In this document: one piece after another, positions 1-64,000 of the stretch
Numbering within the stretch: position 1 is the first letter of the stretch
Layout of the letters: each line of letters opens with the position of its first letter
Source: Amphiscolops sp. MND2022
Lineage: Eukaryota
Length of the DNA: 64,000 nucleotides
Reading direction: 5' to 3'
Assembly (NCBI GenBank): GCA_964187785.1
Contig: OZ076414.1
Coordinates: 2,108,001 to 2,172,000 of the forward strand
The notes under the pieces: generated by a model
Seen by the model: only the letters and a program-made list of their open reading frames with translations
Told to the model about the DNA's origin: nothing
The model's database searches: none
Position numbers and translations under genes: made by a program

Positions 1-1563
1 CTTTCAATCTTTATCTTTGCATTTGATCTTGGCAACCACGGACCATGTCATCAGGTACACCTTGTTGGGACTATCCCCCCCCCCAACACGAAAGCACTTT
101 TTGTTGTTGAATGAAAATATCTCACTAATAAGAGAATATTATATGAATGTAAATACTTAGAGGAGATACTTTTGTTTCTACAACTGTTTGGACACTTCAG
201 GCAAAAAAATTACCATAATTTTTTGATATTATTGTCCAAAATAGCAGAATTTACGTTTGGAACAAGCTAAAATTGTATAAAAAGGCTACGCAAATCGCAA
301 ATTTTGTCCGCTATAAAATCCTATGAGCAACTTTCAACTGACCGTCAATGTAATGGATAGGATTATGTCGACATCAATTATTTTATTGGACGAAAATTTC
401 AACGCACATGATGTCGACATAATAGTATTTGAACCTTCTGTCTTATCCCCCGCCGCAGTTTGGGGGGGGGGGGGGATAGATGACATGGTCCGAAACCAGA
501 AATTCTAAGAATTCTAAACGTTATCCATTTCACGTTATTCTCAACATTTCATGCTAGACCATTTCGACCTGTGCAATTTCAACCGCTCCTAATTGCAACC
601 TCAGCCTATTCCAATGTCAGTCAAAACTAATCTTGACTAATTGATCCGACGTCGTGTCGTCTAATGCGTGATATAATTATTTTAGGTCGCTTCCATTTTC
701 TTCATACCTTTCTAAAACCAAATGCGCTCATTTTACGCCACTTCTGATAACATGTTGGCTTCTTGATGCAAAATTATATTCAAGAAAGCCTGTTTGAATC
801 ATCAAAAACTATTGTAATGGAAAAACAACCGAGTTAGAAGTGATTAGCCAAAAATAGTTCAGGTTGAAATTGCGAAACGCTGAAATTATTAAAGATTGAT
901 ATGCCAACGGTTGAAGTTGCATAAAATGACATGCGCTGACACCATGATTCTAGCGCCAGTGAATTCAAAATAATGAACTTTTGGCAAAACCAAAATGGTC
1001 GAATTCGTTTCACTTTTCAATGTTTTTTTTCTTCATTTTTTCAATGTCAGCCACCGTATTTATGACTTTTTCATTGGAAAACTGTTCGATGCTTCTTTGC
1101 GAATCGCATGCACCTTTTTTTGGCCACTGTTTCATATTTGGGAATTTGATCCAAAAGGACACTACATGTTTTCTCGCAGTTTGTTCTTAGTGGTGGAGCA
1201 TGAAATGTACAACAATGTCGGTTGAGTTGTTACGTCACAAACAACGTGTTCACTGTTGCTGTGCAGCAGACACAGTTTCTACCCGTTCGGGGGTCGACCC
1301 CGCCCGGGCATGAACAGAAACAACAGGAAGGGAGACACCAAACAACCAGACATATTTTATTGGTTGCTATACAACAATTCATACACCCCTTTGGTCGTCT
1401 ATAGTGCGTGTGCCATAAACTCCCATCCACCATAGAAGAAATTAGAATCAGGGTTTGGAAAAAAATTGTGTTTAAAACGTTCAAAACATTAAAATTTTTT
1501 GTTCAAATTATGTTCTAGATATATCACATAAATAACTAACACTTATTGACACAAGAAGTGAGG

Positions 1564-1746
1564 TTACTGCATTAGGCAAAGACAGAAAGCAAGTTTGTTG
1601 GCTTTCTCAATTGAGAGTCGATTCCGTGTTTCGTTGTGGACGAAGCCCAGGGTGCTGAATATTCGTTCCGAGCCTGTCGAACTTGGAGTAAGAACCAGAA
1701 GCGCGGTGGCTGCTATTTTCTTGATGTCTTCCGCCAAATTGCCCAA
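1564..1746 (-). pseudogene. hAT transposase C-terminal dimerisation-domain fragment
   Basis: The translation contains SSTGSERIFSTLGFVHNETRNRLSIEKANKLAF, the typical hATC motif (SS..ER.FS.......RNRL). No upstream transposase ORF is present. Confidence 0.7.
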
Positions 1747-2044
1747 GACTACTCGAGATTTTAGGAACTTTAAAATATCTATAACTGAAATAGACTATTG
1801 AACAAAATGAATGTTTTTATTATTTCTGCGATAGCAGGAAGATTAATGAAACCTCAAGATGTCTACTTTTTTTCAGTAAAATTCTTGGCATGATACTGAA
1901 TAATTCAGATATTTTGTTCGGCAGTGACTATAAGCGTGAGAATTAAATTTCTCAAGCTGCCGACGACATTTTAATTCTCGGGCGATGGAACGAGCGAGTG
2001 GTAATTATGCATTCGTATGCTGACGTCATTGAAATGAAGCGAAC

Positions 2045-2246
2045 AAATCCGAATGCGAAACTTCGACTACGTTTAGTAGTTATATTTGCTTTAGTCCGAG
2101 ATTTAAAGGCGGTATAGACTAGTATAGTGATTAATTGTGCGCTAAATAAAGATTAAACAGGAGTGTATTGGTATTCCAGATATGATTCTATTATTAATGA
2201 AAGATTAAAGCAGAAATAATAGTGTGCCCCAGAGGGGCCTATTTTT
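2045..2246 (+). mobile_element. Second rolling-circle-like repeat family (~205 bp), also at ~9800-9900 (partial), 44879-45086 and 50129-50329
   Basis: Shared body (T)CAAATGCGAATGCGAAACTTCG...; 3' hairpin GCCCC-n3-GGGGC followed by CT(A/G)TTTTT; no TIR or TSD seen. Confidence 0.55.
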
Positions 2247-2583
2247 GTCATGTTTAAAACACTGCATGTTTTCAACATGCGAACCCTGATTAGATTGCCG
2301 ATTTATTCGAGAAGCATTTATTTAATAGTATGAACTATCCAACAATGCTCCAATGTACTTTGTAAAGCAGCTTTCCCGTCATTTTTTAGACAAGGGCCAA
2401 ACCAGCAAAAAATCTGTTTCTTGCTCTACTGTTGGAGAGTTTTGATTGTTCCAATAACAATGCTAATGGCAAATGTCATTGTTGCGATTGTGATTTTCTC
2501 CAAAATTTCTTAGCCATTTTTCGAAATTTCCCAAAAAAGTGATGGGAGTTTTGTCTACCGTACGTACCGCAGTTTCTCAGCTG

Positions 2584-2670
2584 CACGTGACGATTGATAG
2601 CTGTGACGTCATTGGCTAACTGGGCTGTGATTGGCTGTTGTCTAGCGGAGCTGTGAGTGGCTGCGATTGG
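2584..2670 (+). promoter_or_regulatory. Probable proximal promoter of the CASK-like gene: E-box CACGTG (2584), CRE TGACGTCA (2604) and three reverse CCAAT boxes (ATTGG at 2611, 2630, 2666)
   Basis: These motifs cluster within 100 bp upstream of the ATG of coding exon 1. Function is inferred from position only. Confidence 0.5.
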
Positions 2671-2684
2671 TGGATGAAGAGGCG

Positions 2685-2776
2685 ATGAAGAGGATGTTAA
2701 ATGGATATGAAGTGGAAGACGAAGAACCCGAATCCAGATTCGAGGCCGAATACAACATTACCAAACTACTCTACAA
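2685..2776 (+). CDS. CASK: CASK-like gene, coding exon 1 (MKRMLNGYEVEDEEPESRFEAEYNITKLLY-N)
   Basis: ATG at 2685 and donor AA|GTTAGT at 2777. Phase 2 joins exon 2 to give RFEAEYNITKLLYNGTFSAV, which aligns with CASK [20 protein letters not shown]. Confidence 0.75.
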
Positions 2777-3231
2777 GTTAGTGCCATCTACTACCACTAC
2801 TAGTCAATACATTGGGCAGTGTAATTCTTAGTTTCGCTATTCCGGCTGAAATTCAGTCGGTTGTTGGCAATTTTTTCGAATGCCTTTCTGTCGTCATTCG
2901 GTTTCTATTGTTTCAGCAACCTAGCCGCGCGGCTTCTCTATGAAAGTTGAAAGCATTTTCTGATGTTTTCCTCAACATTGATGTTTGTAGAAAAAGTTAG
3001 TTTAGAATGGAAAAAGTTTTGGAATCAATGTAAACTAAATCAAGAATAAAAATAAAAAGGAAAACGTTTTCGATGTAACAACATCATCATCAGTCTGAAA
3101 ATAAAAATATATCAGTAATAAACAGCTTCCATGACGAGCTGAGATTATAAAATAATTTAAATAAATAAAACAAAGTCCTTTGAACAGATGATTAATCACC
3201 ACAATAATATTCAATTTCTGCATCGAAGCTC

Positions 3232-3597
3232 TCACAACTTGACTGTAAGGGGGCAACTGGTGTACTCCTCTTTCCCATTAATCTCCGGTCGTAACATAAC
3301 AATATAAAATGACTCCAACGTAACAAGAGTAGAAACATTGTAATGTTTATCAATAATTTTCAAATCGTAGGATTGCAACGAACCACAAGTGCGTAGATGC
3401 TGTCCAACTGGTGCCTTCTCCTTAAGATGCTCATTTACACGGGTTTTCAAATGCCTGGACGTCTGCCCGACATAGCAAGCATTACAGCTTGAACATGTAA
3501 ATTGGTAAATAACCCTGCTGCTGAGCTCCTTTGGAGTAGCTGGCTTCAAACTGGGCAATGCTGTCTTTAATTTTCTTGTCGTAAAAATAACATTCAC
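3232..3597 (-). pseudogene. Penelope-like retroelement 3' fragment (GIY-YIG endonuclease)
   Basis: VIYQFTCSSCNACYVGQTSRHLKTRVNEH...E..I....PEIN is the PLE GIY-YIG signature with its CxxC. No RT lies upstream. Confidence 0.8.
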
Positions 3598-4561
3598 GGG
3601 AGCAGCTTTTCTGATCTTCTCTAAAGTTAGTTTAATTGAAAGTCATTACTTAACGCATTTAGTATACAAAACAAGCCGGGAATCAAGTCGGCTCCCCGCT
3701 CAAGGTTCAAAAAAGTAAAAAGTTTTTTAAATATGCAAAAGGACACCATTGTTAAAATTTGACCAGTTTTACAGAGCCAAAAATACCTGAAGGGATACAA
3801 ATAAGACTCGAAAACACTTTGTAGACAAAATGGGTCTTACAACTCTTCTTGTCTCTGGCCCTTGCATCTATACTATATGCGTTAACTGATGACTTTCAAT
3901 TAAACTAATTTGTATTTCCCAAGTTTTTAAAGCTATTTTCAGCCTGAATGTGTCATTGTTGACACTGTGTCTCTACGCCATTCAGACTTTGGCTATCCAC
4001 ACGCAATTTGGCTATTCTTAGAGAAAGTTTTCAAAGCCTCTTGGTATAGCCCGACTGTAGTAAGAACCACAGTTCTGGACGCCTCAAACCAGGGTATCTC
4101 GGAAACTTGAAGTATTAGACTGGAAGAAAAAACTAAAATTGAAACCATCTCAAACAATTTTTAGGAGTCGGAAAAAAATTTGACTACTGCAATCGTACCT
4201 TTTTCTTTTCTCTCGACCTTTCAATGAAAATTTCAAACTTCTCAACAAGTGTCCATACGATTCTAACGAAACTTTATACAGTCATTCTACACCTAGAGTC
4301 TACTTATGTGCAATGGCATCAAAATCGTACGACTGTGATGTGAGAAAAATAGCCAAAATTAGTCAAAAAATGACCGAAAAAGGCCAATTTTGGAGTTTTT
4401 TGATTTTCTCAAACTCTTTGGATTTACAAGAACTTCAATGGAGTCTTTCTACACCATATAAGAGCTTAATATGTGCAATTTTATCAAATTCGAATGACGG
4501 ATTCGAGCGAGTCAGAAGAAAAAGTCCTAATCCGACTCTTATAGCGCACATGCGGCTCTGA

Positions 4562-4934
4562 TTTTTAGTCGGCGCTTTTCTTAAGAAAAGAGTCGACTAT
4601 AGTCATGGCTTTTCGTCAGTGTTTTTTTAAAGACCAAAATAGACCTGAACTGACCAAAATAGTTCTACCAAAAGTTCTACAAAATTTACAGAAGACGCCA
4701 AAATGTACCTGGTGACCCAAAGAACTGAACCAAAAAGGTTTCCCGCGTAACATACAATACCGGACGAGACCAAAGGGTCCTCCCTTTGAGTTTTTTCGGC
4801 ATTGTGGGACTTTCTTCGAAAGAAAAAATTTCGTAAAAGTGTTCCCAATTCACCAATACTTGGAAATTTGAAGTCCTTTTGCTATTTTTGAGCCTTGGAT
4901 ATGGCGCCGACTTGGGCCGTTCCCGGCTCGTTTT
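4562..4934 (+). mobile_element. HINE/DINE-1-like (Helentron-type) non-autonomous element copy
   Basis: 5' TTTTAGTCGGCGC plus stem-loop; 3' GCGCCGACT sub-TIR, hairpin GCCG-TTCC-CGGC and T-run; no TSD. Confidence 0.7.
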
Positions 4935-6837
4935 ATTTTTTCCTTAATACCGTCTTGTGATTTTCAGCAGGGGTGATGCATAAACTATTCATTGTCTTCC
5001 ATCTTCAGCAGCTGTTGTGAACGTTTGAATTTCAGTGTGAAAATCAGAAGATTAAAGTAGACGAACATGTGTCATGTCATTTTAGGGCAGCATCGCTTGG
5101 GTCAAGTAAGTTTGGTGCCAACCGAAAGTTCCATTGATTGATGTCGAACTTATCTAACTTGTAATATACGGCTAATGTACGATTGTTTACTTGAATTGTC
5201 GAGCAAAAACTATAGTTTTATTGAAAGCAGTGATGTTGTGTTAAATCTGTTTAACAGATTTTTTACAATAACTGATTGAAAATTTTTTAAAACCGAGTCG
5301 CTTAAACCTATTTTCGTCATGAATCTGAATTCAACCATTTTTTCAAGAACTTTTTTGCGCATTAGGGTTTACTTTTGAGGCCATTTCCTCAAAGTTTTTG
5401 AAAACACAATCGGATGAGTGGTTGGGAGTTCAGAAAAGGTGCGGAAACTAAGCAAGACTGCCTTGAATTACTTGAACTCTTAAACCATTTCTGCAATACA
5501 GAAGTGACCAAAAATTGTTTTCAAAATTGCTTTAAAATTAGGTTTAAAAAATGATGAGCCATGGAATGAAATAGGCAAAAACAACAAAGATATGATATCT
5601 CTCAGTGCAAAAGATTACTGTTGCATTGAAAAGTGTGTGCAATGCAACTTAGTGATTGTAGCTCTGAGCCTGCTTCCGGTTGGCACTCCCGGTTGGATTA
5701 GATTGTGACAAACTAACTGTGCAACTGTTTTGGAGTTTTGCCTTTGTTTGCTAATCTCTAATACCGCAAATCAATCATCAATTAATGATTCATTATTAAT
5801 CCACCCATAATATTATCCTCTACTCAACAACAATACTCACAAATACTCCAAGATTTCAAACCTAAATTGCAGTTGTTCAGTTTTCTCAATTGTATAAAAA
5901 ATTTTGGGAATGAAAAAAATTGTCTCAAAGAAACACTTACACAAGCGTTCAACACTTGTCAACTTGTTTTTCTTACGTGTTTGAACAACTTTGGTAACCC
6001 GAAAAATTTCAATTGGGCTCCAAATGCGTTACTTTTTGAACAATTTTTGGTAGGATTGTGAATGAAGAGCAGAGCCAGCCACTTGCAATTGTGCTTGAAA
6101 CTGAAACTTACCTGTGGGTGGGTGGTTGTTTTGAATCGTGTCACAAACATTTGAACTTTTCACTCTCGACAACTTTGCTCCTTTTCTTGGATTTCTATCT
6201 ACTTTCTTTCTGCTACCCTCAGTCTCGTACTGAACTTGTTCTTTTCTCTTCTCCGTCCATCTGAAAAATCCTTAAATCACCTGTGAAGAGAAGTTTGAAC
6301 AAACTGTTTTTGCAAAACATCACTCTTGACTTGACTCGGAGAACACATGACAAACAAAATGGAAGCAGGATAGGTTCTTTTGAGAGAGAATTTTGAAGTG
6401 ATTTGCAAATCGTGAATTATAGCAGAGAATTATGTTTGGATCTCTTTCACTAAGCCCCCGCCCATTTTTGACTCGTTTCCATGCCCCTCCCCCTTTGTTC
6501 GTTTTGAGTTGCAAACCTCCACTCAGCCAATCAGAAGCGTTGGTACTTAATCAGGATTGGCCAATATAAAACATGTGTTTTTGAATAAAATACATTCCGA
6601 TCAAAGGTTTTTTATTTCATGAACATGTAATCGATGTAGACAGACAAGTAGGCGTCAAAATGGGCAATTTTATAAAATGTCACGTGAAAATAAAAGCCTA
6701 TCCTGTAGAATTACTGAAATTGGCACTCGAAATGGTATGCCTAGTCCATCCATTCTCATCTTCGCAACAGGCTTGGAGTTAAGAAAGTTGAAAAATTTAG
6801 TTTTGTGATTCGATATTCAAATGATATTGAAAAACTC

Positions 6838-7274
6838 AAAGAGAATTCTTTACACCCGTAGGGTGAGCTCCTGTGAAAAGAATTCTCTAGTGTAATTCTC
6901 TAGTGTACAGAATTAATGTGTATGACGCTGAAAATTTAATAAACGACTATCAAAATTTAAGAACCAATCCGGTGAAAGATTGAATTTTCTAAATAGACAA
7001 TCAAAATTTCAAAATCGACATCGAATTTTTAATAATCTCTCCGCAGACACTGCTCGCACGCAGCATGTAATTAACATTGAAAGTTGTAGCGCCGCTATGC
7101 AAAGCAGCATTTTCATCCTTTCTATAATCTTGAATGGCTCTTTGTGAAAAGTGGATTGGCTATTTTATTTAATTAACCAATCACAAACAAGCTGCTGCCG
7201 AGCGGTGGAAATTTTGAATGACGTTTATTAAATTATCAGCGTCATACACTGTACTAGTGTGAAGAATTCTCTTT
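6838..7274. mobile_element. MITE-like element with nested inverted repeats
   Basis: AAAGAGAATTCTT..ACAC at 6838 is inverted at 7257-7274; the inner IR GTGTATGACGCTGA..ATTTAATAAACG (~6919) is inverted at ~7222-7249. Confidence 0.45.
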
Positions 7275-7711
7275 GTGCTATTAGGCTAGATTAATAACTC
7301 TTTTTGCATTTTGTTTCCATGACATACACTCTTAGTGTAAATACTTTGTTTTTATATATTTTTCAGAACTGATGATGACATTAATTGTCGAAAACCTTTT
7401 TCCTCACTGATTGTTTTCTATTATAATGATATTGAATAAATTCATTCTTTCAGGCTTGTTTTCTGTTTGTTCCAGAGAATTTTAAACATGTTTTAAAACG
7501 TTTGTTTTGTGCAAAAATAATTTAAAACTTCGAATGGTCAACCCTGTACATATTACATGTATTTGAAAGTGTTTCACTTTGTCCTCCCTTTTTGCTATTG
7601 TATGGGGGAATAGTGAAAGAGATCCCTATGTGTTTTTAACCAAATCTACATGTATCAAGGCTGTGAATGAACGTGTAGTGTAATGGCATGTAATGTGTTG
7701 TTTGTGTTCAG

Positions 7712-7954
7712 TGGTACGTTCAGCGCGGTGTACGAGTGTGTGCACCGGCCGTCGCGGGAGAAGTTTGCGGTGAAGATAGTGGACGTACCGCGCTTCCTCA
7801 CCGTGCACTCGAAGGAGCAGCTGGCGAACGAGACCAAGATAGCGGAGCTGCTGCTCAACCACACGGACCCCTCCAAGCCCTGCAGACACCCCCACCTGGT
7901 CACGCCTCTGGACTGTCGCTCGGAGCACGCCAAGTACTACATGATCTACGAGCG
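7712..7954 (+). CDS. CASK: CASK-like exon 2 (kinase subdomains I-V: GTFSAV...FAVKIVDV...YMIYE)
   Basis: Acceptor TGTTCAG| and donor CG|GTGAGT; 243 nt, phase 2/2. FAVKIVDV matches CASK. Confidence 0.9.
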
Positions 7955-8281
7955 GTGAGTTGTTGAGTCGAGTTGAGTTGAGCACTCATGTAGGTAGTGC
8001 CATCCTTTCTTCACAATTACTACTAAACGGTGCTGCTTCAAAACAGACGGAGCCACGTTTTAAACTTCATGATTTTGTGACAAGTTTTTGAATTTTTCCC
8101 GCTTTTTGTGAGAACAATTGCATAAACAAATGTTATATTTCTGATGTTTACTTCCCTAAATCGCAAACATATGCCAACGACTTCACATGACTGCACTAGT
8201 AACATCTAACATAATCGTAATTGGGTCGAATCCCGGAGCTGCAACCGTAGTGGCACTGAAAATTTTCCAAGATGACTACCA

Positions 8282-8647
8282 TTTTTAGTCGGCGATTTTT
8301 CCTTTATAAAGAAAAAAAGCCCGACTATTACAGTGACAAGTTTTTTTCGACACACAACAATGTATGCGTAGTGGACACTATTTACAGAACTACTAAACTA
8401 CTGGACCGGCAAACGGAAACGCATCGAAGGTAGTGCAAAGGGTCCCCCTTTCATTTACTCCATTTTTAACGTAAGATACAAAACCGGACGAGACTATAGG
8501 GTTCGCTCTTTGAATTTTTTTTTGGCACTGTGCGACTTTTTTGATTTTTTGTCCCCCTTCCAGTTTTTTGGCCCTTTTACAATTTTAAAAACTTTGCGCT
8601 TTTTGAGCTTTAGATATATCGCCGACTTTAGACGTTCCCGTCTTTTT
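8282..8647 (+). mobile_element. HINE-like element copy
   Basis: Same termini; 3' hairpin AGACG-TTCC-CGTCT. Confidence 0.7.
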
Positions 8648-11600
8648 AAATAGCAAAAAAGGGCTTTGCGCCGGCGTTTTCCAATAATTTCTTCCATTTA
8701 TTTCAATTGTGGGTGTCCAAATTTGGTAGCAATGTTTTCCAATAATTATCAAGCAACGTATTTGTCACAGGAATTTGTCCGTCTTGAAAGTCTGTTTGGC
8801 AAGCATTTTGTGTCGAAATTCTTCAAGTTTTTTCGAGCAATGAATAACTGGTTTACCGTGGTGGAAAATTGTCATCTCGAACCATGGTTGCTTTGGATCC
8901 ATGAGTACCGATGGTACCAAGTAGGATCGCTAGAGTACCGTGAAGGAGTAAAAGTTTTTTAAATTCTTCGAACACATTTTTATTGTTCACTTCCTTTCAA
9001 TTTTTATGGCTTTGGTGTGACGTGTTCTTTCTCAAACCGGAAAGTTTTGAGGGAGAAAACACCTATCATTTTTTGAAATATATAAGCTTTGAGGTACCAT
9101 AAATTTTCCGTGAAAAGCTCAGACCGTGTTTCTTTGCTTCGTAGATCAAAATGAAAAAAATATTGTTTATTTATGAGGTTACCAGTGCTGCAATGTACTA
9201 CAAATGAATGAAAGCAAGAATTGAAATGGCGTCGACCCTGTAAAGAAAATACATGTTTTTGAATTATTGATAAATCAAAAATGAAACATGATTCCGTAGT
9301 TGGTGATAATTTTGATACTGGCTTGAAAATCTTGTTGCAAATTCAGTGAGTGTTTCTGCGTTAGCGTGTCTTCGTCAGATAAAAAATCTCGGCGTTTGTT
9401 TGAATTGAACTTTTGTCATTAGCGGGTTGGCTGAGACAAAATGAAAAAGATTTTTTGAATCGGATATTCTTTGGAAGGAACTATTATGAAAGGCAACACA
9501 TAAATAACTACAAAGTGTATCCAATACGGACGAAGAATGATCTCTTCAAGTTGGACGAGCGCAAGGTTGGGAAATTCTACTATTCTTAGAAGTCTGAGTT
9601 TTATGAGTGGAGATTTTTTTAAGGTTAAAATTACAATGAATATAGAACCTAATAGTTTTCGGTTATATACTTACTGCTCGCTCAACTTATATACGTGATA
9701 TTTGAGACTGCGTCATTCGTAAGTGTGCTTTCGTACGCCGAGTTATTGGGATGAAACGAACGAGTGTTAATTATTCGTTCGTTGAGAGCTTCGCCTGCAT
9801 TCAAATGCGAATGCGAAACTTCGTCTACGCTTAGTAGTTATATTTTCTTTAGTCCGATAAGAATTAAAAGCCGTGTAAACTGGTACAGTGAATAATTGTC
9901 GGCCAATGAAAACCGTTTTCTGAATCTTAGGGCGGCCCTCTTTGGATTCTTTTGGTCCTGGTCCTGTGCAACTGATGATAGTTTTCTCAATAAACCTTTG
10001 TTTTTTTTCGGCACTGTGCGACTTTTGTTTTTGGGGTTTTATTGTTTGAGGGAAAAGGCTGTTTTCGAGTCTCATGGGTATCTTTTCGTGTATTATTTTT
10101 CATCGTAAGTTTGATGAAAATTTTCACAAAGTGTCTCTTTAGATTTTTGAAACACTTTGCTCTGTTTGAACCTTGAGCGGTGCGCCGACTTGGGCCGTTC
10201 CCGGCTCGTTTGTGCGTGTACTAGTATCTATATCTAGTGAATGGGAACAGACGCGTCTTGTTAGTGAGTCGTTTATGGCTCCTCTAAAAATAGCAGCAAT
10301 AAGTGGAGCATGGCTCTTGTGTCGGTTCTATATCTGATTGTTTGTCAACGTACCATGGAATGTTTGTCATGGCTGCTGATAAGAAGGACGCACCCAATTG
10401 TCAACAGAGGCCGTTGAAATGTCAAGCGAGATTATTGGCAGCTAGCCGCCACATTAATTCAATCTCTTTCGTGCCATTCTCCAAGGTCATCGCTTTGTAG
10501 TTCATGCTTCGCTCAAGCTATTCTAAGCATATCCCTCTTTGGAAGAAATCAGGAGAAATGTGTTCTTTGCGTATCTAAAGAGAAGGAATTGATGTTCTTC
10601 ATGTAATATGAATAACTTGTTTTCATGAGAGTTTGGATGCATTTTCCCCGCTTTGGGGTTGATTGGATTCGCAGGGTTCAATTTTCTATTTCAACGTCCC
10701 AGAAAGGTTTGTTCGTTTCTGTAAGTTTGCAAACTGCTTAGAATGAGCTAACTCATTTTGAACCTATTTTTTGTTCAAATGACGCTCAACAACGCCTGTC
10801 GTGGGATCATTTGGTGTGAAAATCTGTCAAAGCGGGCGTTGATTTTTCTAATCTTTCTGGTATTTCAGTTTGGTTGCTGTTACAGGGTATTTTCAAAATT
10901 ATGGAAAAAGTAAATCGACGATATCTCATAAACCAAACATCAAAATGATGCGAAATTTTAAGACAATATCAAACATCTTATGGAAGTTTAACGCTGCGTT
11001 TTCGCAAACCGGAAGTAACTCTTCAATTGTTCACAACTTCCGGTTTTTCTTTCAAAACTGCACACTTGCAAATTACAATTAGAGTTAAAGCAGCGGTCTC
11101 CAATGAACAAATTCGATTCATCATTATTCAATATTGCAGAGTAGAATCTCCTACAGCTGTCAAACGTATTTTTGTACAGAATAGGGAATTAAAGGTCGGA
11201 CTCCAACCCTGTATCAACCTAAAGATTTCTTGCGAATTTGGCAAACGTTTCTGATATGCTGCTTTGGGGCTATGCGTTGAGCTTCGTGGAGAGAGAGAGA
11301 GAGAGTCCCCACAAAGCCTAGACCAGCTTATGGATGTCATCAAAAGATATTCGGTGCCGTTTTGGAAAATGAAGACATTGTAAGCGGTATTCAGTCGGTT
11401 AACACTTTTCCAACTCTGTTAGCGATATGTTGAGAACTGCCCTTGTGGTACAATGCATTTTCTTGTAATTGACGTTTTAGTTTTTCCATGTTTATGAAAA
11501 CACCCTGTACTTTAATTCAATTCAGCAGCGAAATTTAGATAATTGCCAAAACACGAAGAGCCAATTTTTTGCGACCTCAATGTCTCCAGACGCTTTCAGT

Positions 11601-12269
11601 GCTTCTCAACCAGAGCGAGATTTTATCTGTCTTGCGTTCGGTCTTTCTTCTACAGTAAGCGAGCGATTAGTTGCTGAGAGCTTCTATTGAAATTCAATAA
11701 CTTCATCTTCCAACTAAACTATATCGTCCAAAACTACATCGCACATGTTTTGATTTTTTCTGAAAAACGCAAACCAAGTAAGTTTCATCGAAAGCATCCG
11801 CTACTGGACTGCGGATTTGTTACTGCGGACCAAATGCTAGCAGGTAGTTGGCTCTTAACTGAGTGCTACTACGGAGTAAGCAATGAAAGTAACTACTAGT
11901 GAATCAAGAAACCAATAAGTTGCAGGGATTTTTCACAAAATTGCCGCTAACTGAAATCGAGATCATGATACACACGAATCCGACGGTGGTATTCCTCACC
12001 TTCTTCAGAAATCAGAATTGGTAAACGTTCCGGTGGAAGCTCCACAAAAGACCCAATTTTTTGCGATCCCAAAAACAAAGACCGGGAGTTTCGATGGATG
12101 GTAATTTGGCCCAGTTCAAAGAGGGACCACTTAGAGATGTGGTGCATTGGTGATGCGAGTGACTTTGATTTTGACATTGAACGTTCACTTTCACTGGGAT
12201 GAGTTTAAAGTGGTATGGAATGGGATGGGATGGGATGAGTGAATGTGAATGTGAATGTGAATGTTTCAG

Positions 12270-12344
12270 ACTGCACCATCGAGACATCTGCTTCGAGATC
12301 GAGCACAGAGTGGCCCAGTTCGTGTATGGAGAACACATAGCCAG
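12270..12344 (+). CDS. CASK: CASK-like exon 3 (LHHRDICFEIEHRVAQFVYGEHIA)
   Basis: TTTCAG|...AG|GTAGGA; 75 nt, phase 2/2. Aligns with CASK [21 protein letters not shown]. Confidence 0.85.
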
Positions 12345-12459
12345 GTAGGAGAACCACACATGTAGATTACACTGATACATCTAACACCCTACCATAATAC
12401 ATGTAGTCACGTGAGTTGTTTGTTGTGACGTCACTGATGTTGTTGTGTGGTTGTTGCAG

Positions 12460-12532
12460 ACATTACATGCGGCAGATTCTGGAGGCAGTGCGCTACATGC
12501 ACCTCAAGTCGGTGGTTCATCGAGACCTCAAG
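12460..12532 (+). CDS. CASK: CASK-like exon 4 (HYMRQILEAVRYMHLKSVVHRDLK)
   Basis: TTGCAG|...AAG|GTCAGC; 73 nt. Carries the HYMRQILEA and HRD motifs. Confidence 0.9.
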
Positions 12533-12584
12533 GTCAGCAGCTTTCATTTCTATTCCATCGCATTTCATTTCGCTCGATGATAGA

Positions 12585-12965
12585 TTTTTAGTCGGCGCTT
12601 TTCTAGGGAAAAGTGCCCGACACTTACAGTGGCTAGTTTTTTTTTTCTTTTTTTTTCGTCAGACTACAATCTCACTCTGATTGGGCCACTTTTCTTACAA
12701 TCGAAACTACTAAAACTACTACCATAAGGCCAAGTCCGGTCAGCGGAAATTACTGCAAAAGGGTCCCCCCTTTCATTTTTTACTTTTTTAACGTAACTTA
12801 CAAAACCGGACGAGACTAAAGAGTCCCCCCTTTCGACTTTTTTCGGCATTGTGCGACATTTTCTGAAAGAAAAAAATTCAAAAATTTCACGTTTTTTTTC
12901 AAAAAAAGTCTTTAACGCTTTTTGAGCCTTAGATATAGCGCCGACTTTAGACGTTCCCGTCTTGT
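12585..12965 (+). mobile_element. HINE-like element copy
   Basis: Same termini; closely related to 39610-40118. Confidence 0.7.
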
Positions 12966-13509
12966 CCATTTTGTCAAACTACTTACATCTTGCAATTCCC
13001 CAATATATTCATTTCCTCCCATGTATTTTGTTTCTATGGGCAAATATCTTTCAGCCGACATTTCATCCAAGTTTTGCTATCTGCTAATTTCATACTCAAA
13101 AAATATCGTTTTATCCGCGTTCAACGACTAAAAAACAAGGTTCTTTGAGAAGATATTCAAGAAGAACAAATTGATCAGGGCTGAAAAGGCTGTTTTTGAT
13201 TTTGACTTCAAGGTTTGACATTTTCATGCAATGTTCGAATGATTTTCGAACCTTCTTAATGGTTTTCGAATGGTCGGCATGAATACCCAGAGTTCAAAGA
13301 CAAAACAATATCTCTTTTAATTCTTGTCAACCGAAAGTAGTCATCATTCTAATCTCTGAAGGCGAAGCACCACGTGTGGGGCTTGATGTAGGGGGTTAGA
13401 AATTGAATGTTGTACAAGTTTTTTTTTACTTCCCTTTCTCACTATTGACCTAAATAAAAGGAAAAGACATGTGTAAGTTGTGTGTTATTGTGTGTTGTTG
13501 TGCGTGTAG

Positions 13510-13652
13510 GTCAGCTGTATCTTGCTCGCCAAGTGTGACCAGATCAAGATCGGGGGCTTCAGGGCGGCTGTGCGACTGCCCGAGAGGGGCTACATGCAGG
13601 ACTCGTACGCCCAGTCGGGCACTGTGCACTACATGGCCCCAGAAGTCATCAG
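13510..13652 (+). CDS. CASK: CASK-like exon 5 (VSCILLAKCDQIKIGGFRAAV...GTVHYMAPEVI)
   Basis: GTGTAG|...AG|GTACCA; 143 nt. Cys at the catalytic-loop Asn position and GF in place of DF are CASK hallmarks. Confidence 0.9.
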
Positions 13653-14006
13653 GTACCACTTACCACTTGTACATGTGCATGTCTTCACTACCACCCCCTC
13701 CCCCCTCTCTTGATAAATGAATAGTTATCATGTGAAATGTAGTTGTGTCGCTACCAATTTGAGGTGTATAGCAAAACTTCCAGTTGTTGGAAAGTTGGAA
13801 AGTGTCAAGAAAATTATTACACACCTATCTATCTGCGTGAAAACGGCCGCCGACCTTCCAAGTGAAGACCAAACAACGAGAGAGAAGACGATGCCCTTTA
13901 CTTTTTCTCTTTGCTTTTTGTGACTGTTCTCTGATTGAATTGAATTGAAATGAATGATTGGATGTCTCTAGTGGCTAGTGGAGTGTGTTGTGTTGTGTTG
14001 TGTTAG

Positions 14007-14136
14007 GTGTGAGTTGTACGGGCGGCCGGTGGACATCTGGGGCTGTGGGGTCGTGCTCTACATCCTGCTGACCGGCACTCTGCCCTTCACTGGCAAGACC
14101 GCCGACGTCTTCAAACGAGTTCTCTCCAACCCAGAT
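14007..14136 (+). CDS. CASK: CASK-like exon 6 ([24 protein letters not shown])
   Basis: TGTTAG|...GAT|GTTAGT; 130 nt. Matches CASK [24 protein letters not shown]. Confidence 0.9.
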
Positions 14137-14609
14137 GTTAGTCACAGTCACTACTTCTTGTCCCACGTCACTCCAACCCCCCCCCCCCCGTCCACTGTCT
14201 CTCTCCCAGTTGAACAGAATTAGTTGTTGGAGAAGAAAAACAAAGCCAGTCTACTGTAGATAAGCTGGCTTATTTGTGCACAGTAACAGGGTAACAGTGA
14301 CTAGATATCTCTCTTACTGCCCGCTCACAAACTCTTGCTGAAACTTACTTTTTCACTAGAGTTGGCTCTGCTTTTTTTCCAACGTGTATACATATGTTCT
14401 GTTTTTTAAAAAGTAGAAATGTTAGACGCATCAGTTTGCTGTCTTTTTTGTTGAACATAAAAATGTCGAACATTTGGTACTGTTTTTTGAACATTTGTTC
14501 ATGTTGCTGGCTTTCGAGCGAAGTTTACCCTCAGAATGATTGGAGTGCAGCTGAAATTGGAGCCTTCTTGTATTTGGCAGTTGTTGAGTAATTGTTGTGT
14601 TGTGTTCAG

Positions 14610-14732
14610 TTTTCGGCGGAGAAGTGGAGCGAAGTGTCTGTGAGTGCCAAGCAGCTGTGCATGAAGATGCTGACCAGCGACCAGCACCAGCGCATCTCTG
14701 TGCACGACGCCCTCCAACACCCCTGGATCAAG
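14610..14732 (+). CDS. CASK: CASK-like exon 7 (WSEVSVSAKQLCMKML...RISVHDALQHPWIK)
   Basis: GTTCAG|...AAG|GTCAGT; 123 nt, phase 0/0. Kinase subdomain XI. Confidence 0.9.
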
Positions 14733-15169
14733 GTCAGTCCCCCCCTCCCCCCACCTCTTGCACTTTAGTTTTACTAACTCCCATCTTCTCACAACCCATT
14801 GAGACGGTGGTTCATACGTGGCAGCACCTCTTTGGCTGCTTCTTTTCCATCTTCCTCCTTTGGAATTAGCATGAAACTATCATCCTCAAATCATTTTTTT
14901 TGTATTTGAGCTCCGTTTTTAATGGAATTTGCTTCATTCAACTCAGCCTTTATACAGCAAAAGGAATTTATTTCTCATAAAAACTCCATTTTTGAGTCAC
15001 ATTAAATAGTTAATTTGGTTGAAGAAACCATGGTCGATATTTGTGGAAATACACTAAATTATTTTCATCTTTCAAATCGAAGAGGTGGAGTGAAAATGAA
15101 GAAAACAGGCGGCTGTTTCGACTGTCATGTCTAGTTTACTTTAGTGTAATATGTTGTGTTGTGTTGTAG

Positions 15170-15457
15170 TCCACCAGTGTATGTGGCGGCGGTGGGGGAG
15201 GAGGAGGGGGTTCTGGTGTGTCGAAGTCGCCCCTGAGGAGAGCGATGTCGCAGATGAGCAGGTTCAACGGGCGCAGGAAGATCCAGTCTGCCATCAACAT
15301 CGCCGCCAACTCCTCTCTCTGGGACCAGATGGCCGCTACCTTGAACGAGAAACAGCTCAAACACACCTCTCTACATGCACCCCCTCCCCCTCTGCTAGAT
15401 GCTCTGCACACCAACACCATGAACAAGGCCGTCAATGACGTCATCACCATGATACAG
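15170..15457 (+). CDS. CASK: CASK-like exon 8 (Gly-rich linker, CaM-binding helix RFNGRRKIQSAI, start of L27)
   Basis: TTGTAG|...CAG|GTCAGT; 288 nt. RFNGRRK corresponds to CASK KFNARRKLKGAV. Confidence 0.85.
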
Positions 15458-15664
15458 GTCAGTCAGTTAGTGGGTGTTAGGTCAATAATTTTTAGTCGGC
15501 GCTTGAAGTGAAACGCGACTGTTATAGTGACTTTTTTTCTATCCACACGAACTGACCAAAATAGTTCTACAAAAGTTCTACAAAATATTATTGCATCAAA
15601 ATGCACTATTTCGTCTAGCGAACTGAACCAAAAAGGTTTTTCCTGTTTTTCCGCGTAACATACC

Positions 15665-15908
15665 AGTAGTAAAGGAGGGGGGGGGGGTTTATGAACGTTT
15701 TTGGCTCCCAAGCGAAAATTTTCTAAGATAGATTTCTTATGCACGTTTTGGGCTCCCAACCGAAATTATTCTAAGATAGATTTCGTGTGCACGTTTTGGG
15801 CTCCCAACTCGAAAACTTTCAAAGTCATAAAGCTCAAAGGTCAAACTGATTCTTTATTCAAAATGTGTGCCGTATGTCAAGCATTATTTACATTGCAAAC
15901 CGATGAAG
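15665..15908 (+). repeat. Maverick left TIR (244 bp) containing ~2.6 copies of a 48-bp unit
   Basis: Reverse complement of 29302-29546, with about 5 substitutions and a 1-nt difference in G-run length (compared by eye). Confidence 0.95.
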
Positions 15909-16259
15909 CTTCTTACTGCAATAAAATTGAATAATCTTAGCATTAATGAAAATATGAAGCAGTCCAACCTTTTCTCTGCTGAACATGAGGCCTGAGGCCA
16001 TTAAGAAGTAAAAGTAAAGAGATTTTGATAAACTGACAAAGTGAAGCCATGTTCGTTCCGGAAAACTGAAAAACACAGCGACAGCAGTATCTATGTACTT
16101 AGACTCTGGAAATTCCATGGAAAACTCCCATAAAAGGCACCTATGACACCTCCTATCATGAAATTGATGCAATTGTCCAGATAACGGTTGGCGAAAACGC
16201 CATTATCAAAGTATCCTCATTACAAATCAGAAGCAAACTCAGAAGAAAAATCAGAAAAT

Positions 16260-17075
16260 ATGACTACTGTATTTCGCGAAATACCATTCAATTATTGGCT
16301 TGTTCTGTTTGCCACTGATGAAAATCGAGAATCTCAAAAAGAAGGTAATTCCGAGATGCCAGTCAGTGTTGCAGAGATGCTCGAAACACTAACAAACTCG
16401 AATGGTTGTCAGTTCATTTACAGGAAGCACAAAAACGGAGAGAATAGCGATGGTGAACTTAACGATTTCTGCCAATCCATGCCTTCAAACCACTCTCACA
16501 TACTGCTCTACATTCCCTATTTTTCTGGAGCCGAGAAGTTGATAAAACAGTCTGTTTCTCAAACGCTATCCAATGTACAAAATGCCAAAGTCAAACTACT
16601 AACAGTCTCTTACCCAGAAAACTTTATGAAAACGGAAATCTCAATGTTCCACGATGAATCGCTAATTATCAGAGGCGAAAGGATGCAGAAGCTAATCAAA
16701 GTAAAAACAACTGAGACTTTGGGTTGTAAGTTTGTATCTTCATGGGAATTTGAGAAACACAATTCCCTAGGAAACTGTCCCGAGAGTGAGAAGGCACTTT
16801 ACGTTTTCCAGAAACTTTTGCAGCTCGAGAAAAGTGACGCACCTTTCAAAGACACAATAATTTCCTACATCGATCTTCTACAACGGGGAATGGGGCGACT
16901 TTTCCTTACGGAGCACAGCCGAACGTTGGACATTGACTTGGGTGTTTCAAATGCTCAATGCACATGCTACGAGTGTCTCTATCAGCCATTACATGAAACA
17001 CAAGACGACCAAAGCACAAACTCTGAATTTTCTCTCTTCAATGAAGACACTATAATTGATACTTCATTTTTGTAA
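16260..17075 (+). CDS. Maverick ORF1, hypothetical protein (271 aa from ATG 16260)
   Basis: Long open frame inside the element with a CxCxxC motif near the C-terminus. No family recognised. Confidence 0.7.
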   Translation: MTTVFREIPFNYWLVLFATDENRESQKEGNSEMPVSVAEMLETLTNSNGCQFIYRKHKNGENSDGELNDFCQSMPSNHSHILLYIPYFSGAEKLIKQSVSQTLSNVQNAKVKLLTVSYPENFMKTEISMFHDESLIIRGERMQKLIKVKTTETLGCKFVSSWEFEKHNSLGNCPESEKALYVFQKLLQLEKSDAPFKDTIISYIDLLQRGMGRLFLTEHSRTLDIDLGVSNAQCTCYECLYQPLHETQDDQSTNSEFSLFNEDTIIDTSFL

Positions 17076-17128
17076 AAACTTTTCTAGAAATCAGTTGGAT
17101 CCAATACATTTCTTTTCACGAAGTGAAA

Positions 17129-17536
17129 ATGTTTTCAGCGCGAGAAATTTGTGAGAACTTTAACGCCGTAAATTATTTGTTCCCAAGAAACACTACAACT
17201 AAAAACGCATTTCTAGCAGTGTGCCGTTATCTGGATGAAAATGTTGATTTGAGAAAAGTCAATGCTTTAGCCCAGTCTGGAGGCAAAATAGGACCAGGAG
17301 ACAGCAAACTTGACGACTACTTTAACTTTTCAAAGATATTGAGATTGCATGCAATTTTTCATGATGCTCATGGCTACATGAGAAGTTTTGAGAACGTAGG
17401 ACCTGGTTACGTTTATACCGTTACAAAAACTCAATCCTTTCGGAATAATATGCTTCTAGGACATGTCTCCGGAATAGCTTATTGGACGTTTGTCAAACTT
17501 TTCCATCGCGAACATTTCGACGCATTCCCTTTCTGA
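17129..17536 (+). CDS. Maverick small ORF, possible phospholipase A2-like (GPG...HD) protein
   Basis: KIGPGDSKLDDYFNFSKILRLHAIFHDAHGY resembles the parvoviral PLA2 pattern GPG-x18-HD-x2-Y (here x20). The ORF is solid; the function is inferred. Confidence 0.55.
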   Translation: MFSAREICENFNAVNYLFPRNTTTKNAFLAVCRYLDENVDLRKVNALAQSGGKIGPGDSKLDDYFNFSKILRLHAIFHDAHGYMRSFENVGPGYVYTVTKTQSFRNNMLLGHVSGIAYWTFVKLFHREHFDAFPF

Positions 17537-17620
17537 ATTTTCATTTCTTACCTTGAACCTCTTTGAGTTCGGTCGCAACAGAACTAGAGGGAAAACGTTG
17601 CATTCGAAACACTAACGATT

Positions 17621-17977
17621 ATGAGCACAATCGATACGTGTCGCAGCAGTGGATATTGTAGCGAGTTGACGTTGAACGAAAACCCCCGAGATCAAGAAGA
17701 TCAACTTGACTACGCTGATTTGTCTGGTCCAAATCTTGAAAGGATAATTTTCGATAACACTGATCAAGAAAGACCTCCCTTCAGCTTCAATTGCTGTGAC
17801 TCACGCGTGGAGAGATCGTTACTCCTAGTTTTCTTTCATTATGCTATCATACTCGCAGTAATATCTTTTTGTATAATTTTTCTGTCGCTTTGTGATTCAG
17901 AGAGCAAATTTGCATCAGGCGTCTTGGCACTTTTATCAGCTTGCGTTGGCCACGTTTTACCCGGTCCAAAACGATGA
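17621..17977 (+). CDS. Maverick small membrane protein (two C-terminal TM helices)
   Basis: Hydrophobic segments LLLVFFHYAIILAVISFCIIFLSL and FASGVLALLSACVGHVLP. Its stop overlaps the ATPase ATG (ATGA). Confidence 0.7.
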   Translation: MSTIDTCRSSGYCSELTLNENPRDQEDQLDYADLSGPNLERIIFDNTDQERPPFSFNCCDSRVERSLLLVFFHYAIILAVISFCIIFLSLCDSESKFASGVLALLSACVGHVLPGPKR

Positions 17978-18675
17978 ACAAAAGAATCAGCACTAACCCG
18001 CATTGCTTCATTTCAGTCGTCGGGCCTGCTGGCTGTGGCAAGACACGCTTAATTGGAAGGATGATTTCAAACCAAGAGAAAATTTTCCGACCGTCTTTCG
18101 ATAGAATAATCTATTTTTACAAACACGATCAAGATTCCTACGAAAAACTTAGATTTGAGTGTTCGACTAAAGCTGTCGATCTTGACCTTGTTCAAGGTTT
18201 GGAGTGGAATGCTGTCGAGCGAAGCGAGGCTTTGAAGCAGAGAACTCTTGTTGTTATCGACGACTTGTATGATGAAGCTGCTCAAATTAAAGAGTTTCTA
18301 GACCTAGTTATTGCTGGACGTCACAAAAACGTACATCTAATGGTTCTGCGACATAACCTTTTTCAACAATGTAAAAACTCGAAGACGATCGACCTGAATG
18401 TCACTCAGATGATTCTGTTCAACAGCCCGCGAGATTTAGAGCAAATTGGAATCTTGGGTCGTCAACTAGGAGAGCGATCAACTTTAATGAAGGCATATAA
18501 AAGGGCTACGCAGGAACCATTCGGTCATTTGATGATTGATCTGGATGTTCGAAGCAATAGAAACTTGAGATATTGCTCTCATTGCTCTGCAGACGTACCA
18601 ACTCATTTTTATTGTGCTACAGATCAACTTTTTGTTTCACTAAACGATGAATTCACAAAATTATTATACTCTTGA
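17974..18675 (+). CDS. A32/FtsK-HerA-like DNA packaging ATPase
   Basis: Walker A GPAGCGKT, Walker B LVVIDD, then RH and HNLF motifs typical of Polinton ATPases. Confidence 0.92.
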   Translation: MNKRISTNPHCFISVVGPAGCGKTRLIGRMISNQEKIFRPSFDRIIYFYKHDQDSYEKLRFECSTKAVDLDLVQGLEWNAVERSEALKQRTLVVIDDLYDEAAQIKEFLDLVIAGRHKNVHLMVLRHNLFQQCKNSKTIDLNVTQMILFNSPRDLEQIGILGRQLGERSTLMKAYKRATQEPFGHLMIDLDVRSNRNLRYCSHCSADVPTHFYCATDQLFVSLNDEFTKLLYS

Positions 18676-18988
18676 TTTATACCAAAAGTTTTCACCTACC
18701 CTGAAAAAGTTTTTTATTCTCCACTGTTCTGATGAGTTAATTAAATTTTTTTGTGATTGCATTTTCAATGTAGTGAAGGGAAAAGTGAAACTTGAAAACA
18801 ACATTCAACGAAAAATGGCTGTGCTTTCACGCGAAAAAACGAACATTGAAACAATTTGCACCAAGAGACGCGTCTCTTTGAAGAGAAAACGTCAAGTGTT
18901 AGGCTCTGACAGAGGAATGCGTTTGCTGAAACTAGTCATTCCGTCAGTTCTGAATCATTTGAAAAATTGCCATGACAGCAAGCAGTAG
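18647..18988 (+). CDS. Small basic Maverick protein downstream of the ATPase (putative virion core protein)
   Basis: IKFFCDCIFNVVKGKV...KRKRQVL resembles the conserved basic ORF that follows Polinton ATPases. Recognised by motif only. Confidence 0.6.
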   Translation: MNSQNYYTLDLYQKFSPTLKKFFILHCSDELIKFFCDCIFNVVKGKVKLENNIQRKMAVLSREKTNIETICTKRRVSLKRKRQVLGSDRGMRLLKLVIPSVLNHLKNCHDSKQ

Positions 18989-19661
18989 CTTACGCGATCT
19001 TATTTTAATCACTCACGAGGAGTATATATCCTTGAAGCAACAAGTCAAAAAGCCAGATGCTCGCGAAAAACAAAAGCAACATATACTTTCAAATCTGGGT
19101 CAAGACACAGACTACCTTCACCGACAAGAAAAAGACATGGATGTTTCTGAACCCTCAAAACAGTCATCAGAGGACGCTCTAGTAGCCCAGTTGAATTTAA
19201 ATTCAAGGTATCCCACAGAAAAAGATATCAGCAAAAGCAGTGAGAAAGTGAATGAAGCACGCCAAAAACCGTCCGATCTAGTTTTATCGAATTTACTGGA
19301 ATCTGGCGTCACGGGTGGTAAAGTTGAGAGGTCGAGGCAAATTTTGAAAAAGATTGAAGATTGTGAGCGAACCACATTAGATGATACCAATCATACCATA
19401 ATTTTGGATCAACAGGACACTGGAATCAGTGTAGTAGAGTTTCTGTCAGCACTGCAGGTTAATACCAAACAGCTACCGAAAAAGTTTTTAACTTTGGTTG
19501 AAGTTCTCAGACTTCCTCAATTTTTACTAGCAAACACTTATGCTAGGCATACTAGCAGTCAAAATCAACATCATATTAGACTTGCTGCCGGTGCCTCGCC
19601 TTACAAGAAACTGAAGCTTGATAGCGAAACCGTACCTAATCAGTGGCTTACAAATTTCTGA
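18972..19661 (+). CDS. Maverick hypothetical protein (229 aa)
   Basis: Open frame overlapping its neighbours in the dense gene array. No recognised motif. Confidence 0.7.
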   Translation: MTASSSLRDLILITHEEYISLKQQVKKPDAREKQKQHILSNLGQDTDYLHRQEKDMDVSEPSKQSSEDALVAQLNLNSRYPTEKDISKSSEKVNEARQKPSDLVLSNLLESGVTGGKVERSRQILKKIEDCERTTLDDTNHTIILDQQDTGISVVEFLSALQVNTKQLPKKFLTLVEVLRLPQFLLANTYARHTSSQNQHHIRLAAGASPYKKLKLDSETVPNQWLTNF

Positions 19662-19663
19662 AA

Positions 19664-20828
19664 ATGGGAAACAAGAAGTGGGTTTGTGGATCATGCAAAA
19701 AAGTCTCGGCAAAGGTTCCAAGAAAACTCCATCGCTTTGGTGCCACGTTTGCGGATGGATTCACTTCAAGTGCAGCGGGCTAACAGACAGCAAAGAATAT
19801 CACGACAATTTTTTGTGTTCACATTGTCGAGAAAGCCGAGTCTTGCTCGATGATGAAAAGGACGGAGACTATGCAGCTGCGTTTCCAAAAATTCATGATC
19901 ACTACACGAATCCTGGAAATACATCAGCTTTTGGGAGTAGACGAAGCTTGATTAAAGCATCAAAGTTCCGGCCACAAGACAAGATGTAGACCGTTATTTA
20001 AACTCGAGCGAAACTTACACAAAATTCAAATTACCCCGAAAACGTTTTCCACGGTTGAAGGTTATTAGCTATAGACTGAACGAAATTTGGTCAATAGACT
20101 TGGCAGACATGCAAAAACTGGCAAACACTAATGCCGGCATCAGATACCTATTCGTCGCTGTTGACGTCCTGAGTCGTTACTTATGGGTTGAATCCATCAA
20201 GGTGAAAACGGTCCATGCGTGTAGGGAAGCTTTGAAAAAAATATTCGCCAAGAATGACAAGTCACGAAATCCCAAAATTTGTCGTGAAACACACCAACCA
20301 GAAAAAATTTGGGTCGACAAGGGTCGTGAATTCTCGGGCGAATTTGCCACTTTTTGCAGTCAACGTGGAATTGAGATTTATTCCACCAAAAGCGAGACAA
20401 AATCTGCTTTAGCCGAAAGAAACATCAGATCTTTGAAGTCGTTAATTTTCAAATACATGCACGAACATGACCAAAGTAGATATTTTGACAAACTTGATCA
20501 ATTTGTGGCAATCATTAACAACCGAGTGAACCGTATGACAAAGTTGGCACCGTCTTCGGTTTCACAAAAGGACGTCAACTATTTAGTTTCTCTCTGTCAC
20601 ACCAACGCCCAAAAGAAGCCAAAATTCAGAATTGGCCAACAAGTTCGCATTAGGCGCAAGATTGACACTTTTCATCGAGGTTACAAAATACAGTTCACGG
20701 AAGAATTGTTTAAAATTGCGGCAATACCAACCAACAACCCTCCAACTTATATTGTCAAAGACTGCGACGGCGAAATTATACAAGGAAAATTTTACGAACC
20801 TGAACTCGTGCGATTCGCTCCAAATTGA
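19664..20828 (+). CDS. PHD finger-retroviral-type (rve/DDE) integrase, ~388 aa after restoring two 1-bp homopolymer frameshifts (~19702 and ~19964)
   Basis: The N-terminus reads CGSC...CHVCGWIHFKC...CSHC, followed by YTNPGNTSAFGS, WSIDLADM (D), WVDKGREF (D) and AERNIRSLK (E), and ends GKFYEPELVRFAPN*. Confidence 0.88.
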
Positions 20829-20839
20829 CTGTGTCAACG

Positions 20840-21859
20840 ATGGACGGACTGTCAGCAAGTGTTGAGCATTCAAGTTGCAACCAAGAATTCACCATGAATC
20901 TCATTTCCAATGCTTCTATGGATACTTTTCCCGAAAACACATTGTCCAGTTTTACGACTCTTTTACCGACACCAATTCATCTTTCCGGCGAGTGGCAGGT
21001 GGCTCTACTGGAAATTGCTTGGCCCAATATTATCCAGAATGTGACTGTGGGAGAATTCACAGTATACAAACGAAACATCCAGTCGCCAGTCGAGAAGCGA
21101 CCACGCAAGCACAACCGACCCGGTGCCATTTCAATGGCGATTCCTGCAGCATTCGAGCGTCAATCTCCTGCTTCGACTCTCCCGTTTTACACAGCTCCTG
21201 TAAAGCACCGCCTAAAACCGGGATGTTATACATCGGTCGATTCAATTTTAGCATCAATCACAAAAATTGCCATGGGAGAAGAACAAATGGGAAGAAAACG
21301 AATCTCATCATCCCCTGACAATGTCTTATCACTTTTGTCATGGAAAGTTGACAATGTAACGAGAAAACTACATGTTAAATTTTGCGGAAATCACAAACAA
21401 TATGGGTTGAGAATTTTCACCGAGTCCAATGATTTGCGAAACATTTTGGGCACGAATGTAATCATTGATTGTGGTGAGTCACAAAAAGAAGCAGTGGAAG
21501 AGATCGATACAGAATCTGCATCAAACACAATTGTCAAGCATGTTGGAAAATGGCCAGTTGACTTGAATGCAGGCAGCCATACCATGTTTTTGTATTGCGA
21601 CCTCGTGCAAAACCAAACATTGGGCGATAAGCAGACGGCACTCTTGCGATCGATTCCCGTTAAAAGTCTAGCTTTGGTGCAGACGTTGGGAGAGATGAAT
21701 CACAAAAGTTTCAGCAATCTGCAGTGGAAACGCGTCATTAAATCGCATTTTCAGTCAATCAACGTCACGCTCGCCAATGAAATGGGTCAAAAAATTCCCT
21801 TCTTGAGTTGCGGTCGCACCAATGTGACTTTGGCTTTTAGACCAACACCTCGACACTGA
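20840..21859 (+). CDS. Minor capsid protein (penton)
   Basis: FTMNLISNASMDTFPENTLSSFTTLLP..IHLSGEWQVALLEI and MFLYCDLV..Q..GD....LLR.IP are typical Maverick penton motifs. Confidence 0.85.
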   Translation: MDGLSASVEHSSCNQEFTMNLISNASMDTFPENTLSSFTTLLPTPIHLSGEWQVALLEIAWPNIIQNVTVGEFTVYKRNIQSPVEKRPRKHNRPGAISMAIPAAFERQSPASTLPFYTAPVKHRLKPGCYTSVDSILASITKIAMGEEQMGRKRISSSPDNVLSLLSWKVDNVTRKLHVKFCGNHKQYGLRIFTESNDLRNILGTNVIIDCGESQKEAVEEIDTESASNTIVKHVGKWPVDLNAGSHTMFLYCDLVQNQTLGDKQTALLRSIPVKSLALVQTLGEMNHKSFSNLQWKRVIKSHFQSINVTLANEMGQKIPFLSCGRTNVTLAFRPTPRH

Positions 21860-21935
21860 CCAGACATCATTCATTCTGAAATTTGTGAAAAGTACAGTCG
21901 CTCAAATTGACCAATTTAATTTCATTGGCTCCGGA

Positions 21936-22448
21936 ATGGATGCCCATTACGATGCACAAATTAAAGCCAATACTCACACAACATTCAGTGGACCAGCCAG
22001 ACAGATGGGATCTGGGGGTGGCATTGGAGCTTTTGCTGTTCGAATGGGTCGTGTAGCCATTCCACTAGTTAGAAAGTACGTCTTACCTGTAGCAAAACAA
22101 GTCGGCAAAAACTTGATAGAAAGCGCCGTTCCGGAAATTGGACAGATTTTGTCAGGCAAGAAAAAGCCCAGCCGTAAGCTGTTGACTAATGTCGCCAAAA
22201 GGGCTGCCATTGAAACTGTAAAGACAAACTTGCCGAGCGGTGTTGCCCTTCGGCCGGGCGGCGGCGTCGGCGAGCGGAAACCCGGACCGCAGCGGTCGGC
22301 GGCGAAGGCAAAGAACGGAGTTACACGAAATGTCAAACAATCATCAGGCAATAGAAAGCGAAGTAATAGTCTCTCAAGCATTTCAAAAAAAGCGCGCGCC
22401 AAGAGAAGTCGGTCCGACATTTTGTCTGAAATTCAATTTTCCCAATAG
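21936..22448 (+). CDS. Basic putative core protein (Q.G.G motif, K/R-rich C-terminus)
   Basis: FSGPARQMGSGGGIGAFAVRMGRVAIPLVRKYVLPVAKQVGKNL is the conserved Maverick ORF between penton and MCP. Strongly basic tail. Confidence 0.7.
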   Translation: MDAHYDAQIKANTHTTFSGPARQMGSGGGIGAFAVRMGRVAIPLVRKYVLPVAKQVGKNLIESAVPEIGQILSGKKKPSRKLLTNVAKRAAIETVKTNLPSGVALRPGGGVGERKPGPQRSAAKAKNGVTRNVKQSSGNRKRSNSLSSISKKARAKRSRSDILSEIQFSQ

Positions 22449-22463
22449 ACAAAAATTCAGAGA

Positions 22464-23816
22464 ATGGCAGCATCAGTTAACAACCTCTTTGTGGGAAACT
22501 CGACGGAAATTGCAAAACCAGTGACACACAGCGCTCTAGACTATTTCGAAAAGCCTGAAGTAATGATCAATTACGAAGGGGCCTACGATCAAGAAGTATT
22601 CCCCCATGTTGGTTGTCGCGGACCACAGTTGGATTTTTTTGTTGCCGCTGAAGCAAAAAATTTGATTGACTTGAATCGCATTGTTCTCAGTGTTGAGGTG
22701 GCAATCTATCATGAGGATGGAAAGACAAAGGCAAAACCAGGTGACTTTGATGCAGTTTTTTCCAACAATACCCTCCACACGCTCTTTTCGCATGCAGAAT
22801 TGTATCTCAATGGGAAATTGATTTCTCACAGCAACAATTGTTACTTACATTCCGCATTTGTGGAAACTGAATTAACCACCGACACTGATAGTAAAGCTTC
22901 ATGGGCCAAATGTCAAGGCTACAATTATTTAGCCAAGTCCAGTGAGAAAGATCAAATGTTCAACAAGCTTGCAGCTGATTTTGCTCAACTGAAAGAATCC
23001 AAAATGCAGTTATGCGGTGCTCTCCACATTGATTTTCTGGATTGCGAAAAACTTTTACTGCCCAATGTCACCCTACATATTCGTCTTTACCGCTCGCCAA
23101 ATAACACAATCATCCATCTCAAAGGCACCGATGATGAAGCAAAAGCGCACGACGGAAAACTTTTGGCCATTGTCGAGAAGGCTTCGCTTTTTGTGAGGAA
23201 GGTTGTAGTGACTGACAGTGTTAAATTGTCGATAGAAAGAGCACTGGTGAAAAGCGATGCAATGTATCCGTACATTGAGAGTTTGAACAAAAGTTTCATT
23301 ATTCAAGCCGGGCAAAATTGTTTCATAAAGGAAAATGTTTTTGGCACCGAGCCAATTCGACGATTAACTTTGTGCATGGTTAAAAACTCCTTGTTCCGAA
23401 GTACGCCACTAAACGAGTCTCCTTTCTCATACCAAAAGTTCAACTTGCAAAGAGTGGAAATCCAAAGGGGCAATGGTGTTCCTTTAGCTGGGACACCATT
23501 GGATACTACAAACAATGTGAGATTGTACTACAATACGATTACCGCTCTTGGATTCACCCAAAAGAGTAACGGCATCAGCCTTGAGGATTATACAGACAAC
23601 CATTTTTTTCTCGTGTTCGACTTAACATCAACTGAAGAAGCTAGCAAAACTTTCACACTTTTCCCCGAGCTAACGGGATCCAGTTTGACTCTAAAGCTGT
23701 ACTTTGAGAAAGCACTCGATGATGCTATTGAACTTTTTTTGATTGGAGAGCGATTTAGTCAAGTGTTTATTGACTCAGCGCGCAACATAAAGAAAAACAG
23801 CCCGTTTGATGGATAA
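22464..23816 (+). CDS. Major capsid protein (double jelly-roll), 450 aa
   Basis: Size and position fit. Motifs LHTLFSHAELYLNGKLIS, LHIDFLDCEKLLLPNVTLHIRLYR and FFLVFDLT are characteristic of Polinton MCPs. Confidence 0.9.
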   Translation: MAASVNNLFVGNSTEIAKPVTHSALDYFEKPEVMINYEGAYDQEVFPHVGCRGPQLDFFVAAEAKNLIDLNRIVLSVEVAIYHEDGKTKAKPGDFDAVFSNNTLHTLFSHAELYLNGKLISHSNNCYLHSAFVETELTTDTDSKASWAKCQGYNYLAKSSEKDQMFNKLAADFAQLKESKMQLCGALHIDFLDCEKLLLPNVTLHIRLYRSPNNTIIHLKGTDDEAKAHDGKLLAIVEKASLFVRKVVVTDSVKLSIERALVKSDAMYPYIESLNKSFIIQAGQNCFIKENVFGTEPIRRLTLCMVKNSLFRSTPLNESPFSYQKFNLQRVEIQRGNGVPLAGTPLDTTNNVRLYYNTITALGFTQKSNGISLEDYTDNHFFLVFDLTSTEEASKTFTLFPELTGSSLTLKLYFEKALDDAIELFLIGERFSQVFIDSARNIKKNSPFDG

Positions 23817-24357
23817 TTCAACATTACAGCAGATTGTTCTACAGAATCCACATTTGAAACCAAGCTTTGCTGGTGTTTGGTCTGCAGACAATTTTCCTAA
23901 ACAGCCAGGATGGACCGAACAACGGATAATTTTGCGGAGAGGATCAAAACATTCATTGTACTATAGACCTCGTTTGGTTTGGTTCCAAATTGTCAACACA
24001 TCCCCATTGGGTGCAGTAGGAAAACATTGGCTGCTACTGGGAGCAGTCTCGACACAAAAGAAGAAAAATCTAGTTTTTGTTTGGGATTGTCTAGGTCAAC
24101 CCTTGTCACGTTACAAAATTTTCGCTCAGCGTCTGAAGCTGCTGTACGGAAAGACAGGATTCTCGACAATCAACCTGACCCTTCAAAACGCCAGCTCAAA
24201 TCTGTGCGGGCTCTATTGTCTCTTCATGATTGACTACATTGCAAGGAATCCTACAAAAGCACCTAAGGAAATTGATCCAAAACTCTTTACAGAAGTTGAA
24301 ATTATTCGTTTCATGAATGGTCAATATCATACATTGTTTAGATATACTGTAGTGTAA
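23809..24357 (+). CDS. Adenain/Ulp1-like cysteine maturation protease
   Basis: IVNT......GKHW (His), VWDCLG (Asp), LQ (Gln) and CGLYC (Cys) are all present. Confidence 0.88.
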   Translation: MDNSTLQQIVLQNPHLKPSFAGVWSADNFPKQPGWTEQRIILRRGSKHSLYYRPRLVWFQIVNTSPLGAVGKHWLLLGAVSTQKKKNLVFVWDCLGQPLSRYKIFAQRLKLLYGKTGFSTINLTLQNASSNLCGLYCLFMIDYIARNPTKAPKEIDPKLFTEVEIIRFMNGQYHTLFRYTVV

Positions 24358-24428
24358 GACATCTACTTTTTGAATTTAAACGTTATATACCCTCGCCATT
24401 TTGCATAAATAGAAGCAGTATTGAGCTA

Positions 24429-24907
24429 TTAGTTTTCATCTCCGCTACTGGAAGAATAATTCACTAGTTTAAATTCGGCACTTGAGCAAATTTTTCGTCG
24501 TTTCTGAGTTGAATAATACTCTCCATTAAATTGAGAACCATCGTCGTCGTCAGTCGACTCTTGTGCCTCATAATTAATGAATGGACAATCAAAGTGTGCA
24601 TCGTGCTGCTCATCAGCCAAGTCGTCAGATAGAGTGTCCCAATCAACAACATCTGGTAATTCTTCATCATCGTTAGAGCAAGAAGCTGATTCATTGAAGC
24701 CAGGATCGGGGGCATCTAAATTAACAATTAGGTTTATATCAATGGTGAATATAAAGTGATCGATACATTTGTTATAAAACGGTACCAACTGAAATTTGTC
24801 AAGTCAGATTTTAAAGCTTGTTTCAGAGGACTCGCGTAGCTGGAAGCACGCGATGAGCAGCTGCCATCGAGAGAGTCGGCATCAGTATCACTGTCAGAAG
24901 TGGGGAC

Positions 24908-24947
<40 letters not shown>

Positions 24948-27900
24948 ACTGATTTATCACAGTCACTAGAAGAGTCCAACTCTTCGTCAGAAGCAACATT
25001 GACTAAAACCTCACGCTCTCAATACACAAAAAAATTTTTTAAAATTAAAAAACGAAAATTACCTTGATCTGGAACTGGAATGGCATAATGACCATACGCT
25101 AGCGACGCAATCCCATCATTCAATATGTAGCGCTTGTCGTCAAAAGCACTCAATGCTATTTTCTCGACAGAATTAACAACAATTTGGTGATTGACGGACT
25201 TCAGTTGAAACATGGTCTTGGTTACTTGTTCTTTCGAGAGGAGGCACTTTTTGAAAAGATCATGATGCAACGTCTTTTTAACAGACTTGGCAACGCCCTT
25301 TGCACTCTGTTTCTTTCCGCCCACGAAGTCGATGCTGTACAACTTGGATCTGAGACAGACGACTTCTCTCAGAACTTTGCCTTGGAGCTCATCCGTCATA
25401 GTTAAAGGGACTTTTTTGTTTGTTGGGTCATATAGAAAGTGGTCTTTAGGATAATCAGACAAGTCGAGAAGGTGTTTGAAACCGGCCATGTCTTGATACA
25501 AATTTTCTGTTTCGACGCAATAAAGCAGCGAATCCGTGTCTTTGTAGGCCAATTTCAACTTAGCTGCAGAATAGCGGGGTACCATTTGCTCATAATGGAA
25601 TTTGTAAAGCGAAAGTTTGGACAAGTCAAGAATTGATGCTCCCACCGGAGTTGGTTTGTCCCATAGGACACTGCTCGATTTGAACGATACGCTGACCAGA
25701 TTTTCATTGACGATATTGAATGATTTGAAAGATGGTTTTTGAATCATTGATTCAGCTTGTTGAACGTTTCCCACAAAAGCAATTTTACTTCGCTTGCGCA
25801 GATTCTCCATTGTTTTTCCGAAACAAGCGTTGCTCATTAGCTTGAAAAAGTTTTTTTCAAAGTCATTTTCAGCCTGCTTACGCATGATGGTATTTTTTTC
25901 AATGTAGACACCCAACCATGTACTTTGATTAAACTCGCACACACGATGCAGTTTTTCCACAACCAATCCATGCTTTACATAAAATTTCAAATTTTCGTAG
26001 TGACAGACGTAGTTTTTCTTGTCAAAGAGGGTTTCAATCAGTTTAGGGACTTTGTTCGGCTTCAAGCCAAAAGATTTAGCGTAAGCAGACAGCCATTGAG
26101 GCATAATTTGACGTTTCTCGGGTGCCAAAGGCAAGCCATTGTGAGTATCATGAAGTTCTTTTGGATACAGGAGGTCAACTTCGACAAAGAAACCGACATC
26201 TGCATCAGCGGGAGTATCGAGAATTTGTTGCAATGTTATCGCGGTGTTCCATTTATAATTGCCTATGGGCATCATTTTTTGCATTGTGCCCGCATATAGA
26301 GACGTGACATCAAAGAACGCTCCAAACGTTGTAGCTTTGCTAGGGTTGTGATGAGGTAGCAAATCGTTGTTGGCACAGAAATGTCGAATCTCGCCGACAC
26401 CATTAACTCCACCCTAATTCCACGTTCGAAAAACAAAAGTTTGTCAATTTCATCCAATAAGCCCAACTTTGCATCCGTTGAGATCAGCATCGCGTCCCAA
26501 CTGAGGTTCGGAGCTGAGTAGAAATGAGCCGGGTCAAGCTTGTACACCTTGAGACAAACCCTTCTAAATTTTTCAAAAATGTCAGCTAACAGAAAAACAT
26601 CCGTTTGCAAGTAGAGATCGTGGTAATCTCCCAGATTCTTACAAGCAAAAGCTTCATAGATAGTAACAGCTTCATTGTATTGGTCAGGAGTTATATCCAC
26701 TGTCCCAGTGAGGGTATTTTTCCAATCAATTCCGAGGGGTGGCAACGGTTCATCAAACTTTTGGAAGCTGTCCAGAAAGCTGTATGGAAAAAAACCTTTT
26801 TTGGTCAGTTTTTCGAACACCTGATCAGGTACACCAGAAAAATGTTGACGAAGGAGTGCAAAATCGTCAGCCTTCAATGTCTTAGCCAATGATTCCAAAC
26901 TTTGTGACATGAATTGCAAGCTGTCAAGGAATCGCAATGAATGAAACAGCCTGACAATTCTGTTCTTTTTGTCAGTGTAGCTTCCCACCGGCATAGATAA
27001 GTTAATTGAAGTAAAAGTCTCATCAGTTCTGGCGATTGCTGAAAGTTTTTCACCCTTCTCCAATTTCAAATTTTTCAACATATGATGCGAATCGTAGCGC
27101 GAAAAATTGTGGAAGAATACGGGCAGAAAATTTGTTGTTCTTGCTTGCAGGTTACACTTGGAGTGGGCCACGCCAAAGACTTTTCCAGACAAATGGCAAT
27201 GGTGAATCACCCGTGTGGAAACTTCAGCTTCTTTACCGCAGATGCAACACTCGGCAAAATGCACATTTAGGATCCTTTCGCGCTCAGCTTTTGGGATTTT
27301 GAGCCAACGGAACTTTTGCTTTTCTGAGTAACACCAGACAGACCATTGTCGTAAAGTGTTCAGGAGCTTCGATATAGAGTTTCGACCACGATAAAAGGAC
27401 TCTTTCACAACTGCTCCAGCTAAAATTACCAATTATAGTTGAAATATGGTTGATTAATTGTTGGAAAATATAAATGAAAACACTAACCCTTGTTATCGAC
27501 CAGAACAGCACCGTAACTAGCAGGAAACTGTCGCTCAATCTCCCGCGTTTTCGTCGAGAGGCTGTGGGTTTCAGTTTGACAAACATTCAATGCCTCCAAA
27601 TCAGCGTACACAACAAATGGACACTGCTGTGTTTTCTGCCAATTCACAAACTGGAGTAATCGGTCGTCTTTCGGCATTAGGATTTCCAAAGGATCGTTGG
27701 ATTCACAAAAAGTGGAATGCCTGGCCATATTTTGTTTCAAAACTGGTTGGAAACAATTCCTGCAGAATCGACTTTTCGGACCAGTTGACCTTTTCCGCGG
27801 AGAGCGAGAAAGATGATGAATAAGGTTTGAAAAGTTTTTGATGAGACAATAGTGACTCCGTTTCCCTTCAACCAATCGCAAAAGATTAACTTTTCTTCTG

Positions 27901-28913
27901 TGACTTTTGTTTTTGCTACTGTAGATATTGATCAATTTTCTCCCATCTAACTGATAGACATTGATTGAGCATCGGTTTCTAACTTCAAAGGATCGAATAC
28001 CAGAGAGTGGCATGGGCATTTGTTTTGCATTAAAATGTAGCTTATGCACATTTTCCAAATGTGTTTTGGGTCGAAAGGCACGACCGACGAAAGAGAACAG
28101 CGCCGCGGCAACACAATACAGGAAGCAGAAATTGTCCTTTTTATTGACTATATTCAAAAGGCTTCTTTTCAATTTCTGCAGAATAGGGGGCGTTTTGATG
28201 TAGGAACCAGCAACCACAGTAGCACATTTTGCAGTCTTGATTTCAAATCTCTCCTTTTTTTCCACAACCCAGCCTGAGCCACCAGTAGCAAACACGTTGA
28301 GTTGGCTCATCAGTTGATCCAAGTGCTCCAAGAACTCCTCTTCAGTAAATTCCAGCGATAGCTTGGCCATGCTTGAATTGAAAAAAGCTTCGGTCGAATC
28401 GTCAACTAAAGGTTTGCGTAAACGCACGCTCATTGAAAACCCCATCTTCATGTTGCCTTCAACCTCCAAAATCGAGTTGACAAATCCCATAATTTTGTCT
28501 TTCAATGAAATCAAGCAATTGAAAGGTTCAATAAACAACGACTCCCCAAGTTTCAATCGATGAATTTGGAAATGTGATTTCAAAGCTTTTGTTGAGAATG
28601 CGATAGTTGAAACATTTTCTGGAAGAGAGCGTTTGACGTTTCCAGTGGAATGCAACTCCTTCTCATGCGTAGAAAGAGCTGTAGAGCAACCATAAAAACT
28701 GGGACATGTAGAACATCGGAATTGGTTTGTCATTTTATGGACGGAGCGTAAATGCCTCAACAAATTCTTTGATTGGGTGAAACCTGTAGGACAGTGTCCA
28801 CAGTGGAATATTTTGGTGCACTGTTCAATATTTCCATGTTTTGTTTTCATATGATTGCTTAAAGCTCGCTGGGAAGCCAAAATCTTCCCACAATGTTGGC
28901 ATGAAAAATTCAT
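24429..28913 (-). CDS. Protein-primed DNA polymerase B (pPolB), proposed spliced gene. Exons 28913-27488, 27419-25063 (1-bp frameshift ~26413), 25002-24790 and 24715-24429; ~1,427 aa
   Basis: Three C2H2 fingers, ExoI YADLE, Endo VII-like HHCHLSG..AH..CNL, ExoII HNFSRYD, ExoIII YLQTDVFLL, and polymerase motifs FDVTSLY, KLMSNACFGKT and YKDTDS. The GT-AG introns are all phase 1. The polymerase call is firm; the last two exons are less certain. Confidence 0.85.
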
Positions 28914-29301
28914 TCCAGAGTGAAACCTTTCAAATATTCACGGTGCCATTCCATATCAAGTTGAAATTTCTCAAGATAAAAAAGAGCAGAAAACGTACTA
29001 GGAAATTCAACTACTTTTTTGAAGGAGAATGGCACCGTGAAGGAAAATTTGAGACAGTTTAGCTTTTCAATTTTCCGGAACAGTAAGAAATCGTAATTAT
29101 GGGCTTTTAAGAGCGAAGATTTTCATTCACTTGTGAGCTCTGATATAACATTCGATTTCTTTCAAAGTTTGTCCAAACGGTACTTTTCTATTCTATCTCT
29201 GTGAGAATGTCACGAAAGGACAGTCAGCAGTCATCTGTATCAATAGGATTCGAAATCTTTCTAAGTTAACGTTTCTCTTGGTATAGAAACCTTTAAGAAA
29301 C

Positions 29302-29546
29302 CTTCATCGCTTTGCAATGTAAACAAAGCTTGACATATGGCACACATTTTGAATAAAGAATCAGTTTGACCTTTGAGCTTTATGACTTTGAAAGTTTTCG
29401 AGTTGGGAGCCCAAAACGTGCACAAGAAATCTATCTTAGAATAATTTCGGTTGGGAGCCCAAAACGTGCATAAGAAATCTATCTTAGAAAATTTTCGCTT
29501 GGGAGCCAAAAACGTTCATAAACCCCCCCCCCCCTCCTTTACTACT
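29302..29546 (-). repeat. Maverick right TIR (245 bp)
   Basis: Reverse complement of the left TIR; ends ...CCTCCTTTACTACT. Confidence 0.95.
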
Positions 29547-30753
29547 CATAGCATACCGGGCGAGACCAAAGACTCCCCCCTTTCATTTTTTTCGGCACTG
29601 CGAGACTTTTTTTCGAAAAAAAAATTTTCCCCAAAGGGTCCCCCCTGCATTTTTTGATGTTTTGCGACAGAATGGATGTTGAAAAATCCCAAAGGGTCCC
29701 CCCTTTCAGTTTTTTTCGGCATTGTGAGATTTTTTCCCGAAAATGAAAATTTTTGTTTTCTTCAATTTTTTCATGTTTTGCGACAGAATGGATGTTGAAA
29801 AACCTCAAAGGGTCCACCCTTTCAGTTTTTCGGCATTGTGAGACTTTAGCGCGCCACTCGGTCCATTTTTTTGAGTATGTAATTTTTTCGAAAAATTTTT
29901 TTTCCAAAAAATTTCTATTTTCGAGTACTGTAAAAGAGTACTTGACACTTGGAAGTCTTTTTGCTATTTTTGAGCTTTGGATATGGCGCCGACTTGGGCC
30001 GGTCCCGGCTTGTTTTGAAGTACGAATACACAATTCTCACTTGGGACAGAACAAATTAATACAGTTGCCCATCTATAATATACAGAGAACCCAATTTGGT
30101 AATATAGGCCCGCATTTGGGTTGAACTCATTTTGCTCATGTCATTAGGTATCAAGTCCATCCATTTCAATCAATTGTACGTTTTGCGTAAAGTTTTTGTA
30201 TGTGATTTCCGCTTCGTCACTGTTCTGCTATAGGTAGAGCTTAAGAGCCTATTTGCCCGCCAACGTGTTGACATAATTGTATCTGACACATTTGATATTT
30301 CTAGACACTGAACTGCTGATTCGTTACGCAATTGTTGAAAAAGTTTTTCAACTATTTCAATAATATAAAGTTCTAAGACAGTTAGAATTTTGTTATCAAA
30401 CAATATATCTGCCGATAGTCAAATTTGTTTCTTAATAATATTGCTCAAGTTTTTTTGTACTGGGTGTTTCACCCGACACCAGTACATTTGAAAGATTTGT
30501 CTCTTGTGGTTGTAATTTGTTGAATAAAGGAAGTAACATATCAAGTTTGAAATGCTGTAAGGAAATGAAAACGTGAATTCGCTCTGCCGAAGATTGTTTA
30601 CGAAAAGCGCCACTTAAGCGTTAGCGGGCCAGTCGCAAGATCGCCAACAAACGATCAGCGCGTTTTTTATTGCTCACTTTGGTTAGACCTGACATCTATT
30701 TTTATAAGAAATGGAATAAGAAAGAAATGAAAAATCTTAATTTCAGCACGGAA

Positions 30754-31237
30754 TTTTTAGTCGGCGCTTCATGAAGTGAAACGCGACTACTATAGTGACT
30801 TTTTTTTCTATCCACACGAACTGACCAAAATAGTTCTTAAAAGTTCTACAAAATATTATTGCACCAAGTTGCACTATTTGGCCTAGCGAACTGAACCAAA
30901 AAGGTTTTTCCGCGTAACATACCATACCGGGCGAGACCCCTTTCATTTTTTTCGGCACTGCGAGACTTTTTTCGAAAAAAAATTTTCCCCCAAAGGGTCC
31001 CCCTGCATTTTTTTGATGTTTTGCGACAGAATGGATGTTGAAAAATCCCAAAGGGTCCCCCTTTCAGTTTTTCGGCATTGTGAGACTTTAGCGCGCCAGT
31101 GGTCCATTTTTTTGAGTATGTAATTTTTTTTCGAAAAATTTTTGATTTTCGAGTACTGTAGAAGAGAATACTTGACACTTGGAAGTCTTTTTGATCCTTG
31201 GATATGGCGCCGACTTGGGCCGGTCCCGGCTTGTTTT
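30754..31237 (+). mobile_element. HINE-like element copy (empty-site reference for the Maverick)
   Basis: Same termini and internal sequence as the split copy. Confidence 0.75.
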
Positions 31238-31907
31238 CCAACAGGTTTTGCCAATTGTTACTAGATGCTGGTACAAAGCAAAACGGCAATCCTATACCCG
31301 TACACAACAAGGCATTGTGCAGCAAAATCACCTGAAATGCTGTTTTAGTCGGCTCTTGATGGAATAAAACGACTATTTTAGTTATCTTTTTTCAATCCTC
31401 TACAATATTTCTTTGATTAAAAGGATTATCTTTTTCTTATTCTGAGATACGTTTCCGGATTGAAAGGGAGTCTGCTTGTTTTTTTGGAGTTGTTTGACTT
31501 TTTTTCGAAAAAATCCTTACTTTTATACATATAGTTTTTTGGATAGAAAATGCGTTTTTTAAGCCCAAAGGGCCCCTTTGGGTTTTTTGGAACTGTGCGA
31601 TTTTCGGGAAATCTTTGGTGTCATTTTGGGTCCTCGCTTTGGTTCTTGCATGTTTCCAGTCATAAATCAGAAAAAATTTTGGTTATTTGTTTTTCTGAGG
31701 AGAAAAAACAGTTTAGGCTATTTTGGCATTGTAATTGAGATTTTTTCGGAAATTTTTTCCTTGACGCTTTGAAGTAATATTTGTTCTCTTCTAGCTTTCG
31801 AACACGCTATTTTCAAAATTTTGCAAAAATGCCCAGTTTCATGGGCGTTAACGCATTTGAAGTTGTTTGTCGATGTAGCAGCGTGAGTGGATACGACTAA
31901 ATTAGCT

Positions 31908-32290
31908 AAAACAAGCCGGGAACGGCCCAAGTCGGCGCCATATCTAAGGCTCAAAAAGACTCGAAAACCACTTTTTCTACAACTGGAGACAACAAAAGCT
32001 CTCAAAAAACTAAAAATTGAGAAAAAAAATTCCGATTTTTTTTTGAAATTTTTTTTCGAAGTTTCCGGTAAGTCGCATAGTGCCGAAAAATGTAAAGGGG
32101 GGACGCTTTTTATCTCATGTTAGACGCTTTGGATGCGTTGAAAATGAAGTACTAAGTACATATGGTAAAAGTCTGTAAATGTGCATTAATTGGATTAATG
32201 CACAAAAAGTGGACGTTACGCGTTGAACTGACGAAAAAAAAACTAGCCACTGTAAGAGTCGGGATTTTCTTCGAAAACGCCGACTAAAAA
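31908..32290 (-). mobile_element. HINE-like element copy, reverse orientation
   Basis: Begins AAACAAGCCGGGAACGGCCCAAGTCGGCGCC and ends GCCGACTAAAAA. Confidence 0.7.
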
Positions 32291-32496
32291 CGATTTCAAA
32301 CATCCGAATTGTAATAGTGACGTTTAAATGCTTTCAATGTTAGAATGAACTAGCATCATTCTATCTAGCAGCAATCTTTGCACAATACGGATGTGCGGAG
32401 TTTTGAAACCCTGTGTAGAGTATAACTCAAAGCTGTCACTTGATATCATTTTTGGAATGTCCTACTGTGTATTGTGTTTTTGTGTGTTGTGTTTAG

Positions 32497-32592
32497 GACA
32501 GTGTTGAGGAGGCGCATATCTTGCACGAGGTGCCTCAGTACGTGTTCAACACCTCGGTGCAGCACGACCCCAAACTCACCACTCTTCTCAGG
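32497..32592 (+). CDS. CASK: CASK-like exon 9 (DSVEEAHILHEVPQYVFNTSVQHDPKLTTLLR; L27 domain)
   Basis: GTTTAG|...AGG|GTGAGT; 96 nt, phase 0/0. Aligns with CASK DSLEEIHAL...QDQHLHTLLD. Confidence 0.8.
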
Positions 32593-32695
32593 GTGAGTCA
32601 ACCCAGTCAACTTTCCTTTCTCGCTATTTTCCAAATTCTGCCAAAAATCCACTTTAGTGACAATCCACTTAGTTGTTACTTACGAGTTACTTATG

Positions 32696-32765
32696 AGTTC
32701 CGGTGGACCAGTTGGCAGGGCGCCAGGCTCCCAGGCAGTTGATCATGGGTTCGAACCCGGTTTGA
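32696..32765 (+). other. Degenerate tRNA-like/SINE head
   Basis: A-box-like TGGACCAGTTGG and B-box GGTTCGAACCC at tRNA-like spacing; no canonical cloverleaf. Confidence 0.35.
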
Positions 32766-33415
32766 GATTGGTTCTTTTGTTTTTTTTCGGAAGCTACACC
32801 TGAATACTTCAGGGTGGAAAATATCCCGGTGGATAGCGGGCGTCTTGTTAACCACTATCAGTGCTGCAGCATCAGTTTCTATCTTAACACAGCTTCTTAA
32901 ACATTTGGTCCCTTGAGGTTGAAAAATAGATGGGCCTTCGTCAAAACCAGTGGCTGGTCAAGTAACGACACTTCGCTCCTACTCGTAGGGCACTATACTT
33001 GTGTCACCGTACTCTTCCAAATTTCAAAACTGTTCAATTTCTAGCCATTGCAATTGTCTTTCGACATCGTGGCACCAAATATTCATTTTCCATGCTGTGA
33101 GACGCCCCCTACTTGGCCACTAAGGTGGTCAAAACTGCTCAACAAAGTTTGTGAAAGTCGCCGGTGTTCTTCCAATATTGCTCTTTGTAGAAAATGTTCC
33201 AATTTTTGTTCTGTGGATGGTTCTCTAGGCTCGTCGTTGCAAGGTTGATTACTTCGACTTTGTTGCTTCGAAAAGGTGCTTCTGTAAACCGAAGTTTTCA
33301 TCCATTTTCACTGTTTAAAATGGCTCATTTTGAATTATGAATCTTCTGATAATGGTTAGATTCTGCTGCAAAAGTTCTGCGTTGTTTGATTTCTACTTTT
33401 TGACCGTAAAAAACT

Positions 33416-33577
33416 CAGAGTTGGAACCTGGTCGGACTTGAAAACCGGCCGGACGGGGCCTGTTCCGATAAGTGTAGAATAATAAAAAGGGTCCGAAATA
33501 AATTCATTTTCTATCAGTTAGTAGGATTTTCAAAAGCAGTAACCGTGCCTGGATATTCGGACCCGGTTCCAACTTTG
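33416..33577. mobile_element. hAT-type MITE
   Basis: TIR CAGAGTTGGAACCTGGTC vs rc CAAAGTTGGAACCGGGTC; exact 8-bp TSD AAAAAACT on both sides. Confidence 0.75.
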
Positions 33578-35760
33578 AAAAAACTTATTGAACCGTAGCC
33601 CATCACGCTTCTCATCATTTTTTCTTGTCTCCTAGTATTTGTTTTTGTTTTTCGATAATGTGAAATCTACTCGACTTGGTGATACCTGCCTTATACGTAT
33701 TTCAAAAACGTCTATTTTTCTACTTCTATTATGGACCATCTTCATCAAGTATAAATGTTAAATGCGAAGAAATTCGAAAATTGTCACTGCTTCCTGTGCT
33801 GTTTCTATCGTTGGTGCCTCAGCTGTCTTGTTGCGACAGGGGTATGGGAAAATGGCATTTCTGGGAAACAGGCGCAGGAATATTTCCATTAATGAGCACG
33901 CTTGTTTGGCGGCATAATGTGGCGTGGAGTATTGTGATACATGCATGTGTACACCCCCGCGGACAAGACCGCGTATTTGCAAGGTGTCACGGGGAAGTTA
34001 CAGGGATGGGATGTAAACTGGAAGGAAGTGGAGGGTAAGCAAATTGGGAACAGAGCAGGAAGGATTTGGTGCCGGAAGAAGGAAGAAAGCAAAAATGATG
34101 TCTTGTCCTAATCTAATAATACACACAAAAAGCCCTTCGCTCGCCTGTCTTGTGCCTCACATAGTCCCATGTATCTTGTATACATACAACCAACACCCTG
34201 TAACACACTTTTTCGTTCTGTTTTTCCCGCATTTTCCTGTTTTCCTCATAGTTCGCCCATCCGTCTGACGTGGAAAAGGGAAAAAGCTGCAGCAGCAGTA
34301 ACCGCGTTCAGTGAATTATGTCTATCGGAAGAGGAAAAGCAATGTCCTCATCTTTTAAACTTCCACTCCTCTAGTCGTTGTCTGCCCGCTCGCGCCCCAC
34401 ATGATTTATATGTTTTTTGCATTTATACAATATAATATATTCGCTTGCTACAAGACAGCATTGTTATTGATGTGATCATCTTTTTACTGTCTGTAGTCTT
34501 ACTCTTGTTTTGTGTCTTACTCTAGTTACATATTTTTAATGACTGTATAAATAAACACCCGCCCTAGTTACGCCGCCTTTGTTGCTCGTGGTTCGTGCTT
34601 ATCGTCAACTTATCATCTGTTCCATTTCTTTCGTTTCTGTTTCCTAATCAATTGACTCCATCTTATGTGTATGCATGATTTGGGAAAAAGTGGTTGGTTT
34701 TTGGTCAAAAATGCCGAACTCGATTAATTCTCTCCTTTCTGTTGGTTTTTGCACAATTTCCATTCTGCCATTCATAGTGATAATAGGCACGTATGAATAT
34801 TGGCGCTTCATGTCAACAAGCGAGAGATTAAATGTGGTACATGATGAATTGCGTGTGTTGGTTGGTAACCTGAGAATGGACGGATCTTTATATTCTGAAT
34901 GAGTCTATCGCAAGTCCAGAGATTCATTCTCCATTTTAGTGGACGCTTTATGAGATGAAACGCGACTATTATAGTGGCTTTACTTCGTTTTTTCAGTGAC
35001 CATTTCATGCCGAATGCCAGAATCCAAAGACCCATTTTCACATTTGAGTTGAAAAAGAATTTGAGTTTTATTTTTGGAACTGTGCGACTTTTTTTGAAGT
35101 TTTCTATCTTCCAAAAAGGTCCCATTTTAATTTTGATATTTTAAAAGTTTTTTCGGCACTGTTTGATATTTTTCGGTGAAAGTTTCATTTCACAAAAAAG
35201 TTCTCGCTTTAGTTCTTTGATGTCTCTGGTGATAAAAAATGCGAAAAAAGGTTTGGTTTTTGCATTTTTAGTGATAGAAAAATTTAAAAAGGCGTTCACG
35301 GTTTTTTCGGCACTATGAGATTAAGATTTTTCTCGACGTTTTGAAGTATAGACACTTCTAGAAGCTATTCCTGTTCCCATATCAGTTCAATCTCCGCTAT
35401 ATCTACTATTTACTGCTGCAGTAATGTAACCAATGTGTGATATTGATTTCCACATTCTTGCTAAACCAATTTTCGAGTCCACCAATATTGATCATTTTCT
35501 GCGACGCCTGAAGTTTCTGAACTCTAAAGCACTCACGGGTGAAAGAAATATAATTGAAGAATTCAAATATAGACGTACGGCCACTTGACTTGATAAAAAA
35601 TTAAGAAAAGTGACACTTTCAGTAAGAAATAGTTCCTCCGTTTTGCGTGGGAATTGTGTAATCTTTGAACACCCCTGTATCTTCTCAATCACGAAACTTA
35701 ATTGAATGCATGAAATCTTATTGCGTGCATTCGCTTTCATGCTGGTTGTATCGCATTGGG

Positions 35761-36673
35761 TTTTTAGTCGGCGCTTTTATTAATAAAAGAGCCCGACTAT
35801 TACAGTCACTCGTTTTTTTCCTTTTTTTCAAGACAGACTCGAAGGTTTTTTTTCTTTTTTTTTAAGACAGACTCGAAGCGACGACCGTTAAAATTAACGT
35901 TCAACTACTAATTACAGTACTACTAAAATACTGGCAGCGCATTTAAGATAGTGCAAAAGGTCCCCCTTTCAGTTAGTCCATTTTTATCGAAAGATACAAA
36001 ACCGGACGAGACTATAGGGCCCCCCTTTGAGATTTTCGGCACTGTGCGACTTTTTTTTCGAATTTTTTTTGTCTCCAAAGGGTCCCCCTTCAAGTTTTTT
36101 GATTTTTTACAGCAAACTGAAGTTTCAAAAAGCCTAAAGGGTCTCCCCTTTCAAGTTTTTCGGCACTATGAGACTGGCTAAAATTTTTTTCGATTTTTCG
36201 TTTTTTTCTCGAATTTTTTTAATGTCTCGAAAGGGCCCCCCTTCAATTTTTAAAAATTTTTGTAACATAATAGATATTAAACAATCCAAAAGGGTCCCCT
36301 CTTTTAGATTTTTCGGCACTATGAGACTGTTCAAAATTGTCATTTTCGTCTGAAATTAGGTTTTCTCAGTATATATCTACCAATATTTTTTTCCAAAACT
36401 ATCCGAAACTTGGACGTAATATCCTGAGTAAAACGCTATATCCGAATTGTTGACGTTAAATCCGAATTATACTTCGTTTTACCAAGGAGGAGGCGGGGGT
36501 TGAAAAAGCGCTCCCATTTGGGCCAGCACGCTATATCCGAAGTTTGAGACGTTACACCCCGCAACAAATTGGATTTTCAAAAAACCCAAAGGGTCCCCCT
36601 TTTGCAATTTCACAAAGTTTGAGCTTTTTGAGCCTTAGATATGGCGCCGACTTTAGACGTTCCCGTCTTGTTT
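35761..36673 (+). mobile_element. Longer HINE-like copy with internal AAAGGGTCCCCC/TTTTTCGGCACT repeats
   Basis: Both termini present; the internal subrepeats are shared with other copies. Confidence 0.65.
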
Positions 36674-37793
36674 ATATTCGATTCACTTAGTTTCGATTTC
36701 CAATCGAGATCTAGTCTTCTTTCAAAAAAAACAATGATCAACACAATAGTTTCATTGTAGGCCGTAGCTGCCTTCGACATGTACTCAGAATAAAATTCCT
36801 CAACAATTCAATGTTGCCTGTTCTGCAATTGTCCCCCAATCTCTCAATTGGAAACGAGTTTTTTTTGTTTTGCGATAAAAGGCAAGGTCTTGGTTAGTTG
36901 TTTAGTCACTGTTTTCTGGCTAATTTGACTTGACGACCATGTCCATTAGTTGTGGTCGTGGTGTTAGCGTAGAGGTCGCAACAGACCCCCCCAAACCCCA
37001 CCAAAAAATGTCAGGGCAACGGAACTTGATTGCCAAATCTACATACAACATTCACTTTCATTTGGCTGCTGCTGCTAATTTAATTACCATCTTCTCCCAT
37101 GCGTGGATAACAAGACCCCCGCTTGCTCTACCTCCTCCTATGTCTTCGGAACAGTGCAGGGACCAGAAGGAGTTAGGCAACAAGTTAGCTGCTTCTGCTG
37201 CCTGTGACGTAGAAATAATTCTGTTGCGTCGTCGTGTTTCAACATGCACATACCTCTCTCTACACACTGCCGCAACTGCAATTACATGGGATATTGGCTG
37301 CTGCTGCTATGGTGAGATAATTGAATTTGTATTAGCCACATCATATCTCATGCAGCCCAGATGGATCAACCAACTTTCTTGTCTTACCATTTAACTGCTA
37401 AAGTGACCATGTCTTACCATTTTGTATGTTTGTGCAACTCAGTTGTTTTATTTATTGCCTTCTACAATTTGTGCTCTATTCTAAAAGGCAGAGTTGCGAA
37501 GAGACCCCAAAACTTTGGAAGACTTGGAAACTTTTGCTCTTGAGGAATTATACGCAATTCCTGACGAATACTTTTCAAGTGCAAAAATTTTTCAAGTCGA
37601 TAAAAAATCGGTTGATTCTTACTAAAATTAACCGGGGAGGTTTTACACGATATTGAAGTTTCACTCTAGTTTGATGATATTATTTCATCATTTTCATGAG
37701 GTTATTCAATTGAATATTTTTAATTCAGGCCCATTTCTTTTTCTTAGCCCTTTGTTCCATTTCTTTATCACAGTACTGTATTCTTCTATTCAA

Positions 37794-38276
37794 CCCTGGT
37801 CGAGAAAAAAAACATATCTTCCAAGAATCTTGCAAGATAATCATGAAAAATGTAAAAAATTCTCTTGCAAATTGAGAAGTTTTTGTTGCCGTGAACATAA
37901 AGCATTAAAATGGAAACAAAGCTCAAAACCACCTTTTTTAATTGGGATTTTGAGCGCAAAAAATTGTTCTTCAACGGCTCTGATTCAATGCTCACTGGAA
38001 TTGCATCTAATTGTATCTGATGAACTCCAAACAGGAAAAAAAATATTTCAGCATTGAACCCTTGAGGAGGGGCAGCTTTTGAAAAAGAGTCTTGAAAAAA
38101 ATTTGAACCTTGTAAGATTCTTGCAAGATGACACAAATCTTGCAAGAATCTTTCAAGATGATACATATCTTGCAAGATTCTTGCAAGAAATCTGTCAGGT
38201 TAATGCATTCACTTGCAAGATCTTGCAAGAATGTCTGCCAGAATCTTGCAAGATTTGTGTTTTTTCTCAACCAGGG
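37794..38276. mobile_element. CMC/EnSpm-like non-autonomous element with subterminal CTTGCAAG repeats (shorter relative at 54660-54813)
   Basis: CCCTGGT...ACCAGGG TIRs with a 2-bp AA TSD. The second copy is CCCCAG...CTGGGG, also flanked by AA. Confidence 0.55.
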
Positions 38277-39609
38277 AATGTTTCAGGCCCGAGGGGCCCA
38301 TGTTAAACTAAACAAACTTGCTTGTCTTTTCAATCATTGATCATCTGTTCTGTTCTGCTGTGAACAGCATTTACAAACTTTCGAAAAGTTCATATAAATT
38401 TTGTTCCCCAAAATTTGGACACTTAGTAATTTGAGTAAAGTAAATCTTTGTTGCGGTATCTACTCTCATGTAAAGTACTCTGTCGATTTTGAAATTTTCC
38501 ATTTTCGATACTTCCATTTCAATACTTATCAATTTTGGGTCCTGTTTTTAGAAGGGAATTCAATGCCCTGATCCCATTACCTCTTCCTACCTGGTCTTAT
38601 CAGCTTATCTGTCTCCGATGCGCGCTAGTTTTAATAAGAGTAGTCGATGAATTCTCTCTTCTCATATTATCTCCTCTCTTTGTCTCTTCTATTTTCATTT
38701 GCCTTGTAACCACCCCCCCCCCCCCCTCAGTCCTTTTGTGGGCTTGTCTGCCAAACATGAAAACGTCCTCCGCCCCAGTCCACAATGTTATCCCACGTCC
38801 CTACGTACTACGTACCCTCGTCTGTTGTTTCCCCTGTTTTTGTTTTTGAAAACCTTTTTTTCCTTGAGTTTCTGGGGAATAACAACAAAGGATAACTATG
38901 CATTAGTTCCTCGAAACCTGCTGTTAGCTGATTAACGTGCAGCCTCTGGTGTGCTGTGCAATGCCGTGTAGACGAGATTTCGTGGCCATAAATAACGCTA
39001 CACCAACGTGTCTTCTTTGTTGTCCCAACTTTGCTACCTCATCCCTGACTAATCTGACTAATTTGCTGCTGATGTTGCTGCTGTTATGTCCACGCTTTTC
39101 CCACCCCATCAATACCTTCCCTAGTTGCAGCCTTTTCATCGCCACCGCTCCCCCCCCCCCTCTTTGAACTTTCGCCAAACTTGTTTCGTTACTTCCATGT
39201 CGTTTGCTTATTTGTTCCAACACATTATTTCCCACGCTTTTATCAAAATCATGCATCAACTTTTCAATGTTTTCTGTATGTAGATAACAGCAATTCTTTT
39301 GAATTATTTTACACTGGGAATTTTGAATGCTTTCTGTAGATTCAGCAGCTTTCTAAAAGTACGAAATTGAGACACAATGCGAAACAACAATGCGAAAGTC
39401 GGTGTTTAATCATTAGGGTATTGACGTATTTACCAAAATGATCTTTCATGAAATTCTATTCTCGAAAGCAAATTACCCTGATGTTTGCCAGTTCTTTTTC
39501 ATCATCTCCAGCGGTTTTACCGGGCAAGTGTTGACTTATGCCGGCCAACGTCACGTATTAGCGGTTGAAAGCCACGTCCTAGCTAACTTGGTCTCACTTG
39601 TTCCCTCCG

Positions 39610-40118
39610 TTTTTTTAGTCGGCGCTTTTCTAGGGAAAAGTGCCCGACTCTTACAGTGGCTAGTTTTTTTTCTTTTTTTTTTTCGTCAGACTACAATCTC
39701 ACTCTGATTGGGCCACTTTTCTTACAATCGAAACTACTAAAACTACTAGCATAAGGCCAAGTCCGGTCAGCGGAAATTAGTGCAAAAGGGTCCCCGCTTT
39801 CATATTTTTACTATTTTAACGTAACCTACAAAACCGGACGAGACTAAAGGGTCCCCCCTTTCGATTTTTTCGGCATTGTGCGACTTTTTTCCCTAAATTT
39901 TTTAATGTCTCAAAAGAGTCCCCCTTTCGAGTTTTTTGATATTTTACAACAGAATATGTGTTAATAAAGCTCAAAGGGTCCCCCCTTTTACATTTTTCGG
40001 CACTATGCGACATTTTCTGAGAGAAAAAAAATCAAAAATTTCAAGTTTTTTTTTTAAAAAGTCTTGCGCTTTTTGAGCCTTAGATATAGCGCCGACTTTA
40101 AACGTTCCCGTCTTGTTT
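39610..40118 (+). mobile_element. HINE-like element copy
   Basis: Both termini present. Confidence 0.7.
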
Positions 40119-40599
40119 GACATATTTCTCGGTTTGAGGTTTTCCACTTCTGATGATTTTTCACTAGTCAAGACTCGGTTCCAAAAAAAAGGGTTATGTA
40201 CACACACGTACTGTAGATTTTACATTTCATGATGGTCCAGAAATTTTATGGTGTCAAATTGAACCATTTGGCCCAGGAAACTGAACCAAATAGGTTTTCT
40301 TTTTTTTCCGCGTAACATGTAATACCGGGCGAGACTGAAGGGTGGTCCCCCTTTCAGTTTTTTCGGGATTGGGAGATTTTTTTGAAAGAAAACCCACAGG
40401 GCCCCCTTCAATTTTTTGGAGTTTTGCGACAGAATTGATGTTGAAAAATCCCAAAGGGTCCGCCCTTTCAGTTTTTTTTCGGCATTGAGACTTTTTTCAA
40501 ACATTTTTTTTCACCAAAGGGTCCCCAATTCACCAATACTTTGACATTTGAAGTCTTTTTGCTATTTTTGAGCCTTAGATAAGGCGCGTCGACTTGAAT

Positions 40600-40830
40600 G
40601 CTGCTTCCGAAATAAATATGTGAATTTATCCATTGTCGATAGGCTCGCTCGCCGTAGCATGTCGGCATGGCGTCGCCAAGGTTGGTCGTTGGTCGTACAG
40701 AATTTGCGACGTTGATGCGGAGGCCAGACTTTTCTGCCAACTTGATTACCGTATCCAACAGGTTCTCTGCATCGGTGACGTTGTCGTTCGGGAGACAGAT
40801 GTCTAGATCGGTAATTAGGGCGTTGTCGAG
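40600..40830 (-). pseudogene. Degenerate LINE reverse-transcriptase fragment
   Basis: ITDLD-ICLPNDNVTDAENLLDTVIKLAEKSGLRIN...HIYFGS resembles ITDLDFADD...AQ.LL.......GL.IN...KYLGS with the ADD deleted. Confidence 0.45.
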
Positions 40831-41119
40831 GGGGGGGTGTACGGAAAACTCAACACATGAAGACTCAACAGATAGTAGAAAACAGGAAACTCAACATGAG
40901 AAAGTTCATCACAGAAAGAGAGAGAAGTTAATTTCCCCTTCACCTCGGGGTGGACGCCGAATAAGCAGTTCTGCTTTTCTAAGTCGGCGCCCTTTCGGAT
41001 ACTATCTCCCCATAGCAAGCTATGGTACCATATTTGCAGCCAAGTGGTCAAGTAATGGTGGACTTGAAGCTGTGGTTTCAAAGTAACTTGCTCAAGGTCT
41101 CAAAGGTCTGACTACTCAC

Positions 41120-41298
41120 CGTTGCTCTTTTTGTTTTGTTTTTCTCCGCCAAATGCGTTATTTTTTGTCATTGACCATACCACTAAGCTAGGGATGAAGG
41201 ACTTGCTTAAGGACCAACAATGGTGAGTTGAGAGAGATTCGAACCTGATACCGCCCCAGTACAGGCCGAATGCTCTAACCACTACGCCATGCTCCCCC
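41120..41298 (-). mobile_element. tRNA-derived SINE
   Basis: On the minus strand: A-box TGGCGTAGTGG, B-box GGTTCGAATCT, then GGTCCTTAAGCAAGTCCTT (like the post-tRNA motif of many SINEs) and an A-rich tail. No complete acceptor stem. Confidence 0.6.
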
Positions 41299-41694
41299 AG
41301 TGGGTCAGAAAACCAACTCAACGCATTTCAACACCATTAATTTTAGTAAACACCTCAACACAAAAACTCAACACATTCGTGCAAACCATGAAACAAAACG
41401 ATGGAAAAAGTTTAAACGCAAACACAAATATTTTAGAAAAATTGTGTCAAATGCATAAATTATGAGCAGTACCCACAAAGAATATACATGTATAATATCT
41501 ATCACGATTATTACATATAATACATGTATTCAGTAGCCTAAAATGTATTGAGTTTTCTTTGTTGAGTTTTCTGTGTTGAGTTTTCTTGTGTTGGGTTTTC
41601 TTGTGTTGAGTTTTCTGGTAATCGTCAAGGGCTATTCCAGCGCCACTCATCAGTAGCGCGGATCAAAATCCATTAAATCACCAGCAAGAAGGAA

Positions 41695-42110
41695 ATGTCT
41701 GGCAAAGGAGCAGAATCAAAGAACTGCAAAGTTGCAGCTAAGGCCGCCAAGACCCAGTCGAACCTTGTTGGTGTGCAGTTCCCGTTGGCAGAGTTCACCG
41801 ATGCACCTTTCTCACCTAGCTTGCTTGCAAAAACCTGTCAATTTTCGCGCCTTGAATTTCCCCAATATTACACGACAAGAGACTCGTTTGAAGCCAGGCC
41901 ATACCTATTGGGTGCAGTTTCCTGTGAATTTGGACTGAGTTGTGGCTCGTAACATAGCGACAAACAAATCACCGAAGTGTTGAAAATTTCAGTCGTTCGA
42001 ACATGAAACGACGACCGTACGCATTGTAGATTTAATTGGATGGAATACTACAAAATAAAATTGTATTCATTGGAAAAAAGTTGCAATTAGCAGTGCACAT
42101 GACATTAAAG
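41695..42110 (+). pseudogene. Decayed histone H2A pseudogene
   Basis: MSGKG..., QFP(V)GRVHR across a frameshift, P.YL.AV, TEVLKI and LQLAV are colinear with H2A. Multiple frameshifts and stops. Confidence 0.55.
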
Positions 42111-43126
42111 TGTATAAAACACCATATAACTTTTGATTTGGTTGTCGCTACGTGAAATGAACAGTCCAAACACGTTTCTGTTAGTCGAGTCATGTTTTGT
42201 CAAGTTTTCATTCCATTTTCGTTTCTGAAGCTCGTTCTTGTTTTTCAAACGTTGCTTTTCTAGCAACATTGCTCCTCAAAAACACTGAATCGTTCATATA
42301 TATGACTGGTGTATACTTCCACAGTGGTTGAAGAAGTTGTATTCTTATCCATCAATCGACCCCCTCTGTTTCGTGTTACAGCGGCCCAGCGTGCCCGAAT
42401 GTTTGAGAATTGATTCTGTTATCAAAGTTAACAATTGGCAGAAATGATGCAAAAATTGGCAACAGTGGTTTCAGTTCATTCCACATTCTATCGCATCATT
42501 TTTAGTCGGCGCTTTTCTAGTGAAAAGAACCCGACTATTACAGTGGCTAGTTTGTTTTTTTTTTCGTCAGACCACAGACCTCATCGTGTATGTACCACTT
42601 TTTAGTACAGACATTACTCGGTTTACGGTGAACCCAGCGGTCACGAGTTCGAGTCCTTGCTTTAGCCAGAAACTTTTTCGAGCATTTGCGAAAGCGGACG
42701 AGCCCGAAGGGTCCCCTCTTTCAATTTTTTTCGGCACTGTGCTACTTTTTTCGAATTTTTTGCCATCAAAGGGTCCCCTTCGAATATTTTGATTCAAAAA
42801 ACTTTGCTGACCTTCAAAAAACTTTGCGCTTTTTGAGCCTTAGATAAAGCGCCGACTTTAGACGTTCCCCTCTTGTTTTTCGATACACCTGAAGTGACCA
42901 AAATAGTTCTACCAAAAGTTCTACGAAGTTTTAAGGAGACGCCGAATTGTACCTTTTGACACAGAGAACTGGACATTAAGAGCTGTTTCTTTTTTAGCAT
43001 TGCATAAAAACTGGACGAGACTAAAGGGTCCCCCTTTAAGATTTTTTTTCGCCATTGTGAGATTTTTTCATTTTTTTTCACCAAGGCCCCTTCATTTGTT
43101 AATGATTTGCGACAGAAAGGATGAAA
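41952..43126 (+). repeat. 1,175-bp near-identical direct duplication (copy 2 at 45154-46328)
   Basis: Constant 3,202-bp offset at both ends; only about 6 differences seen by eye. Confidence 0.9.
42499..42880 (+). mobile_element. HINE-like copy (duplicated at ~45701-46082)
   Basis: Both termini present; lies inside the 1.18-kb duplication. Confidence 0.7.
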
Positions 43127-43204
43127 TTTTTTGCGAAGGATTAGGGAAATTATTGATGGCTTTACGTCCATAAAATGCCATTATTTTTACGGAGTCCCTG
43201 ATTT

Positions 43205-44877
43205 TGTGGTTGCCCTACCAATTGCATTTTATTACATTATCTTGATGCCCATTTCCCCAATTTAGAGTCATGGGATCGCTTTCACTATGTCCCCCCCTAT
43301 ATCACTCGTTACACTATGTTATGTCCCCCCTAGAGAAAATAAATGTTTGTGGCTCATTTATTTTTATCTCCTATTGTATTGGCTAATCTCTCATACTATT
43401 GTCAATCAATTGATGTCGTCATAACTAACGATATAGTGGATATAGTGGAAGAGATCCGAGTTATGTGCTTGATAAAAATCCCATTTGTCCGTTTGTTTTT
43501 CCGGCTTGCATGCTGTATGGTTTGATTTTAGCTTGCAAGTTTTATATATTTTCATTCCATTTCTATCTCCTTGGTGGCAGTTTTTGAAAGAACACTGTTG
43601 AATAAATGGCATAGAGACAACTCATATCAGGTGACTACTAGTATCAATTTCAAAAAGGGACAACTCATATCAAGCGACAACTCATATCAAGTTTGCCAAT
43701 AGGTTACAAATACCTAAATTTTACCTCAAGAACAACTTATAATTAACTGCAATCAGAAATTCTAAAGTTACACTGATATTTACAAAGAAATCTTGTTTCT
43801 ATTCTATAATTTTTAACAATTATTTATCAATTATTTCAATTTTCTCTAATTATCTCGTGAATTATTTGGAATAAATTTTCTGATATGAGTTTTGGTTGGT
43901 ATAAGTTATCGCTTGATATGAGTTGTCGCTTTTTCAGATTGATGAGTTGTCGCTTGATATGAGTTGTCGCCGTACGGAATAAATAAATAAAGAACATTTA
44001 CTTTGCTCTTACAACTAAGTTGAGTGCATTTCAGTTTGAGCCTTTCTCGGTAGTGGGGGGGGTTGTGGATTGTTTCATTTCGGTGGCTGTACGGAATCCC
44101 ATGATTTCGAATCCTAGCAGGTTTAGTCTTGGTTAGGCTGAAGCAAAGTGTATTGACAGATGTTTGTGGATCGTTTGTCAATAATTCATTGGGAAAGAAA
44201 TAAAATGTGCTACTTTGCCTGCTGAGTTGGTAAGTGTGAGGCGAATGGATTCGATTAAGATGGTGGCTTGTTTCCAATTACCTCAGACAACTACTGACTA
44301 GACTTGGTAATGAATTCCGTTTTGATTGAAGCAAGGCTACTACAGTTCGCTAAAAGACATAGTAGTAGTCTGAAGTTGTACAGAGAAAAAGTGGGAGGGG
44401 GGCTGGTGTGTTTATGAATACAATATAATGTCCTATTGTCCTAAAAGCTTTTTTGCTGTGCTTTCTTAGTTTGGAAGAAACTGCTGCTGTTGACTGTTGA
44501 TGTTGCATCTTGAAACGTTTAAGGTTTCCTGCTTCTTTTGATAGAAGTACTAAACCGGAGGAGTACTCAACTTACTGGCTAGCTGCGCAGTCAGTAGTAC
44601 TTCTAAATGCAATACTGCAATATTTGATACAATTGAATTGAAACAGTTGCAGGCTGTTTCCGCCTCCATTCATTCTATTGCAGCGCCCGATTTATTATAA
44701 TTATTCCTCTGTTATTCCTAACTCGACGGCAGCTGTATTTTACTATTTTAATATTTCTCTCTCTCTTTCTCTCTTTGTGTCTAAATGGACCACACAAACT
44801 GGATCGATCTCACAATTCTGGCTTCTCCCATTTATTAACTGGACTCTTCGGCGTGTTTGCTGGCAATTGTAGCCACC
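43205..44877 (+). repeat. Older duplication, paralogous to 48417-49649
   Basis: Colinear blocks (GGTTGCCCTACCAATTGC..., GTTGTGGATTG..., ...GCTGGCAATTG), each copy interrupted by different insertions. Confidence 0.85.
43608..43976. mobile_element. Non-autonomous TIR element with GCGACAACTCATATCAA subrepeats (MULE/Merlin-like); second copy at 47019-47497
   Basis: TSDs are GAATAAAT (8 bp) here and GGTCTGAAA (9 bp) at the second copy. The empty site is visible in the paralogous segment near 48790. Confidence 0.7.
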
Positions 44878-47800
44878 ATTCAAATGCGAATGCGAAACTT
44901 CGTCTACGCTTAGTAATTATATTTTCTTTAGTCCGAGAAGAATTAAAGGCGGTGTAAACTTGAACAGTGATTAATTGTGCGGTAAATAATGATTAAACAA
45001 GAATGTATTGGTATTCCAGATATGATTCTTTTATTAATGAAAGATTAAAGCAAAAATAGTACTGAGCCCAGGAGGGGCCTATTTTTGAAACGTGGAGCTG
45101 TCTGAGCTTTAAGCGGAGCGTCAGCTGGAGACTTTCCCGTCTTGTTTTTCAATACATAGCGACAAACAAATCACCGAAGTGTTGAAAATTTCAGTCGTTC
45201 GAACATGAAACGACGCCCGTACGCATTGTAGATTTAATTGGATGGAATACTACAAAATAAAATTGTATTCATTGGAAAAAAGTTGCAATTAGCAGTGCAC
45301 ATGACATTAAAGTGTATAAAACACCATATAACTTTTGATTTGGTTGTCGCTACGTGAAATGAACAGTCCAAACACGTTTCTGTTAGTCGAGTCATGTTTT
45401 GTCAAGTTTTCATTCCATTTTCGTTTCTGAAGCTCGTTCTTGTTTTTCAAACGTTGCTTTTCTAGCAACATTGCTCCTCAAAAACACTGAATCGTTCATA
45501 TATATGACTGGTGTATACTTCCACAGTGGTTGAAGAAGTTGTATTCTTATCCATCAATCGACCCCCTCTGTTTCGTGTTACAGCGGCCCAGCGTGCCCGA
45601 ATGTTTGAGAATTGATTCTGTTATCAAAGTTAACAATTGGTAGAAATGATGCAAAAATTGGCAACAGTGGTTTCAGTTCATTCCACATTCTATCGCATCA
45701 TTTTTAGTCGGCGCTTTTCTAGTGAAAAGAACCCGACTATTACAGTGGCTAGTTTGTTTTTTTTTTTCGTCAGACCACAGACCTCATCGTGTATGTACCA
45801 CTTTTTAGTACAGACATTACTCGGTTTACGGTGAACCCAGCGGTCACGGGTTCGAGTCCTTGCTTTAGCCAGAAACTTTTTCGAGCATTTGCGAAAGCGG
45901 ACGAGCCCGAAGGGTCCCCTCTTTCAATTTTTTTCGGCACTGTGCTACTTTTTTCGAATTTTTTGCCATCAAAGGGTCCCCTTCGAATATTTTGATTCAA
46001 AAAACTTTGCTGACCTTCAAAAAACTTTGCGCTTTTTGAGCCTTAGATAAAGCGCCGACTTTAGACGTTCCCCTCTTGTTTTTCGATACACCTGAAGTGA
46101 CCAAAATAGTTCTACCAAAAGTTCTACGAAGTTTTAAGGAGACGCCGAATTGTACCTTTTGACCCAGAGAACTGGACATTAAGAGCTGTTTCTTTTTTAG
46201 CATTGCAAAAAAATTGGACGAGACTAAAGGGTCCCCCTTTAAGATTTTTTTTCGCCATTGTGAGATTTTTTCATTTTTTTTCACCAAGGCCCCTTCATTT
46301 GTTAATGATTTGCGACAGAAAGGATGAAAAATATCAAAGGATCCCCCCTGGCGCGCCAATTCGGTCCAACTTTTGGGTTTTTCGGGTACTGTAGAAGAGA
46401 ATACTTGACACTTTGAAGTCCTTTTGCTATTTTCCAGCCTTAGATATGGCGCTGACTTATACCGGTCCCGGCTTGTTTACCAACGTGAATGCATTACTCC
46501 TGTCGAAAAAATACCAAATCTTTTTACCAAGAATAGTGCGAATCTGAATCGCTTTTCGTATTCTCTCATCGCATCTCCTGGAACACTTGTCCTAAAAATC
46601 GTATCCTAGTGCTTCAATAGAATAGCGCGCGACCTTTCAAGTCAGAATGTCGATGATTTTCCGAATCGAAATACACGTCTCAATCAATACAGTTGAATTC
46701 GCTTGATTCGTTTCGGCAGCGACTGAATAAAATAGTACACTTAATGAGAAATACGAATTAACCGGTTTACATTACGGTTACCAGTCAAAAGCGCCTAAAA
46801 TACGCAGTCAAAAGCGCCCCAATCAAAAACTGCGGAGGATTTGCTGACTCTTTTCCGCCACCAATATTACGTCCTCACTCCAATTAAATAATTATCAGGA
46901 TGTCATCTCAAACCAGTGTATTGACCAATTGATTCATTAACAAATTAATATAATTCGTTCAGAAATGCAAAAATTAACTGTTTAAATCGTTTTCAATTGA
47001 GATTTGTGAGGTCTGAAAGGCATAGCGACAACTTATATCAAGCGAAAACTCATATCAGGCGACAACTCATATCAAATTGAAAAGGCGACAACTCTTATCA
47101 AACGATAATTCAAAGCAATTAGGGAAAAGCGACAACTATTAAGTTTCCCAACAGGTTATAAATACCTACATTTTACTTCACGAACAAATTATTACCAAAC
47201 ATGATTAACTGCAATTAGAACTGCAATTGCAAACAATTAGAAATTTCCAAGTTACATTGATATTTACCATAAACTCGTTACTATTCTATAATTTCTAATA
47301 ATTACTTATCAATCATCTAATTTTTTGTATTTATATAATGAAATATTTGGAATAAATTTTCTTACGTAGATTTTAATATTCTGATACGAGTTTTATTTTG
47401 GTACAAGTTATCGCTTGATATGAGTCGTCGCTTTTTCAAATTGATATGAGTTGTCGCCTGATATGAGTTGTCGCTTGGTATGAGTTGTCTCCGTACGGGT
47501 CTGAAAACGTCAAATCTGGCACTACCAGAGGATTAACCTTGTCTACTTAGAGGCGGTGAAATCCACTCAAAATTAGTAAGACGTTTTGCAGTGGGGCGCT
47601 TATGACTGTACACGTTACATTAGTGTGGTTGTAGCGATTTGGGGGTTTCAGATAAATACGAGTTAAACGAAGATCCGAATTATCCGGATACGAATTAACC
47701 GGAGTTGACTATACATATACTATTTTGATGTATCTTTCCAATCTTACAGTTTTGTGAACCGTTGGCTTGGTTGTGCCTCCTTATGCCGTTGCCAAATTGT

Positions 47801-48563
47801 TTGAAAAATAGAACTTTTGATGGTGTGTAGATGCAGTGTAATTTGAACTAACTCAAATTTTTATTCTATTTTCACTTCTCCGTTTCACTTCTCTTCGCGG
47901 GGGTTCGGACTTTGTTAAAGCAAGCATGTTTTAAAGAAACGTGTTACAAGTGAATAATTGAATCTCTTCTGTTCGTGCTGTACATGCATTGTTGCACTAG
48001 GGGCAGACTTGGTTCCATTTCTTTACTTGTGGAAATACTGGAGAACATTGACTGTTTCTGAATCGAATAATTACTGGGGCAACCATAAATGCTATAAGTG
48101 CTATTGGGTGGGTCAATAAAGTCAATTTTTCCGCTAGTTTCCCCGATATTGGTATAACTGCTATTTTAAGACCAATTTTCCACCGATTTCTGAGAAATGG
48201 AGGATGTTACATGTTGTGTTCCTGCCGCCGATTGGTTAATCAAGTTTATTATTAATTAATTTGAATTCAATGATGGGTAGGAATAGAAACTTCAAAGGTG
48301 AGAATGTTGAAAAATTATTGGTTTGCCATGGAAACAATCAATAATAACAGAATTTTTTACAATTAATTTTTCTGCCCTATTTTTTTTGAGTATTCAGCCA
48401 GATTTTTGGGTCAATTGTGTGGTTGCCCTACCAATTGCATTTAAATACATTATCTTGATGCCCATTTGCCTAATTTAGAGTTATGTGCTTGATAAAAATC
48501 ACATTTGTCCGTTTGTTTTTCCGGCTGCATGCTGTATGGTTTGATTTTAGCAAGTTTTATATA

Positions 48564-48737
48564 CAGTGGAATCCGCCTAATTCGTATCGCTAGGGACCGA
48601 ATAAAATACTACAAATAACGAGAAATACGAATTAACAAGATGATTTTACTTTGGTCGTCCTGAAATGGGGGTCTCAAAGACGTACGAATTAAACGAAGAT
48701 CCGAATTATCCGGATACGAATTAACCGGAGTTGACTG
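48564..48737. mobile_element. pogo/Tc1-mariner-type MITE (174 bp); inverted copy at 59319-59492
   Basis: TA|CAGT...ACTG|TA with imperfect ~24-bp TIRs; the two copies have the same length. Confidence 0.8.
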
Positions 48738-50785
48738 TATTTTTATTCCATTTCTATCTCGTTGGTGGCAGTTTTTGAAACAACACTGTTGAATAAATAA
48801 ATATAGAACTTTTATTTTGCTCCTACAACTCAGTTGAGTGCATTTCAGTTTGAGCATTTCTCCGTAGTGGGGGGGGGGGGTTGTGGATTGTTTCATTTCG
48901 GTGGCTGTACGGAATCCCATGATTTCGAATCCTAGCAGGTTTAGTCTTGGTTAGGCTGAAGCAAAGTACATTGACAGATGTTAGTGGATCGTTTGTCAAT
49001 AATTCATTGGGAAAGAAATAAAATGTGCTACTTTGCCTGCTGAGTTGGTAAGTGTGAGGCGAATGGATTCGATTAAGATGGTGGCTTGTTTCCAATTACC
49101 TCAGACAACTACTGGCTAGACTTGGTAATGAATTCCGTTTTGATTGAAGCAAGGCTACTACAGTTCGCTGGAGGGGGCTGGTGTGTTTATGAATACAATA
49201 CAATGTCCTATTGTCCTAAAAGCTTTTTTGCTGTGCTTTGTTAGTTTGGAAGAAACTGCTGCTGTTGACTGTTGATGTTGCATCTTGAAACGTTTAAGGT
49301 TTTCTCCTTCTTTTGATAGAAGTACTAAACCGGAGGAGTACTCAACTTACTGGCTAGCTGCGCAGTCAGTAGTACTTCTAAATGCAATACTGCAATATTT
49401 GATACAATTGAATTGAAACAGTTGCAGGCTGTTTCCGCCTCCATTCATTCTATTGCAGCGCCCGATTCATTATTATTATTCCTCTGTTATTCCTAACTCG
49501 ACGGCAGCTGTATTTTACTATTTTACTTCTTTCTCTCTCTTTCTCTCTTTGTGTCTAAATGGACCACACAAACTGGATCGATCTCACAATTCTGGCTTCT
49601 CCCATTTATTAACTGGACTCTTCGGCGTGTTTGCTGGCAATTGCAGCCACAGAAAGCGGGGATATTGTTGGAGTTTTTGCAGTTTAACAGCAGGTTGTTT
49701 TAACCTTGGACTGCTGTGAACTGCTGAATAGAAAATAAGCGGCAGCTACTTTCAAAGTTACCTTATTTGGAATTGTGTTGACTCGTAAACTAGACAACTG
49801 GCTATGTAGTTTCAATGTCTCATCGTTAGTACCGTGTTTTTAGTCGGCGCTTTTATTTTCCGCCCATATTTCTTATGGGAAAGGAAAATATTTGAATCAA
49901 ACAGTTTTTTTACAAATTTGCCAAGCACCAAATTTATATGTATGTTATATACACCTCACGTATGTTCCACGGCGCTAGGCACCGAATCATTTCTCACAAA
50001 CGCAAACTCTCCTCTTTACGTCAGCTCAGGCCTTCACGAGTTTTGTTGAGCCTCGTTAACTTCTGTTGCACCAGGGGATAGATCAGAAGAAAGTTTAATG
50101 AGAATGTCGATTGAATTCGGTCTCTCAGTTCAAATGTCAATGCGAAACTTCGTCTACGGTTAGTAGTCATATTTTCGTTAGTCCGAGACGAAAAAGCGGT
50201 GTAAACGGGTACAGTGAATAATTGTGCGCAATGATTAAACAGGAGTGTTTAGTTATTCCAGATATTGTTCTATTAATGAACATGAAAGACTAAAAAGCAA
50301 TATACTGTGCCCCGTAGGGGCCTGTTTTTGCAAGAAACAATACTATCATTTTTCATACTGCGTGGGTTTTACAAGAGGCAGGGATGTAAAATAAATAATG
50401 TATTTTTATAATTGCAATAAATACTATATTTTTTGGATTTAGCAATACAATATATTTTAAAACCTAAATATATTTATATATCAAATCAAAAAGTATGTAA
50501 GACAGTCAGGAAATATAGACATAAATATAATATTGTTGTAATATATTCAGATTCCGTGCTCAGATGCTGCCTTAATTAGGTTGGAATAAAATTGAAACAC
50601 ACGAAGAACAAATCGCAAAGTACAATTAGCGTGTAGCTAAACCACTCTGACGTGAGGCTGAACTATCCACTTAGTGACGCTGACCTCTTTGGAATGTTGA
50701 AGTTGTTGAATACAGTTTATGTCTCCCCAATATACTTTTTTTCTAAGTACAATATATTTATTGTCAAGTAAGAGCAATATAAATA

Positions 50786-50948
50786 CAGTAAACCCTCGAT
50801 TATCCGCCACCTTCGGTCAACCGCCACAATTCTACGGGGACATTTTGCTATACCACCCGTGTCTAAGCTCCCTTGATTAACCGCCACTCTCACTTATCCG
50901 CCATAATTCGCGCTGGACCGATGGTGGCGGATAATCGAGGGTTTACTG
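50786..50948. mobile_element. pogo/Tigger-type MITE (163 bp)
   Basis: Perfect 26-bp TIR CAGTAAACCCTCGATTATCCGCCACC; TA TSD. Confidence 0.85.
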
Positions 50949-53900
50949 TATATTTATTTTACGCAAAAATAGTATTTATATTTTTTACACCCCTGACAAG
51001 AGGGCAAGAGTTGAAATTTTTTGAAATTCATTTCGAAACTCCTTGTATACCCAGAAGAAATTTTCAATTAGAACAATCTATTAGTTGCCGCGAATTTGAA
51101 TCGCTAATGACATTGCTGAAAAATTCTGCGCGGCCGCTATATCGCTGATTTGCTGTGTCAAACGTTGATTGAGGTCTTCTTCTATTTTATAGAAAGGGAA
51201 TAGTACGTCTTGTATTTGAGTTTATTCCACTAAATTGCCCAGTAAAGGGTGTTTGAGCTGGCTGGTTTTTTCATAGCAGGAGAAACACGGTATATACTTG
51301 TATGTCAGAGCGTGTGTGTCCATCCATCAATTCTGTTGCAAAATATCAAAAAAATGAAGGGCGATCCTTTGAAGACATTTTCGAACAAAAAAGTCTCACA
51401 GTCCCGAAAAAAATGAAAGGGGGCCTTTAGTCTTGTCCAGTTTTATGTTACGCTAAAAAAGAACAAGTATTATAGTTCAGTTCCCTGGGCCATATGGTAC
51501 AATTTGGTGTCTTTAAATTTTGTAAACTTGTAGAACTATTTTGGTCGGTTCGTGTGGCTTGAAAAAATACTCATTATTATAGTCGCGTTTCACTTCATGA
51601 ACGGCCAACTAAAAAACTATAATAAAGAAAGTTTCTGTTTCAAGTTTTGCTGATCAAATTGAATATCACGTGTTAGCCGTTCAATGTAACAATGTGTAGC
51701 CAGCCTCGTTTAGCCTTGCCCTTGGAGGCTTTGAAACAAGGTTGGGGAACATTGAACGACGTGAATGAATAAAGTTAGAAGGACGAGCAGTTCTTGGAAG
51801 CAGACGGGGGTAGGTACATGGGTACGGGTACCATAGTACCTATGCAGCAGTGCAGTGTAGTAGAGTAGTAAGTTAGCCAGCAGAGTAAGCCGTGCTGTGG
51901 CCGGGGGCGCAGTGGTGCTAGCAGCAAGAAGAGAGTACCTACCTACGGGGTACAGTTAGCTGCTATCTGAAGAAATACACACGCGGCAAGGGGCCTTTAT
52001 GTTGATCAATCCATCAGTTGTTGACGAGCACAATTCATTACTACTTCCACTACCACTACTGCTGCTGCTGCAGCTGTTTGTGACGCCGCCGCCGCTTCCA
52101 TTCAACTTTTCCCGTTTTCACTCCCCCCATTTCTCTAGTTTCTCTCTCTTCTCTCTTCTCTTTTCAATACAGTCAGTCGCTCTTGAAGACGCAGCATTCA
52201 ATATCACTCAAGTTAATCTTATATAAAAAGAGAGAAAGGTTACTTGACTGTTCACCAATCCGTTATTGTATTCGTTTTTTTAAGAAAAAAACAGCGACGT
52301 TTCATTTTTGATTACTGAATACAGCTTCTTTCTTGGCTTGCCTGTTTCTTCAAGGCCCCTACAATTTTTTTGGAGTGCAATCCGTATCCCATTTCCATAT
52401 TGGGTCATTTTCATTCGAAAACTCCCAAGATCGCATGTTACCTTGATTGAGATCCAGAATGATTATCTGGAAACACAAAGTTTTTTTGCGAGTGACTTCA
52501 ACTTCAAATTAACCTTTTCTGGATTTTTTCTCATCTACCGAAAGTACATGTTAACTTATGGTAACTGCTTCATTTGAAAACTTTTAATATTAGCTCTCTC
52601 ATTTGGAGAGAAAATTAACCACGTTTAAAGCATCTCATCCATCGCCGATTGTTTACTGCTTTCTTGGAACTAAGCTTCTTAAAAGGAAATTCAGCAGCTT
52701 ACCATCAGACTTTAACGCACATTGCCAGACTATGATTCAGTTCAATGTTCATGTGATTGCACATTACAAGTGCGTTTAATTGCACCGAACTATTATAATT
52801 CAAAGTGCCTAGCTTTTCGCGGAGCGTTTAATTCGCTTATCTCCTGTTATGCTAGCTGTTCCAAATATTGAAAATATGTCGAAAATTGTCTCTAATTTAA
52901 AAAATGACTAACTTTTTTATCTAGCTAACCTTTCAAGTAGCCTTTCCATTACGTCTGCCTCTCTCGCTACAATAGTTCATCCTGAGCTTTCTTGCATCAA
53001 TTGTCCAGAATATGGTGTCAATTGTTTTGCTTTTTTCGTTTTTTTGCTTGTTTGAAAAAGAACACATTATTCAACTCAAATTTCACGGGAAAACTAGCCG
53101 TAGGTTGTTTGCTGTGTCGGCATAAACAAGAAAAGCGAAGGACTGTCGGCAATTTGCGTAATTTATGGCGGTTTCTTTGATGCTCGCTTTCATTTCTCTT
53201 CCTTGTCCCGGTACCATGTTGGCTTTTCCCCATCCAACCCGTTCACCCGCCACCGTGGTGGAGTAAGTAATCCGTCGCAACTGATGTTGCACAATATTTC
53301 CCACGTGTTTCGCTATGTCCACTTCCTTGATTGCGCCCTAAATCAAGTTACGCGCTCCCACCAAGATGGGTTGTAGTAATATACAGTATTGATCTATATG
53401 AACAGCTACATTATATTTGTTGAAGCAAAGCTTCTTACATAGAAACAGTATATGCTGTGCTTCTACCACTGATTTGATTTGAGCAGTCTCAGAATTGCCT
53501 CAAAAAGAGGGAAAAAACTTGCATGTGGTACAAGTGACCAGTGCGTGTGGCGACAGTGTTATTGTATTACCAATGTTGGTATTTCCATATTTCTATCTAT
53601 CTATCTATCTATCTATATCTTTTCCATCTATCTATCTCTCTGGTAGATTTCAGTAGATTTCGATTGAAATTTACTTGACATAAATTTGGGATTAGAGGCG
53701 TCCCTAATGACCACTGTAATAAGGCTCTATTTTATACCTTGTTTAGCCACTAACAGGCCTCGCAGTAATCTACCGCCTTGGTAGGGGCTGTAAACATTAT
53801 TGCGCTTTTCTCTTTTCCCGCCAACTCAACTCAACTCAACTGACTGGTCAAGGCAGGCGCATTGGAGCGGGGCCGCGCGGCTTTGTCAGTAGTACCTTCT

Positions 53901-55605
53901 TACTTTCTCTACCTTCCTTTATCCCTAATCTATCCATCCATCCATCCAACTCTTGTGTCCTCTGCGTTGTTCAAATGTGTGTGAAAACACCGCGACTTTG
54001 TTTGCAAACAATACCTGTTTGTTATTTATTGCACTACCTGCATCAACTTACATCCACTCTTTATTGCCCTTGCAAAAATATCAACTGAATAGCCTCTCCT
54101 CTGTTTATCTCCCAACTCTTTAATTTTTTTCATCTTTATTTATGGGGGTGTCTTGGTGGTATATGTGGTGTATTTTCAACCCTCTACCCAGTACCAAAGG
54201 TTGAAGTAGCGGCGGTTGGCTGGTACAGAAAGAAATGAAAAAGGAAATGTGAGAGTGAGTATTAATGGCTTTGTATCAAAGTTGGCACTGGCTGATATGA
54301 GATGTGTAGCCTAGCCAGCTCCCCAGGACAGGAATAGTAGTGGGAAAGTATAGTATTGTGGTCTAGTTGCACAGCGTGATGTTGATTTACCCGCCAGGGA
54401 ATGTGCTGCTGCATTCGCACTGCACTGCACTTTTCACGGCGGGGAGGGCGAGTAGCAAAAAGTGTGAATAAACAAGAAATTTGAAAGATTTCGACATGAA
54501 AGAGACCTTGAGGCTTGTTGTTCACATTCAGGTGTCGACATACTTTTACTTCCAATACTTCTCGAATTACGGCTGCTGCTGCTGCTGCAGTTTAGTTGCT
54601 AGCAGAGAAGCTACCTAGCTCTTGTTCAGGACAATCCGACAAAAGTAAAAAAAAAGAAACCCCAGTCGTCGAACTTGCATACATTTTCTGCAAGAATCTC
54701 AGATTTCACTTGCAAGATCTTGCAAGACAATGCATTATTCTTGCAGGTATCTTGGAAGAAAATATCTGATGTTGCAAGATTCTTGCAAGAAATATATGGG
54801 GGTTCGACTGGGGAAGAAAAGCCCGAGCAGTGAGTCAAGTGCAGCTGCTGATTTCACTTTCGGCTGATCTCACTGATCTGTAGCTACTATCTCTTCTAAT
54901 AGATCTCTTCCTCTCTCCAAACACAGAACAGTCTGGAAAACTTCGAAGCAGCTGTACGGCTACTACTACCATTTATTGTACTGAAACATAGGCAATCACC
55001 GCAACTAACTCAACTCAACTGCGTTCTTTTCTGTTCTGTTCTGTTACCAACCAGACCAGTTAGCACCAACCAGTTACCACCAGCAGCAGCAGCTAATGCT
55101 TATCTCTCCACGACAGTACCTTCTTTCTGCACTGCTTGCTCTCTCTTTCCAAACGTCTAGTTCTTAATTTCTAATTCTTATTCCCCTCTTATTTCCTCCA
55201 TTACGTCATGTTTGTTACTTACACAGTTATTATACAGAGTATGTCATACTATACTACCCACCGTTTTCCTTCTTAACTATTCTGAACCAACTTATTCCAA
55301 TGTTAATCTACAGTTGTCCTTAAACTAATGATATTCGACACCCGCAATATTCTGACACCTTCATTCAGTCTCTGTCTGGTGAAAAGCTACTGCTGCTAAT
55401 TACAGAATTTGTTGAAAGAGCAGAGAAAAAGCAGTTTCATGTGGCCTCGTTTTCCTCTAGACGACCGTTAGTAGGGACTGCAGAAATATGTCCGTTCAAT
55501 TAACTTTAAGGTCGCTCCATCCATCAAGTAACCACCCAAACCATCAAAAAGTTTGCTTTTTGCTTTTTTTTCAGCATCAATTTCAACTCTAAAGCAGTGA
55601 CAATA

Positions 55606-55749
55606 CACTCAACTCGGTTTATAACGATTACGTTTATAACGGTCCCAGCCACGATGCTTGTATATAACGATTTTCGCCTATGACGATGTTCGGATATGAC
55701 GATTAAAAAACGCCGGTACCCGGGCAATCGTTATAAGCAGAGTTGAGTG
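55606..55749. mobile_element. Tc1/mariner-type MITE (144 bp); inverted relative at 61278-61443
   Basis: TA|CACTCAACTC...GAGTTGAGTG|TA; shared internal TTATAACGATT motifs. Confidence 0.7.
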
Positions 55750-56348
55750 TAATAAAAGTGAAGGAAGGAACGAAATTTTCAAGAATGATCTTGTAAATTA
55801 TATAAATCTTGTAAATATAAACTTTCTATTTCTCGAATTTCAAAATGGTAGTTATATTTACAAGTAAATTGAATGAAAAGTGCTCATTCATTTTTCTACG
55901 ATGTTACTTTGGTTTCGACATGCAACCATATCAGGAACTTCAGTAGACACAAGGAGTCAATTGGATATAAAGATCATGTCCCGTAAACACAGGTAGAAGA
56001 AAAGTAGTAGGTTAAAATATGAACTAAGCTACGAATTAAACATGTTCATTTTCCATTAATTACATGGCACCCTTGCAAAAATGGTGAAAATTGCACCATA
56101 AGCCTCAAAGTTTTGGCATCCTGAATGTTTTTAGTTGCCGAAGAGTTTTTGACATGATGTGCCGTATAGCATAAATTCAAGTTGCTTGACCTAGTGGTTA
56201 GTGGTAGGGACGCAGGAGCGCTGATCTGAATTTTGAGATTTGCAAATATAACCCTAACTCAACCTGACCACTCGGTCTCTATTTGGAGACTGGTTTCTAG
56301 AGGTCTCTATTTAGACTCTATTTAATTGCCAGTCTCTATTTTTCCATA

Positions 56349-56911
56349 TTTTTAGTCTGCGCTTCATGAAGTGAAACGCGACTATTATAGTGACTCTTTT
56401 TTTTCTATCCACACGAACTGACCAAAATAGTTCTACAAAAGTTCTACAAAATATTATTGCATCAAAATGCACTATTTGGTCTAGCGAACTGAACCAAAAA
56501 GGTTTTTCCTGTTTTTCCGCGTAACATACCATACCGAGCGAGACCAAAGACTCCCCCCTTTCATTTTTTTGGCACTGCGAGACTTTTTTTTTCGAAAAAA
56601 AAATTTTTCCCCAAAGGGTCCCCCTGCATTTTTTTTGATGTTTTGCGACAGAATGGATGTTGAAAAATCCCAAAGGGTCCACCCTTTCAGTTTTTCGGCA
56701 TTGTGAGACTTTAGCGCGCCAGGGGCTCGCGCTAGCGAGCCCCGGCGCGCCACTCGGTCAATTTTTTTGAGTATGTAATTTTTTGGAAAAATTTTTTTTT
56801 CAAAAAATTTCGATTTTCGAGTACTGTAAAAGAGTACTTGACACTTGGAAGTCTTTTTGCTATTTTTGAGCCTTGGATATGGCGCCGACTTGGGCCGGTC
56901 CCGGCTTGTTT
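56349..56911 (+). mobile_element. HINE-like copy carrying a 24-bp palindromic insertion
   Basis: Both termini present; colinear with 30754-31237. Confidence 0.75.
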
Positions 56912-58239
56912 ACTTTTATTGTTCCATAGCAAAGTTTGGACGTGCATCAATCTCTTAAGCGCCTCGTCGAGTTCATCTTGATCATAGTTCCGCACAATAT
57001 GATCGTGGAGGCAGGTTCCAGCAAAATTTCAACAGTCATTTTGCCAAAAATCGTATGACAGGTTCCGTCCGTCTCCTGAGCTGATCTCACTGATACGCAG
57101 AGCACACTCGGAATATCTTAAAGATGTCAAAAACACTGTAACTCATCAAGAGGAAGAAGTGAAGAAAAACATCAAAGAACACAGGGGATATATGAGCGTA
57201 GAACGAGTGCAAGTGTTACAAGAGAGATCAGTAAAGTCGATGAAGACCTGAAAAAGGCCAAGGAAACTGTCAACGCGCTACTTGCTAAGCGCCAGCGACT
57301 AACTCTTAACATCGGAAGGCGTTCAGTCGCGTGAAAACGACGTTTCAAAGAACATAATCGATGCTATGTTTAAACAATAAAGAAATTGGCTTTCTTCACG
57401 TTTATTTTGTTTTTTCTTATCAAGTCTTTTTGGTCTTTAGTTTAAGTATCAGGACACTTTGTAGTCTATATTTAGTCTCTATTCACTCTCGAGCATTTGG
57501 TCTCTATTTTCGGAAGCTTAGAATGGTCACCCTGCCCTATCTTGACCAATGGTACGAATTCGGCACATTTAGTTTCTGCAAACGTCTAAACGCACCAGCT
57601 GATTGTATGGTAAAGAAAACTCTTGAATAAAATTTTTAGACAATTTTTCATAGCATTGCATTCATTTTACCGAATATTGACATGCTGTCTGCAAAATCAA
57701 GAAAACGGGACCAAAAAATCAAAAAAAAATCAGCGCAGATTTTCCGTTTCTCCAGTCCGTTTATGGCCACTTTATCCCACCGGGGACAAGATTGGGTCAA
57801 AGTGGCCTTAGCATGTTTGGAACATGCTGAATAGCAGTCAGAAACACGAGGCGTGCAAAGTCCGAAGCCAGCCAAGCAGTTCAAAAATCAAATTGAAAGC
57901 CCTGATTGTCTTTTTTCGAACGTTCTATAAATCGTTTGTCGGACTTGAATAGTTTAGGAGATATTGCGGTTTAAAGTTTAAGCAACCGATTTTTGGATGG
58001 ATACAGAATTTTCCTGGTCAACTTAAGATTAAACCAAGCTAAAAGGGTCCCCGTTTAGTTCTGGGTTTTGTGGCACCGTGCGATTTTTTCACCTTGGGGT
58101 CATTTGAAAGTTTCAGTTAGAGAAAATTTTTTAAAAAAGTTTTGAAGGGTCCTAACGTTTTTTGACACTGTGGAACTTTTTTCGAAAAGAAAGTTTCACA
58201 ATTTTGGGTGTTTTTTGATGTTTCACGTTTAAAGTAGCG

Positions 58240-59093
58240 TTTTTAGTCGGCGCCTTTTCCCTTAAGGAAAAAAGCCCGACTATTACAATGGGTAGTTTTT
58301 TTAGTCGGCGCCTTTTCCCTCAAGAAAAAAGCCCGACTCTTACAGTGAGTAGTTTTTTTTGTTTTTTTTTGTTTTTTTTCAGTTGACAATATCACTCTGA
58401 GTGGTTCACTTTTCTTAATTTGTTCATCTTTCATATTTGTTCATCCTCGACCAAGCCGGAGAACGTGGGTTCGATTCTCGCACTAAACCATAAATTTTTT
58501 AATGCTTCCAAAAGTACAGGTGAGACCAAAGGGTCCCCCCTTTGGGTTTTTTCGGCACTATGCGACTTTTTTCGAAAATTTTCGAATTTTATCAAAGGGT
58601 ACCCCCTTGCATTTTTTTGAAGTTTTCGGTTTGTAGAAAACGTTGAATGAGCCTTAATGACCTATTTTTAGGTTTTTCGGCATTGTGCGACTTTTCTACC
58701 AAATACTTTTTTTGGGAAAAAAAAATTTTTTCCCAAATATTTCCAATAGTTGTTCCTTGAATATTTTTGAGCCTAAGATATGGCGCCGACTTGGGACGTT
58801 CCCGTCTTGTTTTCTTTTTCAGCTGACAATCTCACTCTGAATGGTCCACTTTTCTTACATTCTTACAATCTTAAATTTCTCAATTTCTTACAATTCTTAG
58901 CTTACGAAGTAGTATTTTTATATCATTTAAGAAACTCAACGGGGCCAAAGAGTATTTTCGGCTCTGTGAGACTTTTTTTTCGAAAAAAAATTCATAAAAG
59001 GGTCCCAATTCACCAATACTTTGACATTTTGAAGTCCTTTTGGTATTTTTGAGCCTTAGATATGGCGCCGACTTGGGCCGATCCCGGCTTGTT
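58240..59093 (+). mobile_element. Compound HINE-like cluster (doubled 5' end, two 3' ends)
   Basis: 5' modules at 58240 and ~58297; 3' hairpin ends at ~58812 and ~59093. Confidence 0.65.
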
Positions 59094-60926
59094 CGAACTT
59101 GAAGGGCTACTTCAGATATTTTCCTCATTGGGATTTTCCGGATCTTTGGGGAGCCACCCTTGAGCACTTACGACGCTCATGTCTTGTTGTTGCAAATCTA
59201 AGGATAAATGTATTTGGTAAACTTTTTAGCGTTTCTCAATTTTTTCATGATTGAAATTTGCCGTATAATGTTTTCTAATATGATATCGGTTACATGTTAA
59301 AATCTCTTACATTAAATACAGTCAACTCCGGTTAATTCGTATCCGGATAATTCGGATCTTCGTTTAATTCGTACGTCTTTGAGACCCCCATTTCAGGACG
59401 ACCAAAGTAAAATCATCCTGTTAATTCGTATTTCTCGTTATTCGTAGTATTTTATTCGGTCCCTAGCGATACGAATTAGGCGGATTCCACTGTACTATGT
59501 TAAAATCTAAGTAAAATGAAGTAATAAAAAATTGGTTGTATTATTCTGCCTTCCTCCATGTCGACCTGCGTCAAAACCAGCCTCTGGACCAATAGTGGCA
59601 CGTCGCTTCGCTTCGCTTCGCTCCTGCACTGAAGGCACTATCGGTATGTGATGGTAGCTCATCAGGACTGCGCAATTCAGATTTTCAATTCAACATAACA
59701 CCCATAATATCACTACCTAAATAATTCGTCTCGGAGTTTGCTTCCCTTTCCCGGACATATTTTTTTAGTCCAAGCATTCATTAGAGTGAGTGTACAGTGC
59801 TTTTACGCTCATGGTATCTTCATTCAAAGAAGAATCATTTACCGCCCAATAATAGTTCGTGCAATAATTGTTATCTTTCAACCCGCACGGAATTGTGTCG
59901 TGCAATGAATTTGAAAAAGTAATTGAATATTATATTACTGATGGAAATGAAGTAAATGCAGTCATTTTTAATGGATTGCTGGATTATGACAGAATGGGTT
60001 TCTTCTAATGTGAACCAATGCAACTATCTTTTATTTGTTTTGAGAGGAAACTTGTGAACTCGTTCCTTCGTGAAACTTTACAAAGTTAGTTCTGCCTTCC
60101 TTCCTCCCATCTCGAGTAGCCGCCGTTGGACTCCACTCAAAAGCTGCAGATTGATGATGGCACAGTGCAGAAATGCATCTCATCTCATAATTATGCTGCA
60201 GTGTTCTCATTCATTTATTTCATCACTCTCCAGCCCGTATTCAATCCAGCCAGTTACAGACCAAACGCGAACACAAACAAGGACGACCGACCGACGTATG
60301 AATTAATGGACTTGACTAGTACTGTACTTGAATCAAGTTGCTCATCCTAATTAAGAAGGGTAGGGTACTTTTCTAGTCTGCCTCCTCCAACCATTGTGTT
60401 GTAGCCTTTGATTGAGATAACTCAATTGAAAACGATTGATTCAGTCGATTGTATAGACCATGTGGCTGGTTCAAAGGATGTTTCTTTTTCAATCTACAGC
60501 AGCACGGTTGTGTTAGTCACAACATGTCATTCTCTAGACTTTAGTGAGGTGGTCGCATAATGCTGACCGCTTACGCTGCACATTACACCTTGAGTTTTTG
60601 AATGTTTCATTTTTCACTTCCAGAATCTACATTAAATTTCTATTTTGTGCAGCGTGTAAAGTAAGTTTGTGCACTTGTTTCAATCCAATGCTTCAGTTCA
60701 GGCGTGGAACTGACCGGAAGTGAAGGGTTTGAAACGTCGTTTTGTTCAATCTTGCATTGCAGCACATAAAATGTAGGGTAGGGATGCCATGGTGGGGGGG
60801 GGGGACTGGAAAAGTAGCCGAACAAGAATTGCTGCTATCATTTATGGAGTAACCCATGTGTCGTGTATGGTGACACCTTTTGTGTGTGTCGTGGACGAAC
60901 GAATTGTGGACATCTTGTTTTGCGCG

Positions 60927-61170
60927 ATGGATGCTGTTGACAAAGAGAGCAGCAGCGTCTCCAGTCTCATGAGCAACAACTCCTCTTGTTCGCCCCTGCA
61001 GCAGCAGCAACAGCCCCTGCACTCATCCCTCGACTCCTGCTTTTCCACCGGGGGAGGGGGAGGGGGGAAGGCGGGGTTAGGGAGAAGGAGGAGAAGGGCC
61101 ACCACCAATACATTCAATGCTGCGGCTGCCTCTTGTCTTCTATCCTCCCCCGAAGCAGCAGACAACACAG
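60927..61170 (+). CDS. Putative first coding exon (MDAVDKESSSVSSLMSNN...QQQQQ...GGGGGG...RRRRR), possibly an alternative CASK-like N-terminus
   Basis: GC-rich low-complexity ORF from ATG 60927 to the strong donor CAG|GTGAGC at 61171 (phase 1). The downstream partner exon is not in the window. Confidence 0.45.
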
Positions 61171-63313
61171 GTGAGCAGAGCAGGTGCACACAGATACAAG
61201 ACAAGACACGTGGAGCAAAGTTTCTTTTCCCCACATTTCCCCACACTGCACTTTCCACAGAAATTCATTCAACAATGCACTCAACTCCGCTTATAACGAT
61301 TGCCACCCGGGGACCGGCGTTTTTTAATCGTTATATCCGAATATCGTTATAGGCGAAAATATATACTAGCATCGTGGCCGGGACCGTGAAACTCGGAATA
61401 TAACCCGCAATAACCGGAATATCGTTATAAACGGAGGTGAGTGTAGTTTGAAAAGAGAAAATATTACCCGCAGTCATTTCCGTAGCTCATAACCAAAATA
61501 CATTCCCCTCGCCGTGGATTTCAATCTTTTCGTATAAGATCGCAACTTTACAATCTCTTGACATACTCCTCAAAACAACTACATACATCATGAAATGTGT
61601 GCAAAAAACATAACTACTTTTGGATCATCTTTGCAATGATTTTAAAAGAAATTATTCGGAAATCCTCGAGACTTTTCATATTGTCTTTTTCTCTGACCAT
61701 CTTCCAAGGTTCTTTGTTAAGACTTGAAATGGTCTTCTAAGTGATTTTTTTTCAGTCTTCAGTTATTCCAAATATTACAATGATTGAGCAGAATGAAGGA
61801 ATATTAAATCCAAAATCGCAGTTTTCTATTCTACTTTCCCCATCTCAATCATTGGTGAACTTTTCTAAATCGGCAGTTAAATCGATGGCGGCGCTTTGAT
61901 CAAAACTCTCTTTGATAATCTTGGATAACTCTTTTGTAGAATGATAAGCCAATTCTGTGGGAAATCAATTTTGACAGCGACCCAATTCATTGGCCCATTG
62001 GTTGGATAAGCTAAATCATTGCTGATGTAGAAAATCTATGCTTCCAATGAACTGAATTTGGTGGTTAATTATGGAGAACTGTCATTGCTTGACATTTATT
62101 ACTTTTTGTTTTGATTAATTTGTGGGGAAATGGAAAAACTTGCTTGTAGAATAGTGTATTGACCAAATACTACGATTCTCATACTAATGATTGAGAAAAA
62201 CAACCGTCGATAGCTTTTGCAGTCTTAAATGAGAAAGAACATCTACTCTTTCTTTGTTGAAAATTTACATGCTAAGCGACATTTTTCATCTGCACTACGT
62301 AGTGCACTAATTTTCGACTATTTATGCAATCGTGTCTGTCGTTTTTTGTTTTTTCTTCTCCCGAACCTTCAGTGAAAATTTCGCATTTCTCGAAAACTAT
62401 CCATGCGATTTTTATAAATTATAAAATTTGGCACTGTTATTTGACACCCAAAGGTGCTTCTTCGTTCACAATGGCAGCAATATTGAATGACTGGGATCTG
62501 AGAAAGATAGCCAAAATTAGTCCGAAAATGACCAAAAATGGCCATTTTCGGCCTTTTTCGATTTTCTCAGAAACTGTCGACACGATTGGAACGCAACTTT
62601 TTACAGTCATTCTACACTGTATTAGGGCTCATTGTGTGCAATTACATCAAAATCGTATGACTGGGATCTGCGAAACATAGCCTAAATTAGTTTTAAAAAT
62701 ACCAAATGACAAAATACGTACTTTGTTTTTCAATATTCCAATCCGTTTCCGACTCCTTTACCGCACATGCGCCTCTGGTTTACCAACTTTCAAGCAGTTG
62801 ATTCGAATCGTCTGCGGTGACAAATTGACTTTTAGTGCTATAGGTGTGTGTGTGAAATGAATGAGTGAGAAAAGAATTGCTTATCCTTATGTCAGGGTTG
62901 GCTGATTATAATCAAACGATTGTAATCAACTTGATTAGAAGTATAAAGCCTCGGATGGACATCTTACTCTACCTACCATTCTCTAACTCAGGGTTTTGAC
63001 ATCGCCGCTAATTTTTTTGCTAAACCGCTAATTTCAAAATCTATTTCGCTGAAAAATTTTTATTTCAAACTATTAAATGTTTGAATTCATGTTTTGAAAT
63101 CAAATGATTACTTAATTCAATTTTTGCAAGAAAATTTGTCATACTGTTAAAAAGTTAATTTTTTTATTAGTTGCGGCTAATAAAATCGTTGCAAAATTTC
63201 TGCGCGGCCGCTAATTCGCTGATTAGTAGCGGTGTCAAAACTACTTTATTCGACTTCGTTTCTTGCAACCAACTCAGTGAAGTTAGGCTAACTAACTAAC
63301 GTACCTTACTTAC

Positions 63314-63569
63314 CTCCTCCCGAGGTGGTCAATACACTGTCTGTGGCTGTGGGGCATAGGGCCCAAGGGGTGTCGGGTCTCCCATTTGCGAGTGGGGGGC
63401 GACAGAATGGTGGGGGAGAAGAGTGGCTGCTGTGAGTGTGGGAGGTGGCAGCCCGTGGACGACGACAGAGCAGCGAGTCCGTGTGAGACTCAGGCTTGCT
63501 CCCACAACAACAACCAGCACCGCTCACACAACATCCTCTGCCCCGCTTCTCAGGCATGCCGCCATGCAT
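63314..63569 (-). CDS. Possible minus-strand exon
   Basis: GC-rich ORF from ATG 63569 ending at a perfect donor GAG|GTAAGT (63313). No recognisable domain. Confidence 0.25.
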
Positions 63570-64000
63570 AATGTTATAACATAAACACCCCCGTGCAATG
63601 TCCCCTCTGTCTTGATCAGATCATCCTCAACACTACACACATCATCGTGAAATGTCTGCAAAAATTAGTTTCTTAGGGAAGTCTTGCCATCAAGTGTGTA
63701 CAAAAAACGAAACTTCTTCGGAAGATCTGTGCAATATATTTAAAAGAAAACTCATTTGCTTGCACGGAATATTCACGTGAAAAGTGTTCGATTACTGATT
63801 GTACTATTAATAGGGGACCAGGCCAATTTTGACCTTGGAAGAGTCAAACTTTGACCTAACGATTCCTAAATTTTGACTTTTTTATGATGAAAATTTAAAT
63901 CACAATGATTGAAATGGGAATGAAATTTTTCTTATATTTATCTGGCAGAACGTTTCGGTCTTTATTAGTCATTCATCTCAGTGGTGAAAAACTGCGTTCT

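Follow-up and report, generated by a model that had tools for sequence, protein, structure and literature searches.

Maverick/Polinton elements and adintoviruses are the closest described systems. In the sections of PMC8097293 used here, vertebrate Mavericks have (AGT)2//(ACT)2 ends, the motif defined there for Mavericks, together with a 6-bp target-site duplication (TSD), a mean size of 16.9 kb (range 12.7-24.6 kb) and mostly degraded copies, and their common core set comprises pPolB, ATPase, INT, mCP, MCP and PRO. Alpha adintoviruses, as presented in the parts of PMC8502044 used here, encode a PF03175-type PolB, an rve integrase, an FtsK-like ATPase, adenain, hexon and penton. Nematode Mavericks have the same core gene set and have undergone recent bursts (sections used of 10.1101/2022.07.12.499685 and PMC10748475). 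According to established Polinton biology, a parental element would be copied as linear DNA by the protein-primed polymerase from its TIRs, the integrase would insert the copy through a 6-bp staggered cut without sequence preference, and MCP, penton, ATPase and protease could package the linear DNA.

The locus described here lies in a window of 64,000 nt from Amphiscolops sp. MND2022, and shares with the vertebrate Mavericks the ends, the TSD length, the size range and the degraded state of most copies, and with them, the alpha adintoviruses and the nematode elements the core genes. In contrast to alpha adintoviruses, the element is known from genome sequence alone. We consider it quite probable that it is a Maverick/Polinton whose family expanded recently and which entered a HINE-like repeat within a CASK intron, creating a 6-bp TSD, that the copy is broken and likely immobile alone, and that its pPolB gene likely has four exons.

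Boundaries and insertion site

The element spans positions 15665-29546 (13,882 bp, no strand assigned, zero N) and runs from AGTAGT to ACTACT. It is flanked by CATACC on the left (15659-15664, plus strand) and CATAGC on the right (29547-29552, plus strand), matching at five of six bases. The left TIR (15665-15915, plus strand) contains a 48-bp tandem repeat of about 2.8 units at 15689-15824, and the right TIR (29294-29546, minus strand) has 48-bp repeats at 29386-29521; over about 251 bp the two are identical at 245 of 251 aligned bases (97.6%). Long TIRs with ends of the (AGT)2//(ACT)2 type and a 6-bp TSD, as expected of a Maverick/Polinton, are therefore present, and the boundaries, the TIR identity of about 98% and the single TSD mismatch given in the initial annotation were all confirmed. 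Its identification of the element as Maverick/adintovirus-like is likewise supported by the ends, the TSD, the gene set and the capsid folds. Five of the six TIR mismatches recur in every one of the 10 sister copies, and eight of the 10 also have the sixth; because the mismatches are common to the family, TIR identity carries no age signal, and TIR divergence was rejected as a clock. The element had also been called compact. At 13.9 kb it is indeed below the vertebrate mean, but it falls inside the published range, and this is the usual size of Maverick families in this genome.

The placement in CASK holds as well. The element lies in a phase-0 intron (15458-32496) between a CASK-like exon (15170-15457, plus strand, 5' boundary approximate), whose neighbouring exons match CASK, and a phase-0 exon (32497-32592, plus strand) that has no Pfam match of its own and presumably continues CASK. 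CASK is the best PDB match for two host exons; 23 kb beyond the window end, the same strand carries a guanylate-kinase exon. The gene thus shows the CaMK-like domain with a GFG variant followed by the MAGUK part, here the guanylate-kinase exon.

Within this intron, the element interrupts a HINE-like repeat, as had been proposed. The 5' half (15488-15664, plus strand) is 98% identical to the copy at 56349, and the 3' half (29553-30013, plus strand) carries a subterminal inverted repeat, a stem-loop and a T-run; subterminal inverted repeats, a 3' stem-loop and T-rich ends are the traits of HINEs (non-autonomous Helentrons) as defined in PMC4067079. An Rfam scan of the window gave no matches. The uninterrupted repeats at 30754 and 56349 read GTAA-CATACC-ATACCG with a single hexamer, as the initial annotation stated in taking them for the pre-insertion site. 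However, a search of the host genome with the CASK flank matched only itself and returned no orthologous empty allele; since this flank is single-copy, the empty sites are paralogous repeats and not an orthologous allele.

The insertion inside a young HINE-like copy might suggest a specific preference of the element for HINE-like repeats or for CASK, or domestication at this site. We give this scarcely any credence: perfect 6-bp TSDs flank 26 of 40 other copies, the hexamers are all different, the 30-nt flanks examined are unlike this site, and the copy is decaying. HINE-like repeats are dense within the window, and therefore a chance insertion into one of them is likely.

Gene array and virion genes

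Eleven genes on the plus strand face pPolB, which runs towards them on the minus strand, and neighbouring genes are -29 to +84 nt apart, in agreement with the dense array described initially. The local orders atp-pm-pz and int-mcp-pw-Mcp-pro are those of vertebrate Mavericks in the sections used of PMC8097293; in contrast to the arrangement there, the capsid genes share their strand with ATPase, PM and PZ, and pPolB stands alone on the opposite one.

The packaging ATPase (17974-18675, plus strand) matches Pox_A32 (E 2.6e-6) and has Walker A and B motifs. The minor capsid protein, or penton (20840-21859, plus strand), was modelled by AlphaFold as a single jelly-roll (pLDDT 86), and Foldseek matched the model to the mavirus penton (E 5e-9) and also to adenovirus penton bases. 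The major capsid protein (22464-23816, plus strand) was modelled as a double jelly-roll (pLDDT 84) and matched the PBCV-1 capsid (E 6.7e-16) as well as Sputnik and mavirus. The folds of these two proteins had been named beforehand as the point on which the identification could fail, and both are modelled as jelly-rolls. The maturation protease of adenain/Ulp1 type (23809-24357, plus strand) matches Peptidase_C48 (E 6.9e-5) and weakly Peptidase_C5, with His and Asp motifs. The packaging ATPase, adenain-like protease, MCP and penton expected of a Maverick/Polinton are all found, and all four are open frames in this copy. Three further ORFs, all on the plus strand, are named from their positions in the gene order of PMC8097293 (sections used) and gave no profile match: a 113-aa ORF at the PM position (18647-18988), a 229-aa ORF at the PZ position (18972-19661), and a K/R-rich ORF of 170 aa at the PW position (21936-22448), which is likely a core protein.

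The left part of the array holds three small plus-strand ORFs. ORF1 (16260-17075, 271 aa) is conserved in all families with invariant H57, H78 and H80, and has no Pfam or PDB match; we take its HxH pattern to be reminiscent of HUH nucleases. An ESM Atlas lead to an Argonaute MID/Piwi-like decoy scored 0.82, under the threshold of 0.9, and was discarded, because neither a diverged homologue nor Pfam bore it out; a 23-sequence profile against PDB retrieved nothing beyond weak FGF1 matches (E of 0.05 or higher). ORF2 (17129-17536, 135 aa) is highly conserved and contains an HDA motif, perhaps PLA2-like, with no PDB and no Pfam match. ORF3 (17621-17977, 118 aa) has two hydrophobic stretches and is likely a small membrane protein. 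In comparison with the alpha adintoviruses (parts used of PMC8502044), PLA2X and GasderminX are unconfirmed here, the HDA motif of ORF2 being unaccompanied by a Pfam or PDB match. In comparison with nematode Mavericks (sections used of 10.1101/2022.07.12.499685 and PMC10748475), no fusogen or host cargo was recognised.

The polymerase gene and its predicted introns

The polymerase is a protein-primed family B enzyme (PF03175, E 2.6e-8 and 8.4e-7) with ExoI and palm motifs, frameshifted in this copy. It is likely, judging from sequence comparison of the copies, that the pPolB of this family is spliced by the host from four exons, all on the minus strand. Predicted exon 1 (27488-28913) encodes C2H2 fingers, a presumed TP and vOTU region and the ExoI motif YADLE; the domain order TP-vOTU-pPolB was applied from 10.1101/2024.03.18.585575, and the N-terminal region shows Cys and His motifs, at motif level only. 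Relative to alpha adintoviruses (parts used of PMC8502044), OTU is thus recognised here by Cys and His motifs only, and the polymerase is predicted to be spliced. Predicted intron 1 (27420-27487, 68 nt, GTTAGT..TTTTAG, phase 1) lies inside the exonuclease domain, and is followed by predicted exon 2 (25063-27419), which carries an endonuclease-VII-like insert, exonuclease and palm motifs and one private frameshift.

Intron 1 was scored in 39 of 41 copies (c07 and c16 left out). An insert of about 60-88 nt is present in 31 of the 39 and cleanly absent in eight, and in 29 of the 31 a GT at the same offset and an AG restore exactly the 30-nt spacing of the insert-free copies. These eight form one clade of the pPolB tree (bootstrap 100; the trees lack copies c16 and c34). 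Some polintons have split TP and pPolB genes (10.1101/2024.03.18.585575), and the break after 27488 could in principle reflect, with no intron, either two separate genes as in adenoviruses or programmed frameshifting. This has very little probability: the break lies past ExoI but still within the exonuclease domain, away from the TP/vOTU border, the insert lengths fall into all three frame classes although GT and AG keep their places, and eight relatives read straight through. If intron 1 is real, no polymerase would be made until it is removed, as a stop follows shortly after ExoI in the unspliced frame.

Predicted intron 2 (25003-25062, 60 nt) has an acceptor homologous to those of sister families, which is ambiguous in that an in-frame alternative at 25018 gives 45 nt. 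Predicted exon 3 (24790-25002) is Ser/Asp-rich with a variable in-frame triplet repeat, predicted intron 3 (24716-24789, 74 nt) reads GTTGGT..ATTTAG in phase 1, and predicted exon 4 (24429-24715) encodes an acidic tail, PDPG..DWD..CPFIxYEA, and a basic patch. Of 40 copies scored for the intron 3 acceptor, 39 have its AG at an unchanging offset, and this holds in each of the nine families; the background frequency is 5% for an AG and 1% for a YAG that has a pyrimidine tract. A model with introns 2 and 3 fits 35 of 41 copies under a permissive model search; c32 was left out of this scoring and of that of the intron 3 acceptor. In addition, host introns have donors of the same type as the predicted pPolB introns.

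Alternatively, pPolB may end at the stop inside intron 2, in which case exons 3 and 4 would form a small gene of their own or belong to a minor isoform. Nothing of the catalytic domain is missing ahead of intron 2, most homologues end a few residues past the YGH motif, and 41 of 43 homologous pPolB C-termini, many of them this genome's own unspliced frames, lack the tail motifs. The coding signal of exon 4 is also modest, below that of the polymerase core and absent in the pair c19/c39 (6, 5 and 5 changes by codon position). However, phase-1 donors follow the YGH motif directly in every family, the position of the unspliced stop varies among copies (9-27 codons, 94 in one), outside homologues (two of the 43 C-termini; E 3e-7 and E 0.008) have the tail motifs contiguous in one ORF, and in P0354, P0441 and P0400 the tail is fused to pPolB; an early end is accordingly unlikely. 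In the preferred four-exon model, host RNA polymerase II would transcribe pPolB and the spliceosome would remove three phase-1 introns; removal of introns 2 and 3 would yield an acidic tail of about 165 residues, and retention of intron 2 a tail-less polymerase.

Such introns depart from what is described elsewhere. Intact vertebrate Mavericks have no introns in the sections used of PMC8097293, and in nematode Mavericks the core genes are intronless and introns occur in cargo only (sections used of 10.1101/2022.07.12.499685 and PMC10748475), while three are predicted here in pPolB. Dinoflagellate polinton-like elements bearing introners also have spliceosomal introns within full-length elements, but those are mostly young and gained after integration (parts used of 10.1101/2025.03.18.643946), whereas the introns predicted here are old, diverged, fixed in position and inherited through element lineages. 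A literature search, mostly at title level and with Kapitonov and Jurka 2006, Pritham 2007, Repbase and supplements outside its scope, found no inherited spliceosomal introns in animal Maverick pPolB.

The integrase, frameshifts and the family

The rve integrase (19664-20828, plus strand; PF00665, E 9.6e-11; DDE motifs) carries an N-terminal PHD-like finger whose eight-ligand pattern, to be compared with the C4HC3 set of PHD fingers, is present in 38 of 41 copies. Against PDB the finger matches PHF23 (E 0.006), and the metagenomic relative L097 has a Pygopus PHD match (E 2.7e-5); the PHD match is under the Pfam cut-off in every protein scanned, and the loop is one residue shorter than canonical. 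Among 58 candidate stretches in viral_contigs, no integrase relative was confirmed. The relevant part of PMC2836005 states that the Maverick integrase lacks an N-terminal zinc finger and describes Ginger1 transposases as a fusion of a Gypsy-like integrase with a PHD finger, in a gene with introns. Ginger1 is cut-and-paste with a C-terminal PHD, whereas here an N-terminal finger sits on a Maverick integrase. Ginger1 was the sole precedent in the papers examined for a PHD on a Polinton integrase, the same four sources being outside the scope, and the term 'PHD' is absent from the main text of PMC8097293. The likely four-exon pPolB and the predicted histone-reading integrase finger both lie outside the usual descriptions of Mavericks/Polintons. 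The initial annotation mentions neither the pPolB introns nor this finger, nor the family size.

Three frameshifts are private to this copy: two in the integrase, one near the 5' end within the finger and one in the 19956-19986 overlap, and one in pPolB exon 2 within the 26275-26413 overlap. Eleven apparent frameshifts in exon 3 were excluded, since they arise from misalignment of the triplet repeat and the exon is a multiple of three in length. Because the sister copies lack these breaks, programmed frameshifting in INT or pPolB exon 2 was rejected. An intact Maverick, in the sections used of PMC8097293, has eight uninterrupted core ORFs and intronless core genes; here INT and pPolB exon 2 are frameshifted, and pPolB has predicted introns. 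The full set of core genes claimed initially is thus found with the virion genes open, but the integrase and polymerase frames are broken, and the description as complete and virion-competent is unsupported for this copy as an autonomous element.

Of the 20 frameshifts found in the young copies, 11 adjoin homopolymer runs, and such frameshifts could therefore be assembly errors. The earlier view that the copy is intact and competent would follow if all three frameshifts were of this kind, and it agrees with only 20 private substitutions in 13.9 kb and with every virion gene being open. We nevertheless regard it as improbable: just one of this copy's three frameshifts adjoins a run, the other two lying away from runs, variation among the copies is near-neutral, and one TSD base has already changed. 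As a member of a recent burst, the copy is probably dead already; with its integrase and polymerase frames broken, it likely cannot mobilise itself.

The copy count called for initially gave at least 95 MCP matches (best 94 of 1,641 candidates scored). Eleven copies are 0.21-0.48% apart and star-like, with 16 shared against 238 private variants and a pN/pS of 0.75, which upholds the claim of recent integration; after insertion, copies would drift nearly neutrally and gain frameshifts. Between families, purifying selection is strong, e.g. 131 synonymous against 23 non-synonymous single-change codons in 300 pol codons. Families in this genome have traded capsid and polymerase modules with one another, as described for virion modules and PolB lineages in alpha adintoviruses (parts used of PMC8502044). 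The PHD-like finger may tether the integrase to chromatin. A more far-reaching scenario, which we offer tentatively and regard as rather doubtful, is a currently mobile animal Maverick lineage gated by host splicing, with intron 1 as an on/off switch and introns 2 and 3 as a tail switch, in which the PHD would read H3 tails and steer insertion to gene-rich chromatin, and in which intron gain in one polymerase clade and module swaps could be traced in one genome.

The single insertion is ordinary, a young and already broken Maverick, and the family is more informative. If the introns are spliced, screens based on ORFs would score such elements as defective, and 'intact' Mavericks would therefore be under-counted in invertebrates. 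The elements would also have to be transcribed by Pol II in the nucleus and processed by the spliceosome, which speaks against gene expression in the cytoplasm. One genome holds polymerase clades with and without introns as well as shuffled capsid and polymerase modules, and is well suited to following how introns are gained or lost and how Mavericks recombine; the PHD-like finger on a Maverick integrase suggests a testable idea on the choice of insertion sites.

The element and its insertion site

The Maverick/Polinton element at 15665-29546 (13,882 bp) begins with AGTAGT and ends with ACTACT. Its terminal inverted repeats (TIRs) align over 251 bases, of which 245 match, and the flanking hexamers are CATACC on one side and CATAGC on the other. 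The boundaries, TIRs and 6-bp target site duplication (TSD) with one mismatch put forward in the initial annotation were therefore all recovered. The element interrupts a host repeat, the two halves of which show 98% and 96% identity to the copy at 56349; as had also been proposed, that paralogue and the one at 30754 contain the hexamer a single time. The interrupted repeat has T-rich ends, a 3' stem-loop and subterminal inverted repeats, which are features of HINEs according to PMC4067079. HINE-like repeats of several subfamilies are present in at least 14 copies within the 64 kb (4561-59120).

The insertion lies in a phase 0 intron (15458-32496). CASK is the best PDB match of two host exons upstream, and a guanylate-kinase exon is found on the same strand 23 kb beyond the window end, in agreement with the suggested location in CASK. 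The architecture of CASK suggests that the host is an animal. The 11 plus-strand genes of the element (15665-24357) are co-directional with CASK, and it may be speculated that CASK transcripts could be cut short at poly(A) signals of these genes. Elsewhere in the window, near-identical duplicated blocks in the downstream host intron (41952-46057 and 44055-49472; 300-nt stretches at 98-100%, spacings of about 3.2 kb and 4.8 kb) point to a tandem duplication of recent date, or else to duplication during assembly. An open frame at 60777-61352, rich in GC and ending in a donor-like sequence, is possibly a further host exon, and two short minus-strand frames (3232-3642 and 1564-1794) look like remnants of, respectively, a GIY-YIG (Penelope-like) endonuclease and a hAT transposase C-terminus.

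The 11 genes converge on the minus-strand pPolB, and Pfam matches were obtained for the ATPase, the rve integrase, the protease and pPolB. The 450-aa ORF was modeled as a double jelly-roll (pLDDT 84) and matched the PBCV-1 capsid (E 6.7e-16), while the 339-aa ORF gave a penton model (pLDDT 86) matching the mavirus penton (E 5e-9) and then adenovirus penton bases; jelly-roll folds, by which the earlier reading could be checked, are thus predicted for the major capsid protein (MCP) and the penton (mCP). End motif, TIRs, TSD, Pfam gene set and capsid folds agree with the Maverick/adintovirus-like identity first assigned, and every testable defining feature of Mavericks is present. The gene order is ATPase-PM-PZ-INT-mCP-PW-MCP-PRO, where PM, PZ and PW are named from position alone; the same two modules are described for vertebrate Mavericks (PMC8097293), but here both are on one strand. 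Named pPolB relatives, from a bivalve, cnidarians and a spider, share only 41-46% identity. Histidines of ORF1 (16260-17075), the first gene of the element, are invariant and form an HxH pattern. Distant homologues of ORF1 in metagenomic Mavericks (L106, L107, L108, L114-L116) are found downstream of the protease and in the opposite orientation.

Age and integrity of the family

The 1.07-Gb genome contains at least 95 MCP matches (94 scored of 1,641 candidates). We compared 40 of these loci, namely the 18 best-scoring after the window element and 22 from more distant groups. The gene order is common to all 40, most copies are 13.5-14.5 kb long, and TSDs are perfect in 26, with hexamers that are all different. 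Two loci carry secondary insertions (L033-L034 and L091-L092), in one case about 1.4 kb close to the right end, in the other several kb between protease and pPolB. Eleven copies, including the window element, are only 0.21-0.48% apart; of the variants among them 238 are private and 16 shared, and this group is star-like and represents a recent burst. All ten sisters share five of the six TIR mismatches of the window element and eight share the sixth, which means that its TIR identity gives no date.

The initial annotation regarded the element as complete and potentially virion-competent, which is not supported, since the integrase has two frame-changing indels and pPolB exon 2 has one, seen as overlaps between reading frames. 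At least one coding frameshift was found in ten of the 11 young copies (20 in total, once 11 alignment artefacts in a triplet repeat are set aside), mostly in different genes. As a point against a broken copy, homopolymer runs adjoin 11 of these 20 and one of the three in the window element, and frameshifts beside such runs may be assembly errors. Substitutions among the young copies (46 synonymous, 125 non-synonymous and one stop; pN/pS 0.75) are near neutral, and comparisons between families show strong purifying selection on the polymerase. The element is a real and young Maverick provirus that is probably defective.

Predicted introns of the polymerase

Predicted intron 1 of pPolB (27487-27420, minus strand; 68 nt, GTTAGT..TTTTAG, phase 1) lies just past the ExoI motif, and a break at this place is common to several families. 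Among the 39 of 41 copies scored, 31 have an insert, diverged in sequence and about 60-88 nt long, and eight are insert-free. In 29 of the 31, GT occurs at a constant offset and AG restores the exact 30-nt spacing of the insert-free copies; the two exceptions have a changed donor and a 1-nt offset, respectively. The insert-free copies form one clade (bootstrap 100) in the pPolB tree of the 39 copies, which has no outgroup, so either a single gain or a single loss would suffice.

After the last polymerase motif, all families show a donor in phase 1, followed by an exon rich in Ser and Asp, another intron and a final exon that is acidic (PDPG..DWD..CPFIxYEA); in the window element the predicted introns 2 and 3 are at 25062-25003 and 24789-24716. 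A permissive search for this model succeeded in 35 of 41 copies. A stricter test is the position of the last acceptor, whose offset is constant in 39 of the 40 copies scored and across the nine families; the background is 1-5% per position. In the genome the last exon has 133 matches, and its coding signature is below that of the polymerase core and flat in one pair. Among 43 homologous C-termini from elsewhere, two have the tail motifs fused to pPolB in one ORF, as does the cluster member P0441, so the acidic tail is likely a genuine part of the enzyme. From these sequence features we infer splicing of all three introns. The core genes of vertebrate Mavericks are described as lacking introns (PMC8097293), and so are those of a nematode Maverick (10.1101/2022.07.12.499685), in contrast to the predicted pPolB introns of this family. 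Dinoflagellate polinton-like elements contain introners that are mostly young insertions (10.1101/2025.03.18.643946).

Integrase finger, module exchange and mobility

The integrase N-terminus has eight Cys/His ligands in 38 of 41 copies, with PHD spacing except that one loop is a residue short; in the window element a frameshift interrupts the finger. Profile matches are weak (PHF23, E 0.006; Pfam PHD below cut-off). One of six metagenomic integrases has such a finger, which matches the Pygopus PHD (E 2.7e-5); this integrase (L097:2421-3650) has a canonical-looking N-terminal PHD finger, and the other five are without one. The finger appears PHD-like, with putative histone binding. PHD fusions are known in Ginger1 transposases (PMC2836005). 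Our search of the literature on animal Mavericks, outside of which lay the founding papers, Repbase and supplements, found neither an N-terminal PHD nor inherited pPolB introns.

For 13 representatives, the MCP tree and the pPolB tree reject one another (delta logL 698 and 446; AU p 2e-38 and 0.001, from 5,000 replicates, below the number advised by the program). For example, one group shares 89% identity with the window element in MCP and about 45% in pPolB exon 1. Such module swaps, described for adintoviruses (PMC8502044), are seen among these Maverick families too.

Replication from the TIRs by a protein-primed polymerase and integrase-mediated insertion with a 6-bp staggered cut are established Polinton biology. 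Here, the polymerase would have copied a parent element from its TIRs, and the integrase would have inserted it by such a cut at an arbitrary site, a common repeat within a long intron. Most families in the genome would have no polymerase unless the host splices intron 1, and splicing of introns 2 and 3 would give the polymerase its acidic tail. The open capsid genes of the window copy would still be expressible, and its movement would depend on integrase and polymerase supplied by another copy.

Follow-up and report, generated by a model that had tools for sequence, protein, structure and literature searches.

The DNA polymerase gene of a Polinton/Maverick element in Amphiscolops sp. MND2022 is broken on the minus strand by a short AT-rich stretch between two open reading frames. 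The question raised by this locus is whether the break is an intron, a lesion in a decaying copy or a spacer between two genes. The whole stretch of DNA analysed (64,000 nt, hereafter the window) had been read before from its letters, and the first-pass annotation had proposed a spliceosomal intron in the gene of the protein-primed family B polymerase (pPolB). In our analysis of sequence and phylogeny, the 68-nt stretch is almost certainly a GT-AG spliceosomal intron in a Polinton DNA polymerase gene. More broadly, pPolB is very probably a four-exon gene with three host-spliced introns that were inherited with the polymerase module; for intron 1, a single gain and a later loss are moderately supported. 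The features of the element are listed in Table 1.

Table 1 Predicted features of the window element. Introns and exons are putative assignments; TP, terminal protein; TIR, terminal inverted repeat.
Feature	Position	Strand	Description
Whole Polinton/Maverick copy	15665..29546		13,882 bp; AGTAGT termini and gene set
Left TIR	15665..15915		Pairs with right TIR: 235 nt at 97%; 253 nt at 96.8%
Packaging ATPase (A32-like)	17974..18675	+	Pfam Pox_A32; no intron-sized gap
Cys-rich N-terminus plus rve integrase	19693..20828	+	Pfam rve
Double jelly-roll major capsid protein candidate	22464..23816	+	Predicted-fold matches
Adenain/Ulp1-like cysteine protease	23809..24357	+	Pfam Peptidase_C48 and C5
pPolB exon 4, acidic tail	24429..24715	-	PDPG, VDWD and PFIxxEAxE motifs and basic patch
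Intron 3	24716..24789	-	74 nt, GTTGGT...TTTAG, phase 1; CCTAAT branch-like motif near acceptor
pPolB exon 3, Ser/Asp-rich linker	24790..25002	-	213 nt
Intron 2	25003..25062	-	60 nt, GTAATT...TTTTAG, phase 1, 23% GC
pPolB exon 2	25063..27419	-	Endonuclease-VII-like Zn module, Exo II/III, polymerase motifs; frameshift near 26410
Intron 1	27420..27487	-	68 nt, GTTAGT...TTTTAG, phase 1; within exonuclease region, between Exo I and Exo II
pPolB exon 1	27488..28913	-	ATG at 28913; C2H2 fingers, TP-like and vOTU-like region, Exo I motif at 27608
Right TIR	29294..29546		

The element and its host locus

The window element is a bona fide Polinton with TIRs, pPolB, integrase, ATPase, protease and a predicted double jelly-roll (DJR) capsid protein. 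The TIRs span ~250 nt at 97% identity and end in AGTAGT/ACTACT, and the near-matching flanks (CATACC and CATAGC, 5 of 6 positions) resemble a target site duplication (TSD). The rve, Pox_A32 and Peptidase_C48 domains all exceeded the Pfam cut-off, as did the protein-primed family B polymerase (PF03175) in both exon-2 frames. The major capsid candidate had no Pfam or PHROG match, and its low-confidence structural model (pLDDT 48.7) matched many major capsid proteins of NCLDVs, virophages and adomaviruses, 99 of them at E ≤ 0.001. The ORF at 20840-21859 is a positional candidate for the minor capsid (penton) protein and had no family match in Pfam or PHROG.

The window copy itself is decayed, as indicated by its private frameshifts in pPolB and the integrase, and intron 1 is a trait of its family. 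At the pPolB lesion, the other family copies showing the motif at that point are in frame, and the integrase, split in the window copy, is a single ORF of ~394 aa in its siblings. The element lies downstream of the last exon that was recognised in a neighbouring CASK-like host gene, which is on the plus strand and had CASK as its best matches in a PDB sequence search. The first-pass annotation had pointed to a GTTAGT donor shared between intron 1 and this gene. The donor at 14137, after the sixth recognisable exon, was confirmed, and the one at 2777 follows a plausible first exon that was judged by eye only.

Pfam assigned zf-C2H2 to exon 1 and DNA_pol_B_2 and Endonuclease_7 to exon 2. The predicted structure of exon 1 (pLDDT 82.7) matched the N-termini of adintovirus/MELD polymerases (E = 4e-22) and, weakly, Y-family polymerases (E about 0.01). 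These fold matches appear to fit the TP-vOTU-EXO-PALM layout of Polinton polymerases given in the available part of a recent study (bioRxiv 2024.03.18.585575), from which, along with known sequence motifs, the putative TP and vOTU labels of exon 1 were taken. A PDB sequence search with a natural ORF devoid of intron 1 returned nothing significant. A 5' leader exon was sought by eye and none was needed, as an ATG lies directly before the first zinc finger in most families.

Intron 1 in copies and homologues

Re-reading of the sequence bore out the coordinates, length, donor and acceptor that had been proposed for intron 1. Its GC content is 22% versus 47% and 45% in the 150-nt flanks, stop codons occur in all three frames across the region, and a codon is split after its first base. 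The first-pass annotation had held that homologues drawing coding sequence from this interval would speak against an intron and had called for alignment with continuous polymerases. We compared 120 database proteins at the site, 101 of which had both anchors. The gap at the site never exceeded 13 residues among these 101 proteins, and for the nine closest of the continuous homologues it amounts to exactly one residue. Removal of intron 1 restores colinearity, with this one-residue gap in the homologues and a 3-nt gap in 19 sister loci. The nearest named homologue is from the acoel Convolutriloba macropyga, in which XP_075240282.1 and XP_075260000.1 are 53-54% identical over the exonuclease part. 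The JGI metagenome and IMG/VR collections contained only distant relatives (30-55%; 10 and 1 loci, respectively), none of which anchored at the intron 1 site.

Related loci were sought in the 1.07-Gb assembly of the host animal. A 401-nt DNA query (intron 1 plus flanks) gave 41 matches, and those examined were Polinton pPolB loci whose intron interiors are saturated between families. An 80-aa protein query gave 150 scored matches among 664 candidates. We examined 99 loci, made up of 39 from the DNA search and 60 protein matches picked to span the families. An insert at exactly the intron 1 codon was present in 78 of them, 19 had a plain 3-nt codon, and 2 lacked an anchor pair. GT and AG ends were found in 68 of the 73 tightly anchored inserts (45-88 nt), and the lengths of the anchored inserts fall in all three residues modulo 3 (18/23/32). 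In the other five, GT or AG is missing from its proper position, as may be expected of decayed copies. In a further 26 loci of the same genome (several of them duplicates), 17 had a 3-nt gap, one had a 2-nt gap and eight had inserts. A family-B copy with a 1,288-aa frame was considered as an intronless form and ruled out; it holds a 63-nt stop-free intron 1.

The loci fall into ten families, for which we use our own labels A-K (no I). Families A-F carry intron 1 and at the anchors are 54-71% identical in protein sequence to the window copy, and families G, H, J and K are devoid of it. Within the window family, all 12 near-identical copies have intron 1. The presence of the intron in family copies, which the first-pass annotation had proposed to examine, thus extends to six families. 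Its donors vary among families (GTTAGT, GTGAGT, GTAAGT, and GTTTGT), with TTCAG or TTTAG as acceptors, and YTRAY-like branch-point words occur in some families and not at a fixed place. The interiors are 43-59% identical between families versus shuffled means of 45-52%, with one pair (D-F) above the shuffled maximum. Between families, the 150-nt flanks keep codon structure while the interiors are at or near the shuffle level, and within family A the interiors are 70-78% identical versus 88-95% in the flanks. Both flanks are under purifying selection. The pN/pS ratio is ~0.10-0.22 within subfamilies on both sides of the intron, and between families pS is saturated (0.84-0.94) versus a pN of 0.18-0.29, again on both sides.

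These data bear on the idea that the break is decay, that is, a frameshift or neutral insertion in a dead integrated copy that was later duplicated. Most copies in this genome are indeed degraded, and the window copy has lesions of its own. However, six families keep the codon, the phase and the GT/AG ends around unrelated interiors, the coding sequence is under selection on either side, and near-identical copies dispersed over many chromosomes all have the intron, so that the probability of this explanation is vanishingly small. The statement of the first-pass annotation that the break is not a frameshift holds: the position and the GT/AG ends common to the families, together with the one-residue gap of the homologues, exclude a simple frameshift, decay and lost coding sequence.

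A second possibility is that two genes are present, a TP/vOTU gene and a downstream polymerase gene, with the 68 nt as a spacer between them, an arrangement known from adenoviruses and from certain Polintons. In family A, the upstream reading frame ends at the donor, split TP genes exist in some Polintons according to the available part of bioRxiv 2024.03.18.585575, and the best fold match of exon 1 is a stand-alone 560-aa protein of Drosophila-associated adintovirus 2. The break, however, lies within the exonuclease region, 40 codons past Exo I and ahead of Exo II, and not at the TP/vOTU border. The window family has no start codon near the downstream edge, the position of the read-through stop varies (478-508 aa), the ends of the break match the splice consensus, and in sister families a single codon joins the two halves at the site. 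On these grounds the two-gene split was rejected as highly improbable. The spliceosomal intron is retained as the reading of the break, and a Polinton pPolB would thus likely need the host splicing machinery. The in-frame joining that had been attributed to splicing stands for the intron 1 junction, but does not extend to the whole polymerase, as the window copy is frameshifted in exon 2.

Putative introns 2 and 3 and the acidic tail

Two additional phase-1 GT-AG stretches, unnoted in the earlier reading, were found at the 3' end of pPolB. Equivalent pairs are present in 10 of the 11 whole elements, including those of families G, H, J, and K, whereas the degraded family F copy has no intron 2/3 path but retains the last acceptor. 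Within family A, intron 2 is 59-63 nt long between copies and the CCTAAT motif near the intron 3 acceptor is kept. Exon 3 of this family has a length of 192-216 nt, is always a multiple of three and is stop-free in all 11 measured copies (20 were fetched, and both ends were found in 11). The length steps of three in exon 3 are partly due to AGC-repeat slippage, which is expected in non-coding DNA too.

The intron 3 acceptor was also tallied in a frame-blind manner at 106 loci, 59 of which had both anchors. In 57 of these 59 loci and in 11/11 whole elements, an AG precedes the PDPG codon by exactly 5 nt, and read-through from YGH to PDPG was found in none of the 59. In a wrong-frame control, which is a weak one, the right frame was best in 9 of 10 elements and tied in the tenth; family F gave no path. 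Exon 4 lies in a stop-to-stop frame without an ATG and has 133 matches in this genome. Ten stored proteins have the polymerase and the series of acidic tail motifs in one uninterrupted chain, among them the two C. macropyga protein models. The distance from YGH to the tail is 86-91 residues in the eight continuous proteins with a YGH anchor, versus 84 predicted here. The pairwise BLAST match of the last exon to P0010 was weak (E = 0.058). The acidic tail had no Pfam match, and a search with this region returned the query alone. A poly(A) hexamer after exon 4 was not found in 8 of the 11 elements, and the aligned parts of 11 other element genes contained no intron-sized gaps.

Introns 2 and 3 are, with good confidence, real and frame a Ser/Asp-rich exon and an acidic tail. 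They are supported by position, phase and the order of motifs, slightly less strongly than intron 1. The 1,270-aa ORFs of this genome that appear complete probably lack the last two exons.

A working model can be outlined from these features. The element would be transcribed in the host nucleus by Pol II, and the host major spliceosome would remove the three short AT-rich introns to give one four-exon mRNA. The product would have ~1,430 codons by exon-length arithmetic and would comprise zinc fingers, TP-like and vOTU-like regions, exonuclease, polymerase and the acidic tail. Most likely, the introns are spliced constitutively and are nearly neutral. Since replication is DNA-templated, from DNA to DNA, it would carry the introns along rather than strip them.

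Alternatively, the introns could be a regulated switch that tunes replication by splicing, in the manner of the P element. It is the position of the introns that suggests such a role: if intron 1 were retained, a short zinc-finger/TP/vOTU protein lacking the polymerase would result, and a retained intron 2, which in the window copy is a multiple of three and contains a stop, would possibly yield a tailless polymerase. An early stop upon retention is found in almost all copies, non-optimal donors such as GTTTGT and GTTGGT are used, and pPolB alone has introns among the 12 genes compared. On the other hand, the four families devoid of intron 1 are still multi-copy with long open frames, the stop reached upon retention varies in position (478-508 aa), the interior of intron 1 has no conserved sequence suggesting a regulatory motif, and the stop-free intron of the family-B copy looks like drift. 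A switch is therefore considered unlikely. We are equally reserved about a wider proposal, in which a four-exon tailed replicase with a splicing switch would be a step toward an adenovirus-like split and the clade would record gain and then precise loss. Constitutive splicing remains the preferred model.

Probable gain and loss of intron 1

The six families of this genome that carry intron 1 were recovered as a single clade (100/98-99) in the exon 1 and polymerase-part trees. They were not one resolved clade in the tree of the exonuclease part (33/80), and a first tree built with a quick method had left them unresolved (64). Family H and the P0010/P0013 group fall outside the intron-1 clade, and the gain of intron 1 is thus placed inside it. 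Two database proteins, P0211 and P0214, terminate at the intron 1 site, and P0007, whose contig is as long as that of P0211, begins there, as known from the protein ends alone. These three are sister to the intron-1-less families G, J, and K (100/99). Nothing closer than 59% to the P0007 family was found in this genome. Grouping of all split forms together was rejected by the AU test (p = 0.0008; 0.027 on exon 2), for which the group was named after the earlier trees had been seen.

The trees point, with moderate confidence, to one gain of intron 1 followed by precise loss in G, J and K. The intron gain claimed in the first-pass annotation is accordingly upheld relative to the outgroup polymerases, but the claim was incomplete, as the gene has three putative introns and G, J and K likely lost the first. 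Introns 2 and 3 would be older than intron 1 because all ten families here have them. The presence/absence label of intron 1 requires three changes on the capsid tree versus one on the polymerase tree, and in family K a polymerase devoid of intron 1 occurs together with a capsid protein 84% identical to that of the window. Polymerase modules appear to have been swapped between families, and intron 1 therefore goes with the polymerase gene rather than with that of the capsid.

The same exchange leaves room for a different history, in which intron 1 was gained twice at one site or was lost from G, J and K by recombination with an H-like allele, instead of being gained once and lost through a cDNA-type event. 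The families co-exist and swap modules, and G, J and K keep both 3' introns, whereas intron loss mediated by reverse transcripts is usually 3'-biased. To gain an intron twice in the same codon and phase is, however, less parsimonious, and we regard this history as doubtful, though conceivable. A single gain and a later loss is the simplest history and is preferred here.

Comparison with viruses and transposons

Splicing is ordinary in nuclear DNA viruses and transposons. The E2B polymerase/pTP mRNAs of adenoviruses and the transposases of CACTA and P elements rely on host splicing, and intron-containing DDE transposases show intron gain and loss across families. Splicing in adenoviruses attaches short leader exons, whereas the predicted introns of pPolB interrupt its exonuclease region and its C-terminal part.

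With inherited spliceosomal introns, the elements would depend on transcription by Pol II in the nucleus and on hosts whose splicing is compatible, and this dependence bears on the movement of Polintons between species as virions. With ten families residing in one genome and differing by a single intron, the gain and loss of introns can be tested directly in an element that replicates as DNA. Polinton/Maverick surveys usually judge intact versus fossil copies by unbroken ORFs, and lineages with a spliced polymerase would be scored as dead or truncated under that criterion. In the available text on vertebrate Mavericks, intact elements are without introns, but 'intact' is defined there by intronless ORFs (PMC8097293), and spliced elements could have been classed as fossils under this definition. 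Two further Polinton/Maverick papers state, in the parts available, that introns were ignored.

Our literature search, which had Repbase and supplements outside its scope, found no paper on spliceosomal introns fixed in the pPolB of animal Polintons. The accessible portions of five articles (PMC10748475, PMC11296320, PMC6431247, PMC8363768, and PMC8502044) and five preprints (bioRxiv 2024.01.15.575659, 2025.04.19.649669, 2026.07.28.741278, 2022.05.02.489867, and 2022.07.28.501842) likewise described no Polinton polymerase with a spliceosomal intron.

Dinoflagellate eupolintoviruses, too, are Polinton-like elements that contain introns of the spliceosomal type. In the available part of that report (PMC12166617), these introners are mobile repeats, ~25% of them in coding regions, and are read as selected against. 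In contrast, the putative introns here are old, fixed in position and saturated in sequence between families, and their exons are under purifying selection. An introner origin was not traceable for the pPolB introns, whose interiors are saturated between families. The group I introns of cryptophyte and other Polinton-like viruses (PLVs) are self-splicing, 309-376 bp long and located in a short gene that precedes the capsid gene, as far as the accessible text describes them (PMC12220804). They are neither GT-AG introns nor in the polymerase, in contrast to the predicted GT-AG introns of pPolB.

The closest comparison is with the Mavericks of vertebrates and nematodes, which, like the window element, have TIRs, TSD-like flanks, pPolB, integrase, ATPase, protease and a DJR capsid protein in two opposed modules. 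In the nematode elements the core genes are intronless and introns were noted in cargo genes, according to the portion of the preprint available (bioRxiv 2022.07.12.499685). Thus, the core genes of vertebrate and nematode Mavericks are reported as intronless in these sources, whereas the pPolB of the window has three predicted introns. What sets this element apart from known Polintons, whose core genes are usually described as intronless, is a polymerase apparently encoded as a four-exon gene, which is well supported at the DNA level.

Polymerase variation among co-resident families

One family-B Polinton copy in the Amphiscolops genome (locus L072, G000:C3:45718100-45722700) carries a 63-nt intron 1 without a stop codon, the stop-free state having its source in poly-T slippage. 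Because this intron is both 63 nt long and stop-free, the copy has a read-through frame of 1,288 aa that resembles an intronless gene. Family K, which lacks intron 1 and is represented by loci L146-L147, is 82-84% identical to the window Polinton in capsid and integrase and only 45-67% identical in the polymerase. From this difference in sequence identity, polymerase modules appear to have been exchanged between co-resident families. Polymerase fragments are also found in tandem repeats at G000:C8:62503159-62509284 and C12:58078858-58090657, with spacings of ~2 kb and ~6 kb. Six further ORFs of the window Polinton are syntenic across all of the families examined (10/10).

Host gene and other mobile-element traces

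The Polinton insertion point lies ~200 nt downstream of the last recognised CASK-like exon in the window. A motif scan of the window found none of the downstream CASK domains L27, PDZ, SH3, and GuK. A dispersed repeat with the core GATATGGCGCCGACTT occurs many times; its copies are probably the termini of elements from a MITE or transposon family of the host. The GIY-YIG fragment is possibly a remnant of a Penelope-like or other mobile element within a host intron.

Features located in the window
Feature	Position	Strand	Remarks
Host CASK-like kinase exons	2697-15459	+	GC-rich coding sequence, (GT)-rich acceptor tracts
GIY-YIG-domain ORF fragment	3232-3642	-	Pfam E 4e-6
Six conserved ORFs (271, 135, 118, 113, 229, 170 aa)	16260-17977, 18647-19661, 21936-22448	+	
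Acidic C-terminal tail of pPolB	24429-24715	-	Motifs PDPG, VDWD, PFIxxEAxE, basic patch, LVxYSxS
Dispersed ~50-nt repeat	4885, 29967, 31184, 31908, 36624, 40069, 42829, 46032, 56863, 58759, 59043	both	

Acidic tail and exon-1 homologue

The acidic tail encoded by exon 4 had no Pfam match, and its motifs are kept across the Polinton families and in Convolutriloba proteins. At the other end of pPolB, exon 1 is matched by BFVD entry A0A7D4VFN9, a stand-alone 560-aa protein of Drosophila-associated adintovirus 2, where the gene may be split or may contain an intron missed in annotation.
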